Shown: positions 1 to 64,000 of the stretch, piece by piece
How the letters are laid out: every line of letters begins with the position of its first letter
How positions within the stretch are numbered: position 1 is the first letter of the stretch
Assembly: GCA_030390025.1 (NCBI GenBank)
Contig: CM059432.1
Span: forward strand, 16,432,001-16,496,000
Length of the DNA: 64,000 bases
Direction of reading: 5' to 3'
DNA from: Squalus acanthias
Taxonomy: Eukaryota
Position numbers and translations under genes: made by a program
Notes under the pieces: generated by a model
Database searches by the model: none
What the model saw: the letters and a program-made list of their open reading frames with translations, nothing else
What the model was told of the DNA's origin: nothing

Positions 1-2275
1 CGATTTCTCACTCGAAATGGAGAGCGAAGAAATTGACTCAGATACTAAGGTCCTGAATTTAAACAAGGGGAATTATGATGCCATTAGACGGGAACTGAGT
101 AGGTCTGATTGGACAACGTTCCTGGGAGGACTGGAGGTAGATAAACAATGGCAAGCATTTAAAGATAGAATGACAAAATTGCAAAAATTGTTTATACCAA
201 TCTGGCATAAAAGGAAATCTAAAAAGGTGACTCAACCGTGGATAACAGGGGAAATTAGAGACAGCATAAAATCCAAAGATAGGGCGTATAAAATAGCCAA
301 AAAAAGCGCCAGAGCGGAAGATTGGGAACAGTTTAAGATAGAACAAAGGAGGACAAAGGGCTTAATCAAGAGGGGCAAAATAGCTTACGAAAGCAAGCTG
401 GCGGAAAATATAAAAACTAACTCCAAAAGCTTTTATAAGTATATCAAGAGGAAAAGACTGGTGAAAACCAAAGTTGGCCCATTGCAGTCAGATACGGGGG
501 AATATATAACGGGAAATAAGGAAATGGCAGACCAACTAAATGCATACTTTGGGTCAGTCTTTACGAAGGAAGACACAAAAAACCTCCCTGGGATATCGGG
601 AAAAATAGGGACATTTGCAAAGGAGGAACTGACGCAAGTCAATATCTCTAAGGATATGGTGTTAAGGAAGCTAAAGGGATTGAAGGCGGACAAATCCCCA
701 GGGCCTGATAACATGCATCCTAGGGTGCTGAAGGAGGTGGCCCTAGAGATAGCGGATGCACTAAGTATGATTTTTCAGAATTCATTAGACTCGGGAACAG
801 TGCCCATGGATTGGAGGGTAGCTAACGTTACCCCACTATTCAAAAAGGGGGGTAGGCAAAAAGCAGGTAATTACAGACCTGTAAGCCTTACATCAGTTGT
901 GGGCAAAATGCTGGAGTCCATCATTAAGGATGAAATAGCGGAGCACTTAGCAAATGGGGACAGGATAGGACAGAGTCAACATGGATTTACAAAGGGTAAA
1001 TCGTGCTTGACTAATCTATTGGAATTTTTTGAGGGAGTAACTGGTAAAATAGATGGGGGAGAGCCAGTAGATGTGGTGTACCTGGACTTCCAAAAGGCCT
1101 TCGATAAGGTCCCACATAAAAGATTAGCAGGGAAAATTGAAGCTCATGGGATAAAGGGGAAAGTATTGACGTGGATAGAGAACTGGCTGTCAGATAGAAA
1201 ACAGAGAGTTGGAATAAACGGCTCATTTTCTGAATGGCAGGCAGTAACAAGTGGGGTACCACAGGGATCTGTCCTGGGTCCCCAGCTGTTCACAATTTAC
1301 ATTAATGACCTGGATCAGGGAGTCGGATGCAGCATTTCCAAATTTGCAGACGACACTAAACTAGGAGGGGGGGTGGGCTCAGAGGAGGAGACCAGGAAGC
1401 TCCAGAGCGATTTGGACAGACTGGGTGATTGGGCGGATAAATGGCAGATGCACTATAATGTGGACAAGTGCGAAGTTATCCACCTTGGGTGCAGGAACGG
1501 GAGGGCAAATTATTATTTAAATGGCAATAAATTGGGAGAGGGGGAAGTACAGAGAGACCTGGGTGTTCTTGTACACCAGTCACTGAAGGCGAGCATGCAG
1601 GTGCAACAGGCGATCAAGAAGGCAAACGGTATGCTGGCCTTCATAGCAAAAGGGTTGGAATACAGGAACAGGGATACCTTGCTGCAGCTGTACAGGGCAC
1701 TGGTGAGACCACACCTCGAGTACTGTGTACAGTTTTGGTCGCCTCATCTGAGGAAAGATGTTCTTGCCATGGAGGGGGTGCAGCGGCGATTCACCAGGCT
1801 GATACCAGGAATGGCGGGATTGACCTATGAGGAGAGACTATGTAGTTTAGGGATGTACACACTGGAGTTTAGAAGATTGAGAGGGGACCTCATAGAAGTG
1901 TATAAAATTCTGACAGGTCTAGACAGACTAGATGCAGAAGGAATGTTTCCCTTGGCGGGTGAGAACAGAACTAGAGGACATAATTTAAGGATAAGGGCTA
2001 AACCATTTAGGACAGAAATGAGGGGGAATTTCTTCACTCAGAGGGTGGTGAACCTGTGGAACTCATTGCCACAGAGGGCAGTGTACGCCAGCTCATTAAA
2101 TATATTTAAGAGGGAATTAGATGTATTTCTACAGGCAAAAGGGGTTAAGGGTTACGGAGAGAAGGCGGGGACGGGATACTGAATTGGAGGATCAGCCATG
2201 ATCTCATTAAATGGCGGAGCAGGCTCGAAGGGCCGGATGGCCTACTCCTGCTCCTATCTTCTATGTATCTATGTA
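1..2275 (+). mobile_element. CR1-clade LINE, 3' ~2.3 kb (5' end outside window)
   Basis: Contains an RT ORF, then the CR1 3'UTR (gatcagccatgatc...ggcggagcaggctcgaagggcc...cctactcctgctcc) and a short tandem tail tctatgtatctatgta. The frame is open to the window edge. Confidence 0.95.
17..2182 (+). CDS. CR1 LINE ORF2 reverse transcriptase (uninterrupted 721-aa C-terminal part)
   Basis: Motifs KSPGPD, NYRPVSLTS, QHGF, YLDFQKAFDKV, GVPQGSVLGP, FADD, LYRALVRPHLEYC and FFTQRVVNLWNSLP; no stops or frameshifts. Confidence 0.93.
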   Translation: MESEEIDSDTKVLNLNKGNYDAIRRELSRSDWTTFLGGLEVDKQWQAFKDRMTKLQKLFIPIWHKRKSKKVTQPWITGEIRDSIKSKDRAYKIAKKSARAEDWEQFKIEQRRTKGLIKRGKIAYESKLAENIKTNSKSFYKYIKRKRLVKTKVGPLQSDTGEYITGNKEMADQLNAYFGSVFTKEDTKNLPGISGKIGTFAKEELTQVNISKDMVLRKLKGLKADKSPGPDNMHPRVLKEVALEIADALSMIFQNSLDSGTVPMDWRVANVTPLFKKGGRQKAGNYRPVSLTSVVGKMLESIIKDEIAEHLANGDRIGQSQHGFTKGKSCLTNLLEFFEGVTGKIDGGEPVDVVYLDFQKAFDKVPHKRLAGKIEAHGIKGKVLTWIENWLSDRKQRVGINGSFSEWQAVTSGVPQGSVLGPQLFTIYINDLDQGVGCSISKFADDTKLGGGVGSEEETRKLQSDLDRLGDWADKWQMHYNVDKCEVIHLGCRNGRANYYLNGNKLGEGEVQRDLGVLVHQSLKASMQVQQAIKKANGMLAFIAKGLEYRNRDTLLQLYRALVRPHLEYCVQFWSPHLRKDVLAMEGVQRRFTRLIPGMAGLTYEERLCSLGMYTLEFRRLRGDLIEVYKILTGLDRLDAEGMFPLAGENRTRGHNLRIRAKPFRTEMRGNFFTQRVVNLWNSLPQRAVYASSLNIFKRELDVFLQAKGVKGYGEKAGTGY

Positions 2276-2276
2276 T

Positions 2277-2436
2277 AATACAGCAAATGAGATAAATGAC
2301 CAATTAATGTCTTTTGATGGTGTTGGTTGACGGGTGAATGTTGGCCAAGATAGCAGGAGAGCTGCTTTTTAGTCTTCAGAATATTGCCATGGGATCTTGT
2401 CCAAAAGATATCACCTGTGACAATGCATCACTCCCC
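2277..2436 (-). mobile_element. DeuSINE-like (SacSINE1/AmnSINE1-type) fragment
   Basis: Reverse-complement similarity to the SINE copy at 13302-13612 (tggtcattatc...ttgctgtt; aagatcccatggca). Confidence 0.6.
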
Positions 2437-2792
2437 AATGTTCCCTCTAATTTTGTTTTGGGTTGCGCTTTAATGGGCTGCGCAGCTCATTCAAAAATCC
2501 GTTCATGCGCGGTTTTTGCATTTCCCAACTTGACCATCACAGGACTTCTACAATCAAATCAGCCTGAGACAGCAGCCTTCCTCCAGCAGATTAATTATAA
2601 TGTAATTTTAAATAAAAACCAGTGTCAAAGGGTTTAGCTCTTTGAGAAATGAGTGTAGATTGTAGCATAGCAGCAACATATTCACAGTCACTCAAAAGGT
2701 GATATTGTGCATTATTAAGTGAGCAAGGCTTTGATGAAATGTTATTGTAGAAATTATATTTAATCAGAAAGTGGGTGGGGGAAATATGTAGT

Positions 2793-2880
2793 CCCCATAC
2801 CGACCGCCCTGGCACTGACCGTCCCCACACCGACCGCCCCGGCACTGACCGTCCCCACACCGACCGTCCCGGCACCGATC
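2793..2880. repeat. GC-rich minisatellite, about 3 x 30 bp (two related 15-bp halves)
   Basis: ccccacaccgaccgccccggcactgaccgt repeated about 3 times; explains the PHTDRPGTDR and GRSVPGRSVW repeats in the ORF track. Confidence 0.9.
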
Positions 2881-3789
2881 GGGAGATGTGGCCCTCCTCC
2901 GTCTCTCTCTGCTGCCAAGTGACTGAGATTTGGGAACTTGCTTCTAAGTGGGGTCTGAACCATTGGTGGGAAGGTGGCGCCAGGGCTGGCAGAGAGAGTC
3001 GGGGGGCAGGTTTACCCAAATCTGCCTGCTGGGGAACTGGTGGCACCCGTTCGATTTTCACTCCGCACTATTTGACTTTCCGCTGAGGGGCGTCTGATTC
3101 GATCGGGATTAGGATAACGCTGGGCAGGTTCAGTTAAAACAAAATTCAAAATACAAAATTCTTACAGGGCTTGACAGGGTAGATGCAGGGAGGATGTTGC
3201 CTACTCTTCCCTATGTTGTTGGTCCCAACATGGACCACAACAACTGAATCCTCCCCGCCCCCCCCCCCCCCCGCGCCAATATCCTTTCAAGCCGGTTAGA
3301 GATGTCCCTCACCCTGGCACCAGGTAGGCACTCCTCCCCCCTTAGGACATTTAATTTAATGCAGACAAATGTAAAGTGCTACATGTAGAAAGAAAATATT
3401 GATGACACGTGCTCAATGATGGTGATGATTTTGAGTTGCCAGCTTTTTTTTGAGCTATGACAGCTTTTCTGAGTTTTGTAGGTTGACAAGTTTGCAACAC
3501 CACAGCAATAAACAGATGGAGTATCTAACTGGTGGCAATCTTAATCATGAATTGGAAGATGATACAATAATAAAAACATTTTCTATTTCTCATTATAAGA
3601 GTTACTCACAACAGTCATCAAAATAAATGTAAACACAAGAAATCTTCAATAAAAACCCTATTCACTTGGCCCCTCTACTGTACAATATTGAGGCCAGTGG
3701 CACTGCAGGGACTGGAGTGGATGCTGGACAATAGTAACAACTTTATTATTTAAGTTTATAAGTTTCCTTTGTTTTTTTTATGGCTTAGT

Positions 3790-4240
3790 TCTTAGAGAGG
3801 GTACAGAGAAGATTTACGAGGATGCTGCCAGGACTGGAGAATTTTAGCTATGAGGAAAGATTGGATGGGCCGGGGTTGTTTTCTTTGGATCAGAGGAGGC
3901 TGAGGGGAGATTTAATTGTGGTGTATAAAATTATGAGGGGCCTAGATAGAGTGGATAGGAAGGATCTATTTCCCTTAGCAGAGAGGTCAATAACCAGGGG
4001 GCATAGATTTAAAGTAATTGGTAGAAGGAATAGAGGGGAGTTGAGGAGAACTTTTTTCACCCAGTGGGTGGTAGAGGTAGAAACCCTCATCACATTTAAA
4101 AAGTACTGGGATATGCACTTGAAGTGCAATAACCCACAAGGCTATGGACCAAGAGCTGGAAAGTGGGATTAGGGTGGATGGCTCTTTGTCAGCTGGCACA
4201 GACACGATGGGCCAAATGGTCTCCTTCTGTGCCGTAAATT
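3790..4240 (+). mobile_element. 5'-truncated CR1 3' fragment
   Basis: Encodes SYEERL...RRLRGDLI.VYKI...TRGH, followed by a CR1-type 3'UTR. Confidence 0.85.
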
Positions 4241-4670
4241 TAAGAACATAAGAACATAAGAAATAGGAGCAGGAGGAGGCCATTCGGCCCTTCAAGCCTG
4301 CTCCACCATTCAATGAGATCATGGCTGATCTGCCTTAACTCCATTCACCGGCCCTATCGCCATATCCCTTGATGTCCTTACTAGTCAGAAATCTATCGAC
4401 TTCTGTTTTGAATATACCCAATGACTGAGCCTCCACAGCCCTCTGGGGTAGAGAATTCCAAAGATTCACCACCCTCTGTGTGAAGAAATTTCTTCTCATC
4501 TCAGTCCTGAATGGCCTACCCTTTATCCTGAGGCTGTGGCCCCTGGTTCTAGACTCCCCAACCAAGGGAAACATTCTCCCAGCATCCACCCTATCAAGCC
4601 CTGTAATAATTTTGTATGCTTCAATGAGATCCCCTCTCATTCTTCTGAATTCAAGACAATACAGGCCTAT
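4241..4670 (-). mobile_element. 5'-truncated CR1 3' fragment, tail-to-tail with the preceding copy
   Basis: Minus-strand ORF LEFRRMRGDLIEAYKI...FFTQRVVNLWNSLP; tail reads aagaacataagaacataagaa on the + strand. Confidence 0.9.
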
Positions 4671-5039
4671 GTTGTGCTCTTCTAAAAAGTGTGGGGGTGG
4701 GGGGGGGGGCACTTTTGTTTGACTGGGGGCAGCCCAGCATCTCCTTATTAATCTTTTTATTCAAGTACAATAGTACTTATATAACTCATCAATTACATAG
4801 TAAACCTTTTCATTCCTTGATCACAATAAACAATAAAGCCTTAAAAAACAGCTTTATGAATTTCGATTGTCTTTTTTTTTTACAAATAATCAATAATGTT
4901 TACAGTACAAATACTCTTAAACAATACCACACAACTTTTTAGATTTAAAATAATAAATCTCAAAGTTAGCATCTCCTTATTGGTTTGTACAAACACAAGT
5001 TGTTGTTGTCTCCATGGGCCAGGCCTCTCCTGCCCGCCC

Positions 5040-5135
5040 CCTGCCGGATGTAGCCTGCGGGTGACCCGGCAGTGACGCAGCGGCCGCACTATATAAGCGC
5101 GCGGCGGGGCCAGCCGGCCTTTCCTCTTCCCGCTC
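5040..5135 (+). promoter_or_regulatory. RPLP1: RPLP1 core promoter: TATA box and polypyrimidine (TCT/5'TOP) initiator within a CpG island (~5020-5690)
   Basis: TATATAA at 5090-5096; CCTTTCCTCTTCCC at 5118-5131, about 29 nt downstream; ETS-like CCGGATGT (5044) and CGGAAGT (5145); CRE-like TGACGCA (5073). This matches known vertebrate ribosomal-protein promoters. Confidence 0.85.
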
Positions 5136-5238
5136 TGCCCGGTTCGGAAGTGCTCGGTTCTTCTGATCGAAGCTAAGGCCGAATCCCACCGGCGACTAGC
5201 ACCATCGGACCCGCATCCGCGCAGAGAGACTCCTCACC

Positions 5239-5310
5239 ATGGCTTCTACCTCCGAGCTGGCCTGCATCTACAGCGCCCTCATCCTGCACGACGACGAGGT
5301 CACCGTGACT
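5239..5310 (+). CDS. RPLP1: 60S acidic ribosomal protein P1, coding exon 1
   Basis: Kozak context caccATGG; MASTSELACIYSALILHDDEVTVT; donor GTGAGT at 5311. Confidence 0.97.
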
Positions 5311-5329
5311 GTGAGTGCGGCGGCGGGCG

Positions 5330-5373
5330 GCGGCCATCTTAGGGCAGGCCCGGGCCGGGGAGCCGCCATCTTG
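5330..5373 (+). promoter_or_regulatory. Tandem YY1-like sites at the start of RPLP1 intron 1
   Basis: GCGGCCATCTT (~5330-5340) and GCCGCCATCTTG (5362-5373) match the YY1 consensus, common downstream of ribosomal-protein TSSs. Confidence 0.6.
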
Positions 5374-6751
5374 AGGCAGCGCCTTTAGATTTCGGACGCC
5401 CCGGGAGGGGTGGGGTTGACGGTGGGGAAAGGAAAGGAAGCGCTCGCCTTGGTGCCGGGGGCCTGTCTCGGCGCAACGTGCCCACGGCCGCCTGGTCGGT
5501 GAGTCTGAGTCTGCGGGGCCCGCTCCTCGGGGACACGTGTCGGGCCCGGACCCTGGGACCAGCACATGGCGAGAAGCCGAGCCCGGCAGGTGTTCCCCTC
5601 TGGCCCCGGGGGGCCGCTCCGTGCTCGGCCGGTCTCTCAATCCCCTCCCAAACTGGGCATTGCACCCACTCCTTGCGGCCAGAATTTTGAATTCCCGCAG
5701 CAAAGTCTGTCTTTAAGCTTTTTGAGGGTTGTTTTTTTTTGCATCACCTCAGTTCAGTTGAATTATTTGCTGTCTTGCAACTGTTGTCTGGTTATTGCAG
5801 GAGTTTTGACTTTGAATTATAATAAAACAAATCCAGATCGGGGAAATTTGCCTCTTTGTTGGGGCTCCTCCACATGTTTCCCTCTACCTAAAGGAACACA
5901 GTATTGCCAACCCCATCGCCTCAAATCAGGAGGCAAACTCTTGAAAGTTATGAGTTGATTTTTTTCTTCCAAAACATAAGCCAGTATAGATTGTGTTATA
6001 GGCTTATAAACCTCGTGCCTGAGGGCTGGTGTTGGTATTGATGTCTGCGCTCGAGCAAGCTGCCCGTGGAGGTGCGACCTGTGCCGGTAGCTCGCCCCCG
6101 AGTATGCAGAAGTGCTTACAGTTGCTATTGGTGGCTTTATTTAATCTCTGACAGGTCACAGCTCTTTGCAAAAACTGCATTACTGCATCTAAAAATGCTT
6201 TGCAAAATTTTATTAAAAACCCTACCCGTGTCGGCAGCTTACCCCGAGGACCGATTTTCGATCCATTCTCGTGCCAATTGCTTTCTGGGACCCCCTGTAA
6301 CAGATTAATTTTTCTGTATACAAATTAGTTATACAATTAAGCATACATATTTTTGTTTTACTTTTATGTAAGAGCAGGAACGTGCCTGGGTTTGATCCCT
6401 GGCCTATGCGGAGTTACCAGATTTGAGTGAGGGTGGCCGTAGTCCCCGTTTCCTAAAATCTCCATACTAAACCCCAACACGAGGAACGTCGCCGGTCTCC
6501 AAGTGCGCGACTAGCTTCCAACTTGCCAACATAGGGCCGCGGACGGCTCTGCACGAGGGGAAAGAACTCGAAGGGATGAATTTCGAAAGGAAGGCTGCTC
6601 GTATCTCAGCCCACACAATACACTTTGGAGAAGTTCTTGAACTCCCACTCAGCGACCCTCTCTTTTAATAAAAGCTGTCAGTGAGTGGTCTACGTCCAAC
6701 ATAGAGGCCTGAATCAAAACAAAACTTTACTTCGAGAAATCTGTAGGAGAA

Positions 6752-7328
6752 CATTCAATGGCATTCCCATCGCTGAATCCTGCACCATCAACATGGGGGT
6801 CACCATTGACCAGAAACTTAACTGGACCAGCCACATAAATACTGTGGCAACAAGAGCAGGTCAGAGGCTGGGTATCCTGTGGTGAGTGTCTCACCTCCTG
6901 ACTCCCCAAAGCCTTTCCACCATCTACAAGGCACAAGTAAGGAGTGTGATGGAATACTCTCCACTTGTCTGGATGAGTGCAGCTCCAACAACACTGAAGC
7001 GCGACACCATCCAGGACAAAGCAGCCTGCTTGAGATTCACTCCCTCCACCACTGGTGTACCGTACCGTAGCTGCAGTGTGTACCATCTACAAGATGCACT
7101 GCAGCAACTCCCAAACCCGCGACCTCTACCACCTAGAAGGACGAGCAGCAGGCGCATGGGAACACCATCACCTGCAGGTTTCCCTCCCAAGTTGCACACC
7201 ATCCTGACTTGGAAATATATCGCCGTTGGGTTGAAATCCTGAACTCCCTTCTCGAGGGCGATTAGGGATGGGCAATAAATGCTGGCCTTGCCAGCGGCGC
7301 CCACATCCCATGAACGAATAAAAAAAAA
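6752..7328 (+). mobile_element. Non-LTR LINE 3' fragment (second CR1/L2-superfamily lineage, Zenon/Crack-like) in RPLP1 intron 1
   Basis: Encodes GVTIDQKLNWTSHI and IYKAQVRSVMEYSPLVW; ends in an A-rich tail; same family as 22447-23690, 36056-38580 and 54930-55530. Confidence 0.8.
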
Positions 7329-8524
7329 GCCAGTGACTGATACATTGCAGTAGTAATAGAAGTTCAACTTGCCCAACATGTTGCAGTGGTTTCCAACAGT
7401 GCGCACACAATCTTTGTATTGGAGACTTTTCCAATCTCACAAGGGGGAGACCACTGATGGAAAACTAACAGTAACTCGTGGGAGACAGTACTATGGGACA
7501 AACCAAATCGCAGACCTCCTGAAATCTTGTGCATCCCCGGTTGAGAACCCCATACCTAACCCATGTGTCCCCAGCAGCCAATCTCAGGAGCTGGTGACGA
7601 AGATTGATACAACCGCAAATAAATTGTGACTTGAGTTGAATCGTGAGTTGGCAATACTGGGAACAGGAGTGGGCCATTCAGCTCCAGCTTGTTCTGTCAT
7701 TCAATTAGATCATTGCTGATCTGTATCTTAACTCATTTTCCTGCCTTGGCGCCATAAGAGATGTTAACGCTTCCACGTGTACACTGATGCTTCTATCTCA
7801 TCAGCTTTACATCTGGTGTACTCTAACTGACATTAACTCCTGGATGAGGATAGGCTTTTGGCTGAACGCTGATGTGATTGAATCATACTATCTGCCAAAT
7901 TGCATGCTTGTGTTACCCTGGCTGTGATAACCTCCTTGGCGGAGTCTGGTAGCGTGCAACTGTGATCTACTTTCTGGCACTGGGCTATCTATCCATCCCG
8001 AATTCAGTTAATTGCTGAGACTCATGAGCATTCACACATCTGCCCTTTTTGAAATGCTTATGCCCTTTCCAAGCTGAACAGGCTATATCTGCTCCAGTGA
8101 ACTGACCTTTCGCTCATCCCTGTTTTCACAATAATCCACAACATCCGTCTAGTCGATCTGAGCAATTTCCAGCATACATTCCCGAACTGGACCCCAAGTT
8201 TCCTTGATGTTGGATTAGTTGCTTGTTCCCTGTTCTACCGTCTGAGGCTGGGCTATTAGTCACTACACCCTGTCCTCTGAACTGCTTTGCCTCGCTATCT
8301 CCATCCTACCCATCACATTGAACATTCCTTTGGTACCTTGCCCAAATTTCTGCCATTTGTTTGTTCTTTGATGTGTGAACATGCTTTTATGTGAATAGCA
8401 CTGCAAATACATGTTTCATTGAGCCTTTTAAATTGGATTACATTCACAAGTAAATAACCAGATCGAGATTGCACTCTTGATTGAAGTGAACTATATAAAA
8501 GTTATGCAATTTATTGTTTTTCAG

Positions 8525-8599
8525 GAAGACAAACTCAATGCCCTCATCAGGACAGCTGGAGTAACCATTGAGCCTTTCTGGCCCAGTCTCTTTGCTAAG
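8525..8599 (+). CDS. RPLP1: RPLP1 coding exon 2
   Basis: Acceptor ttttttcag; EDKLNALIRTAGVTIEPFWPSLFAK; donor GT at 8600; phase 0/0. Confidence 0.97.
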
Positions 8600-9154
8600 G
8601 TAATATCAACATTAGTAGCTGGTAGTTTATTAAGTTTGATCACTTTGGTTTGTATTGGGTAATTTGGCACAGGGACACCCCTGCCCCCAAAGGGAAAGAA
8701 CCTGCTGTAACATGAGTAATTTTAGAAACTTTCCTCGTGCACAAGATACTGCATCTTTGGTCTCGAGTGGGTGTTGTGGACAGAATATTTGCATTTATAT
8801 ATGGCCTTTCATTATCTCTGGAGTGAGATTTACACCCAAAACCTTCTGACACTGTGCCAAGGCTGACGCCTTAATGAAGGAATGTGGCACACAATGGGTT
8901 TGAGGCCCCAGGAGGAAAGGGTTTGGCTTGCCTCTCATTTGACCTAAATGAGAATGTCTTGCTGCTACTTGCCATCTATGGGCAAGAATGGAGACGTGGG
9001 CAGAGTTAGAACAGGCTGTGGAACTGAACTTACAGGATTTTTGAAAGTTTCTCCCTGTCGATGTGTTGCACCTGTAAGAGATGATGGTTTTGATTTTGAG
9101 TGGAAGAATGTGAAGACTTGCAGAAGTAGACTAATTTGCATATTTCTTTTTCAG

Positions 9155-9260
9155 GCGTTGGCAAATATTGACATTAACAGTCTGATCTGCAACGTTGGTG
9201 CTGGTGGCGGTGGTGGTGCCCCTACTGCTGCAGCTGTTTCCACTGCTGCCCCTGTTGCTG
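9155..9260 (+). CDS. RPLP1: RPLP1 coding exon 3
   Basis: Acceptor tctttttcag; ALANIDINSLICNVGAGGGGGAPTAAAVSTAAPVA plus one base; donor GTGAGT at 9261 (phase 1). Confidence 0.97.
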
Positions 9261-9434
9261 GTGAGTATTTATTTTAAGGAGCTATTTACTTAATTGTAGG
9301 AGTGGCAGGACTAATTCAGATAACTACAGTTTGGAGTTTAAACCATTTGAGAACACCAAAGATCATTCATTGTAATGTGGTGTTTGCCAGGGTGTTTTCC
9401 TCTAACCTTTGATTACTAGATGTTTTAATAAATA

Positions 9435-9606
9435 TAAATGTGAAGTCGCACAACACCAGGTTATAGTCCAACAGCTTTATTTCACCTGATGAAGGAGCAG
9501 CGCTCCGAAAGCTTGTGATTTCAAATAAAGCTGTTGGACTATAACCTGGTGTTGTGCGACTTCTCACATTTGTCCACCCCAGTCCAACACCGGCATCTCC
9601 GCATCA
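9435..9606 (+). mobile_element. Penelope-like-element-derived inverted-repeat insertion in RPLP1 intron 3
   Basis: Perfect 41-bp inverted repeat (9442-9482 / 9523-9563) enclosing a hammerhead motif; flanked by direct repeats TTAATAAATA (9425-9434 and 9607-9616). Confidence 0.8.
9482..9518 (+). ncRNA. Minimal type-I hammerhead ribozyme motif (Penelope type)
   Basis: tcac-CTGATGA-a-GGAGC-agc-GCTCC-GAAA-gc-TT-gtga: core CUGAUGA 9486-9492, 5-bp stem II, GAAA 9507-9510, palindromic AAGCUU stem III, stem I tcac/gtga. Confidence 0.75.
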
Positions 9607-9710
9607 TTAATAAATACATCCAACGTTTGGCGGACGAGAATGATTCAGACTTGTGATCCGTGTTATACTGGTTTGCACCGAAGAACTAAAATCACTTTTC
9701 TGTCCTGCAG

Positions 9711-9790
9711 CTGAAGAGAAAAAGGAAGAGAAGAAACAGGAGGAATCAGAAGAGTCTGACGATGACATGGGCTTTGGCCTCTTTGATTAA
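9711..9790 (+). CDS. RPLP1: RPLP1 coding exon 4 (acidic C-terminus and stop)
   Basis: Acceptor tgtcctgcag; (A)EEKKEEKKQEESEESDDDMGFGLFD*, the canonical P-protein C-terminus. Total CDS 72+75+106+80 = 333 nt = 110 aa plus stop. Confidence 0.97.
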
Positions 9791-9817
9791 GTGTGCCATG
9801 GAACATAATTGTTAACA

Positions 9818-9823
9818 ATTAAA
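9818..9823 (+). terminator. RPLP1: Putative RPLP1 polyadenylation signal ATTAAA
   Basis: ATTAAA about 27 nt after the stop, followed by T/GT-rich sequence; a short 3'UTR is typical of ribosomal-protein mRNAs. Confidence 0.6.
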
Positions 9824-11777
9824 AATATAAAAATTGAATGCTTTTGTTTACTGAGTTGTCATGAATACACTAATTTAAAAGGTCAAAGAGGCTGTGTTCT
9901 TGCTCACAATATTGGGGTAGAAATGAGCATCAGTTGGAAGGTGGTTGCAGTACAAAAATTGTGGGGTGGGTGTCACAGAAGTCAGTACTGTGTACACAGA
10001 CTGGTGAACCCAGCACTAAAATAATACAAAAAATAAAATAACTGAGCAGGAGTGCAGGGATATTTTCCTAAATTGTAACAATACCGCCCCTTAGGAAAAT
10101 TGATTTTTTTTGAGGCTTAGACGTATCATGGTTGTCACCTGTTTCTTCAAATAGCTGCTGTCTATGAACTAATTGTCATCACTCCACCATTGGCAGCTGT
10201 GCCCTAATCTCTGGAATTCTCTCCCTAAATCCCGGTAACCTGTCCATATCTCTGGCTCGCTAATTAATGGCTGTGAAGTACATTAAAGGTGCTATATAAA
10301 TGCCAAGTTGTATACACCTGACATTTTAATACCATCAGACATTTAAAAGGAGATAACTTGTATTTATATAGTGCCTTTAACACCCATGAACACCTACCCC
10401 ACCCCCACACATTTGCCATGAGTGAGACCAATTCATTATTACTGCCTTCGCCTCGCTCTCCATGGGACTGTACATTTACACCAGTATGAAAGAAGGAATG
10501 CACATTTATATAGTGGCTTTCATATCCTCTGGATGTGGGTTGAAGGATTAATGTCCAGTCTGTTGAGAATTCCCCTGTTCTTTACATAGCTGTGTATATC
10601 TGCACAAGCAGAAGGAGGGCATTTAATATCTTATCTGAAAGATAGCACTGTTTGTGCTGGGCAATATACCATCCCTACAGCAGAATACATATGCATAGAG
10701 ATCAAATGTTAAGATTTAAAAAAGTTATTTTCAGGGCAGGTAAGGAAAATTGGGACATATACGAAAGCAGGTAGATGGAAGGCAGTGAGTGAGGCAAGTT
10801 TACCTTGGTTTTCATAGGAGCTACAGAATCACAAGTTAGTGGAGGTTATTGTTCAGAGATGGTACCAAAGAAGGTAATGTGGACAAATGCTTTATATCTG
10901 AGGAGCTGGAGAACTGAGGGCTGAAATAGCAGATGCTGATCTTCAAATGAGAAGTGGCAGATGGTAAATGGAACAGCCCTCTTCAAAAAAAAAAGGGATA
11001 AGCCAGGAATTCTAGGCCTGTTAGTCATAAATAGCAGGAAAATATTCATTTGGCCCTTCGAGCCTGCTCCACCATTCAATAAGATCATGGCTGATCTTCT
11101 ACCTCATCTCCATGGTCCTGAACTATCCCCATATCCCTTGATACCCTCAATATTCAAAAATCTATCTAGCTTCAGTTTACTACAATACAAGATGAAATGA
11201 TAAAACTTAACTTACCTGTTCTGGTATATAAGCAGATGTAGGTAATGACAATATCGTAATGTGCTGATGGTACCAAGTTGGGAGGGGGTGGTGACAATTA
11301 CAATTTTTGTGGAAGATACAGATTCATAGAGCATAGAAGGAGGCCATTTGGCCCATTGAGTGCGCCTGCACTTTCAAAGAGCATCCAGTTAGTCTCACTC
11401 CCTGGTTCCCCAGTTCCCTTTTGAAAGCTACGACGAATCTGTTTCCACCATCCTATCATTGGTTGAACTCTATACACTTGGGGGTTCCTAAGGCCTGGCT
11501 CTGCCAACCTGCACCAAAGCTTTCTGGACCTGGGTAAGTGGGGTTTGCAATCTTTGCCGTATTGATTCCTCAGTAACTGAACTTGGAGACTCTTGAACAT
11601 AATGATGGGCTGCACAGCACCTTTAACAATGTCCCAAGGTGCTTCAAAAAATTGATAGAGCCAAAGGAGGAGTCTGAGGCATTTAACTGGAGGAAATTGC
11701 AGCTCATTCTGGACTGCATACTGGACAAGCAATCTCAATACAGGCAGTGGAGAGGTAGAGCTGGTGTCATCAGTGTA

Positions 11778-12390
11778 CTTCTTAGGCAGTCCCTCGGAAC
11801 CGAGGATGATTTGCTTCCACATTAAAAATGAGTTCTCAGGTGGCTGATGAGTCCAATGTGGGACAGATGGTGGTCGAAGGGGTGGGTGCTTGAGTTGACA
11901 TGCGCTGCTTGCGCTTGGCGAAGAGACTCGAGGTGTTCAGCACCTTCCCGGATGCTTCTCCTCCACTTTGTGCAGTCTTGGGCCAGGGATTCCCAGGTGT
12001 CGGTGGGGATGTTGCACTTTTTCAAGGAGGCTTTGAGGGTGTCCTTGAAGCTGCCCACCTGGGGCTCTCTTACCGTGTCGGAGCTCTGAGAAGAGCGCTT
12101 GTTTTGGGAGTTTCGTATTGGGCATACGGACGATGTGGCCCATTCATTGGAGCTGATCGAGCGTGGTCAAAGCTTCGATGCTGGGGGTGTTGGCCTGAGC
12201 GAGAACACGGACGTTGGTGCGCCTACCCTGCCAATGGATTTGCAGGATCTTGCGGAGGCAGCGTTGGTGGTACCTCTCCAGTGTTTTGAGGTGCCTGCTG
12301 TACATGGTCCATGTCTCTGAGGCATACAGGAGGGTGGGTATCACAACTGCTCTGTAGACCATGAACTTAGTGCCGGGTTTGAGGTCCTGG
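11778..12390 (-). mobile_element. RTE-clade (BovB-like) LINE 3' fragment
   Basis: Minus-strand peptides TKFMVYRAVVIPTLLYASETW, YHQRCLRKIL, GHIVRMP...LPKQALFSEL and KDTLKASLKKC; frameshifted. Confidence 0.85.
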
Positions 12391-12535
12391 TGTACATGTG
12401 GAAACTGACCCCATGCTTGTGATGGCACCAAGGGCAGGATGTAGATGGATTGGGGGAGGGGGGGGTGCCAAAGATAGATGTGAAAAAGAGTGAAGAACTA
12501 GATTGTTGAATAGGGAATGGTAGGATACCTTAGAG

Positions 12536-12889
12536 CGGGGGTTGTCAACCGGAGGTCCGTGAGGGAGTTTCAGGGAGTCCACCATAAATAATCTCCAGGA
12601 TTTAAATAAAAAGAAAAATACACCGTTGAGTAGAGGTGGCATTGGCCCCGATTCGCACCTGTGTTTCCCCCCCTCCCGAATGTGTGTGTGTGTGAGGACA
12701 GCAGCATGTGGAGGGAAAGAGGGGCGTGGGGACCAGTATCTTCTGCAGTGACCTGGTGAGTGGGAGCAGCCCCGAGAATATTTTTATACAGAAAAAATAC
12801 TTGTGTTTTATGGGGGGGGGGGGGGTCTGTGGAATTTTTATAACATGGGGGGAGGGGGGCTTCAGAGGCACAAAGGTTGAGAACCCCTG
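12536..12889. mobile_element. Non-autonomous hAT (Charlie-like) DNA transposon
   Basis: TIRs CGGGGGTTGTCAACC / GGTTGAGAACCCCTG and a perfect 8-bp TSD CCTTAGAG (12528-12535, 12890-12897). Confidence 0.88.
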
Positions 12890-13301
12890 CCTTAGAGGGA
12901 CCCAGATGTGCAGCAGAAGTACAAAGCCATAAAAGGCAAACAATCTTTAGTTTTGTGTTTTAGAGGCATAGAATACAGAAGGTGATGTTGAACTTGTACA
13001 AGAACTTTGTTAGACTGTAAGTTGGAGTATTGTGTGCAATTTTAGGCCACCCTAATGGAAAAAGCAAAGTGTAGATTATAAAAGTCACGCAGGGTATTTT
13101 TCCCCCTAGTATATGCCAGGCAGGTATTTATTTACACAAATGTCTGACTGCACTGAAAACCTAAGAAGCACCACTAGATGGTGCTAATACCCTGTTGAAA
13201 GTTAAGATCACTTACTGATCTAAAAGCATTAACTTTTCAAACTGGATAGAAGACTTTCTGTAATTGTGTTGGCTATCCCTTGACTTACAAAATTCAATTA
13301 A

Positions 13302-13612
13302 TTCAGATGAGACGTTAAAGCGAGGCACCGTCTGCCCTCTCAGGTGGACGTAAAAGATCCCACGGCACTATTCTGAAGAAGAGCAGGCAAGTTCGGTGTC
13401 CTGGCCAATATTTATCCCTCAACCAACACCTTAAAAACAGACTATCTGGTAATTATCACATTGCTGTTTGTGGGACCTTGCTATGTGCAAATTGTCCGCC
13501 GCGTTTCCTACATTACGACAGTGACTATGCTTCAAAAGTACTTCATTGGCTGTAAAGCGCTTTGGGACATCCTGAGGTCGTGAAAGGCGCTATATAAATG
13601 CAAGTTCTTTAT
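13302..13612 (+). mobile_element. DeuSINE-family SINE (Deu domain plus L2-like tail), head missing
   Basis: ttcagatgagacgttaaa...gtaaaagatcccacggcactatt...gaagagcagg...gtcctggccaatattt...aaaggcgctatataaatgcaag resembles the AmnSINE1/SacSINE1 central and 3' regions. Confidence 0.75.
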
Positions 13613-13859
13613 TTAACCATATGTAAGCTTGCTGAAGGGCGGGTAGTAGTTGAATTGCTGCCCCAGCTATGACTACATAGCACTAACTTCTTGAATCTCC
13701 ACCACAGCCTTCACCCGACTCATACTGACAACTGCCCATCTTTGGCCCACTGCTTGCTGACAGAGTTGCTCTCTCTTTAAACCTGCCAAGATCTTTACAC
13801 TCCCGAAAAAGCCTACACAGCTGTCCTCTTCAATCATCAACTCCCCCCCCGCCCCCACC

Positions 13860-14240
13860 TTGTTCTGAGGTTCTGAATTGTGTTGTGATTCAACTCAGTG
13901 CTTACCTTTGCCTATTAAAATCCCTTCAGTATAGCTTCTGTCCTGCCCACAGCACTTAAGAATGCTCTGGGTCAAAGTCACCAATGGCCATTATGGTTCT
14001 GTGATCCTTGTGTTATCACTCCCTGACTTCTCTATGGCATTTGACATGGTTATTCCATGGTATTGCCCTTACATACTTCCCATGCCTGTCTGTCTCACCA
14101 GAGCCAGCATATCTTCTGTAATGGCTTCTTGTTTGTCTGTGCAGGCAATGATGTGGTGTGGCCCAAGATTCCATTATTGGCGCCTTCCTATTCCTCATTT
14201 GTATGCTGCCCCTTGGGGACATTGTCCATAAACATGGGGT
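13860..14240 (+). mobile_element. Decayed L2 LINE RT fragment
   Basis: ILVLSLPDFSMAFDMV resembles L2 LLDLSAAFDTV; GVAQDS-like motif downstream. Confidence 0.55.
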
Positions 14241-14249
14241 CAGCTAGTT

Positions 14250-15600
14250 TTACCTCCCCACCAGTTCCCTGTCGCTGTGCTGTCTGCAGCTACACATTGG
14301 CAAGACGAGGCTGTCCAAGACTCTGAACTAAGCTTCAAACCCAACATCCACTGACGACCTGGACAGTCTGCTTTCACCTCTGAAATGCCACCTAAACCGT
14401 CCTTACCTCATCCCCACTTCATGCCTTTGTCACCGGATCCCCCATTCTTCAATGAATCAATTTCAAAAATCCTTGTAACTCACCTGCAAATCCCTCCACG
14501 GATTCGCTTCCTTCTACCAGCAAGACTTGCTCACACCATCTGCTCGTATAACTCTGCTCCCAAAACTTCCCAATGCGTTTCACAGAGGTGTAATCAGAAA
14601 TAGGAGGAGATATTAGGAGGGGCGATCAAACATTTACTCAAAAAGGTGAATTTTAAGGAGGGTCTTAAAAGGAGGTCGAGAGGCTTCTGCAGGAAATCCA
14701 GAGAATGGGCCGAGATGGTGAAGCTATGACCAGCCCCCAGAAAGGATTTAACAAGTACCCAGGAATGTCCTATAGTATTCCTGACCCTGAAAACCTTGAG
14801 GGAAACCTGTGCCACACTGGAGGTGCCAGTACACCTATTGACCCTCTCCCCACTATGGTTATCCAGGTTGGATAATTCCTTCAAGTCCCTCGGTGCACTG
14901 TAAAGTCTACTGCAAACTCGCCCCATTAGAACGGAGCCTCTGCAACACGGAGCTGCCCCACATGTACATCTCAGTCCTCTCTTCAACTGTCTGCCTCCGT
15001 GTCAGATTGGCTCCTGGACACATGACCCAGGCCCGCCACTCAGAGAAAGACTGGAGGAGGCGGCCCCGAGATGAACCCACACAAACTCCACTTGGAGCAA
15101 AACATGAAGCAGTCAATGTAGAATCCTCCACCGTACATTCTTTACCCTGCTCCAGGTTCTACCTAGCCTTGACAAATAGCTGCTGGTGGAAACACACATA
15201 TTTTGGTTCTGTTCCAGTCTCCATGGGAAACCACAGGACCTGTAACTGATCTAGCCATTCCCCGCACATATTCAATCTGCTGTTGGAAAGGGAAGGAACG
15301 CCCGCTACTTGTAGGCTTGGACAGGCTTCGCACCTAACAGCAAGAGAAAGCATTGCCCTGCTCTGGCGCCACTCAACACCTCCCACAATAAAGAAGTGGA
15401 CCGTGCCAGTAACAGCAAATAATGCAGAGACTGCACACGGAGCTAGGAAACACCAGGAGATTTGGGGGAGGGGCCACCCTGCACCCACCCAAGCCCCCAT
15501 ACGGAGACTCGAGTATAACTGTTGCTGAAACAGGCCCCAAGCAATCTGCTCAATCCCTGCAGGGACCTGCTGCCGACACCTCAATGTAATGCAACATCTC
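14250..15600 (+). mobile_element. Highly decayed L1-clade LINE ORF2 C-terminal region
   Basis: Across frames: QCRILHRTFFT (from 15114), THIFWFCSSL (from 15192) and ARESIALLWRHSTPPTIKKW (~15340-15400), matching the fish L1 ORF2 zinc-knuckle region. Interrupted by an L2-like piece at ~14570-14740. Confidence 0.65.
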
Positions 15601-15704
15601 ACATCTCTTACCCCTTCCCCTGTGATTCCCCCAGTTACAGCGACGAGGACTGACTGGTTCTGCCATTAAGTACTCCCGCTTTAATGAATGGAACAATATA
15701 ACTA

Positions 15705-15861
15705 CATGTTCCCTGTAAACTGGGCTTTGTTCTGCGCGACCTGTTGCTTTTAATGCGAGGTCCCTTTAAATTTCTGCGCGTGCGCGGTACTTACGATGTA
15801 AAAGCCGGTGAGCGTCCTGGGCGGGACCTTTCCCATTACTGTGCGCTCAGAGGGAACATTG
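15705..15861. mobile_element. hAT-type MITE
   Basis: Termini CATGTTCCCT / AGGGAACATTG; related ends at 16031-16166 and at ~2436. Confidence 0.65.
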
Positions 15862-16030
15862 CATAGGACCCTAATTGGATGCATCATAGAATCATACAGC
15901 ACAGAAGGAGGCCATTCGGCCAATCATGTCTGTGTCGGCTCTTTGAAAGAGCTGTCCAATTAGTCCCACGCCCCTGCTCTTGCCCCAGAGCCCTGTAAGT
16001 TTCTCCTGTAAAGCGCTTTGTACCTGCAAA

Positions 16031-16166
16031 CAATGTTCCTGTTAAGCTGCGTGGCCGCTCACCAGCTTTTCTCATTGAAGAAACAGCGCATGCGTGAAAA
16101 TTTGAACGGACCGCGCAGCCAGTTAAAGGAACCGTGCGCTGAAAATAAAAATGAGAGGGAGCATTG
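16031..16166. mobile_element. hAT-type MITE
   Basis: Termini CAATGTTCC / GGGAGCATTG; imperfect 8-bp flanks cctgcaaa / cctgtaag. Confidence 0.6.
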
Positions 16167-18944
16167 CCTGTAAGTATCACGTGCTATGTTCTCTGTATCA
16201 AACTCTGACCTGAGAAAGTACGTGAAGTTCTTGTATTAAACAAAGTTTTTAAAGAAAACACCCAATTCTACCAGTTATTTTTTGTCCCAGTTTACAGGCT
16301 CCTCTGCAGCATACACCATGAGGGGAGGTTCCACCAACCATTCAGCATTTTACCAAAATACCACTGCGGAGGGAAATAAAAATAAATTCTGTGCACAAAA
16401 AAAAGGAGAACATTGCAATTATGACGCTGTTTCCCTGAACAAATGCAGCTTTCGTGCTTCATTATTATTTTAGCTATTTTGCACCGAAAAATGTCACTCT
16501 TCTGGACTGCAAGCAGCCCATCGCTCTGAGTCGAAGCGTGCACATCATCCACTGAAAAGACTGGGCCAAACCACCATTAGCAGTGGTGGTGGTTTGAAAC
16601 CCGCAAGTGTCCAGCAGGACTTCCCTCTGCGCACAACTTCCTGCATTAGAAATAAAATAGAATACAGGAGATTTCAATAAAAACCGAGAATGCTGGAAAT
16701 ACACAGTAGGGCAAGTCAGCATCTGAATGTTTTGGGTGAGAGAGACAACGTTCTTTTCATTTTAAAACCCTTAAAAATGTTTCCCTATTTTAGGGCACAT
16801 GACTAATTCAAATCATGCTTAGCAATTCAGTAAGATTCTAAAACGAGAATGAAATAGATCTTGGGCACATTAAGAAAACTCATTTTGCATGCTCCACTTT
16901 ATTCCGTCAATTTATAAGAACACAGTAATTTTGTTCTCCCAGAGTTCTAAAGTCCACAGGGGATCAAATAAATCTCATAAGGCCGCTTCCAATGACAACC
17001 TATTAACTTCTTTTCAACACATATATTGCACAATGTTCTGAATGTTTTGCTACATCAGCAACTTTTTTTTTGCATGTAATTGTATACAGAGTCTAACCTT
17101 GGTGACAGCAATCCAATTTTAGTGAATGAAGTATGAGTTGATTCCAAGGTGAAGGTGCATCTTTCCACTCTCGAGGGCTCAACAGTGCGACTGCCCGAGC
17201 CTGGCCAGGTTCTACTCGAACATTCACGATCAGATAATTTTTTTTTTGTATGTTATGCAATAGGAAAGATCTGATTTTTGAACGCTAGAATGGAAATGAA
17301 GTGCTCAAAAGGAGTTCAACATTATAAAGTCACCAATCTTGAACAACCTCGTAGGCATCGATTATTTTCACCATCTGGAATGCACTGCCGGAAAGGGTGG
17401 TGGAAGCAGATTCAATAGTAACTTTCGAAAGGGGGAATTGGATAAATACCTGAAGGGCAAAAAAAAATTTGCAGGGCTATGGAGAAAGGGCAGGGGACTG
17501 GGATTAATTGGACAGTTCTTTCAAAGAACCGGCACAGGCACGATGGGCCGAATGGCTTCCTTTTGTGCTGTATGAATCGCTGAACACCATGTAATTGGAA
17601 CAACAGAGAAACTTGAAAAGTAATTAGCGTTTCAACTGTTTCCAATTCCAGATTGGACATTTAGGATCAAATCTTTGACTTTTCACAAATAATGTACAAT
17701 AATGTTTAAGAAGTTTTAGGAACAGGAAAGGTCAACACCCCAAACAAGCCCATCCCTTTTTTTTTAGAAACCACCCCATCTGTAACGATTCTATGATCTA
17801 TTTATCTTCTCAACTCAAACTTTCCCTCAATCACCCAATCCTACCTCTCTAAAAATGCATCTAATTTTCTTGTAAATCCACAGTTTCTGTTTCAACAACC
17901 TTCGGCTGAGTGAAAAGTTCCACTTCCCTTCTTGCTCATAAATCACCCTTGAACAAAGTGAACAATTGTGTCAATTTCCTTCATAATCTTGAAAATGTTA
18001 ATTGGATTACTTCAAAATTTCTTCTTTTCCAAAGCAAACAAGTCCAACGTAAAAGGCAAAAAATTTGCAGGGCTACGGGGAATAGGCGGGGGGAGTGGAA
18101 CGAGCTGAAGTGCTCTTGTCGAGAGCTGGCACGGGCTCGACAGGCCAAATGGCCTCCTTCTGTGCTGTAACCATTCTATGATTCTACGAACATCCTAAGC
18201 TTCCCTTGCAGCTTAATTCCCGATACCCATAATCATCTTGGTTTCTCACTTCTACATCCTTTAAAGGGCAATATTATCAGTCGTACAATTAGTTGACCCG
18301 AACTGCACTTGGTATTTCAGATGGGGTGTGACCAATACCTTATGCAGCAATAGTAACTTTGAAATTATACTCTTTTCTTCTGCTAATACAACACTACATA
18401 ACATATTGTGTATATGGACTTTCAAAAGGCGTTTGATAAAAAGTTCCACATAATAGGCTAGTTAGCAAAATTGAAGCCCACGGGATAAAAGGGGCAGGAG
18501 CAGCATGGATACAAAATTAGCTAAGGGGTAGAAAACAGAGAGTTGTGGTGACTGGCTGCTTTTTGGACTGGAGGGAGGTATACAGTGGTGTTCCCCAGAG
18601 TTCAGTACTAGGACCACTGCTGTTTTTGATATACATTAATGACATGGACCTGGGTACGGGGCACAGTTTTTGAAATTTGCAGATGACACGAAACTTGGAA
18701 GTGTAGTAAGCAGTGAGGAAGATAGTAATAGACTTCAAGAGGACACAGACAGGCTGGTGGAATGGGTAGACAAATGGCAGATGAAATTCAACGCAGAAAA
18801 GTGTGAGGTGATGCATTTTGGTAGGAAGAATGAGGAGAGGAAATACATGCTAAATGTTACAATTTTAAAGGGGGTGCAAGAACAGAGACACCTGGGGTGC
18901 TTGGCCACAAATCTTTGAAACTGGCAGGATATGTTAACAAATTA

Positions 18945-19194
18945 CAGTAAACTCTTGTTTAAACGGCACTTAATCATCCGGAATACTTTAATAACCGGCA
19001 AAATAGATAACCGGTAATCTTGCCGAATCCATCCAGCACTCGTTTTGCCGAGTCCGAGTCTCCCGCGGTGGCCGAGTTAGTCAGCGGTTTTTATTTTTGT
19101 TTGTTAAAAATTGCCTACCTCTCTGTTATCCAGAATTTTTCATCAACCGGCACCATCCTGGTCCCGGAGGTGCCGGATAAGAAAGAGTTTACTG
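18945..19194. mobile_element. Tc1/mariner-superfamily (Tigger/pogo-like) MITE
   Basis: TIRs CAGTAAACTCT / AGAGTTTACTG with TA on both sides (18943-18944, 19195-19196). Confidence 0.85.
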
Positions 19195-19279
19195 TAGTTA
19201 AGAAAGCATATGGGATCCTGGGCTTCATCAAATAAAGGCATAGAACACAAAAGCCAGGAAGTTATGCTAAACCTATATA

Positions 19280-19725
19280 AACATAGAAAAATAGGAGCCG
19301 GGTTAGGCCATTCGGCCCTTCGAGCCTGCTCCGCCATTCAATATGATCATGGCTGATCCTCTGTCTCAATACCATATTCCCGCTCTCTCCCCATACCCCT
19401 TGATGCCTTTTGTGTCTAGAAATCTATCTCCTTCTTAAATATATTCAGTGACTTGGCCTCCACAGCCTTCTGTGGTAGAGAATTCCACAGGTTCACCACC
19501 CTCTGAGTGAAGAAATTTCTCCTCATCTCAGTCCTAAATGTCCTACCCCGTATCCTGAGACTGTGACCCCTCATTCTAGACCCCCCCAGCCAGGGGAAAA
19601 CATCCTCCCTGCATCCAGTCTGTCTAGCCCTGTCAGAAATTTATACGTTTCAATGAGATCCCCTCTCATTCTTCTAAACTCTAGTGAATACAGGCCTAGT
19701 CGACCCAATCTCTCCTCATACGACA
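19280..19725 (-). mobile_element. CR1 3' fragment inserted antisense into an older CR1
   Basis: Minus-strand SYEERLGRLGLYSLEFRRMRGDLIETYK plus a CR1 3'UTR. Confidence 0.88.
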
Positions 19726-21232
19726 CTAGTTTGGCCCCAGCTGGAGTATTGTGTCCAATTCTGGGCAGCAAACTTTAGGAAGGACGTGAAGGCTTTGGAG
19801 AGGTTTACTAGAATGGTGCCAGGGATGAGGGATTACAGTTACATGGATAGACTGGAGAAGCTGGGGTCGTTCTCCTAAGAGCAGAGAAGGCGAAGAGGAG
19901 ATTTGAGAGAGGTGTTTAGAATAATGAAGGGTTTAGATAAGAGTAAATAAAGAGAAACTGTTTCCAATGGTTAAAGGGTCGATAACCAGAGGGCACAGAT
20001 TTAAGGTGATTGACAAAAGTACCAGAGGCGACATGAGGAAAAACTTTTTTTACGCAACGAGTGGTTAGGATTTGGAATGCACTGCTTGATAGGGTGGTGG
20101 ATACAGATTCAATAAGTAGCCTTCAAAAAGGAATTGGATAAATACTTGAAGGAATAAAAATTGCAGGGATGTGGGCGTCGCTGGCAATGCCAGCATTTAT
20201 TGCTCATCCCTAATTGCCCTTGAGAAGTTGATGGTGAGCCACCTTCTTGAACTGCTGTAGTCCGTGTGGTGAAGGTTCTTCCATAGTGCTGACTTTGTCA
20301 TAGCAGTTTGGTACAACTGAGTGGCTTGCTAGGCCATTTCAGAGGGCAGTTAAGAGTTAACCACATTGCTGTGGGTCTGGAGTCACATATAGGCCAGACC
20401 GAGTAAGGACGGCAGATTTCCTTCCCTAAAGGACATTAGTGAACCAGTTGGATTTTTACGACAATCCGGTTGTTTCATGGTCACCATTACTGATACTAGC
20501 TTTTTAATTCCAAATTTGTTTAATTAACTGAATTTAAATTCCCCCAGCTACCGTGGTGGGATTTGAACTCACGTCTCCAGATTATTAGTCCAGGCCTCTG
20601 GATTATTAGACCAATAACAAAACCACTATGCTACTGTACCCATAACGGTACATCGGATATGAGGAAAGAGCAGGGGAGTGGGACTAACTGGATTGCTCTT
20701 CGAAAGACTCAATGGGCCGAATGGCCTCCTTCTGTGCTGTACCATTCTATGCCCTTTTCACTACAGCTAATCAACGATTTCATAGTCTTGTCCATAATAA
20801 CCTTAAGACCTCTTTGCTGATCAGCATGCTGTAGCACTATTCCATTGAACCCAAACTCCCTCTTTAGTTTCTTGGCTTTCCATCGTAACCATTTTGCATT
20901 TATCCACATTTGAATTGTTTTGGCCACCTGCTGGCCAAACTACCTAAAAGTCTAACTTCTTCTGAAACACAGCTGCATTGTTTAGCATTATATGCCTTGC
21001 CTCCTACTTGGTATCATCTGAAAACTTGAGATATTTATAATACCCTAATGAGTGATTAGTTAAGTGCGTGTGCAGAAGGGAAATGACTCTGTAGATAACG
21101 GGAGTACTGTTTCAGGTAGAAGGATGGCCAGCGCAGAACTAGGAGGGGAGGCAAACTTTTGTTACAAAACATACGTTTGGTAATTGGGATTTATTTAAAT
21201 TAGATTTGGGGGTTACAGATGAGCTAAAGACA

Positions 21233-21530
21233 ACAACTTGTATTTATATAGCACCTTTAACGTAGCAAAACGTCCCAAGGCGCTTCACAGGAATGTTATA
21301 AAAGAAAATTTGACACCGAGCCACAAAAGGAGACATTAGGGCAGATGACCAAAAGCTTGGTCAAAGAGGTAGGTTTTAAGGAGAGTCTTAAAGGAGGAGA
21401 GAGAGGTGGAGAGGTTTAGGGAGGGAATTCCAGAGCTCAGGGCCTTGGCAGCTGAAGGCACGGCCACCACTGGTTGAGCGATTAAAATCAGGGATGCTCA
21501 AGAGGCCAGAATTAGAGAGCGTAGATATCA
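21233..21530 (-). mobile_element. L2-type LINE 3' end
   Basis: aacaacttgtatttatatagcacc...aaagcttggtcaaagaggtaggttttaag...gggagggaattccagag; reverse-complement match to 51200-51560. Confidence 0.7.
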
Positions 21531-22029
21531 TGACCATGGCTGATCAAGAAATGCTGAAGGTTAGTAATAATTGAGAGGGTTACAAACCAAGGTTTTAAAT
21601 TTAAGTAAAGCAAACTTAGAAAAGTTGAGAAATTAACTGACCAAAGTAAACTGGGCTGAAATGTTAATGGATAAACAGCAAAACAGTGGGAAGTATTCAA
21701 AGGAATATTTGGTATGATGCAAAACCAGTACATACCCCGAAAAGGCAAAGGCCCCACTTGTGTAGTTAAGCAACAGTGGTCAACAAATGAGTTAAGAGAC
21801 AGAATCAAGTTTAAAAAATAGGCTTACACAAATGCAAGGAAAAGTGGAAATCCAGCAGACTGGGAGGACTTTAAAAAAACAAAGAGATATAAAGAAAGTA
21901 ATGAGGTGCAAATAGGGAGTATGAAAAAATACTTGCAAGGAATATCAAAGCTAACAGCAAATGTGTTTATAAATACATTAGGGCTGTCAATGAATTGCAG
22001 TTAACACGTAATTTTTTTAAAGGTGCATT

Positions 22030-22330
22030 AATCAATTCCTTTCTCACTCCTTCCAAAACTTTATTCTCTCACTTCCACTTATAACATTCTTTGCCTCAAT
22101 TGCTTTCTCTCCCCTCCTTCGTACCTTCCTCCTTCTGCTGCACCTTTTTCTCTGCCTACTGTTTTTTTCCTGTCTTCTTTCACTCCACTGCCTTTTGACT
22201 CCTGTCAGATTTTCTCTGATGCTTCTCTTTTCTCTCGATGCCACACCCCTTTAACTTTTTTTTTGGCTTTTCCAGTTCGTCTCCCCTAGATGTTTTATTT
22301 TTCTTCTGGTTTTTCTTCTTTCTTTCAGTG
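22030..22330. repeat. Pyrimidine-rich low-complexity tract
   Basis: Strong C/T bias; gives spurious K/R/E-rich and F-rich ORFs. Confidence 0.7.
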
Positions 22331-22446
22331 AGCACTCCACCTTGTGTGGGGAAGATCAGAACGGTGCTTAGCAGGAGTGAACATGGCCGCTGGAATGTTT
22401 GGCCTCTCAAGTCGTCAGCAGCAGCCGATTTTTTAGTATCAATTCT

Positions 22447-23690
22447 CGGGATGCGGCCATCGCTGGAAGGCCGGCATTTACTGCCCAGCCCCAGTTTCCC
22501 TGTGAAGGTGGTGGTGGGCCACCACCTTGAACCGCTGCAGTCTGTCTGGTGAAAGTACTGTTAGGTTGGAAGTGGCAGGATTCTGACCCAGCGACGATGA
22601 AGAAACGGTGATATATGTCCGGGTCAGGATGGCGTGACTTGGAGAAAAACTTGGGAGGTACTGGTGTTCCCACGCACCTGCGGGTTTGGGAGTTGCTGTA
22701 GTGCTTCCTGCAGACAGCACACACAGCAGCCACGGTACGCCGATGATGGAGGGGGTCGATGTTTAGACTAGTGGGTGAAGTACCAATCAAGTGGAGTGCT
22801 TTTTCCTGGACGGTATCTAGCTTCTTGATTGTTGTTGCAGCTGCACCCATCCAAACAAGTGGAGAGCATTCAATCTCACTCCTGACTTGAGCTTTTCCTT
22901 GTTGGAGATGGTCATTACCTGGCATGTTTGGCACGAATGTTATTTACCACATCAGCCCAAACCTGGTTGCTGTCCAGGTCTTTCTGCACGTGGGCATGGA
23001 CTGCTTCATTTGCATTTCTGACCTTATGGCAGAGGGAAGCTCATTGATGAAGCAGCTGAAGATAGTTGGGCCTAGAACGCTGCCCTGAGCAATTCCTGCA
23101 GCAATGTCCTGGGACTGAGATGATCGACCTCCAACAAACAAAACATCCACCTTTGTGCCAGGTATGACTCCAGCCACTGGTGTATTCTCCCAATCCCCAT
23201 TTACTTCAGTTTTACTAGATATTCTTGGTGCCACATTCAAGTCGAATGCTGCCTTGGCGTCAAGAGCAGTCTCTCTCACCTCACCTCTGGAATTCAGCTC
23301 TTCTATCCATGTTTGGACCAAGGCTGTAATGAGGTCTGGAGCTCAATGATGCTGGCGTAAACCAAACTGAGATTTGGTGAGCAGGTTATTGGTGAGTAAG
23401 TGCCGCTTGATAATTGGTTGGGTAGGATTTGTCCTGCTTTTTGTGGAGAGGACATTTGTGGGAAATTTTCAACAGTGTCGGGTAGATGCTACTGTTGTTG
23501 GTCAACCGGAACAGTTTAGCTAGGAGTGTGGCTAGTTTTGGAGCACTACAGCCAGGATGTTGTTAGGGCCCATAGCCTTTGCTGTTTCATGATGTCACAT
23601 GGAGTGAATTGAATTGGCTGAGGACTGGAATCTGTGATGGTGGGAACCTCAGGAGGAGGCTGAGAAAGATCATCCACTTGGTACTTCTGA
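22447..23690 (-). mobile_element. Decayed LINE (Zenon/Crack-like lineage), RT region to 3' end
   Basis: ALDAKAAFD, GIAQGSVLGPTIFSCFINEL and KAQVRSEIECSPLVW in broken frames. Confidence 0.8.
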
Positions 23691-24149
23691 CAGAAGTTCC
23701 TTAGTTTAAAAGGACATATGCACTAACGCCTACTGGGAATCTAAAAACAAGTCAAGGGAAGGAACTCAGTGGTTTAATGCAAGTAAAATAATGGTCATGG
23801 AGAAAATAATGGAACTTAACAGAGGGATTGCTAGAAGAAAAAAGACCACAGTCCAACTAGTTCACCTCCTACCATCCTGGCGATATGATGTTGGAACTGT
23901 TGACTAATCATGGCAATCAATCTCTAACAAATTACTGTATCCCAAAATATTATTTTCTGAAATAAATCTATCCAATTTGCATTTGAATGAATCAATAATA
24001 TCTGCTTCCATCATCTCCCTAGGGAGACTGTTCAATAGATTTACCACTTGCTCACCGAAATAAAGTTTCCGCAGATTCATTTTGAATTTACCCTCCTTCA
24101 AGTGCAGGCAATCTCTTCTGGTTCTACCGTTCTGGATAAGGTGAAACAG

Positions 24150-27100
24150 CTCGTCATGGTAAAATAGACAAATCTCCAGGACCTGATGGTTTCCATCCAG
24201 GGTATTGAAATAAAATGAGGAAATTGTTGATGCGTTAGTCATAATTTTTTTAAAGCTGTCTAGATTCAGGAATTGAGCTGTTGGATTGGAAAATTGCGAA
24301 TGCCACTGCATTATTTAAGAAGGGAGGGAGAGAGAAACCAGTTAACTACAGACCCATCAGTATAACATCGGTTTTGGGGAGGTTACTGGAATCTATCATC
24401 AGAGACAGAGTAACTGAGCACTTGGACAAGTATGAGCTGATCAAAGAGAGTCAGCATGGATTTGTGAAGGGTAGGTCATGTCTGACTAATCGAGTTAAAT
24501 TTTTTGAGGAGGTCGCTAGCATGGCGGATAGGGGAGTGTCTATGCTTGTTATCTATATGGACTTCCAGAAGGCATTTGACAAAGTTCTGCACAAGAAATT
24601 ACTAGCAAAAATTAAAGTGCACATAATGGGAGGTAGGAGACAGAGGAATAGCAATTAGTATGTATTGAGCCCGTTTATCAGATGCAAAACGGACATAAAG
24701 CACACCAATTCAGCAGTGGAACAGCCTGCACCAATCTGTGCAGGCGTTGGTCCCACTGCTAAATTCGTGGACGGACCCCTAAAACAGTTGTTAGGCCCCT
24801 TGAATATGTAAATTAGGGGACTAATGCCTGCCCCGCTCAGGATTCTTCAGCGGCTGCTAGGTGGAAATAAAAAAAAACCCGTTCCTGTGGAGTCAGAGCG
24901 CTCCCCCACCCCCCGACTCCACAGGTGTTGCGATCGCCCCTATAGCCCGCTCCAATCCCCCTCTCCCAGTACTTACTTTATAGGTCACTGCCGGCGAGGC
25001 AGGCGGCCCGACATTGATGTTTTCACTTGGGTGAGCTGCCTGTGGAGGCACAGCCAGCGCCGGCAGCTCTCGACGACTATGCTGATCGAGGCCTGAGGAC
25101 CAATTTGCGTCAATCCTCGGGCCTCTCCGTTCGCGCAGCTTTGAGTCTAGACCGAAAGACGAGGCCAGACCCAAAATCTACCCCAAAGTAGGAATAAAGG
25201 GAATGTTCTCTGATTGGCGGGATGTGGCAAGTGGTCTTCCCCAGGGGTCTGTACTGGGGCTTCAGCATTTCACCACATATATTAATGACTTGGATGAAGG
25301 AATAAGGAGTTATATATCCAAGTTTGCAGATGACATAAATTAGGAGGCACAGTAAGTTGTGTAGATAGGAGCAGGAGGTTACAAAGGGACATTGACAGAC
25401 TAAGTGAATAGGCAAAACTATGGCAGATGGAGTTGAATGTGGGGAAGGGTGAGGTCATCCGCTTTGGATCTGAGGAAGACAAACTGGAATATTTTCTTAA
25501 CGGTGAGAGACTAGGAGCTGTGGAGGAGCAAAGGGATTTAGGTGTCTAGGTACACACATCACTAAAAGCTGTTGCACAGGTACAAAAAGTAATCAAAAAG
25601 GCTAATGGAATGTTGGCCTTTATCTCGAAGGGGTTGGACTACAAAAGTGTACAGAACTTGTGTCAGACCCCATCTGGTTTACTGCGTTGGGAGGGGTATA
25701 GTGCAGATTCACCAGAATGATATCAGGGCTTATTGGGTTAAATTATCAGGACAAGTTGCACAAACTTGGTTTGTAGTCCCTTGAGTTTAGAAGGTTGAGG
25801 GGTGATCTAATCGAGGTGTTTAAAATGATAAAAGGATTTGATGGGGTAGATACAGAGACTGTTCTCTGCAGCCGAGAGCGTGAGTCCCGAAGGCTGTGTT
25901 GCCTGCCCAGTGCCAGGGTTAAGGACATCTCCTCGGGGCTGAAGAGGAACTTGGAGTGCGAGGGGGAGGATCCAGTTGTCATGGTCCACGTCAGCACCAA
26001 TGACATAGGTAGGACAAAGAAAGAGATTCTGCTGAGAGAGTATGAGCAGCTAGGGGCTAAATTAAAAAGCAGAACCACAAAGGTAATAATCTCTGGATTA
26101 CTACCTGAGCCATGAGCGAATTTGCATAGGGTAAATAGATCAGAGAAATGAACGAGTGGCTCAAAGACTGGTGCGGGAGAAATGGGTTTCGATTTGTGGG
26201 GCACTGGCACCAGTACTGGGATAAAAGGGAACTGTTCCGTTTGGACGGGCTTCACTTGAACCATGCTGGGGCTAGAGTCCTGGCGAATCGAATAACTAGG
26301 GCTGTAGAGAGGGCTTTAAACTAAATAGTGGGGGGAGGATCCAGGTGAGCGGGAATTTAAAAAGTCAATGAGAAATGAGAAAACAATAGAGCAGGATAGA
26401 GATGGGGGAAATAATAACCAGAGTGTGACAGGAAGGGACAGAATGTTTAAAAGTGCAACAGAAAATGGGGCCAAAACAAGGAGAAATGGTAAAAAGACAA
26501 AGTTAAAAGCTCTATATCTGAATGCACGCAGCATTCGTAACAAGATAGATGAGTTGACGGCACAAATAGATACAAATGGGTATGATCTGATCACCATTAC
26601 AGAGACATGGTTGCAAGGTGATCAGGGCTGGGAACTGAATATTCCAGGGTATCTGACAATTCGGAAGGACAGACAAAAAGGAAAGGGAGGTGGGATGGCT
26701 TTGTTGGTAAAGGATGGGATCAGTGCAGTGGTGAGAAGTGATATTGGATCAGAAGATCAAGATGTAGAATCGGTTTGGGTGGAGATAAAAATAATAAAGG
26801 GAAAAGGTCTCTGGTGGGTGTAGTCTACGGGCCCCCAAACAGTAGCAATACTGTTGGACAGAGTATAAAACAACAAATAATGGAGGCCTGTAAAAAAGGT
26901 ACGGTAATAATCATGGGTGATTTTAATCTCCATATTGATTGGACAAATCAAATTGGCCATGGTAGTCTTGAGGAGTTCATAGAGTGCATCCGGGATGGTT
27001 TCCTAGAACAGTATGTAATGGAACCAACCAGGGAGCAGGCTATCTTGGATCTGGTACTGTGTAATGAGACAGAATTAATAAATGATCTCATAGTAAAGGA

Positions 27101-29690
27101 TCCTCTAGGAAAGAGTGACCATAGCATGGTTGAATTTCAAATTCAGTTGGAGGGTGAGAAAGTTGTATATCAAACCAGTGTCCTAAATCTTAAACAAAGG
27201 CAATTACAATGGCATGAGGGCAGAACTGGCTAAAGTGGACTGGAAACATAAATTAAAGGGTAAGACAGTTGAAATGCAGTGGCGGACATTTAAGGAGATA
27301 TTTCATAACTCTCCACAAAAATATATTCCAGTGAGAAAGAAAGATTTTAAGAGAAGGGAGCACCATCTGTGGCTAACTAAGGAAGTAAAGGATGGTATCA
27401 AATTGAAAACGAAGGCATACAATGTTGCCAAGATTGGTGGGAGACCAGAGGATTGGGAAATTTTTAAAAACCAGCAAAGGATGATTAAAAAAAATAATAA
27501 AGAGAGAGAAGATGAATTGAGAGAGAAAACTGGCAAGAAACATTAAAACAGATAGTAAGAGCTTCTACAGGTATATAAAAAGGAAGAGGGTAGCTAAAGT
27601 AAACGTTGGTCCCTTAGAGGATGAGACTGGGGAATTAATAATGGAGAACGGGGAAATGGCAGAGACTCTGAATAAATATTTTGTATCTGTCTTCACGGTA
27701 GAAGACACTAACAATATCCCAAAAATGGATAATCAAGGGGCCACAGGTGGGGGGAACTAAAGACAATCACGATCACTAGGGAAATAGTACTTGGTAAAAT
27801 AATGGGACTAAAAGACAAGTCCCCTGGACCAGATGGCCTGCATCCCAGGGTCTTAAAAGAAGTGGCTGCAGAGATAGTGGATGCATTGGTTGCAATATAC
27901 CAAAATTCCCTGGACTCTGGAGAGGTCCCAGCGGATTGGAAAACCGCAAATGTAACACCCCTATTTAAGAAAGGAGAGAGACAGAAAGCAGGAAACTATA
28001 GACCAGTTAGCCTAACATCTGTCATTGGGAAAATGCTGGAGTCCTTCATTAAGGAAGCAGTAGCAGGGCATTTGGAAAATCATAATGCAGTCAGGCAGAG
28101 TCAGCATGGTTTTATGAAAGGGAAATCATGTTTAACAAATTTGCTGGAGTTCTTTGAGGATGTAACAAGCAGGGTGGACAAAGGTGAACCAGTAGATGTG
28201 GTGTATTTGGATTTCCAGAAGGCATTCGATAAGGTGCCACATAAAAGGTTACTGCATAAGGTAAGAGCTCACGGAATTGGGGGTAATATATTAGCATGGA
28301 TAGAGAATTGGCTAACTAACAGAAAGCAGAGAGTCGGGATAAATGGGTCATTTTCCGGTTGGCAAACGGTAACTAGTGGGGTGCCACAGGGATCAGTGCT
28401 GGGGCCTCAACTATTTACAATCTACATTAATAACTTGGATGAAGGGACCGAGTGTAATGTAGCCAAGTTTGCGGATGATACAAAGATGGGTGGGAAAGCA
28501 AGTTGTGCAGAGGACTCAAAGAACCTGCAAAGGGATATAGACAGGCTAAGTGAGTGGGCAAACATTTGGCAGATGGAGTATAATGTGAGAAAGTGTGAGG
28601 TTATCCACCTTGGCAGGAAAAATAAAAAAGCAAATTATTATTTAAATGGAGAGAGATTACAAAATGCTGCAGTTCAGAGGGACCTAGGGATCCTTGTGCA
28701 TGAAACACAAAAAGTTAGCACGCAGGTACAGCAAGTAATCAAAAAGGCAAATGGAATGTTGGCCTTTATTTCAAGGGGGTTGGAGTATAAAAACAGGGAA
28801 GTCCTGCTACAACTGTACAGGGCATTGGTGAGACCACACCTTGAGTACTGCGTACAGTTTTGGTCTCCTTATTTAAGGAAGGATATACTTGCATTGGAGG
28901 TAGTTCAGAGACGATTCACTAGGTTAATTCCAGAGATGAGGGGGTTGACTTATGAGGAAAGGTTGAGCAGGCTGGGCCTATACTCATTGGATTTTAGAAG
29001 AATGAGAGGTGATCTTATTGAAACATATAAGATACTGAGGGGGCTCGACAAGGTAGATGCAGAGAGGATGTTTCCCCTTGGGGGCACAGTTTTAGAATAA
29101 AGGGTCGTCCTTTTAGAACTGAGATGAGGAGGAATTTCTTCTTTCAGAGGGTCGTACATCTGTGGAATTCTCCGCCCCAGAGAGCTGTGGAGGCTGGGTC
29201 ATTAAATATATTTAAGGTGGAGATAGACAGATTTTTTGCAAGATAAGGGAGTAAAGGGTTATGGGGAGTGGGCGGGGAAGTGGCTTTGAGCCCAAGATCA
29301 GCCATGATCTTATTGAATGGCGGAGCAGGCTCGAGGGGCCAAATGGCCTAATCCTGCTCCTATTGCTTATGTTCTTATGTAAACTATTTCCTCTGGTGGA
29401 GCAATCCAGAACAAAAGGGCATATTCTTAAAATTAGAGCCAGGCCATTTCGGAGTGAAATCAGGATGCACTTTTTCCACACAAAGGAGATTTGGAAGTCT
29501 TTCTCCCAAAAGGCTGTGGATATTGGGTCAATTAAAATTTTCAAGACTGAGATGGATAATTTTTTGTTAATTAAGGATATCAAGGTATATGGAGCAAAGG
29601 CTGGTAAATGGAGTTGAGGTAGAGATCAGCCATGATCAAACTGAATGACAGAATAGGCTCAAGGGGCTGAATGGCTTACTGTTTTCTACC
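24150..29690 (+). mobile_element. Older CR1 LINE (segments ~24150-24660, ~25190-25858, ~29381-29690) hosting nested insertions
   Basis: RT motifs continue collinearly across the inserts: GFDGVDTE at ~25855 resumes as KLFPLVEQSRTKGH at ~29381. Probable upstream pieces at ~21560-21980 and ~23700-23820. Confidence 0.75.
25859..29380 (+). mobile_element. Long CR1 LINE: ORF1 SGNH-esterase part plus ORF2 (AP endonuclease and RT), frameshifted
   Basis: CLPSARVKD...VMVHVSTNDIG (esterase); YLNARSI, ITETWL, MGDFN, SDH (endonuclease); 432-aa RT ORF at 27802-29100; tail cttatgttcttatgt. Confidence 0.93.
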
Positions 29691-30424
29691 TTCAGGTGAA
29701 ATGAAGCTACAGAAGAAAAAGATCAAATATGGGAAGCAATATGTTGACATCTAGTGTTTCTTGCTTACTTTTGAAATATTTGGAAAACCTCTGTAAAATG
29801 ACAATGGTGTTAATTCTGCTGACATTTGATATACTTAACAGTGCTCTACTGTCCTTAGGACTCATTCCACAAGCTATACTGCTTAAAAACAGCAACATGG
29901 TTACAAGGTGGAGTCACCTGACTTGCAAGGACATCCGTGTTCAATTATACAACCTTTAAAAGGCAAATTCATGGAGCAAGAGTTGTGCAGATGCTGAGAG
30001 ATCTCACCTACTCTCCAGAGGATAAAAAGAAACACAAAGGTGAAAGAGATGAAAAGAAATATATATATTTTTAAAAAAATCAAAAAGTTGTTTTGAGTAT
30101 GCTAAAGTTTCCAATTTTTTTTTTGTGTTCTCTGCATTTATTGCCCAGAGGCCATTAAGAATCAACCACATAGTGTGGGACTGGAGCCAGATGTAGGCCA
30201 AATGGAGTAGTTCCCCTTCCCTGCAGGACATTAGTGAACCAGTTAGATTTTTAAGCTTTCATGGCCACTTCTTTTGGTGCCAGCTCATAAATTACTCACA
30301 ACTTTGGGTTGCTAGTCCAGTCCTATGCTTCATTTGTATAGTAATAAAAATGGAAACAAGGTGCAGGTGTATGTCAGACAATCTGCAGAAAACATTACAA
30401 GGTTGAGCTTCTTGTTAACACCTT

Positions 30425-30430
30425 TTTAAT
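30425..30430 (-). terminator. PTK2: Candidate PTK2 polyadenylation signal (ATTAAA on the minus strand)
   Basis: TTTAAT on + at the end of a ~0.8-kb repeat-free AT-rich stretch after the FAK stop, just before TE-derived sequence; other sites are possible. Confidence 0.4.
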
Positions 30431-31218
30431 AGGTCAAATAACTGTACAGTTCATTATATTCTTCCTGAGAATAATTTATACCCCAAAATGAAGGAGGGAG
30501 TTCTAGAGAACAGGTAATACATATGGGAAATAGAAAAAAAAAATGTACCACACCTGCATACTACGCTGTTCCCAACAAACTCCTAGACAAGCCAGAAACA
30601 AGATGGTTAGTAACTATTTTGTTTTTAATTGTCATCATGGCTTTCGTTTTAAATAATTAAAAAAAATGAAATTAAACAATGGTAGAAGAAATATTAATAC
30701 ACAGCACTCAATTTTGCTGCACCAGCAAATGCAGCACAATCTGTTCCAGGTTTTCTCTAAACAACTGGCATGTATTTCTGTTCGAAGCAAGATACAGTCT
30801 CTCAGGTCTATTCTACATGCTAGTTTTTAATTAACACTTCAGAGTGTTGTCGAAATACAGGAGCACCTCCATTCTCCACAAGAGCTGGAGTAACGAGGAA
30901 AGAAACTTTGTTTTGTTACCTTAAATGACTTCAGTCTGAAAATATAACATCTTTGTTGAAATCCTGGTTGATGTATTGCAGCTAAATATTGGTCTGTTTC
31001 TATTCAGTGAGAAAAGTTCCAGTCTGGAGTTCCTGTACTGTGGAGCAAGAATTCTCAGCCCTCGGGTGTCCCGGAATCCTTGACTTTACAGTACTTTCTC
31101 TGCTTTTATACATATGTAGATATATAAAGTTTTTTTTTGGCTCTTTGTGATTCCATGTGCTGGTGGTAGATTTGATCACTCGATCATTTCAAGAACCCCC
31201 AGGGCAGGTTTCAGACAG

Positions 31219-31434
31219 CTAGAGGGGTCTAGGCTGACCTCCTATCATTTTCAGTCTGGCTTGGTCAATAACATCCAGCAAATTTTTGGCATCAACGGCC
31301 AACGCATGCGCAGCTGTCAGCATCTGCTTCTTGTACTCGTGCTGGAGAGTTGTCATCACATATTGTTGGGCCAGCTTCATCTTTCCAATTAATTCCGCTA
31401 GGTCAGAGTTCAATAGCTTTTGTGCCATCTCGAT
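31219..31434 (-). CDS. PTK2: Focal adhesion kinase, last coding exon (FAT domain C-terminal part)
   Basis: Acceptor ttttatag; IEMAQKLLNSDLAELIGKMKLAQQYVMTTLQHEYKKQMLTAAHALAVDAKNLLDVIDQARLKMIGGQPRPL*; near-identical to the mammalian FAK C-terminus. Confidence 0.97.
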   Translation of the reverse strand: MEMAQKLLNSDLAELIGKMKLAQQYVMTTLQHEYKKQMLTAAHALAVDAKNLLDVIDQARLKMIGGQPRPL

Positions 31435-32686
31435 CTATAAAAGAAAATGATGATTAGAGGCTGCCACAACCAAATACATGTTAAAAGGGTAAACCATGAC
31501 ATATGAGCAAAATTGTAGAATCTGGTAGCAGTGTATTAACATCTCAGTGATCAATTGCACTAAGCAGCATTTAGCTGAATTAATAAAACTCCTGCCATTG
31601 CGTACTCAAAGGTGGGAGTACAATTCGCAAAATGTCAATACTGATGTACCATTAAAAAATATAAAACTGCTAGGTAATCAAATAAAAACCTTGATTTGTA
31701 AAAAGAAAAATGTCAAGAAAGGAAAATATATATGCAGTCAAACATAAGAATGATAGAGTTACACATCCAACGATCCCTTGTGGATTTTGGTTTATGCTTC
31801 GTTTTAATTGGAAAAAAAACCTCACATTGTGCCAAATCTTCCTGGAAAAATAATGATGAGTTCACGATGTACGCTGTTATTAATGCGTAAATCGGCCAGC
31901 AAGTTCAGGCAAAGAAGAGTTACGTGGTGAGTTGCAAATCTGCATAACTTTCTGGTTGATTTACTCCGCTGCAGTAAAAAGTCAAACTAACGGCGCGCGC
32001 CGTGAGATGCCCCGCTCCTGCAAGTTTTGGCCCACTGACACACAGGAATTGAGAGGTATAATGATTTAGAACATTGCCCCTTTCACTTTGCTGATGATAC
32101 TAAATTAGGGCACACGTCATACTGTGACTGAGGATGCAGGAAGACACCAACAGGTTAGTGGCAGATGAAGTTCAATGCAGAGAAATCTGAAGTAGTACAT
32201 TTTGGGAAAAAGAACAGTGAAAGGATGTACAGCCTAAATGGAAGATTATTGACAGAATGGAGAAACAGAGAACTAGTTCAGATACATAGATTGTTAAAGA
32301 TGGGAGTGCAGCTACAAAAGACGATAAAAAGGCAAATAGGATTCTGGGTTTTATACATAAGGGCATTGAGTATAAAAACAAGGAAGTGATGTTGTATTTG
32401 TACAAGGCACTGGTTAGGCCACAGCAGGGGTATTGCATGATGTTCTGGGCAACTCATTATAGGAAGGATATTAGTACCATAGTAAGGGTAGAGCAAGGAT
32501 TGACTAGAATGGTATCAGGAATAAGAGGTTACAGTTATGAAGAATGGCTTGAACAATTGGCGTGTTAATACGTCAGTGAGATATGAGCGATGCTGGCAAG
32601 GTCACGTTTACTGCCCATCCCTAGCTGGCCTGACACTGAGTGGCTTGCTAGGCCACCTCAAAGGGCATTGAGATTCAATCATATAA

Positions 32687-35600
32687 GGCTGAATTTTGCC
32701 AGCGCTCAGACGGCGGGTTCGCAATCAAAATCAAAAAGATTGACAGTGAGGCGGTATCCCACTCTAAACCCGCCTCTTTGTGAGCTTCCCTAGTGCCGGC
32801 TCTGCCTGCTCTTCACAGAACCGGCACTAAGTGGAGGGTCATGCAATTGAGATAGTTAAGAGGGTGGTTAAAGCAATTTCATCAGCATTTAACCAGGTAC
32901 AAACCATTTTCCCAAGTTTTTCACGAGGTTCACGTCGCTCGGGGGTCACGCCAGGTAAGTGTCGGGTTCTGAACAACTCTCCATTTCATGAATAGGTGAC
33001 AGCTGCAAAAGTGGTATAAAAGCTACCATTTCACAGCTGTTCACTTCCCAATCTTAGAAGCTGGAGCATTCATGATTTGGAATCCACTTTTGAGCTTTAT
33101 GCACTTTTGAAGTAATCTCTCTATCCACTGTCACCTCCTTGGAACAACCTATCTCAACATTGACAGATTACTTCTGTCATCTCAACCTCACCTGCCATTT
33201 ATTCCATCAGCATCGGTGTCCTTGAAAAAATCTCACCTTGGTCCTCAGAATCCCAACACGATCAACCCCAACACCAGCATCACTGGGCACACCAGCAGCC
33301 ACACCAACCTTCTCCGCAATCAACTGATGCTGCACTGGACACAGAAATCATCACCCGTGCACATTGCTGCCCGGACACCAGCGATGGCCTCACCATGTCC
33401 AGATTTGCTTCACTTAACACTGAACACCCTGGCTGCCACATGATGCACCAGGTTGGCACCACCCCACACCTCCCAGAGATGTCGGGGAACATAGGGTCTA
33501 ATGAGAGGGAGGAATTTAATGAAATCAGTATTTGTAGGGAAATGGTGTTAGGGAATATTATGGGATTGAAGGCCGATAAATCCCCAGGGCCTGATAATCT
33601 ACATCCTAGGGTACTTAAGGAAGTGGCCCTAGAAATAGTAGATGCATTGCTGGTCATCTTCCAAAATTCTATCGACGCTGGAACAGTTCCCATGGATTGG
33701 AGGATAGTTAATGTAACCCCACTATTTAAAAAAGGTGGTAGAGAGAAAATGGGGTAAGTCTGACATCGGTAGTGGGGAAAATGCAAGAGTCCATTATAAA
33801 AGATGTAATAGCAGAGCACTTGGAAAACAGTGACAGGATCGGACAAAGTCAACATGGATTTACAAAAGGAAAATCATGCTTGACTAATCTCCTGGAATTT
33901 TTTGAGGATGTAACTGGTAGAATAGATAAGGGAGAACCAGGGGATGTGGTGTATTTGGACTTTCAGAAGGCTTTCTATAAGGTCCCGCATAAGAAATTAG
34001 CGTGCAAAGTTAAAGCACACGGGATTGGGGGTAAGGTACTGTCTTGGATAGAGAACTGGTTGGCAGACAGGAAGCAAAGAGTTGGAATAAACGGGTCTTT
34101 TTCCGAGTGGCAGGCAGTGACTAGTGGGGTACCGCAGGGATCGGTGCTAGGACCCCAGCTATTCACAATATATATATAAATGTTCTAGACGAGGGAACTA
34201 GATGTAATATCTCCAAGTTTGCAGATGACACAAAGCTGGGTGGGCGTGTGTGCTGTGAGGAAGATGCAGAGAAACTCTAGTATGATTTGGACAGGTTGGG
34301 TGATTATAATGCATTTGCCATGCATCTGCCCAATGTGGATAAATGCGAGGTTATCTACTTCGGTGGCAAAAACAGGAAGGCAGATTATTATCTGAACAGC
34401 AATAGATTGGGAAAAGGGGAAGTACAATGAGACCTGAGTGCCCTTGTGCACCAGTCGTTGAAGGTAAGCATGCAGGTGCAGCAGGCGGTTAAGAAGGCAA
34501 ATAGTATGTTGGCCTTCATAGCGAGAGGATTCGAGTACAGGAGCAAGGATGTCTTGCTGCAGTTGTACAGGGCCTTGGTGAGACCACACCTTGAGTATTG
34601 TGTGCAGTTTTGGTCACCTTATCTGAGGAAGGATGTTCTTGCCATGGAGAGAGTGCAGCGAAGATTCACCAGACTGATACCTGGGATGGCAGGAATGACG
34701 TATGAGGAGAGATTGGATCGATTAGGCTTATATTCGCTAGAGTTTAGAAGAATGAGAGGGGATCTCATTGAAACGTATAAAATTCTAACAGGACTAGACA
34801 GACTAGATGCAGGAAGAATGTTCCCGATGGCGGGGGAGTCTAGAACCAGGGGTCACAGTCTAAGGATAAGGGGTAAGCCATTTAGGACTGAGATGAGGAG
34901 GAATTTCTTCACCCAGAGAGTGGTGAACCTGTGGAATTCTCTACCACATAAGGCAGTTGAGGCCAATTCATTAAATATATTCAAGAAGGAGTTAGATATA
35001 TTTCTTAAGGCTAAAGGGATATGGGGAGAAAGCAGGGACAGGGTACTGAATTTGGATGATCAGCCATGATCTCATTAAATGGCGGAACAGGCTCGAGGGG
35101 CCGAATGGCCTACTCCTGCTCCTATCTTCTATGTTTTCTATGTTTCTAGCACCATAAAGCATCCCTACATGTCCAAGCCATTCCTTTCACATTCATCACC
35201 ATTGTGGTGGGGGGGGACGATGACATGTTATGTCTCACCATTCACTGGAACTCACGAAGATACTTTTAAAGGTGCACACAAATCTGTCCAAGAAGGCAAA
35301 GTGGTGACAATAAGGATTTCAATGCTTGACAACACATTAACAGAAAGCTACACGAACATTGGCTAAAACACCCAAGTGCCTAGCCTTGTGTGTTATTAGT
35401 TGGTATGATTGGACTAGGATGAGGATGAGTGTGAGGGGTGGCTAGTGGGATGGGGAAGTGATAATGTAGATAGAGAGGGATGGGTGGAGGTGCAAGGTAA
35501 GTTAGTGTGAGTAAGGATGTGCAGGAGTAGGGAAGGGAAGGCAGAGTGATGGGGATGTGATGAGTGGCACAGGAGGACGAGGTTGAGTGTAGCTTTGCAG

Positions 35601-36030
35601 TAACGTTTCGTGATGTACTGTGATCATTGAAAGGTTTGCACCACTGCAGCCAGGTCCTCCTGACAACATCACTGCTTGTGTCCCTCCTATGCAATGAGCA
35701 ACCAGGCTGGGAGGGAGTCATGGGAGAGCCTGGGTGCAACCGTGCAACTTTGTGCAGTGCATGTCAGTGTTTGCAGCACCTCAATGCTGTAAAACACTGA
35801 CAGCACAACTGTCAAAATGAATGTGGACATGGCCCCTTTAAGGAAACCGGCTGGTGACGCGTCATTACACCCGCTTCCTTTCAATTGGCCGGGAACCTCG
35901 CAGGGCAGGCTTAACAAGGCCAATCAGGGCAAAATCACTTGGAGGAGGCAGGGTGAAGACGGGTGCGGAGTTTGAGGCCGCTGCCTACTCCGGCTGCACC
36001 GGACTTGCCACACATGGCGAAATCGCGGCC
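32687..36030. mobile_element. Decayed PIF/Harbinger-like DNA transposon split by a CR1
   Basis: Imperfect inverted ends ggctgaattttgcc / ggcgaaatcgcggcc; minus-strand VVRRTWLQWCKPFND resembles the Harbinger Myb/SANT-like RTW.QCRKRFND motif. Confidence 0.5.
33467..35148 (+). mobile_element. CR1 LINE (RT to 3' tail), frameshifted, antisense within a PTK2 intron
   Basis: ORFs 33395-33757, 33772-34179 and 34446-35069 carry RT motifs; tail ttctatgttttctatgtttcta. Confidence 0.92.
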
Positions 36031-36055
36031 ATAGTGTTTTAAAAAATTTATTTTA

Positions 36056-38580
36056 TGGGATGTAGGCGTCGCTGGCAAGGCCAGCATTTATTGCCCATCC
36101 CTAATTGCCCTTGAGAAGGTGGTGGTGAGCTGCCTTCTTGAACTGCTGCAGTCCATGTGGTGAAGGTACTCCCACAGTGCTGTTAGGTAGGGAGTTCCAG
36201 GATTTTGACCCAGCGACGATGAAGGATCGGTGATATACTTCTAAGTCAGGATGGTGCGTGACTTGGAGGGGAACTTGGAGGTGGTGGTGTTCCCATGCGC
36301 CTGCTGCCCATGTCCTTCTAGGTGGAAGAGGTCGTGGGCTTGAGAATTGCTGCTGAAGAAGCCTTGGCGAGTTGCTGCAGTGCATCTTGTAGATGGTACA
36401 CCAGTGGTGGAGGGGGTGAATGTTTAAGGTGGTGGATGAGGTGCGAATCAAGCGGGCTACTTTGTCCTGGATGGTGTCGAGCTTCTTGAATGTTGTTGGA
36501 GCTGCACTCATCCAGGCAAGTGGAGAGTATTCTATCACACTCGGCGGTAGGGATTGTAGATGCATTGGTAATAATTTTTCAAAACTCCCTGGATTCCGCT
36601 AAGGTCCCGGCAGACTGGAAAACTGCTAATGTAACACCCTTATTTAAAAAGGGCAGTAGACAGAAGGCTGGTAACTATAGACCGGTTAGCCTAACCATCT
36701 GTGGTAGGTAAAATTTTGGAGTCCATTATTAAGGAAACAGTAACAGGACATTTGGATAATCATAATTTAATAGGACAAAGTCAGCATGGTTTTACGAAGG
36801 GGAAGTCATGTTTGACAAATTTGCTGGAGTTCTTTGAGGAAGTAACATATAGAGTGGATAAAGGGGAACCAGTGGACGTAGTGTATTTAGACTTCCAAAA
36901 GGCATTTGACAAGGTGCCACACAAAAGATTATTGCTTAAGGTAAAAAATCACGGGATTGGGGGTACTATTCTGGCATGGATAGAGGATTGGCTATCTAAC
37001 AGAAAGCAAAGAGTTGGGATAAATGGTTCATTCTCAGACTGGCAATCAGTAACTAGTGGTGTTCCACAGGGGTCAGTGCTGGGTCCCCAACTCTTTACAA
37101 TCTATATTAACGATTTGGAGGAAGGGACCAAGTGTAACATATCAAAATTTGCAGATGATACAAAGATGGGAGTAGTGAGTGAGGAGGACATAAAAAACCT
37201 GCAAGGGGACATAGACAGGCTAAGTAAGTGGGCAGAGATTTGGCAGATGGAATACAACACTGGAAAGTGTGAGGTGATGCACTTTGGCAGGAAAAATCCT
37301 AGAGCAATTTATTATCTTAATGGCAAGAAACTGGAGAGTACTGAAGTGCAAAGGGATCTGGGGGTCCTGGTGCACGAAACTCAAAAGGTTAGTATGCAGG
37401 TGCAGCAAGTGATTAAGAAGGCAAATGGAATGTTGGCTTTCATTGCTAGGGGGATAGAATATAAAAATAGGGAGGTATTGCTTCAGTTGTACAAGGTATT
37501 GGTGAGACCGCACCTGGAATACTGCATACAGTTTTGGTGTCCTTACTTAAGGAAAGACATCCTTGCTCTCGAGGCAGTGCAAAAAAAGGTTCACTCGGTT
37601 AATCCTGGGGATGAGGGGGTGGTCATATGAGGAGAGGTTGGGTAGATTGGGACTCTACTCATTGGAGTTCAGAAGAATGAGAGGCGATCTTATTGAAACA
37701 TATAAGATTGTGAAGGGGTTGGATCGGGTGGATGCGGGGAGGATGTTCCCGATGACGGGTGAGACTAGAACTAGGGGACATAGTCTTAGAATAAGGGGCT
37801 GCTCTTTCAAAACTGAGATGAGGAGGAACTACTTCACTCAGAGGGTGGTAGGTCCATGGAATATGCTGCCACAAAAAGCTGTAGAAGCTACATCATTAAA
37901 TAAATTTAAAACAGAAATAGACAGTTTCCTAGAAGTAAAGGGCATTAAGGGTTACGGGGAGCGGGCAGGAATTTGGACATGAGTCTAGGTTCGGATCGGT
38001 CATGGCCCTGTGGGTAGTGGAGCGGGCCCAGGGACCGTGTAGCCTGATTCTGCTCCTATTTCGTGTGTGCAATTCTATTAGATGCAGGAGATGGTTCTGT
38101 GATAGATAGTAGATTGGCGGTTAGGATCAGATCAGCCATGATCTTATTGAATGGCGGAGCAGGCTCGAGGGGCCGATTGGCCTACTCCTGCTCCTATTTC
38201 TTATGTTCTTATGTTATGTACTCCTGACTTGTGCCTTGTAGATGGTGGAAAGGCTTTGGGGAGTCAGAAGGTGAGACACTCGCCGCAGAATACCCAACCT
38301 CTGACCTGCTCTTGTCGCCACAATATTTATGTGGCTGGTCCAGTTAAGTTTCTGGTCAATGGTGACCCCCCCCAGGATGTTGATGGTGGGGGATTCGGCC
38401 ATGGTAATGCCATTGAATGTCAAGGGGAGGTGGTTAGACTCTCGCTTGTTGGAGATAGTCATTGCCTGGCTCTTGTGTGGCGTGATTGTTACCTGCCACT
38501 TATCAGCCCAAACCTGAACGTCGTCCAGGTCTTGTTGCATGCAGTCATGAACTGCTTCATTATCTAAGGAGTTGTGAATG
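36056..38580 (-). mobile_element. Zenon/Crack-like LINE fragment split in two (36056-36541, 38219-38580) by a CR1 insertion
   Basis: The peptide TIYKAQVRS (right piece) joins VIEYSPLAWMSAAPT (left piece) when the CR1 is removed. Confidence 0.85.
36543..38218 (+). mobile_element. 5'-truncated CR1 LINE with an extended 3'UTR
   Basis: ORFs 36701-37630 and 37563-37982 (RT, frameshift at an A-run); tail ttcttatgttcttatgttatg. Confidence 0.92.
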
Positions 38581-39960
38581 GTACAGTGAGGAACTGTAAT
38601 TACATGCAGACCAGACAGGGTGGGGCTGGCAGGTTCTCTTCTTTGAACGCCATTGATTTTATTGGAGTCAGAGATCGTTAAAGGGGGCGAGGATGGAATT
38701 TAATTGAGGTTTTAAAAATTATGAAGGGTTTTGGGGAAGATAGGCACTGATTGTTTCCACTAATTGGTGAATCGGTAATCAAAGGCATACACACAGGCTT
38801 CAATAGGAGAAATGGGAAAGTTTGGAGTAATTTTTTTCCACAGTTATTAGAGCTTGGAATGCTTTATCATTGGTGGCTACTGAGGCAGACTATAGCATCA
38901 TTTAAAAAGGAATTGGATAAGTCTTTGAAAAGAAATGGCATAAAAGGATATAGAAAAGGGCAGGGAAATTGGATTACGGTAGATAGATCCATTTGAAGAG
39001 CTAGCAACAGCACAGGTATAATGGGCTGAATTTTCTTCTGTGCTATAATTTATATGATTCTACTTTTGTGATTTGAGTTGAAATACAGCATTGGATGAAC
39101 TATCTGTCTAATAGCTCCAAGAGTTCAAAGTGAAATGTGTCTGAGTATTCTCAATTTCACAGTACAAAAAATTACAGAGGCCAAATGTCAGGCATGTAAA
39201 CTACAAATATCAATGCTGATTCAGTAAAGATTCTTCTGCAAGTGGGGTTAAGACAGATTGTTGACGGCTGTGTAAAAGGAGATTTACCCTGCAGCTGGTA
39301 GTTGCTATGTATGACTGGAATGTGCTTGATACCATGTGCAAAAAGCAGGAAATGTTCTACTCTAAAATTTACACCTCATCTGTGTGAACATTTCTTTTTT
39401 TTTAAAAAAGAGAAAAGCTAGAAGTTTTACTAAAATGATCACATTCTTGAAATTAACAAATGAAACAAATTGTATGAAAATTGCTATAACACAAAAGACA
39501 TGCTCATTCTGAGTATTATTTATATATTAGTCATTTTCCTATAAAGTTGCACACAGGGAGTCAGGACCATGTGCAGTCTTCAACTGAAGCAAGGTTAGCG
39601 GGCTGGGGATATATATACTGTCCCCCCTAATTTAGTGTCATCATATATTTTGTCCTTATTTTTAATTTCCATTATAAACTCCACTGTCCACAATTATAAT
39701 GCTGCAATTAAAGCTTCCTTCTGGTGGTGGCACTGCAGTGTTTCCACTAGGGGGCATGTAGTTATAGCATAACAACGCAGGCTGTTTCCATTATAAATGT
39801 GGGCACAGGAATTTATAAAGAACAGGCTGACAAGAAGTGAGCGCAGATGCATTATGTACACCCATATACACACAAGATTGACTCATCAACTAGTGAAAGA
39901 GCTACTTTGTGAGCAGCGATCAATTTGATCAAACAAAGGCTAAAATATGTATTTGCTTAC

Positions 39961-40041
39961 CTCTCTATGGGTGCTTGCTGGGAGTGAAGGAATGGTTTCA
40001 TCCACTGTAGCCAATAACGTTCTTAATGCCAAACCAACCTC
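39961..40041 (-). CDS. PTK2: PTK2 coding exon (FAT domain)
   Basis: Acceptor ttctcag; EVGLALRTLLATVDETIPSLPASTHRE; donor GTAAGC; 81 nt, phase 0/0. Confidence 0.96.
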
Positions 40042-41190
40042 CTGAGAATACATTTACCAGAATCAAAGCACTGCTGACAATGTACTGATCAACTTGGTAC
40101 AGGACATGAACAGTAATACTCTCACTTCTTTATTCTTGTTCCAATTTAATAAAATTGAGTGCTGTTTGGCAGAACATGCTTCAATAAACACTTTATTCTT
40201 TATATAAACTTCACTGATTTGTGACACTCAAGCATTTTATTCAGCTAATCTCATATTAATTGCTCTTAGCCATGGTGAGCTAGGAAGAGACGACGCAAGA
40301 AGCCCTATATATTCCTGGTAGTAAGCTGATCTTATTTGGTTATTTTTCATTCCACTTTGGGAATGGCATTAAGGTTTGACAATATTTTAACACAAATTAT
40401 CTCATTACTCTGGGAAACGTTACGGAATTACCAAAGTCCTGTGGTTTATGGAAATGAAATAGACGCAATTCACATCAATAATTTCATAGATGAGTACAAA
40501 CCCCAAACTTTACTGAAGAGCACATTAATGTCTTGATCGATCCCAACATGCAGTTCAATATATAAAGTCTCACAAGCTTTGGGAGTTGGGTGGATTTTGA
40601 CGTGAAAAAGAAAACTAGGTTCCCTGCCAAACAAATCAAATCAGACACCCCTTATTTGGATTTCTTATCTTCATACAGCCATGAGGTTAGAAGGGCTGTA
40701 CCAGCAAAGGTCTGGGAACAGCACTTTAGGCAGGCAATTTGGAGATGGATAACAATGCATGGTAATTATCTACAACCCCATCAATTTTTGCTTTTAATTT
40801 TCTAACCCTCTTCAATATGATCTTACATCCTGCATCATTCCCCATCAGAGTGGCTTGGGCTATTTTTGCTTCTTGTTTTTAAAATGTCCGAGTATGTGAC
40901 ATTTTTCATTTCTTTCCGAGTGAGATTGTAATTTAGTGCTAATTAGGCGCAGTTTTGTGCTTGATTGGGCCTGCCCAACCCAATTTCCCACAGGACCCTC
41001 ACAGTCAACAAATACAGGCGATTTCCAACCCATAAATCTGTGTTTGATTTGATCCCAGAGGTGACAGGCCAGGGTCTAATCTTCTGTGTCCATCAAACAT
41101 GCTTGTTCGTACTTTTTCCAGAGACTTCGTGCTGATCAAGACCACAAGTGTAAAAGTATCCATAATACTAAATTTAAAAGCATTCCTCAC

Positions 41191-41346
41191 CTTCACCATT
41201 GGTATGTATTCCTCTGGAGGTGCTGGTTGGATTTTACTAGACATTTCTATCACTGCCTTCACCAATCCAGTTACATTTTCATACACTTTGTCATTGGAAC
41301 GGTCCAAGTTAGCTGTGGGTGGAGGGCTTATTTCTTGTGGCTGGAT
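41191..41346 (-). CDS. PTK2: PTK2 coding exon (S910 and Y925 equivalents, start of FAT domain)
   Basis: IQPQEISPPPTANLDRSNDKVYENVTGLVKAVIEMSSKIQPAPPEEYIPMVK; AG acceptor and GTGAGG donor; 156 nt. Confidence 0.97.
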
Positions 41347-41967
41347 CTAGATTACAAGAATCAAGTTGGTTAGCATCATACTATATTCCATTTCTTCAAA
41401 TTACAACAGGGATATCCCTGTTTGCCAGGTAAAAGAAATCTCTTTAGCTACATGATGGCACAGACACGATGGGTCGAATGGCCTCCTTCTGTGCCGTAAA
41501 TTTCTATGAAATTTCTATGAGTAACTGCAGAATATCATAGAATCATAGTATATACTTGACAAAAGAATTCCCAGCTGTTAACTGCATTTCATTTCTTAAC
41601 AATGCCACAATGGTTAGTCCCTTGTGTGAACATTTTCACACATCAAGGACATGTCAGTCAGCCTTAGTACTGAAGACACCAACTACAAAAACTGCCGTTC
41701 CCTCAAAACAGAATATATTGTAAATAATAGATAGCAACACAATTTCAAGGCTGTAATTTAACTATGGGGTTTAGTTCACTATTGCATTGCTCACATAGCC
41801 CAGGGCACCACCTCCTCTCAATGAGATTACTATTATCGTTCAAGAATCCATTATTCTCAAAATACCCACTGATTTGAAAAAGTGCACAAATGTCTTTCAA
41901 AGCATTTGGTAGCTAATGACTGCCAAATGATTCAAGAAAGCAAAGTTACACCAAATGTACTTAATAT

Positions 41968-42541
41968 TGGGCATTGGTGAGACCACACCTGGAGTACTGC
42001 GTACAGTTTTGGTCTCCTTATTTAAGGAAGGATATACTTGCATTAGAGGCAGTTCAGAGAAGGTTCACTAGGTTGATTCCTGAGTTGAAGGGGTTGTCTT
42101 ATGAGGAAAGGTTGGGCCTATACTCATTGGAGTTCAGAAGAATGAGAGGTGATCTTATTGAAACATACAAGATTCTGAGGGGGCTTGACAGAGTAGATGC
42201 ATGGAGGATGTTTCTCCTCGTGGGGGAATCTAGAACTAGGGGGCATAGTTTCAGGATAAGGGGTCGCCCATTTAAAACGGAGATGAGGAGGAATTTCTTC
42301 GCTCAGAGGGTCGTGAATCTTTGGAATTCTCTACCCCAGAGAGCTGTGGAGGCTGAGTCATTGAATATATTCAAGGCGGAAATAGACAGATTTTTGAAAA
42401 ACAGGGGAATCAAGGGTTATGGTGAGCGGGCAGGAAAGTGGAGTTGAGGCCAAGATCAGATCAGCCATGATCTTATTGAATGGCGGAGTAGGCTCGAGGG
42501 GCCAAATGGCCGACTCCTGCTCCTATTTCTTATGTTTTTAT
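41968..42541 (+). mobile_element. 5'-truncated CR1 3' fragment
   Basis: 157-aa ORF VRPHLEYCVQFWSP...GYGERAGKWS plus a CR1 3'UTR. Confidence 0.92.
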
Positions 42542-45500
42542 GACTCTCTGCTCGAAGATCTATTGTAAGTATCAGTCTTGTTACAGACATCAGTTGCCAT
42601 ATCTTTTTGGTACAATTGAAAACAATTACATTGTTGAATTGAAACAAAACATTACTTTTAACTCTTTCTCCCAAAACTGAACCAAAACTAGGAGGATGCA
42701 CTCTTTTTAAATAAATGGGAGTTCTTGCAATTTGTAGGAATAAATAAGCTTAATTAACTTTCTAACCCATCAATTTAAAAAGTCTGAATACTGGAACCTA
42801 AGAGATACTGAGCATTAAAAAAGTCTTGGGTAAGCCAACAAAAGGGATGACATTATGATCAACTGAAAAATAATGAATAACCCAGAAGAATATATTTTAG
42901 AAACATTTCACTAAAGCATTCATCCCTTGAGGACTACGGCTGTCTCTGCATCTGTCCCGCCCCACCCTTGCAAAATTATGCCAAAGTTAGAACTATTCAT
43001 AGCACAGAACTTAAACAACAGTACTCTTAAATAAAACTGTTTATGACATTCACCATTACATAAAGCCTCAAAAATTAGAGTTTAAAAAACTTTTGAGTAG
43101 GTAGATGAGATTTTCATCCAAGTAACAATGTAAAAACCTGATTTTTTTTAAATTAACCTTTTTTGTACATTTTTGTACTCATAAGTTATGTGAAGGATGT
43201 AAATGCTGGAAAGTTGAATACTCTTTTAGTTTTGGCACCAAGTGCCAGGAACAACCATTCCTGAATTAAGGGCAGCTGAGTCAGATGGAGAGGAAAGATC
43301 CCTCTACTCTGTGCCAGCAGTGTGCTGTAACTCCAATCTCCAAGCAGTTACCAGACCAATTTTGTCATTTCCCACGCAGCTATTCTTACTGCCGCACTGA
43401 GTAAAACCTTAAGTTTAGTACCAATGAAGTGCTAAAAATATGGACATTATTATGCTGAATTTGCAAGAAAATGGACTGCTAAATCTAATTTCATATAGGA
43501 CCCTTACAACCTTGACACCATCTTCTTCTCTGCATGTTTGGGCTGGATTTAAACAGAAGTTGGAAAGGTGAAAATTCTGTGTGCTGATTCACTGTTCCAC
43601 CCAGTTCCTCACTGGCTGATAATTTGTATGATGATCTATACTAGAACAATACATCTTTATTTGAGACACGCAGAACTCTGTGGAAGGCAGAGAAGTCTGT
43701 TTGACAACTTAGAAGTTTAATATGCAGAAACACACAAAATCGGACAAGAGAAGAGAAAGATTCATCACTCCCATTAGTTAATGTAATATTCATGTAAGTG
43801 ACGAGACAAAATGGTGAGAAAGGTTAAACAAAAACAAAACATAACTACACACTAAACTGAATAAAACAAAGAAACTTCTGTCCCTCCATAACCTTGGAGA
43901 AAAATCAAGGGCCATATGCTTATGTGCAGCAAACGGTTTTAAGTCTTCAAATGATCAATTAACTATGACATGACTCTTCCGAATGAACTGGTTAAGTAAA
44001 AGTGGAACAATTTAATCAATCGCACATAACTTAGCAAATGTTCAAATCAAGCATCCTGAGCTCTGCAGTGGAACAATAAAAACCCTCGCAAAACATCTAC
44101 CAAGCCCATGCGTTCACTCGGGAGCCTTACATGTACATTGAGTAGGCTACGTACAGAATCTCATTCTAATAACAGATTCTACCAGCAATTCGTCAAAACA
44201 AGGCCACAGGAACATTGATAAAAGTTCTAATTGATTCAAAATCAATTTAAAACATGTTAGTAAAAGGGTGATTACAACAACACTCAAGCAATTAAGTTGA
44301 ATATGTGTTGTTAGATACACAAACAGTTATTGTTTAATTGTAACATCTGAAGGTGACTAGAAAAGGGAGCACCCATTTTCTGCAAAAAAGAGGCACAAAT
44401 TGATCGCTAACTTTTCATTAAAAGCTCAATTTCCTTGTTTATTTCACTTGTAAAAGGATACATTTGTACATCATTTGGTAAAGCAATATTCTGCAAGCTA
44501 GTATGGACTGTAGAATCTCATGACTATTTTGGAATTGAGAGTTATTTTGTACAGCACAGACATGTTTGTACCATGGCAACAGATTGCTACCGCACTTTCC
44601 CTTTAGGTTCAAAAATTAAATGATACTGAGAGAGGTTTTGTGGCAATTATTGAAAAAGTTGCATAAACACCAATGCCTGAAAGGCTGTGTGTTTAAAACA
44701 ACATGAAATTGTTTTGCCTTTTTTAGTATTTATAATTAAAAAAAAAATGTGCAGTTGTGCTGAGATCACTTGCGCTTGATGACTGTTGATGTGCTGAAAA
44801 TTTAAAGCTTTGTACAAAGTTCCCCCCATACCAATTTAAGAAAAAATGTGTCTGGGAGGAGGTCACGAATAACTTTGGGTTAAATTTAATGAAACGTTAA
44901 CGAGATTGCACTGTCAGTGTTCATCACTCACTTCATGAGTTACAAGAAGTCACTGAAATGACAATATAATATTCATCCACAGAAAGAACACAGCCACTGC
45001 CAGAAACTTGATCATTCCTAGCAGGTCTGTTTTTAAACCCACAGCATGAAGAAAGGAAAGTACTAGTCAAGTTAGGTGAAAATCCCAAATTTATTTATTT
45101 TTTGGTCAATTTACTTTGTTTAGGTCTCTCTCTTCCCCCAGTCCATTGTGGTACACACAAAGCCTGAACAAAACAGCCAAGCAGACAAGGGAATGCTCCT
45201 TGGCCTCTGTCTGTTTCACTCTTGAAGCAGCTCAAGTTGACCAGTCAACTAATTTTTCTACTTCAGTGGAAACACCTAGTAATCCCAAATGGTATGGAGT
45301 TCGAAAAATGTCAGAATGCCGGGCTGCACCAAAGCAAAATATTGGGGCGTTCCTAAAATTAAATTTTTTATTTTGTGGAGGTGATAGACTACTACTTATA
45401 GACAGGGAAACAAGGACCAATGATAAGTTCTGAACATGCCTACTTTGAAAGGTAATCCAGTATCTGACGAGAAAAGGGCACATGCAAAGTTTAGTCAAAA

Positions 45501-46679
45501 GGCAATATTATAATCACGAGAACATTTTGTAACTTGTGCTTGGCTGGTTTTCTATTTGAAGTGGGAAATATGGAACGAGAAAGTTGAATACATAGTGATT
45601 ATTAATTCACAATAGAATTGCTTTGCAAATTAAGTAAAGCCAAATAATCTTGTCCTTGCTGATCACTAATGTATTCTTTGTCTCTCTATCATTGTTCCAT
45701 TTTTTGTCCATGGTTAATCATCCAAGCTAGGAGAAGTGTAAAGCTCATGCGACCAACACTATGGCTGCTGTGTAGATCAAACTGTAATAGCCCAATCCTA
45801 ACAAGGATGCAAGTTTCTCTATCCGCACTGGACACTGGGAAAAAACTCATAGGAGGACTGATTATAGTATTACACCCTGCTGCGGTGGAAATGCAAAATC
45901 AAGAGGTACAAGGCAACTGCCAATGCACAGAGCACGAGCACTACTGAAGTAAAGTTCTCACTTAGATTGTGTCCAGTAGTAATCACCAATTTCTCTAACT
46001 TCATTTCAGAATCTTAGCCATGAAATCACAATCCTAATTAGAAGTTGTCAAATTAATATAATTTGGTTACTGTGTGGCCATTAATTGCCGATATCTTGAA
46101 TTCTAATACGGCTGTTTGAATTTCAAAAGTGGCATATGAATTCTTAAATGGGCCATATTAAGCCATATTGTAACAATTTATAATTAAAAAGGTTTACTGT
46201 AGTCCACAGTACACAATTAACTGAACTAAGTAGATGTTTCTCACCTAGTGTTCAACCATCTGGAATGCACTGCCTGAAAGGGTGGTGGGAGCAGATTCAA
46301 TAGTAACTTTCAAAAGGGAACTGGATATATACTTGAAATGGTGCAATTTGCAGGGCTATGGGGAAAGAGCAGGGGAGTGGGACTAACTGGATAGTTCTTT
46401 CAAAGAGTCAAAGTAGGCACGATGGACCGAACGGCCTCCTTCTGTGCTGTATGATTTTATGAAATGCTTTTTTTTTTTAAAAACCCTTATTTATTCAAGC
46501 ATAAAATCTGCTAGAAAGAGCACGACTGTTACAATAAATCTATTTAAATGTTTAACTGTTTTAAAAGAAATATGTTGGAATTATACAGCCCTTTTCATGT
46601 CACCTTGAAGGAACAGAGACGATAATTACAAGTTAGACAAAAATTAAAAAGAAAAAATATGCACATATTATTTGCTTAC

Positions 46680-46688
46680 CCTCCATGG
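46680..46688 (-). CDS. PTK2: PTK2 alternative 9-nt microexon encoding Pro-Trp-Arg (FAK+ insert)
   Basis: Minus strand reads ...ttcaccacTAG|CCA TGG AGG|GTAAGC; phase 0/0; lies between the exons ending NEGVK and starting IQPQ, where mammalian FAK+ has PWR. Confidence 0.93.
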
Positions 46689-49600
46689 CTAGTGGTGAAC
46701 ACAATGTGAAGGAAGGTTAAAGAAATTTACCAAAAGGGGAAAAAAAGGAAAACAATTATTAAAAATGCAGCAAGCAAACCAATAATGCAATGTGCAGTTA
46801 ACAAAATGATGTTAAAAGCTGTGAAGAAAATGCATTCTAAAAATATCATGCATCATCAAACTTGTTAGAGCGCAATTTAAAAGCTGTGCACACAATTTCA
46901 TTTTCAAAAGTTATTTTTGTTGAATGAAAAGCATTCTTTAAAATCATGCAAATTAAATCACTGGAACATAGCAAACAAATAATAAAGTCACTTGGTTAAA
47001 TTTAAATAGTTCTACTGCACAGAAAAGAAACATTAAAGCAGGGAAAGTGGACAAATGTTTGACTTTCCAATGAAAGCGATAAAAAATTATAACAGCTAGT
47101 AATGCAACCCAAAGGATAAAAACTCAAATAAGGTACAATGAGAAACTGTGATAACAGATTTGTGTATTGTACAATAGAACAAGATTACCGTTATACAACT
47201 GCATGTCTAAATTGACACCATAAATCATTTCCCATTCTTCGTTTTGCATCTACTAGTAGAGGTGTGATATAGGAAAATGCTACTTCTAAGTAACAGTGGA
47301 AAGGCCTTTAAAGGACAGATGGGTTAACATGCTTCCCAACATTATGAGTTTAGTAAGTATTATTCTATATTCCACTTGCCCAAGATTGAATAAATGATTG
47401 ATTTAAACCTGTATTTATGCAATTGTTTTTTTAAATGCAACAGTCATGACTCTTGGTGATTCAGAATCGTAATGCTTCAATGCCAGCAAGAATTTTGCCT
47501 TTTTTCAGGGAGATGTGCGGCTTTAAACCATGGAAGGCCTGCACAGTAACCTGGAGGAGTGGATCGCCACCTGTTGTCAAACTCACTAGACTTTCCTCCC
47601 ATTGATTTCAAAGTTGAAAATCATGCCCTATTATGCTCTATGTTAAACTATTTCTGAAAATATTTAATCTGAACAATATTCTCATTTTCTGTATGAAACT
47701 CCCTCCAAATTTAACCTTTTAATTTATTTTCTAACCTGTTCATACATAAATGCCAATTAGAATTCATTAATTCTTGTCTAATGCCACCTATTTCCATTCA
47801 CTAAATAGCATCTCTGTGATCTTTGCACACTTCCTTCACTGAACTTAAAAAAAAAAAAGTATACCCTTCTACTTCTACCCTGCTTCACTTGTATAGATAA
47901 GACTACTTACTGCCAGGATATTTATATCGTGTTTCTAGTTTAGGCTTTTCTCACGAACAAAATAAGCATCGCTTTGCAGACATTTGGTCATGATTTAAAG
48001 ACAGATTAAGAGTGAAATGGAGACTCACTCTGTGATATGCACATAGTTTAGCCTTAAAAGAAAAACGTTATCATAACAGTTAACCTCATCCTAACTCAAT
48101 GCTTGCAGGTCAACATAGAGGGATATATTACAGAGTTGTACAACATTAAAGGGGTTTACATGCCTAACTATAAGATGCATCACTGCCTGAGAGTGCACCC
48201 TTAATGAGTCATTCTGTATCATATAAAATTACATACCATATTTCTATATAATATAGAATAACTCATAAGAGTGTACTCTCCGGCAGGGACAAATGAAAAT
48301 TTGGAATGGCACTGAGAAGTTATCTGCCAGAAAGTATCTGTGATTGCAGCACATGGCTTAAACTGCAGTAATATTTAATTGTGCACCTGAAACTGCAGTG
48401 CCCACTTAGCTTTATAGGTAAGCAGACTGTATATAAAATAGGCCAACACCAAAGTCCAAGGAAGAACTGTTATTTTTGTCAATTCTCCTTCCTAATACAT
48501 TCATCATTACAAGTCATTAAATTCCCTACTTTTTCATTCAATAATAGTGTAGTGTTTGCTTCTTTAACAACAATTCTGATCTTCAAGTCAGAGGTTTTAG
48601 AATTTTAGAAAATGTGCAACAGTACATGGGTGGATTTACTGTGGCATGGTAATATAAAAAGTGCAAAAAATGAACATGTTCTGAGGAGGATAGCGCTAGA
48701 AGATATGGGACCTATAACCAGCGCCACTACTTTAGAGGTGAGCAATAATTACACAATCCTAAGTTGTCCATTTTCCTTATTCTTTTGCAAGTTATGGTTT
48801 ATCATGCAGAATATAGGCATATATCACTATCAGATAGGTTTTTTTATCAAAATGGAGAACAAAAATGCATGATATTAAAGGGGTTGAGGGGGAAAATTCC
48901 ATAGAATTTCTTTGCTCAGCTAGCCTTCCTACCAGTGCAATGCAGAAGTGAAAGTCAGTTTGGTTTCTGAAACATTTGCTCAGAGAATCTCACTTTCAGG
49001 CACAATAATTAACTGAATAATTTTTATATCATTGTATTTTTGTTTCACTGATACAAAAAGAAAAAATACAAAGGAGCATAAGATTGTCCTTTTTGACGAG
49101 GTTAATACTGTCTTTCATCAAATTTCTGTACAAAAGACTTGTCATAACTGAATGTTATCACTGGTTGACAGGTTAATTGTTAACAGACTGATTGCAAAGT
49201 ATTTTACTGTAATTATGTAGCTATTTTAATTACTAAAAAACCCAAAATTGGAACACAAAATGAAGGATCACTAGTACAATAAAATGATTGAAAGTGTTTT
49301 TAGCAGTATTTACAAGAGGAAAAGGAAAACTTGAAGCTTGGCAACTATAAGCAGCATAACAGGAAAAAATTACGAAATCCTTTACATTAGCAGTGCAGTA
49401 AGCTCAAGCATATTGGACGAGGATCAAGTTAAACAAGAATTGTCTGGTGCCAACGCATGAAGCTGTAACTAATTATAAAACTGAAGATAGGTTCAGTGTG
49501 GAAGAGACAGAAGGAAAGGGGAAAATAAAACTAACACTATTTACTAATTCTCCTTCAGGAGAAGGATTTTCAGAATGCTTTTCTTCTTTTTTGTAATTAA

Positions 49601-51199
49601 TTCTCAGAATGTGGGCATCCCTGGCAAGGCCAGAATTTATTACATCCTAGTTGCCCTGAGAAGGCGGTGGTGGGCCTTCTTCTTGAACTGCTGTAGTCTG
49701 TATTCTTTTTAGTGACTGATATAACTGAGTGGCTTGTTAGGCCACTTCAGAGGGCAACCACGTTGGTGTGGGACTGGAGCACTGCTGCGAGCAACCCAGG
49801 AGAAAAATCACATGGGCTTTACAAAAAATGTTTTCTTTGAACACTTTTATTTATTAGTTGATTGGAGATTGGAAAAAAGGCTGTTTGACAGTCAAGAATC
49901 ATCCAATCAGGTAACGAAGAGTCTGTGTGCCTTCCAATTGGTGGGGGAAGGTGGTACACCGCGAGGATGGACGTTTCAGGTGATCGATGGCAGAAGTGTG
50001 AGGACGGGCGGTTGGAGTCAGGAAGTCACGTGATGAAACCCCCAGAAATATGTCCAACCAGAGTAGGCAACCCTAGTCTCTGTCCTGGTTCATCTAGATA
50101 TACTGGCCCGGAATGTGCGGTTGTAAGGACGCCGAAACTGTCAGCGTTTGCTGTCATTACAACTGTGAAACTGACAGCAACTTCTGCCGTTTGCACATGC
50201 TCAGTTACACGCAGAAATCCAGAAGTTGCTGTCAGTCATTCTCTGCTCCTCCGCAGGGCGCGCTGTTGAACACCCCACAGCTAGTGATCAATTAAAATCA
50301 CTGAACTGATGGGAACTTCAGCTTTTATGCTCTAATATTGCTGTTAAAATCCCCCCAAAAAGTTAAGCCTTGTTCAATGAGGTGTAACTGGATTTTTAAT
50401 GGTGTACTGAGTCATAACTACTGCTGAACAACCGTACTGGCCCTGAAAAACTAATTTTATATTTGTGGAATGATAAAAATTCCATGGTTTTTAATATAAT
50501 AACTTTTTTAAAGTTTGTTTATGATATTTCAGCTTCTACCTTAATCCCATGTGTATGTCCCAATCTTTATTTCGCCTTCTGTAAAATTTATTAAAAGTGA
50601 AGGATAATCAGTGCATTTTACTTCCTGGTTTGCTGTCTGTGAGAATTCTTCAATGTGATTGGCTGCTTAGCCAGTTTGATGACATTACCGTTGCTGGACA
50701 CTGGAGATCCCCTCGACTTGGCGCCAGATTCAAATTAACGCCGGGAGAGGTGAAATCCACGCCACAGAGATCGCTAGATCTTTGTGGGCAGCTTTCTTTG
50801 AGGTCACAAAATCTGGGTCAATATGTTCTGTAACATCACCTAATTAATCAGTACATTGCAACATGGCATTGAATCAGTACCAATAACTTGAAGTGCTCTC
50901 TTAAAGAGAACTATTTATAATAAGCTACTGTACTTTTATCTTTCTCGACCCATATCCATCATATTTTCTGCTTGTCTTCAGAGAATTAAAACAAAAAGTA
51001 ATTCAGTGAAGACAGTGTTGTTAGTTCTGGCATATAATGTCATTCATAATTTTAGGTTAAGCGACAGCAGAGTAAAAATAAATAGAATTTCACATTTCTT
51101 CAACTGACACAGATGTTTCAAATGATCTTTCAAGTCCTTGGACTGCTTATGTTTCTGGTTTGCTTTCCATAAGGCCCCACATTGAAAGCTAGTTGTTGA

Positions 51200-51560
51200 G
51201 GTGTATTTTTAAAATTCTCATCCTTGTTTTCAAATCCCTCCACAACCTCCCTCCTCCCTATCTCTGTAACCTCCTCCAGCACTACTCTGAGATCACTGCG
51301 CTCCTCCAATTCATCGCTCCACCATTGGCGGCCGTGTCTTCAGCTGCTGAGGCCCCAAGCTCCGAAATTCCCTCCCTAAGCTTCTCTACCTCTCTCTCCT
51401 CCTTTAATTTGCTCCTTAAAACCTACCTCTTTGACCAAGCTTTTGGTCACCTGTCCTAATATCTCATGTGGCTTGGTGTCAAATTTTGTCTGATAACATT
51501 CCTGTGAAGCACCTAGGGATGTTTTTACTATGTTAAAGGCACTATATAAATGCAAGTTGT
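51200..51560 (+). mobile_element. L2-type LINE 3' fragment
   Basis: IFKILILVFKSLHNLPPPYLCNLL...LLKTYLF; tail ggcactatataaatgcaagttg. Confidence 0.75.
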
Positions 51561-53019
51561 TTCCCAACACGAAAGGTGTCTAAGCTATGAAATAGGCAAC
51601 AGTATGTGACGCACAAGTATTTGAAAAGGAAAGGTGAGGGGAAAAAAGCAAAGCGGAAATTAAAAAAATAGAAGCATTAGGTGAACCAAAACTTGAGACA
51701 ACAAGTAGTGGGATGGAAGTTTGAGTCCATGATCTCATATTTCTATTCTCAGGCACATCACAATGGGAAGCATTGACTGGGAGTCAGTTACTTTCAATAA
51801 AAGAGAAAGAGGGAAAATCAGACAGGTCCATTCCCAGCCTTTTCTAGCCTATTTCATAGCGAATGGTTACAGTCCCTTTAAGGACCACTCGGCAGAGTTT
51901 GTGTGGCGCATGTTCCATTCACTGGTACATGAAAATTGCGTCAGGGTCTTACTTACGACCCAATTTAAATACTGAAATAAGGCTGCCGCTTGTTTTTGGG
52001 CAGGAACATTTTGCCGCCCACTCGAAAATTGAGTCGGGTAAACCTTGGTTGTCCAATGGGTGAGAGATTTTTAAAAAGAATTTTGTCTGCCGACCGCCCC
52101 GATTTTGAGTGTGAACGGGGCGGTAGGCAGACAAAAATAGCCCAAGAGAGTGAGTACTGGCAGGCTATTCATTCTTGGAGGGCGTCACAGTTGAGCACAA
52201 TCCAGGATTCACCTGAAAACCACACAGCAGGAGTCCGAGCCCCAGCTGATCTTTTGCTTCCCTAGCCCACTGAGGCCAATTATAGTGTCCCCAACTGCTG
52301 GCCTGGCTGAGATCAGCTTACTTAGCACAGACCTGCAATTGAATCTGGGAGCTTATGATCTTTAAGACTTAGTGCTAGACTGGGCATTGCCTTTGCCCAC
52401 TAGATTAATTTGAAGAAACAAACTTGGATGAGCTGTATAGCATGGCATCTTATATAGTATGGTGAAATAGACTATTTTGCAGCCGTTAAGAAATGGCAAA
52501 ACCTGTCTAAGTGATTCTTCAGGATAACATTTTCAAAACAAGATATATTTTGTTCCCTGATGGTGCCTTTAAGTACACTCCACTCATTATATGCTCCATG
52601 GGAACCAAGCAGTTTTGTTTATTTTAAATGAAAGAACCACAGTCCATTTCCCATACAGCTGCACAAAATACAGCATGAAAACTTCAGCAGTCAAGGTTTC
52701 GGTACTTCGGAGAGCCTTCAAAGGATGGTTCAATTCCTTTTCGTTTGTTCCCTTCCTCCACATTGCTTAAAAAAAAAGCATAATTTTTTTATTTGTCTTA
52801 TAACTGAAAGTAACTTCTGGTCATCGCTTTTGACTAGTGGCACAGCTGTGTTACGAAACATTGGACCATAGTTGTTTCCTGTTTGTTGATTTAGGTTTAT
52901 ATTGTTCAGCTTTATGAGAAAGGGTTGGGCTTCAGCATGTGATTTTTGTTCTGAAATGGTCCAAAAGCAAATTTTTATACCTCCGTATCATGTCTAAACA
53001 TCTAAAAGCACACATACAT

Positions 53020-53830
53020 ACAAAGAAGCTCCAACACAGAACTAGGCCCTTTGCCCCAACCACTCTGTGTCAGCATTTACCCTCCATCAAGCAAATCGTC
53101 CTAATCATATTTACCCCTGTGTTTCCATATCAGCTCATCCCTTTTTCCTTCATCCACCTATCCAATCTAACCTTGAATGTTGACATAGTTTCTGTCTCAA
53201 CCACTAACCCTGGAAGTGAAATCCACAGCCTCATAACTCTCTACATCCTGCCCTCTGTTTTAAATCTCTTACATTTAATCAGGTCCTTCGTTGCAGACCC
53301 CTCAACTACTGAAAAGAGATTGCTTCTATCGATCTTGTCCCATCCTTTCATAATTTTAAACACTTCTATCATACTGTCCTGTAATTTGTGTTGTTCGAAC
53401 AGAAAAAAGCCCCAAATGTTCAAGTCTCTCTTCATACTTGTATTTCCTCATACTAGACAGCACCCCAGTGAAGCTGCTTTGTATCCCTCGAAAGCCTCAA
53501 TTTCCTTCTTATAGTGTGGCGCCCAATACGGCACACAGCACTATAACTGAAGTCTTATTATTTTAATATAGGCTCATCATTACCTCTTGGCTATTATATT
53601 CTATACCTCATGATAAAATCTAGAGTTCCATTCATTTTTAATGGCCTTATCAACCTGAGGTGCAGCCTTTAATGTCCTGTGAAAGGATAGGATATCCCCA
53701 AATCCTTTTGCTCTTCCGTAGCATCAAGCCTACTTCCATTCAGGGTATAATTACTGCTATTTTATTTTAACCAAAATGATCACCTCACACTTACTGACAT
53801 TGAATTCCAAGAATTAACCACATCTCCTAT
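53020..53830 (-). mobile_element. Old CR1 3' fragment
   Basis: Minus-strand MIEVFKIMKGWDKID...LFS; heavily decayed. Confidence 0.65.
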
Positions 53831-54207
53831 TTTGGTATCTTCTGCAAATTTCAAGGCCACTCCCTCTAGGTCTTTTCTACCTGTACTCCCAACTTTAAGA
53901 TCTTTGTACCTGCGCCCCTGGATATCTTTCTTCTTCCACTCCATTAAGAGCCAGAAACAGCCAAGAGATGAAGGACCAACAAATCTGTTTTATATTGATT
54001 AAATTGTTGTGGGAAGAATATTGGCTGGGACATGGGGAGAATTTCTGTCTTATCTTCACATAGGACCATGCATCTTGAAATCCATCTGAACTGGCAATCA
54101 GGACCTTCTATTGAAGTCTATCCAAAGGACAGAACCTCTAACAATTCAGCACTCCCTTAGTATTGCATCAGAATGTCAATCTAGATTATGGCCTTTAAGA
54201 AAAACAG

Positions 54208-54365
54208 CAAATGCTAAAGTATCCATCAGCATCTGAAAAGAGAAAAGGGTTAACGTTTTGGATGTAGACCCTTTGTTAGATGAAGGATCTGTACCCAAAA
54301 TGTTAACCTGTTCTTCCTCTTTTCAGACGTATGTGTTGTGTATTTCTAGAACTTCTGTTTTCTCT
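54208..54365. mobile_element. Decayed Penelope-type inverted-repeat element
   Basis: Imperfect arms tctgaaaagagaaaagggttaacgttttggatgtagaccctt / aaggatctgtacccaaaatgttaacc...cttttcaga; related fragment at ~16680-16750. Confidence 0.55.
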
Positions 54366-54929
54366 TAAATTTCAGATCACTGGGCAGAACTACATGGTGT
54401 CATGTAAGGGTGGAGCTTGATACAATAAGTTTGTTCCCAGACTGCCTTTAATCAGCAGTTCAATATAATAACAAAGGGTGACTGAAAGACACCAATAACT
54501 ATTCAGATACCTCCCTTTATAATGTTGAGGAATGATGAAACCATTCAGTACTATATGCTTCCACTTTAATTAAGTAAATCATTAAAATAGTAGCACGTGC
54601 AGCACATCAAAACGACCCAGTCCTTAAGGGGATATCATTACAGAGTTAGTTTGCTGTAAAATGAAATACATGGTTTAAAAAAAGTGAATCTCCCTGATGA
54701 TTCAGTGAGTAGATAATCCAGGATTAGGCTTGGCCTGAAGGTAAAATGGCTCTACAACTGTCAAGGTTCACAAATGAATAATGGCAACATATCAGAGGCC
54801 AACTGGTACCCATGAACCATATACAGTACCAGCAAGCAATCAGCACTTTCAGGAGAGGAGAAAATAATATTGACAAGAAAAAAAGGTAAGTTAATAGTTT
54901 ATGGTACTATACATGGGCAGATAATGTGA

Positions 54930-55530
54930 AGCCACATAAATACTGTGGCAACAAGAGCAGGTCAGAGGCTAGGTATTCTGCAGTGAGTGTCTCACCTCCT
55001 GACTCCCCAAAGCCTTTCCACCATCTACAAGGCACAAGTCAGGAGTGTGATGGAATACTCTCCACTTGCCTGGATGCCAACACTCAAGAAGCTCAACACC
55101 ATCCAGGACAAAGCAGCCCGCTTGATTGGCACCTCATCCACCACCTTAAACATTCACTCCCTCCACCACCGGCGTACCGTGGCTGCAGTGTGTACCATCT
55201 ACAAGATGCACTGCAGCAACTCGCCAAGGCTTCTTCGGCAGCACCTCTCAAACCCGCGATCTCTTCCACCTAGAAGGACGAGGGCAGCAGGCGCATGGGA
55301 ACACCACCACCTCCAAGTCACACACCATCCTGACTTAGAAGTATATCGCCGATCCTTCATCGTCGCTGGGTCAAAATCCTGGAACTCCCTACCTTACCTA
55401 ACAGCACTGTGGGAGTACCTTCACCACACGGACTGCAGCGGTTCAAGGCGGCGGCTCACCACCACCTTCTCAAGGGCAATAAATGCTGGCTTTGCCAGCG
55501 ACGCCCACATCCCATAAACTAATAAAAAAA
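54930..55530 (+). mobile_element. Zenon/Crack-like LINE 3' fragment
   Basis: IYKAQVRSVMEYSPLAW...TIQDKAARLIG; A-rich tail at ~55521-55531. Confidence 0.85.
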
Positions 55531-56160
55531 AGAGCTTCAACCCTTTCACCATGAGGTGCTGGCAAAAATCTGTCCATTTTTTTCATAAGCATATGAGATC
55601 CCTTTATTTTCCCTCCTTTTCACACTATAGAGGCTTTGTTAGGCTATTTGCTTCCAGCAACCAAAAGCACCTAGCTGCTGAACAACTCCCCATGGTTTAG
55701 CTGGGAATTCACTGGAGTTGGAGATTGAAATCAATCTATTCATCTGTTGGCAGTGTCCATTAGCAGGCCAACACAATACTGCCATTGTCCATTTCTGTAG
55801 AAACTGTTATGAACACAGGCACTTAGTAACGATACATATAATTTAAAAATAGGCAGAGAGGTATTTTCATAAATTATATGGCAATCTGGAAGGGCAATTA
55901 CGTGATTCAATTTTCTTCTTCCTGGTGCTCACCTACCGATTGTACAATTCGAGCATTTTCTGTTTTTATTGAAAAACACATAGAATTGTAGTGGTTAGAA
56001 ACCCATCCAGTTCCCTACTACCAGAAGCTTTTATAAGGATTTACCTGTAATCTTGTAAAACAATCAGCTCCTACTCAAACTAATGCCTCAAGTAAAAGAT
56101 GCATATAATTATAATTTTTGACAGGATGGCTCAGGTGCAGGTTTTCATACAAATGCTAAC

Positions 56161-56267
56161 CTTCACTCCTTCATTGTAACTGTCAATTGGACTGTTTAGG
56201 CTGGCAATGCTTCCTCCATGGCTAGGGGCACCAGGTCGAGGTGGCTTCTTTGGTGGTGCTGCATGCT
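56161..56267 (-). CDS. PTK2: PTK2 coding exon (C-terminal proline-rich region)
   Basis: Acceptor ttccaatag; (E)HAAPPKKPPRPGAPSHGGSIASLNSPIDSYNEGVK; donor GTTAGC; 107 nt, phase 1/0. Confidence 0.96.
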
Positions 56268-58072
56268 CTATTGGAAAAAAGAGTAAAATAGAACAAAACT
56301 CTTATTGCATTGATTGTTATGATACTGGCAGCCTGGAAATAGTACATCTCTGCAGGCCGCTGCAATATCAGGCTGCTCGGCCAGCCTCTGGGCCCGAAGG
56401 AGGTTATTTCTTGGGGTGGAATTGCAGCGGCCCAGGCTGGTTTTGTGGAGCCTGGAGGAGCACTCCAGTCTAACTTACCTTTCAGGTCCTCTTTGACCCA
56501 GCCGACAGCTGATACTAGCTGGAGAATGCACGGCACACACACAGCACAAAAATGGCATTGAGGTCCTGTTGACATCATAGAGCCCTGAATTAAATATTTT
56601 AATCAGCTGGGTGTCCTCTTCAGGTGGCTGCTTGGGCTGGCTACTCAGAGGACCCCAGCAAAATGGCGAAGGCCACTGCGATGGTGGCAATGGGGCGATA
56701 AGATGTTACACTCCATCTTCAGGTTGCTACCACCCAGTTTCCATCGGTTGGGAGGCCTGAAAACTCAGCCGTATAAAACTAAGTATTCTACAGATGGTCT
56801 CCCATTATTTCCTTATTTCCCCCTCTCACATAACTCGCTGGACCAAAACAACAGAAAATAAAGTTACTTGCACAGCCACTTTACAACCAGCTGTAAAGAA
56901 GTGCAATATAGACCTTGAGATTCCACCATCGTTCTTCCTTCTGTTCCTGCAGGGATGAACCTGATCTCAAGTAGGCTAGAGTCAACATGTGGCTTGAATG
57001 ACAATATTGAAAGGAAAGTTTAAGATTTCTAGGTCATTGGGAGCTGTTCAAAGCTCTCCACTGACAGACTTTGTTAAGATAGAAAGCTTGGCGTGTGGGG
57101 ATCCTACAAATAAGCAGTTGGAGATTGGAGCACAAACTCACCAAGTCGCCTAGTAATCAACATACCCCTTTTAAGGAGTACAGTTACTTTGGAAATGGTT
57201 TTGAACATTCAGAGTTTCTTCCGTTTGATAGTGAATTCATCTTCAATTTTGAACATTTTCTCCAAGATAGAGAAGCACTTGGGGTTTAGTTACAGGAATG
57301 GCCATAAACCAGTATTACTTTACACCCAGTTAACCTTAGAACAGAGGTGGATGTCTAGCCTTATGAAACCTATGGTTTTAACCAACTGAAAGGTGAAAAA
57401 TAGGGCAATGGTGGCAAAAATGTCCATCATAAACATTTCTTTAAAAAAAAACTTATTTAAAATTAAAATCTCAAGAATACATATCATGTATACATTGTAG
57501 ATTTTGATTACAAAGGTGTATATTGAAATGTTCCAGTTTCTTGGCACGACTGTGCTTTCACAGCAATGCAGGTTCAGTGGTTGTGGCAATTTGCATGTTC
57601 TTGGTCCCTGGATTCAGTTGGGCCTGTGAGTGGCAGAAAGAGTCTTTCCCTCCTAGTAATCATGCTGGACAGGGTCATTGTCCTTCAATGTTTGCATGAC
57701 CCAACCCAAAGGTAACGGTGTATAGTTTAAAGGCCAAAGGTTTAGTTTGTAACCTCACTTTCCTTTTATCTGTGCTATTTCTCTCCCAATACATATGCAA
57801 GTTAAAATCTCCCATTATCATCACATTTGTTTTCTTGCTGTACATAAAAACATTCCTCTATTAAGTATAAAGGTCAGGATGACTACAAAATAATCTCATC
57901 AGTGTTACTCCCTTTCCCGTATTCATTCTATCCAGTGTATCTGCTTGCTGATTACACTCATTTAAATCCCTCTTTTCTATCACCATGATGGTACCCTTTC
58001 CTAAAACTGTTTTTACTCCACTTTCTTATATATTTACTTCCCAATTCTGACTGTAACTGAGTGCCAGTAATT

Positions 58073-58985
58073 AGAATCATAGAATAGTACAGCACAGAAA
58101 GAGGCCAATCGACCCATTGAGTCTGTGGCTGCGCCGGCTCTTTTGAAGAGCAATCCAGTTAGTCCCACTCCCCTGCTCTTTCCCCATATCCCTGCAATTT
58201 TATCTCCTTCAAGTATTTATCCAATTCCCTTTTTAAAGCTACTATTGAATCTGTTTCCACCACCCTATCAAGCAGTGCATTCCAAATCCTAACCACTCGT
58301 TGAGTTAAAAAGTTTTTCTTCATGTCACCTGTTTCTTTTGCCAATCACCTTAAATCTGTGCTCTCTGGTTATCGATCCTTCAGCCATTGGAAACAGTTTC
58401 TCTTTATTTACTCTAGCTAAACCTTACATGATTTTAAACACTGCTATCAAATCTCCTCTTAGCCTTCTCTGCTCTAAGGCGAGCAACCCCCAACTTCTCT
58501 AATCTATCCATGTAACTCTCTGATCCCTGGAACCATTCTAGTAAATCTCTTCTGTACCCTCTCCAAAGCGTTCACATCCTTCCGAAAGTGTGGTACCCAG
58601 AATTGGACAAAATACTCCAGCTGGGGCCGAACTAGCATTTTATTTAGGTTGAGCATAACTTCCTGGCTTTTGTACTCAATGCTTCTAAAGCCCAGGATCC
58701 CATAAGCTTTATTAACCTGTCCTGCTACCTTCAAAGATTTGTGCACAAACACCCCCTCTGTTCTTGCACCCCTTTTAAAATTGTACCATTTAGCTTTTAT
58801 TCTTTCTCCTCATTCTTCCTACCAAAATGTATCATCTCTCACTTTTCTGCATTGAATTTCATCTGCCATGTTTCCACCCATTCAATCAGCCTGTCTATGT
58901 CCTCTTGAAGTCTATTACTATCTTCCTTACTGTTCACTACACTTCCAAGTTTCGTGTCATCTGCAAATTTAAAAATTGTGCCATG
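58073..58985 (-). mobile_element. Degenerate CR1 (RT C-terminal part to 3' tail)
   Basis: LVRPQLEYFVQFWVPH and FLTQRVVRIWNAL...GYGERAGEWD on the minus strand. Confidence 0.88.
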
Positions 58986-59808
58986 CACCCCTATTGCTAC
59001 TACATTATACCTTTCCAGATGGATTTGTGTTTGTAATACTCCTGGTATGAAGACAGTTTATATGTCTGACTGCTTTCCGTGTCTCAGTTCTCCCGCATAT
59101 GCTTAACTTCCGTCAAACCTCCCACCTCGACTACGCTAACTTGGTCCTTCCTCCCTCCGATGCTACTGACATAAAATAATTAATTTGCCTCTCCTTCCTC
59201 GTTTAAACTGCTCAATTTACCCTGTCTGCAAGGACATTGGTACCAATTTAGGCTAGTGGAAGCCCATTTCATCTGAACAGTTTTCTCCTGCCTCAGAACT
59301 TGTCCCAATGACTTACAAATCTTAAACTCTCCTTTGCATATTGTCACTCAAGCCACGCGTTTGACATAGCTAATTGTCTCCTTTACTGGCACTGGAAGTA
59401 ATCCTGCTACTTCCTACGTTAATCGCAACATCTGACTGTTTTCTTTCACTTTAGGAATTTTTCTATCTATTACATCAAGTCTCTTACTCTGACACACCAT
59501 TCGGGACTCCTTGCTGCGGCTATAAATCAGGCTGCTTATATATTTTTTTAAATCACAATTACTACTGAAGATTATCTATGCGTTTGCTCTTTGTGTGCTG
59601 CATCCAAAGGCTGAAAGGGGAAAGTATATATTCACGAAACACCATTCACGCCATAGTAATGCTACCACGAGTTTTATTTTGTTTCTCTGGCAGCAGCACA
59701 AATGTAGGATCTGAAACTGGCCATTAAAATTTCAGGCTAAAATCTATCCCCATTTATTGAGCAAAGAAAATTATGAACTTTGTAGTGAAGGTATACTTCA
59801 ATTCTTAC

Positions 59809-59848
59809 CTTGTTTACCTACAGGTTGATAGATGTGTTGATTGCCAGT
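59809..59848 (-). CDS. PTK2: PTK2 coding exon containing the Y861 equivalent
   Basis: Acceptor ttttctttag; TGNQHIYQPVGKQ plus one base; donor GTAAGA; 40 nt, phase 0/1, in frame with the next exon (G+AG = Glu). Confidence 0.95.
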
Positions 59849-60630
59849 CTAAAGAAAAAGAAAGAGTATGAAAATACAAGCTCTGTCATAACCCAGTCTA
59901 CAAATTTGATTGGCTGCAACTTTACAATGCAATTTAATTTTTGATGTTAGTTTTCTATTGAAGCTCTTGAAAAGCGAGATGGAAAGTTATTCTTGCAGCT
60001 CTCCTGGCAGCAGAAAGCCCAGATACTTTTGTCATTGATTTTTTTTTTCCTCTCTGTTTTGGGTCGCCTACTTGCTTTCCACCTTTGCCACTCTGACCAT
60101 GTAAGTAGTGGATGCCAGAGAATGCTACAATTGGAACCACTTTGTCTCCACTTGGTGCCCCCGCTAGAATACTCCAGGCAACATTTCAGGAATCTTTAAG
60201 TCAAGATCCCATCACTTTCCTGATGTATTGACCTGAAGTGCTCCACCACTACGGATGCCCAGATGACCTTTTCAAGTTTCTTTAAACTATTTTCTGAATT
60301 CTGCAAAATCATAAGCTTAACACTATAGAATACAATAAAAAATAGTACGTGCACATAAATTAAAAAGTAAGTGTCAAAAATTTGGAAACAGTGCATAAAA
60401 TGCTAATGCACAACACTCTCGGGTAACTGGCAAAATCAATTTACAAGACTGATTTGATTTTTCCAGTCAAAACTCAGGACAAACTTCAGTTTAATTCACT
60501 TAGTGCACATGCCAACTTCAAGCAAAGCTCGTAAGTCATACCCTCAACGAAAACAAGTCACACCTTTCACACTATGAATCAGGGCAAGAAAGTCTACTTG
60601 TGCCACAGTTAGTACACTACATAAACTTAC

Positions 60631-60693
60631 TGGATCCAGGACACCTCCATCATCCCGATCAACATTGTTTCTCATGGACCTTGGATCGGGTTT
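60631..60693 (-). CDS. PTK2: PTK2 coding exon (most 5' exon found in this window)
   Basis: Acceptor cttttcag; KPDPRSMRNNVDRDDGGVLDP; donor GTAAGT; 63 nt, same length as and alignable to human KPDVRLSRGSIDREDGSLQGP. Confidence 0.9.
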
Positions 60694-61713
60694 CTGAAAA
60701 GGGAATTAAGAAAAAGGCAGGGATTAAAATATTCAGACAAACTTAGCCCTTTTTTTTTCCTGCAGTACAGATTGCAGTGGGATCAGTTTAGTAAAATCTA
60801 AATGTAAACAATTCAAACTCAAAGTGGTTACTTTACCAATTTTCCAACACATGACCTGAAAACCTCCATTAATATAATATTTGTCTGGGAGCGACACAGC
60901 AGCCTTTTTTCCCCTCGCAGTAGAAATTGCACACACAGGATGAGAATAACATGCATTAATTCCTGTTTCCTGTCAGAGGAAGGCTTACATGTACTTGGCT
61001 ACAGAAATACAGCAAAAACATTCAATTACAACTTAGAGACACTGGACTAAGACCGTTTAAAATTAAACTGACAATTTGTGTTTAATACTCAACAGGCTCT
61101 TGTTTACTTAGGATGATGATGGTGCTTCACTTCATTAGTGCGGGAATGGTAAAGATTAAAACGCAGTGAAAGAAACAGGGACATTTCCAAACTCTAACTT
61201 GTGAACCCTTTTTGTAGTTCTGACATAGTCTGTAATCAATTTGTCCCATGCCTCATCCCCATGGGAATTTCATGTTTGTGATTTATTTATTATTTGCGTC
61301 TCCTTTAAACTCATACTTTAAATATTTGGTTTGTGACGAATGTCTTTATTTGGATCAACCGTTTTCCCTCTCTAACCCAAATATGCTGATATGAATACAG
61401 TTTTAAGAGGGATATAAACTATGTACTTAAAAACAATTTTAAGCAGAAGAAGTCGTCTTTATTCTTGCAACAGCTTGGTCAACAGTACATTGAGATTTGC
61501 TACAGATTGACAAGTTATATTTTTTAAGCCATTTAATCCCGGTTTACACTCCTAACCTTATAACAGTACTGAAGCACTGAAACAGAGACCGTCCCTCTAA
61601 AGAAAGACTTGCATTTACATAGCACCTTTCACGACCACTGGACTTCCCAAAGGGCTTTACAGCCAATGAAGTACTTTTTGAAGTGTAGTCACTGTTGCAA
61701 TATAGGAAACAAT

Positions 61714-62339
61714 GGGGGAGAAATTCAACTTGTTCGCCTGAAGACGTCACTCTGAAGCCTGATCAAAATTGGGCCTTGGGCCTCATTTGAATTAAACAGG
61801 TGAGCTGCGGATGCCATTCGGGTGCCTTGATGCAGCTTGTTGGTTGGTGCGTGACCAATTCTGTCCGGCTCCAACTCTGAGTAGGTCCTGGGGAAGGGGT
61901 CGGGGGAAAGAGAATGGAGGCGAAGTGAAGGGAGGGCCCCGTAGTATGTTTGTGCAGCCAGGGGAAGCACTCCTGCTCCTCTGGGCTCCACAGAAATGAA
62001 ACTATTAAAATGTTTTCTGCACTTTTTTTTTTGAGCAGCTCCAGCGGTCTCTCTTTGTAGCACTGAAAACGTGCTAAAGACCGAAGACGTGGAACAACTG
62101 GGCGGAGCATGCACGGTGCAAGCTCCGCCCCATTTGCAGACCAATTTCGACTGGTGTTCTAGAACCGGCGTTATGTTCCTGATTTGCATATGTCAGGCAC
62201 CTAATGCTTGTTACAGGCGAGCGCCTTGCACACCTACAAGTCGCTGGCTTTGAATTTGGCTATCGGGAGATCAGGCGCAAGAGATCGCAGTTGTTCATAC
62301 TCCCACAAAATGAGCATAATGATGTTAAATTCCTACCCG
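61714..62339. mobile_element. Non-autonomous DNA transposon (Harbinger-like ends)
   Basis: Ends gggggagaaatt / aaattcctaccc; GC/CpG-rich interior; similar GC-rich inserts at ~24670-25190, ~50100-50815 and ~56310-56770. Confidence 0.45.
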
Positions 62340-62755
62340 CTAAATTTCTGTGAGGATGGAGACATAATTCAATTGTTTTACTGAGGATAGGAGTTAAGGT
62401 ACTTTAAGAAAAAAAAAGGGTAATTTTTTTTCCATATTGTTCACATTTATGTTCCTTGAACCTGCATGAAGATGACTGTGTAACGCTGCTTTTACATTGA
62501 ATTTTTGGAGCCTGTGTGACATCCTCTTGGTTGCTGATCCAAAGCAAAAGTGCATTATAAAGCAGGAAACAGGAATGTCTGACTGTATGGAGATGGGTTT
62601 GCAGGAGTAAAGTTGCATATGGGCTACAGTATAAAAGGTGATAACCCTGCCAAAAAATGTAATTCTTTAAGTGAAGCAAACTCGTTCACATTTCTAAATG
62701 ACACACTAGTTAGCTCTTTTAATTCATTAAACTGCGTTAGCTGCCACTGCTATGC

Positions 62756-63008
62756 AGTACTAAGGGAGTGCTGAATTGTCAGAGATGCTGTCGTTTAGAT
62801 GAGATCTTCAACCAAGGCCCTGTCCACCCATTTAGGTGGATTTAAAGAATGCTTGATACTATTTGGAGAGAAGCAGGGAGTTCTCCAAGTGCCATTCATT
62901 CCTCAATCAACGTCACAAAAATAATTTAATTGATCATTCATCTCATTTGCTTTTGGTGGAACCTTAATGTCCACAAATGTCCTGCTGTGTTTGCCTACAT
63001 AACAACAG
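62756..63008 (+). mobile_element. Decayed DeuSINE-like copy
   Basis: agtactaagggagtgctg...tttagatgagatcttcaacc...gaagcagggagttctcc; similar to 13302-13612. Confidence 0.65.
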
Positions 63009-63039
63009 TTCTAAAATAATTAAATATTGCTATCGGGGG

Positions 63040-64000
63040 GAGGAGTGTGACATATTCGATGAAATAAACATAGTGAGAGAGGAAGTATTAAGGGGTTTAG
63101 CAACTTTAAAAGTGGATAAATCCCCAGGCCCGGATGAAATGTATCCCAGGCTGTTAAGCGAAGCAAAAGAGGAAATAGCAGAGGCCCTGACCATCATTTT
63201 TCAATCCTCTCTGGCTTCAGGTGTGGTGCCGGAGGACTGCTAATATGGTACCCTTGTTTAAAAAGGGAGAAAAGGATAGACTGAGTAATTACAGGCCAGT
63301 CAGCCTCGGTGGTGGGAAAATTATTGGAAAGAATTCTGAAGGACAGGATAAATCTTCATTTAGAAAGACACGGATTAATCAAGGACAGTCAGCACGGATT
63401 TGTTAAGGGAAGCTCGTGTCTGACAAACTTGATTGAATTTTTTGAGGAGGTAACAAGGAGGGTAGATGAGGGTAGTGCGTTTGATGTAGTGTATATGGAC
63501 TTTAGCAAGGCTTTTGATAAGGTTCCACATGGAAGACTGGTCTCGAAGTTAAAAGCCCATGGGATCCAGGGCAAAGTGTCAAGTTGGATTCAAAACTGGC
63601 TCGGAGACAGGAAGCAGAGGGTAATGGTTGATGGGTGTTTTTGTGACTGGAAGGCTGTTTCCAGTGGGGTTCCGCAGGGCTCAATACTAGGTCCCTTGCT
63701 TTTTGTGGAATATATCAATGATCTAGACTTGAATATAGGGGGTATGATTAAGAAGTTTGCAGATGATACTAAAATCGGCTGTGTAGTTGATACTGAAGGA
63801 AGGAAGCTGTAGACTGCAGGAAGATATCAATAAATTGGTCAGGTGGACAGAACAGTGGCAAATGGAATTCAATCCGGAGAAGTGTGAGGTAATGCATTTG
63901 GGGAGGGCTAACAATGAAAGGGAACACACATTAAATGGTAGGACACTGAATAGTGTAGAGGAACAAAGGGACCTTGGAGTGCATGTCCACAGATCCCTGA
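63040..64000 (+). mobile_element. CR1 LINE RT fragment, continues beyond the window
   Basis: KSPGPD, QHGFVKG, YMDFSKAFDKVPH, GVPQGSILGP and KFADDTK, with frameshifts. Confidence 0.92.

Follow-up and report, generated by a model that had tools for sequence, protein, structure and literature searches.

The insertions of Penelope-like elements (PLEs) that carry an endonuclease (EN+) have a described layout, in which an inverted 5'-truncated copy adjoins the pLTR and a tail of 30-40 bp is present at one end only (PMC8557442, Fig. 2), and the target-site duplications (TSDs) given for Adineta elements in PMC3846280 are 8-10 bp long. [quoted passage not shown] The published minimal hammerhead ribozymes (min-HHRs) of metazoan PLEs, as characterized in PMC4209133, show no cleavage as monomers and little as dimers.

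In this study, we analyzed a window of 64,000 nt of the Squalus acanthias genome (GCA_030390025.1, contig CM059432.1), in which a 172-nt insert lies within the third intron of RPLP1. The insert is very probably the truncated two-armed end of a high-copy PLE, with the hammerhead likely an idle passenger and probably no effect on RPLP1. The host gene is laid out as follows, in window coordinates:

5239..5310, + strand: RPLP1 exon 1, coding part (translation MASTSELACIYSALILHDDEVTVT, then GT)
8525..8599, + strand: RPLP1 exon 2 (open reading frame; spliced joint 8597-9153 in contigs)
9155..9260, + strand: RPLP1 exon 3 (open reading frame; Pfam Ribosomal_60s, E 0.009)
9261..9710, + strand: RPLP1 intron 3, GT..AG, 450 nt long, into which the element inserted (joint 9259-9710, with 450 nt skipped)
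9711..9790, + strand: RPLP1 exon 4, coding as far as the stop codon (open reading frame; Pfam Ribosomal_60s, E 1.3e-6)

The four coding exons make up an RPLP1-type open reading frame (ORF) that stays open across exons 2-4, and the first-pass annotation, which had named RPLP1 intron 3 as the host, is supported both by the Ribosomal_60s matches in exons 3 and 4 and by the GT..AG joint, present in contigs of two of the four sequencing runs. The joints from run X2, which we guess to be DNA, fix the intron boundaries without showing splicing of the insert-bearing allele, and their source may be a processed pseudogene. Spliced RPLP1 joints occur in both DNA-guess runs, X1 and X2 (window 8525-9790), which suggests that the genome contains processed pseudogene copies. 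Intron 3 also holds three AATAAA hexamers (at 9427, 9524 and 9609), two of which came with the insertion, one in the stem and one in the second duplication copy; the likely polyadenylation signal of RPLP1 itself is an ATTAAA at 9818.

The insert and its flanks consist of the following parts:

9425..9434, + strand: left copy of the 10-bp target-site duplication, TTAATAAATA (the empty site in a contig of run X13, see below, has one related copy)
9436..9482, - strand: inverted 5'-truncated element end, +41 to +89, short end, no tail, 2-nt deletion (blastn, end classification)
9481..9606, + strand: direct copy of the element 3' end, pLTR part and tail (sibling comparison)
9572..9606, + strand: tail of about 35 nt, separating the family's short 3' end from its long one (3' ends form two clusters)
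9607..9616, + strand: right copy of the target-site duplication, TTAATAAATA

Alignment of the arms confirmed the perfect 41-bp hairpin with a 40-nt loop that had been described at first: 9442-9482 and 9523-9563 are exact reverse complements enclosing 9483-9522, and the predicted fold of -90.4 kcal/mol (z -14 against 200 shuffles) is far beyond chance. The further statement that the arms carry no mismatch holds for these inner 41 bp, but not for the full inverted arm (9436-9482), which aligns with the direct arm at 95.9% over 49 columns and has a 2-nt deletion. Positions 9481-9482 are common to the inverted arm and the direct copy, a 2-nt microhomology, and the repeats at 9425-9434 and 9607-9616, initially called TSD-like, proved to be such a duplication, with an empty orthologous site. 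Among the eight inverted pairs of at least 30 nt in the window, the insert hairpin is the only near-perfect one with a short loop. Three inverted pairs elsewhere (1848-4669, 15884-18169 and 56984-59361) are diverged older repeats, 73-88% complementary, 1.4-2.3 kb apart and unrelated to the insert.

Judged by the longer copies of the family, 9481-9606 is the end of an endonuclease-bearing PLE, probably of the Neptune kind. In the longer copies L010, L011, L014 and L018 the same end follows an ORF with motifs (YIDD, CHGNLCKTC and VVYLIRC...WYIGE in L010, L011 and L018) that we take to be those of the reverse transcriptase (RT), the Cys linker and a GIY-YIG-type endonuclease, in agreement with the Penelope origin proposed in the first-pass annotation. 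This layout of RT, Cys-linker and endonuclease motifs is given for PLEs in PMC8557442, where a CX2-5CxxC linker between RT and endonuclease is described as a Neptune feature, common to Nematis; here C-HGNL-C-KT-C precedes the endonuclease motifs and fits that pattern. When the L010 fragment was searched against proteins, 223 matches had E<=1e-20; the named ones at the top are from sharks, and many of these relatives carry RVT_1 (PF00078) and several more distant ones GIY-YIG (PF01541), while the fragment itself scored E 0.085 with RVT_1, below threshold. A candidate full-length element, L060 (two copies 4.1 kb apart), was rejected, with no RT ORF between its copies. Several PLE subfamilies with a common 3' end are seen among L098-L165, differing upstream, in loop 2 (3-9 nt) and in N7.

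The family is abundant. The 3.7-Gb genome contains 958 exact copies of a 57-mer of the direct part (none of the control pattern) and 15,482 matches to a 35-nt hammerhead pattern; a 30-nt 3' pattern from the stem stretch has at least 95,196 matches, and we estimate roughly 70,000 insertions. By density alone, about 0.09 insertions would be expected in a 4.55-kb gene, so that finding one in the intron of some ribosomal-protein gene requires no particular explanation.

The architecture of the insert is shared by its siblings, which we examined in two samples. Sample 1 comprises 90 copies on the first two contigs, obtained from the first 100 listed exact 57-mer matches after merging of two-armed copies, and is biased to the window variant by that selection. 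The inverted arm lies 5' of the direct arm in 55 of the 90, of which 50 pair a short end with a tail end, none two tails or two short ends, and five are unclassified; duplications of 10-16 bp, mostly 12-14, flank 44 of the 55. Sample 2 (75 records) was drawn from the first 100 listed 3'-pattern matches, independently of the hammerhead. Thirty of these have an inverted partner in the fetched flank, 29 pairing short with tail and one short with short. Six more minus/plus pairs, 1.6-2.9 kb apart and each short plus tail by their flags, were counted as singles, the partner lying beyond the 1,500 nt examined. Short plus tail pairing thus holds in 79 of 85 cases across both samples, and the 29 of 30 mixed pairs depart strongly from an independent choice of ends, under which at most half would be mixed (binomial p 6e-8). 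The 3' ends of the family form two clusters, at about +84 to +91 and +122 to +124, and the window copy follows the same rule, its inverted arm reaching +89 and its direct arm +124, with a 2-nt overlap at the junction. The insert has an inverted truncated copy, a tail at one end and a TSD with an empty site, as EN+ PLE insertions do. Although the qualitative pattern is in print, we found no quantitative count of short/tail pairing in the literature searched.

We propose that the element endonuclease would have made a staggered cut in the AT-rich intron DNA, and that each cut strand would have primed reverse transcription at one of two internal RNA start sites (the short end and the tail end), a two-ended step that draws on genome patterns and on an in vitro study of another clade. 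Both cDNAs would then have stopped early (at +41 and about -1) and joined at the 2-nt microhomology. The hairpin is the overlap of two element copies, with the hammerhead in its loop because the inverted copy stopped before reaching it; the earlier idea of the hairpin as a device to present or sequester the ribozyme gives way to that of a by-product of how these elements insert. Ribozyme-cut RNA as the template was rejected for the sampled family copies: among the first 100 listed matches, no arm starts at the cut site (+33) and two start at +35, 5' ends upstream of about +20 being blurred by subfamily differences. Many truncated arms (L001-L090, L098-L165) stop near the 5' edge of the hammerhead, at about -7 to +5, and several head-to-head copies in the same sets share a junction with 4 nt between two cores; these endpoints suggest that copying preferentially stops, or switches template, at stem I and not at the ribozyme cut site.

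Presence or absence in orthologous RPLP1 introns, a check put forward in the first-pass annotation, bears on the age of the insertion. A 2,866-nt contig from organism C (run X13) covers exon 3 and the left flank as far as 9431, continues through a short flank repeat, and then matches 9614-9627 over 14 letters (30 loose letters shown); it represents an empty site in another organism, so that the insert is absent from organism C. In organism A, junction contigs from runs X2 and X6 enter the insert by 26 and 8 letters, respectively, against a bridging mark of 31 letters, and suggest that the insert is present in other organism A samples as well, on haplotypes with different flanks. The contigs of runs X1 and X11 stop short of the insertion site, as do the loose letters shown for run X15 (organism D). 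The window copy departs from the sibling majority at one of 67 positions, compared with 1.33 on average among siblings (30 of the 32 tail-bearing copies were used), and its N7 is U, while C is found in 93 of the first 100 matches listed. The description of the copy as young is consistent with the empty orthologous site and the low divergence, but the perfect 41-bp arms cited as a sign of youth are ordinary in the family: over the same 41 nt, sample 1 has them in 29 of its 54 pairs and sample 2 in 20 of its 33 (where a few pairs were possibly counted twice). The youth of the insert is that of its whole subfamily. Run X6 shows a 14-nt tandem repeat directly left of the target site (window 9419-9434) that is absent from the window, the organism C contig has a similar repeat there, and the window haplotype has probably lost one 14-nt unit.

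The loop of the hairpin contains the following motif:

9482..9518, + strand: minimal type I hammerhead motif, predicted cut after U9514
9482-9485 and 9515-9518, + strand: hammerhead stem I, UCAC/GUGA
9486-9492 and 9507-9510, + strand: hammerhead core, CUGAUGA and GAAA (sequence)
9493, + strand: bulged A (sequence)
9494-9498 and 9502-9506, + strand: hammerhead stem II (sequence, fold)
9510-9513, + strand: palindrome AGCU (sequence)
9514, + strand: U17 (sequence)

Its identity as a hammerhead, as first annotated, is upheld by these elements and by the core kept in 76 siblings. The Rfam search that had been advised was run, and no hammerhead family matched at E<=10 in 8000-11000 or in 9475-9530, a miss that is expected because the motif is without a real stem III; the scans gave only sub-threshold miRNA, snoRNA and intron matches. 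A full core is present in 76 of 100 sibling arms, and the bulged A, the G10.1-C11.1 pair and AGCU are kept in all 76, which are related copies, so that such counts do not stand for independent events. In these cores, loop 2 is 3-9 nt long, N7 takes all four bases, stem II differs mainly by G-U wobbles, and the third pair of stem I shows a compensatory switch, being C-G in 48 cores and U-A in 23. By these patterns, the hammerhead is under selection in the family, and hence the motif works somewhere in the element cycle, which counts against the idle-passenger reading. N17 is U in 15,482 pattern matches, versus 519 with other bases (about 97% of 16,001). U17 extends the palindrome to AAGCUU (window 9509-9514), and its pairing with A14 in a dimer could hold the core inactive.

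Folding predictions for the window copy give stems I and II a probability of about 0.97-0.99, whether alone, in the hairpin or in the whole intron, with a stray pair predicted in the core. The unzipped motif, the only unusual feature of this copy, is a consequence of where the inversion broke. Among the short fold-back siblings of sample 2 (24 distinct; 27 rows, three duplicates removed), stem II is intact in two and both stems in one, and in the remainder the motif is zipped against an antisense copy or cut short. We estimate that loci with an unzipped hammerhead number on the order of a thousand or more, besides many non-inverted copies.

Going by the predicted structures, hammerhead activity in intron 3 is unlikely. 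Stem III is predicted as one base pair closing two bases, too short to do without a partner molecule. Two monomers (-21.6 kcal/mol) and an inactive dimer with swapped stem II strands (-28.9) are both calculated as more stable at 37 C than the double hammerhead (-19.1), by nearest-neighbor energies in which Mg2+, tertiary contacts and proteins do not figure. With the full insert, too, the inactive swapped form is the best predicted dimer (-188.1 versus -180.8 kcal/mol for two monomers). In the pre-mRNA, the hairpin and stems I and II would fold, and stem III would need a second molecule and probably the element protein as well; given that dependence, the cut after U9514, at a distance of 254 nt from the 5' splice site and 196 nt from the 3' one, would be rare, and intron 3 would be spliced and degraded normally. 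The cleavage triplet of the window copy is CUU, and NUU triplets are slow for hammerhead cleavage. The fastest triplets reported in PMC3138052 and PMC2238771 are GUC and GUA. In the studies summarized in PMC2995048 (citing Dye 2006 and Fong 2009), cleavage by a hammerhead left introns splicing about as efficiently as uncut ones, and splicing was blocked only by a fast HDV ribozyme; by analogy, even cleavage of intron 3 might not matter for splicing. The suggestion that intermolecular dimers could cleave the intron and affect its splicing is thus not supported, the catalytic dimer being predicted to be disfavored and the literature describing weak dimers and unaffected splicing.

An insert of the same origin could be cut at a low level with the element protein or a second hammerhead transcript, with no clear effect on RPLP1. 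We consider this unlikely, even with an intact core, stems I and II predicted as formed and extended by the hairpin, and thousands of same-sequence partners genome-wide; the exon-3 contigs are, besides, very deep in the RNA-guess runs X10 and X11, depth being a poor measure. The PAc hammerhead was cut only when its protein was added, and its mutants inserted normally, but RNA-seq gave no reads with ends at the PAc cut site (PMC11167929). In a double hammerhead, moreover, stem III is intermolecular (Forster model, PMC4209133, Fig. 1), as presumably is stem I, which here continues into the 41-bp intramolecular helix; the best predicted dimer is inactive, and CUU is not among the fastest-reported triplets. 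It is very unlikely that the hairpin, and not the ribozyme, is what matters, as a substrate for ADAR editing or as a source of Drosha/Dicer small RNAs that could target family transcripts in their tens of thousands. A near-perfect 47-bp stem does lie in a short ribosomal-protein intron, with a stem sequence common to at least 95,196 genomic sites, but the same RNA is available from thousands of other fold-backs, which leaves the window copy with nothing special, and the Rfam miRNA matches are sub-threshold (MIR396, 26 bits versus a gathering score of 80), as any long hairpin gives.

It would also be possible to read the motif as a pre-folded half of a double hammerhead that is cut only in the presence of Penelope protein or element RNA, the intron thereby sensing the retroelement and lowering or re-timing RPLP1. 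We regard such a sensor as highly improbable; its pre-folded state, with stems I and II locked and AGCU exposed, would itself stem from the accident of the breakpoint. If the ribozyme did cut in vivo on element activity, ribosomal-protein expression would be tied to a retroelement in a new way; nothing here points there. Barely credible, finally, is a hairpin unit that acts as a non-autonomous, MITE- or retrozyme-like element, or an insert that lets the RT copy upstream RPLP1 pre-mRNA to new sites. Both RT start sites are held in the sense direction, and solo pLTRs mobilized a host gene in trans in Adineta (PMC3846280). However, the junction 30-mer of the insert has one exact match in the 3.7-Gb genome, this locus, so that the unit has not been copied onward, and on that ground the self-copying hairpin was rejected; the siblings, too, have many different breakpoints, and the unit is without the tandem array found in non-LTR retrozymes.

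As the truncated end of a PLE with a probably idle hammerhead, this single locus matters little, being one of an estimated 70,000 or so insertions of an already known type. Its value lies in what it records of the mechanism: the pairing of short and tail ends in 79 of 85 cases fits two internal RT starts and two-strand priming, as seen in vitro for another PLE. The hammerhead resembles the metazoan PLE min-HHRs, as they are depicted in PMC4209133, in its CUGANGA and GAAA cores, the bulged base between 9 and 10.1, the G10.1-C11.1 pair, the short stem I, the palindromic 15.2-16.2, its location in the pLTR, and its occurrence mostly as solitary copies from truncated elements. It differs in a stem II of 5 bp, compared with 7-8 bp in the Schistosoma families, in the U at N17 of most family copies, and in a stem I prolonged by the accidental 41-bp helix. 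The family may already be listed in the hammerhead alignments of PMC4209133 or in the chondrichthyan genome of a 2026 preprint.

[quoted passage not shown] The animal non-LTR retrozymes of bioRxiv 10.64898/2026.07.22.740005 are alike in a pLTR-derived type I hammerhead and in having no coding capacity; as outlined there, they form head-to-tail tandem units with at least two hammerheads, whereas the single hammerhead, inverted layout and single copy in the window rule out a retrozyme here. Close, too, are the EN+ PLE insertion units (PMC8557442; Pen2a_Av, PMC3846280), which, in the descriptions given there, have the same head-to-head inversion, tail on one arm, duplication of about 10 bp and overlap at the inverted junction, and from which the window copy differs in that no ORF is left and the inverted arm falls short of the hammerhead. 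The feature is real, and its origin is ordinary and of a published architecture.

Follow-up and report, generated by a model that had tools for sequence, protein, structure and literature searches.

A 9-base Pro-Trp-Arg microexon in a shark FAK/PTK2 gene as the probable orthologue of FAK+ exon 31

The nine bases CCATGGAGG at 46688-46680 on the minus strand of the 64,000-nt stretch of DNA analysed here (the window) are interpreted as orthologous, in a shark, to FAK/PTK2 exon 31, a cassette microexon that preserves the reading frame and goes back at least to the last common ancestor of the jawed vertebrates (probability about 0.93). The exon itself is already known: its description dates from 2006 or earlier, and the public models of six cartilaginous fishes contain it. 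As reported in the accessible text of PMC1570463 (2006), the exon 31 peptide PWR is 100% conserved from human to fugu and zebrafish and the exon occurs in no invertebrate, with its presence inferred for the vertebrate ancestor; the word 'shark' has 0 occurrences in that paper. The FAK+ exon 31 of mammals, birds, frog, and teleosts, as far as it is described there, and the shark exon share the gene, the 9-base length, the tripeptide, the optional use, and the placement after the proline-rich exon and before the first FAT exon, while they differ in that the former was studied in non-cartilaginous vertebrates and the latter is known here from sequence and predicted models. In mammals, FAK+ is enriched in brain and neurons (accessible parts of PMC1570463 and PMC6563491) and, in the text available for PMC6563491, is described only in neurons. 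No literature naming exon 31 in a cartilaginous fish was found, though the supplements of bioRxiv 10.1101/2024.09.17.613571 (47 jawed vertebrates, shark included) or subscription papers may list it, and the supplements of PMC7821500, PMC13281805, and PMC12868881 held nothing on exon 31.

Read directly on the minus strand, the sequence runs from TAG through the 9-mer to GTAAGC, exactly as an earlier note on this DNA had claimed for 46680..46688, such that the codons for Pro-Trp-Arg are bounded by AG and GT. The 13-base word composed of AG, the 9-mer, and GT has one occurrence in the window when up to one mismatch is allowed (expected, 0.09; matched in 9 of 100 shuffled windows). The two flanking exons (Table 1) are separated by 14,814 bases (9,472 + 9 + 5,333), and their junction words, each with a single occurrence, mark the end of the upstream exon at 56161 and the start of the downstream exon at 41346. 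Both of these edges are codon boundaries (microexon phase 0-0) and Pro-Trp-Arg is therefore added without a frame shift, which bears out the earlier placement of the site in phase within an interval of ~14.8 kb.

The host gene is FAK/PTK2. Solved FAK chains agree with the downstream exon in 50 of 52 residues (E = 7.6e-29), and the exon contains the start of the Pfam domain Focal_AT (E = 8.8e-13); PYK2 was rejected as the host gene because its match to the same exon is far weaker (only about 1e-7 to 6e-9). A tblastn search with shark FAK proteins mapped six coding exons on the minus strand between 60693 and 31219, the final one with the stop codon. Over the 219 residues of these exons, identity amounts to 218 residues for Heptranchias, 217 for Pristiophorus, 216 for both Carcharodon and Heterodontus, and 212 for Callorhinchus, the scored bony vertebrates (four) reach 172-191, and no scored protein was identical to the exons of the window (best, 218/219). 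The source, previously described as a probable cartilaginous fish, can on this comparison be narrowed to a shark.

In some models of Amblyraja (P0134), Hemitrygon, and Stegostoma, the upstream exon begins with one additional, optional residue, a pattern that suggests a putative tandem acceptor. Past the PTK2 stop codon, candidate polyadenylation hexamers are located at 30831, 30629, 30430, 30142, and 28770 on the minus strand. Fragments of LINE-type retrotransposons with endonuclease and reverse-transcriptase Pfam hits occupy the plus strand at 26329-29100, 33742-34179, 36695-37630, and 63285-63812, and are thus antisense to PTK2, in its introns and downstream of the gene.

Table 1. Coordinates of the PTK2 exons, the microexon with its splice sites and upstream flank, and the decoy site in the window.
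Feature	Position	Strand	Basis
PTK2 coding exon, 63 nt, kinase-FAT linker	60631..60693	-	tblastn with shark FAK proteins; splice sites
PTK2 coding exon, 40 nt	59809..59848	-	tblastn with shark FAK proteins
PTK2 exon upstream of the microexon, exon 30 equivalent, proline-rich motif, 107 nt	56161..56267	-	tblastn with shark FAK proteins
Decoy AG-(Pro-Trp-Arg codons)-GT word, not an exon	55221..55229	-	inside dispersed repeat
AT-rich upstream flank, possible regulatory sites	46817..46988	-	
3' splice-site region: TAG acceptor, 128-base AG-free zone, distal pyrimidine run	46689..46816	-	
Cassette microexon, 9 nt, Pro-Trp-Arg, probable FAK exon 31 (FAK+) orthologue	46680..46688	-	splice sites; shark FAK tblastn; protein models
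5' splice site GTAAGC	46674..46679	-	donor score rank
PTK2 exon downstream of the microexon, exon 32 equivalent, Ser-Pro-Pro-Pro site, FAT-domain start, 156 nt	41191..41346	-	Focal_AT
PTK2 FAT-domain exon, 81 nt	39961..40041	-	tblastn with shark FAK proteins
PTK2 last coding exon with stop codon, then 3' UTR	31219..31434	-	tblastn with shark FAK proteins

The splice sites of the microexon stand out within the interval on the donor side and in the extent of the region cleared of AG upstream of the acceptor. The donor score ranks third of 832 GT dinucleotides, and the AG-free zone, the second longest gap among 959 AGs, compares with 24-46 bases at six constitutive acceptors. The last 40 bases before the microexon are 67.5% pyrimidine, which ranks sixth of 383 candidate microexons (in-frame units of 3-30 bases) and falls within the range of the six constitutive acceptors (50-78%). 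The long pyrimidine tract that had been noted earlier is consequently ordinary where it adjoins the exon, and it is further upstream that a pure pyrimidine run is found, at 46752-46732 on the minus strand (-64 to -44 from the acceptor). Candidate branch-point words occur at about -32, -113, and -127.

Orthologues of the exon were sought in 122 named cartilaginous-fish FAK proteins from 22 species, a sample in which large clusters are partly included (e.g., 15 of 109 members). Pro-Trp-Arg is present at the junction in 29 of the 122 listed proteins, with 89 joining the flanking exons directly and four not spanning the junction. Six of the 22 species possess the insert among the proteins listed (Callorhinchus milii, Amblyraja radiata, Scyliorhinus canicula, Carcharodon carcharias, Chiloscyllium plagiosum, and Rhincodon typus), representing one chimaera, one skate, and four sharks of three orders, and all six have predicted models (RefSeq XP) both with and without it. 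The RefSeq FAK isoforms XP_007895462.1 (C. milii), XP_032875790.1 (A. radiata), and XP_041044943.1 (C. carcharias) carry the same tripeptide at the same junction between near-identical flanks, but stem from cartilaginous species other than that of the window. The insert also aligns with those of paddlefish, lungfish, killifish, and human. Due to its presence in proteins of both lineages (chimaera, skate, and shark on one side; paddlefish, lungfish, teleost, and human on the other), the exon originated before cartilaginous and bony fishes split, as the earlier note had proposed, a date that is already implicit in the RefSeq inserts of the six species and in the vertebrate ancestor inferred in 2006 (accessible text of PMC1570463).

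Beyond the jawed vertebrates, all eight hagfish FAK models (five from Myxine and three from Eptatretus; P0397 and P0514-P0520) lack the insert at the exon 31 junction, which is weak evidence given the apparent annotation dropout described below and leaves room for a jawed-vertebrate origin. The narrower claim, that the exon is of jawed-vertebrate and not of pan-vertebrate origin, has perhaps an even chance of being correct. No lamprey protein was identified among the outgroup proteins. For the distant representatives P0397-P0449 (53 of the 150 listed), 43 could be anchored and 10 were dropped for a poor or short anchor, with the tripeptide present in one of the 43 (P0428, a vertebrate-like fragment). 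A search of shorter proteins returned no unnamed shark-like protein across the junction, as the unnamed ones checked resemble bony vertebrates (19 proteins, one named human isoform), and a metagenome scan yielded a single locus from 497 candidate stretches (L001), which extends just 58 bases beyond the FAT exon on its upstream side and ends short of the microexon. One of the Eptatretus models (P0514) has an optional insert where the 7-residue FAK microexon is situated.

The distribution of the insert amongst the cartilaginous fishes follows the age of the gene models. No insert-bearing model exists for 16 of the 22 species among the proteins listed, in keeping with the earlier remark that the exon is easy for annotation to miss. 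The insert occurs in 6/6 species whose RefSeq accessions lie between XP_007 and XP_048, compared to 0/15 from XP_051 upward among the proteins listed, where Pristiophorus, having no visible accession, is left out; the association is significant by Fisher's test (p = 1.8e-5), a value that overstates the case as five of the 15 newer species are represented by one protein each. RefSeq accession order is taken here to reflect date, and a changed read aligner in the annotation pipeline could presumably explain the dropout. Species of the same genus differ accordingly in their models, with the insert present in 11 and absent in six of those from Chiloscyllium plagiosum (one not spanning) and in 0/20 from C. 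punctatum, and in 4/6 from Scyliorhinus canicula and 0/5 from S. torazame. In the isoform alignments, all of the newer-annotated species (8/8) keep optional inserts of six or seven residues and none has the 3-residue insert, which all of the older-annotated species have (4/4). This pattern suggests that recent automatic annotation may lose the 9-base FAK exon and retain the FAK microexons of 18 and 21 bases. As newer annotation seems to drop the exon, its absence from recent gene models should in practice not be taken as evolutionary loss.

Despite the match in sequence and position, the site could in principle be a chance intronic look-alike, with the true exon elsewhere in the interval or absent. 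Under an order-1 Markov model the AG-(Pro-Trp-Arg codons)-GT word is expected 0.002 times in the interval and is observed twice, so the bare pattern alone is no proof. The second word, at 55229-55221 on the minus strand, was rejected as the true exon: it is part of a dispersed repeat, is preceded by sequence of 32% pyrimidine with a 1-base AG-free zone, and has GTTGCT as a poor donor. The reported site is outside the repeat intervals obtained from self-comparison of the window and is the only one of the 383 candidates to pass a filter that combines donor score, pyrimidine content, and YAG; the thresholds of this filter were chosen after the site had been seen, and its weight tables are approximate. 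A look-alike at 46688-46680 is extremely improbable. The dispersed repeat family of the decoy has a further copy of the look-alike at 36362-36370 on the plus strand.

It is likewise highly improbable that the exon, though real by descent, is silent or degenerate in this shark lineage and that FAK+ is not made. Such a loss would fit the lack of insert-bearing models in Heptranchias (0/3) and Pristiophorus (0/6) among the proteins listed, the closest relatives by protein, but the 9-mer, its acceptor, and its donor are all intact, the donor is top-ranked, and absence from the models tracks accession age, not kinship. Read contigs of putative RNA origin from four of the 24 sets that match the last exon and 3' UTR, of which none is recorded as RNA and which carry no tissue label, were aligned to 39901-59900; repeat-derived contigs dominate this region, the bin of the microexon is without depth, and the 15 of 346 joints listed include no exon-exon joint, constitutive ones included. 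A different account of the origin is raised by 46692-46680 (acceptor and microexon), which is identical over 13 bases to 56225-56213 within the upstream exon, also on the minus strand but in another frame, and is the only 13-base word common to the 14.8-kb interval and either flanking exon. It is very unlikely that the exon was a jawed-vertebrate innovation by local duplication of this piece of the upstream exon, subsequently read in another frame. The 13-base identity and the hagfish models, all eight without the insert, are possible support, while the four non-teleost bony vertebrates aligned have His-Leu-Gly where sharks have His-Gly-Gly, a hydrophobic residue seems to occupy that position in hagfish, silent positions should have drifted over such time, and a lack in gene models counts for little. 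As the bony vertebrates differ there at the peptide level, the shared word is probably a coincidence, likelier than a trace of duplication; it can mislead the mapping of junction reads.

The orthologue of exon 31 in the shark would normally be skipped and would enter the mRNA chiefly in neurons, and by analogy with human such neural enrichment is somewhat probable. A strong donor together with an extended AG-free zone and its distal pyrimidine run would leave room for regulators, and release from PTBP1 repression would be the best-supported switch by analogy with human. PTBP1 knockdown in U87MG cells raises the inclusion of PTK2 exon 31 according to the accessible part of PMC12140307, and the primer sequences of its Table S2 correspond, as judged by eye, to the two flanking exons. 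CU-rich (PTBP1-type) words upstream of the shark exon are not enriched (5; mean, 6.4). The 300 bases before the microexon (46988-46689) contain seven UGCAY words, two of which are UGCAUG, compared to a maximum of five in 273 other overlapping windows, the motifs having been chosen after the sequence had been viewed. UGCAUG is an RBFOX-type motif, and the cluster may mark possible regulatory sites, as a lead. YCAY words over -300..+309 are as numerous as expected (10 vs 10.2), with four at -21 to 0.

With respect to regulation only, the exon may instead be a classical neural microexon driven by SRRM3/4 and UGC and not chiefly gated in a PTBP1- or RBFOX-type manner, an option that is possible at odds well short of even. 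As described in the accessible text of bioRxiv 10.1101/2024.09.17.613571, SRRM3/4-regulated neural microexons are short and frame-preserving, with a strong donor, a distal pyrimidine tract, and conservation from shark to mammal, an architecture into which the shark exon fits through its length of 9 nt, its preserved frame, its strong donor, and its pyrimidine run set back to -64 to -44; the same source gives UGC in only 74-79% of such exons and describes the motif as not strictly required. The likeness is architectural. The shark exon differs from the class in having no UGC close to the acceptor: none occurs within 80 bases and the nearest, at -81, precedes the proximal branch-point candidate (-32), such that a UGC between branch point and AG holds only if the branch point is one of the distal candidates (-113 or -127). 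No literature tying PTK2 exon 31 to SRRM3/4 was found. PTK2 microexons in the related literature, in the text available, are described near phosphorylated regions or Tyr397, and the accessible part of PMC12868881 has three, for which a correspondence to exon 31 is not evident.

At the protein level, Pro-Trp-Arg would fall in a presumably unstructured linker that follows the third proline-rich motif and precedes the FAT bundle. An AlphaFold model of an insert-bearing whale-shark protein (P0040), weak overall (mean pLDDT, 53.5; pTM, 0.27), places the insert (residues 227-229) in coil, with pLDDT <50 over 157-245 and the FAT helices starting at 243, which suggests that the linker around the insert is unstructured. 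The serine of the Ser-Pro-Pro-Pro site occupies position 7 among the residues encoded by the downstream exon, with the insert six residues before it, and corresponds to human Ser910, which is phosphorylated by ERK and then bound by PIN1 (accessible text of PMC6162372). The insert may tune a short binding or phosphorylation motif near the Ser910 equivalent and leave the fold unchanged, though short-linear-motif tuning as the specific mechanism is a tentative proposal. The FAK+ insert is stated to be of unknown function in the text available for PMC10376711, and that three such residues are unchanged across the jawed vertebrates argues for tests beside the Ser910 site.

Several additional features of the interval and its surroundings were recorded. 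The local RNA fold around the microexon is ordinary (z = -1.36), Rfam returned 0 matches, and no tandem repeats were found in 28000-64000. An open stretch of 75 bases with fair splice scores is present in the same interval at 51501-51427 on the minus strand; it overlaps the repeat interval 51310-51561, had no tblastn match with three shark FAK proteins, and is probably not an exon. The intron upstream of the microexon also contains near-perfect short inverted repeats at 52081-52136 (21 bases) and 50170-50236 (17 bases).
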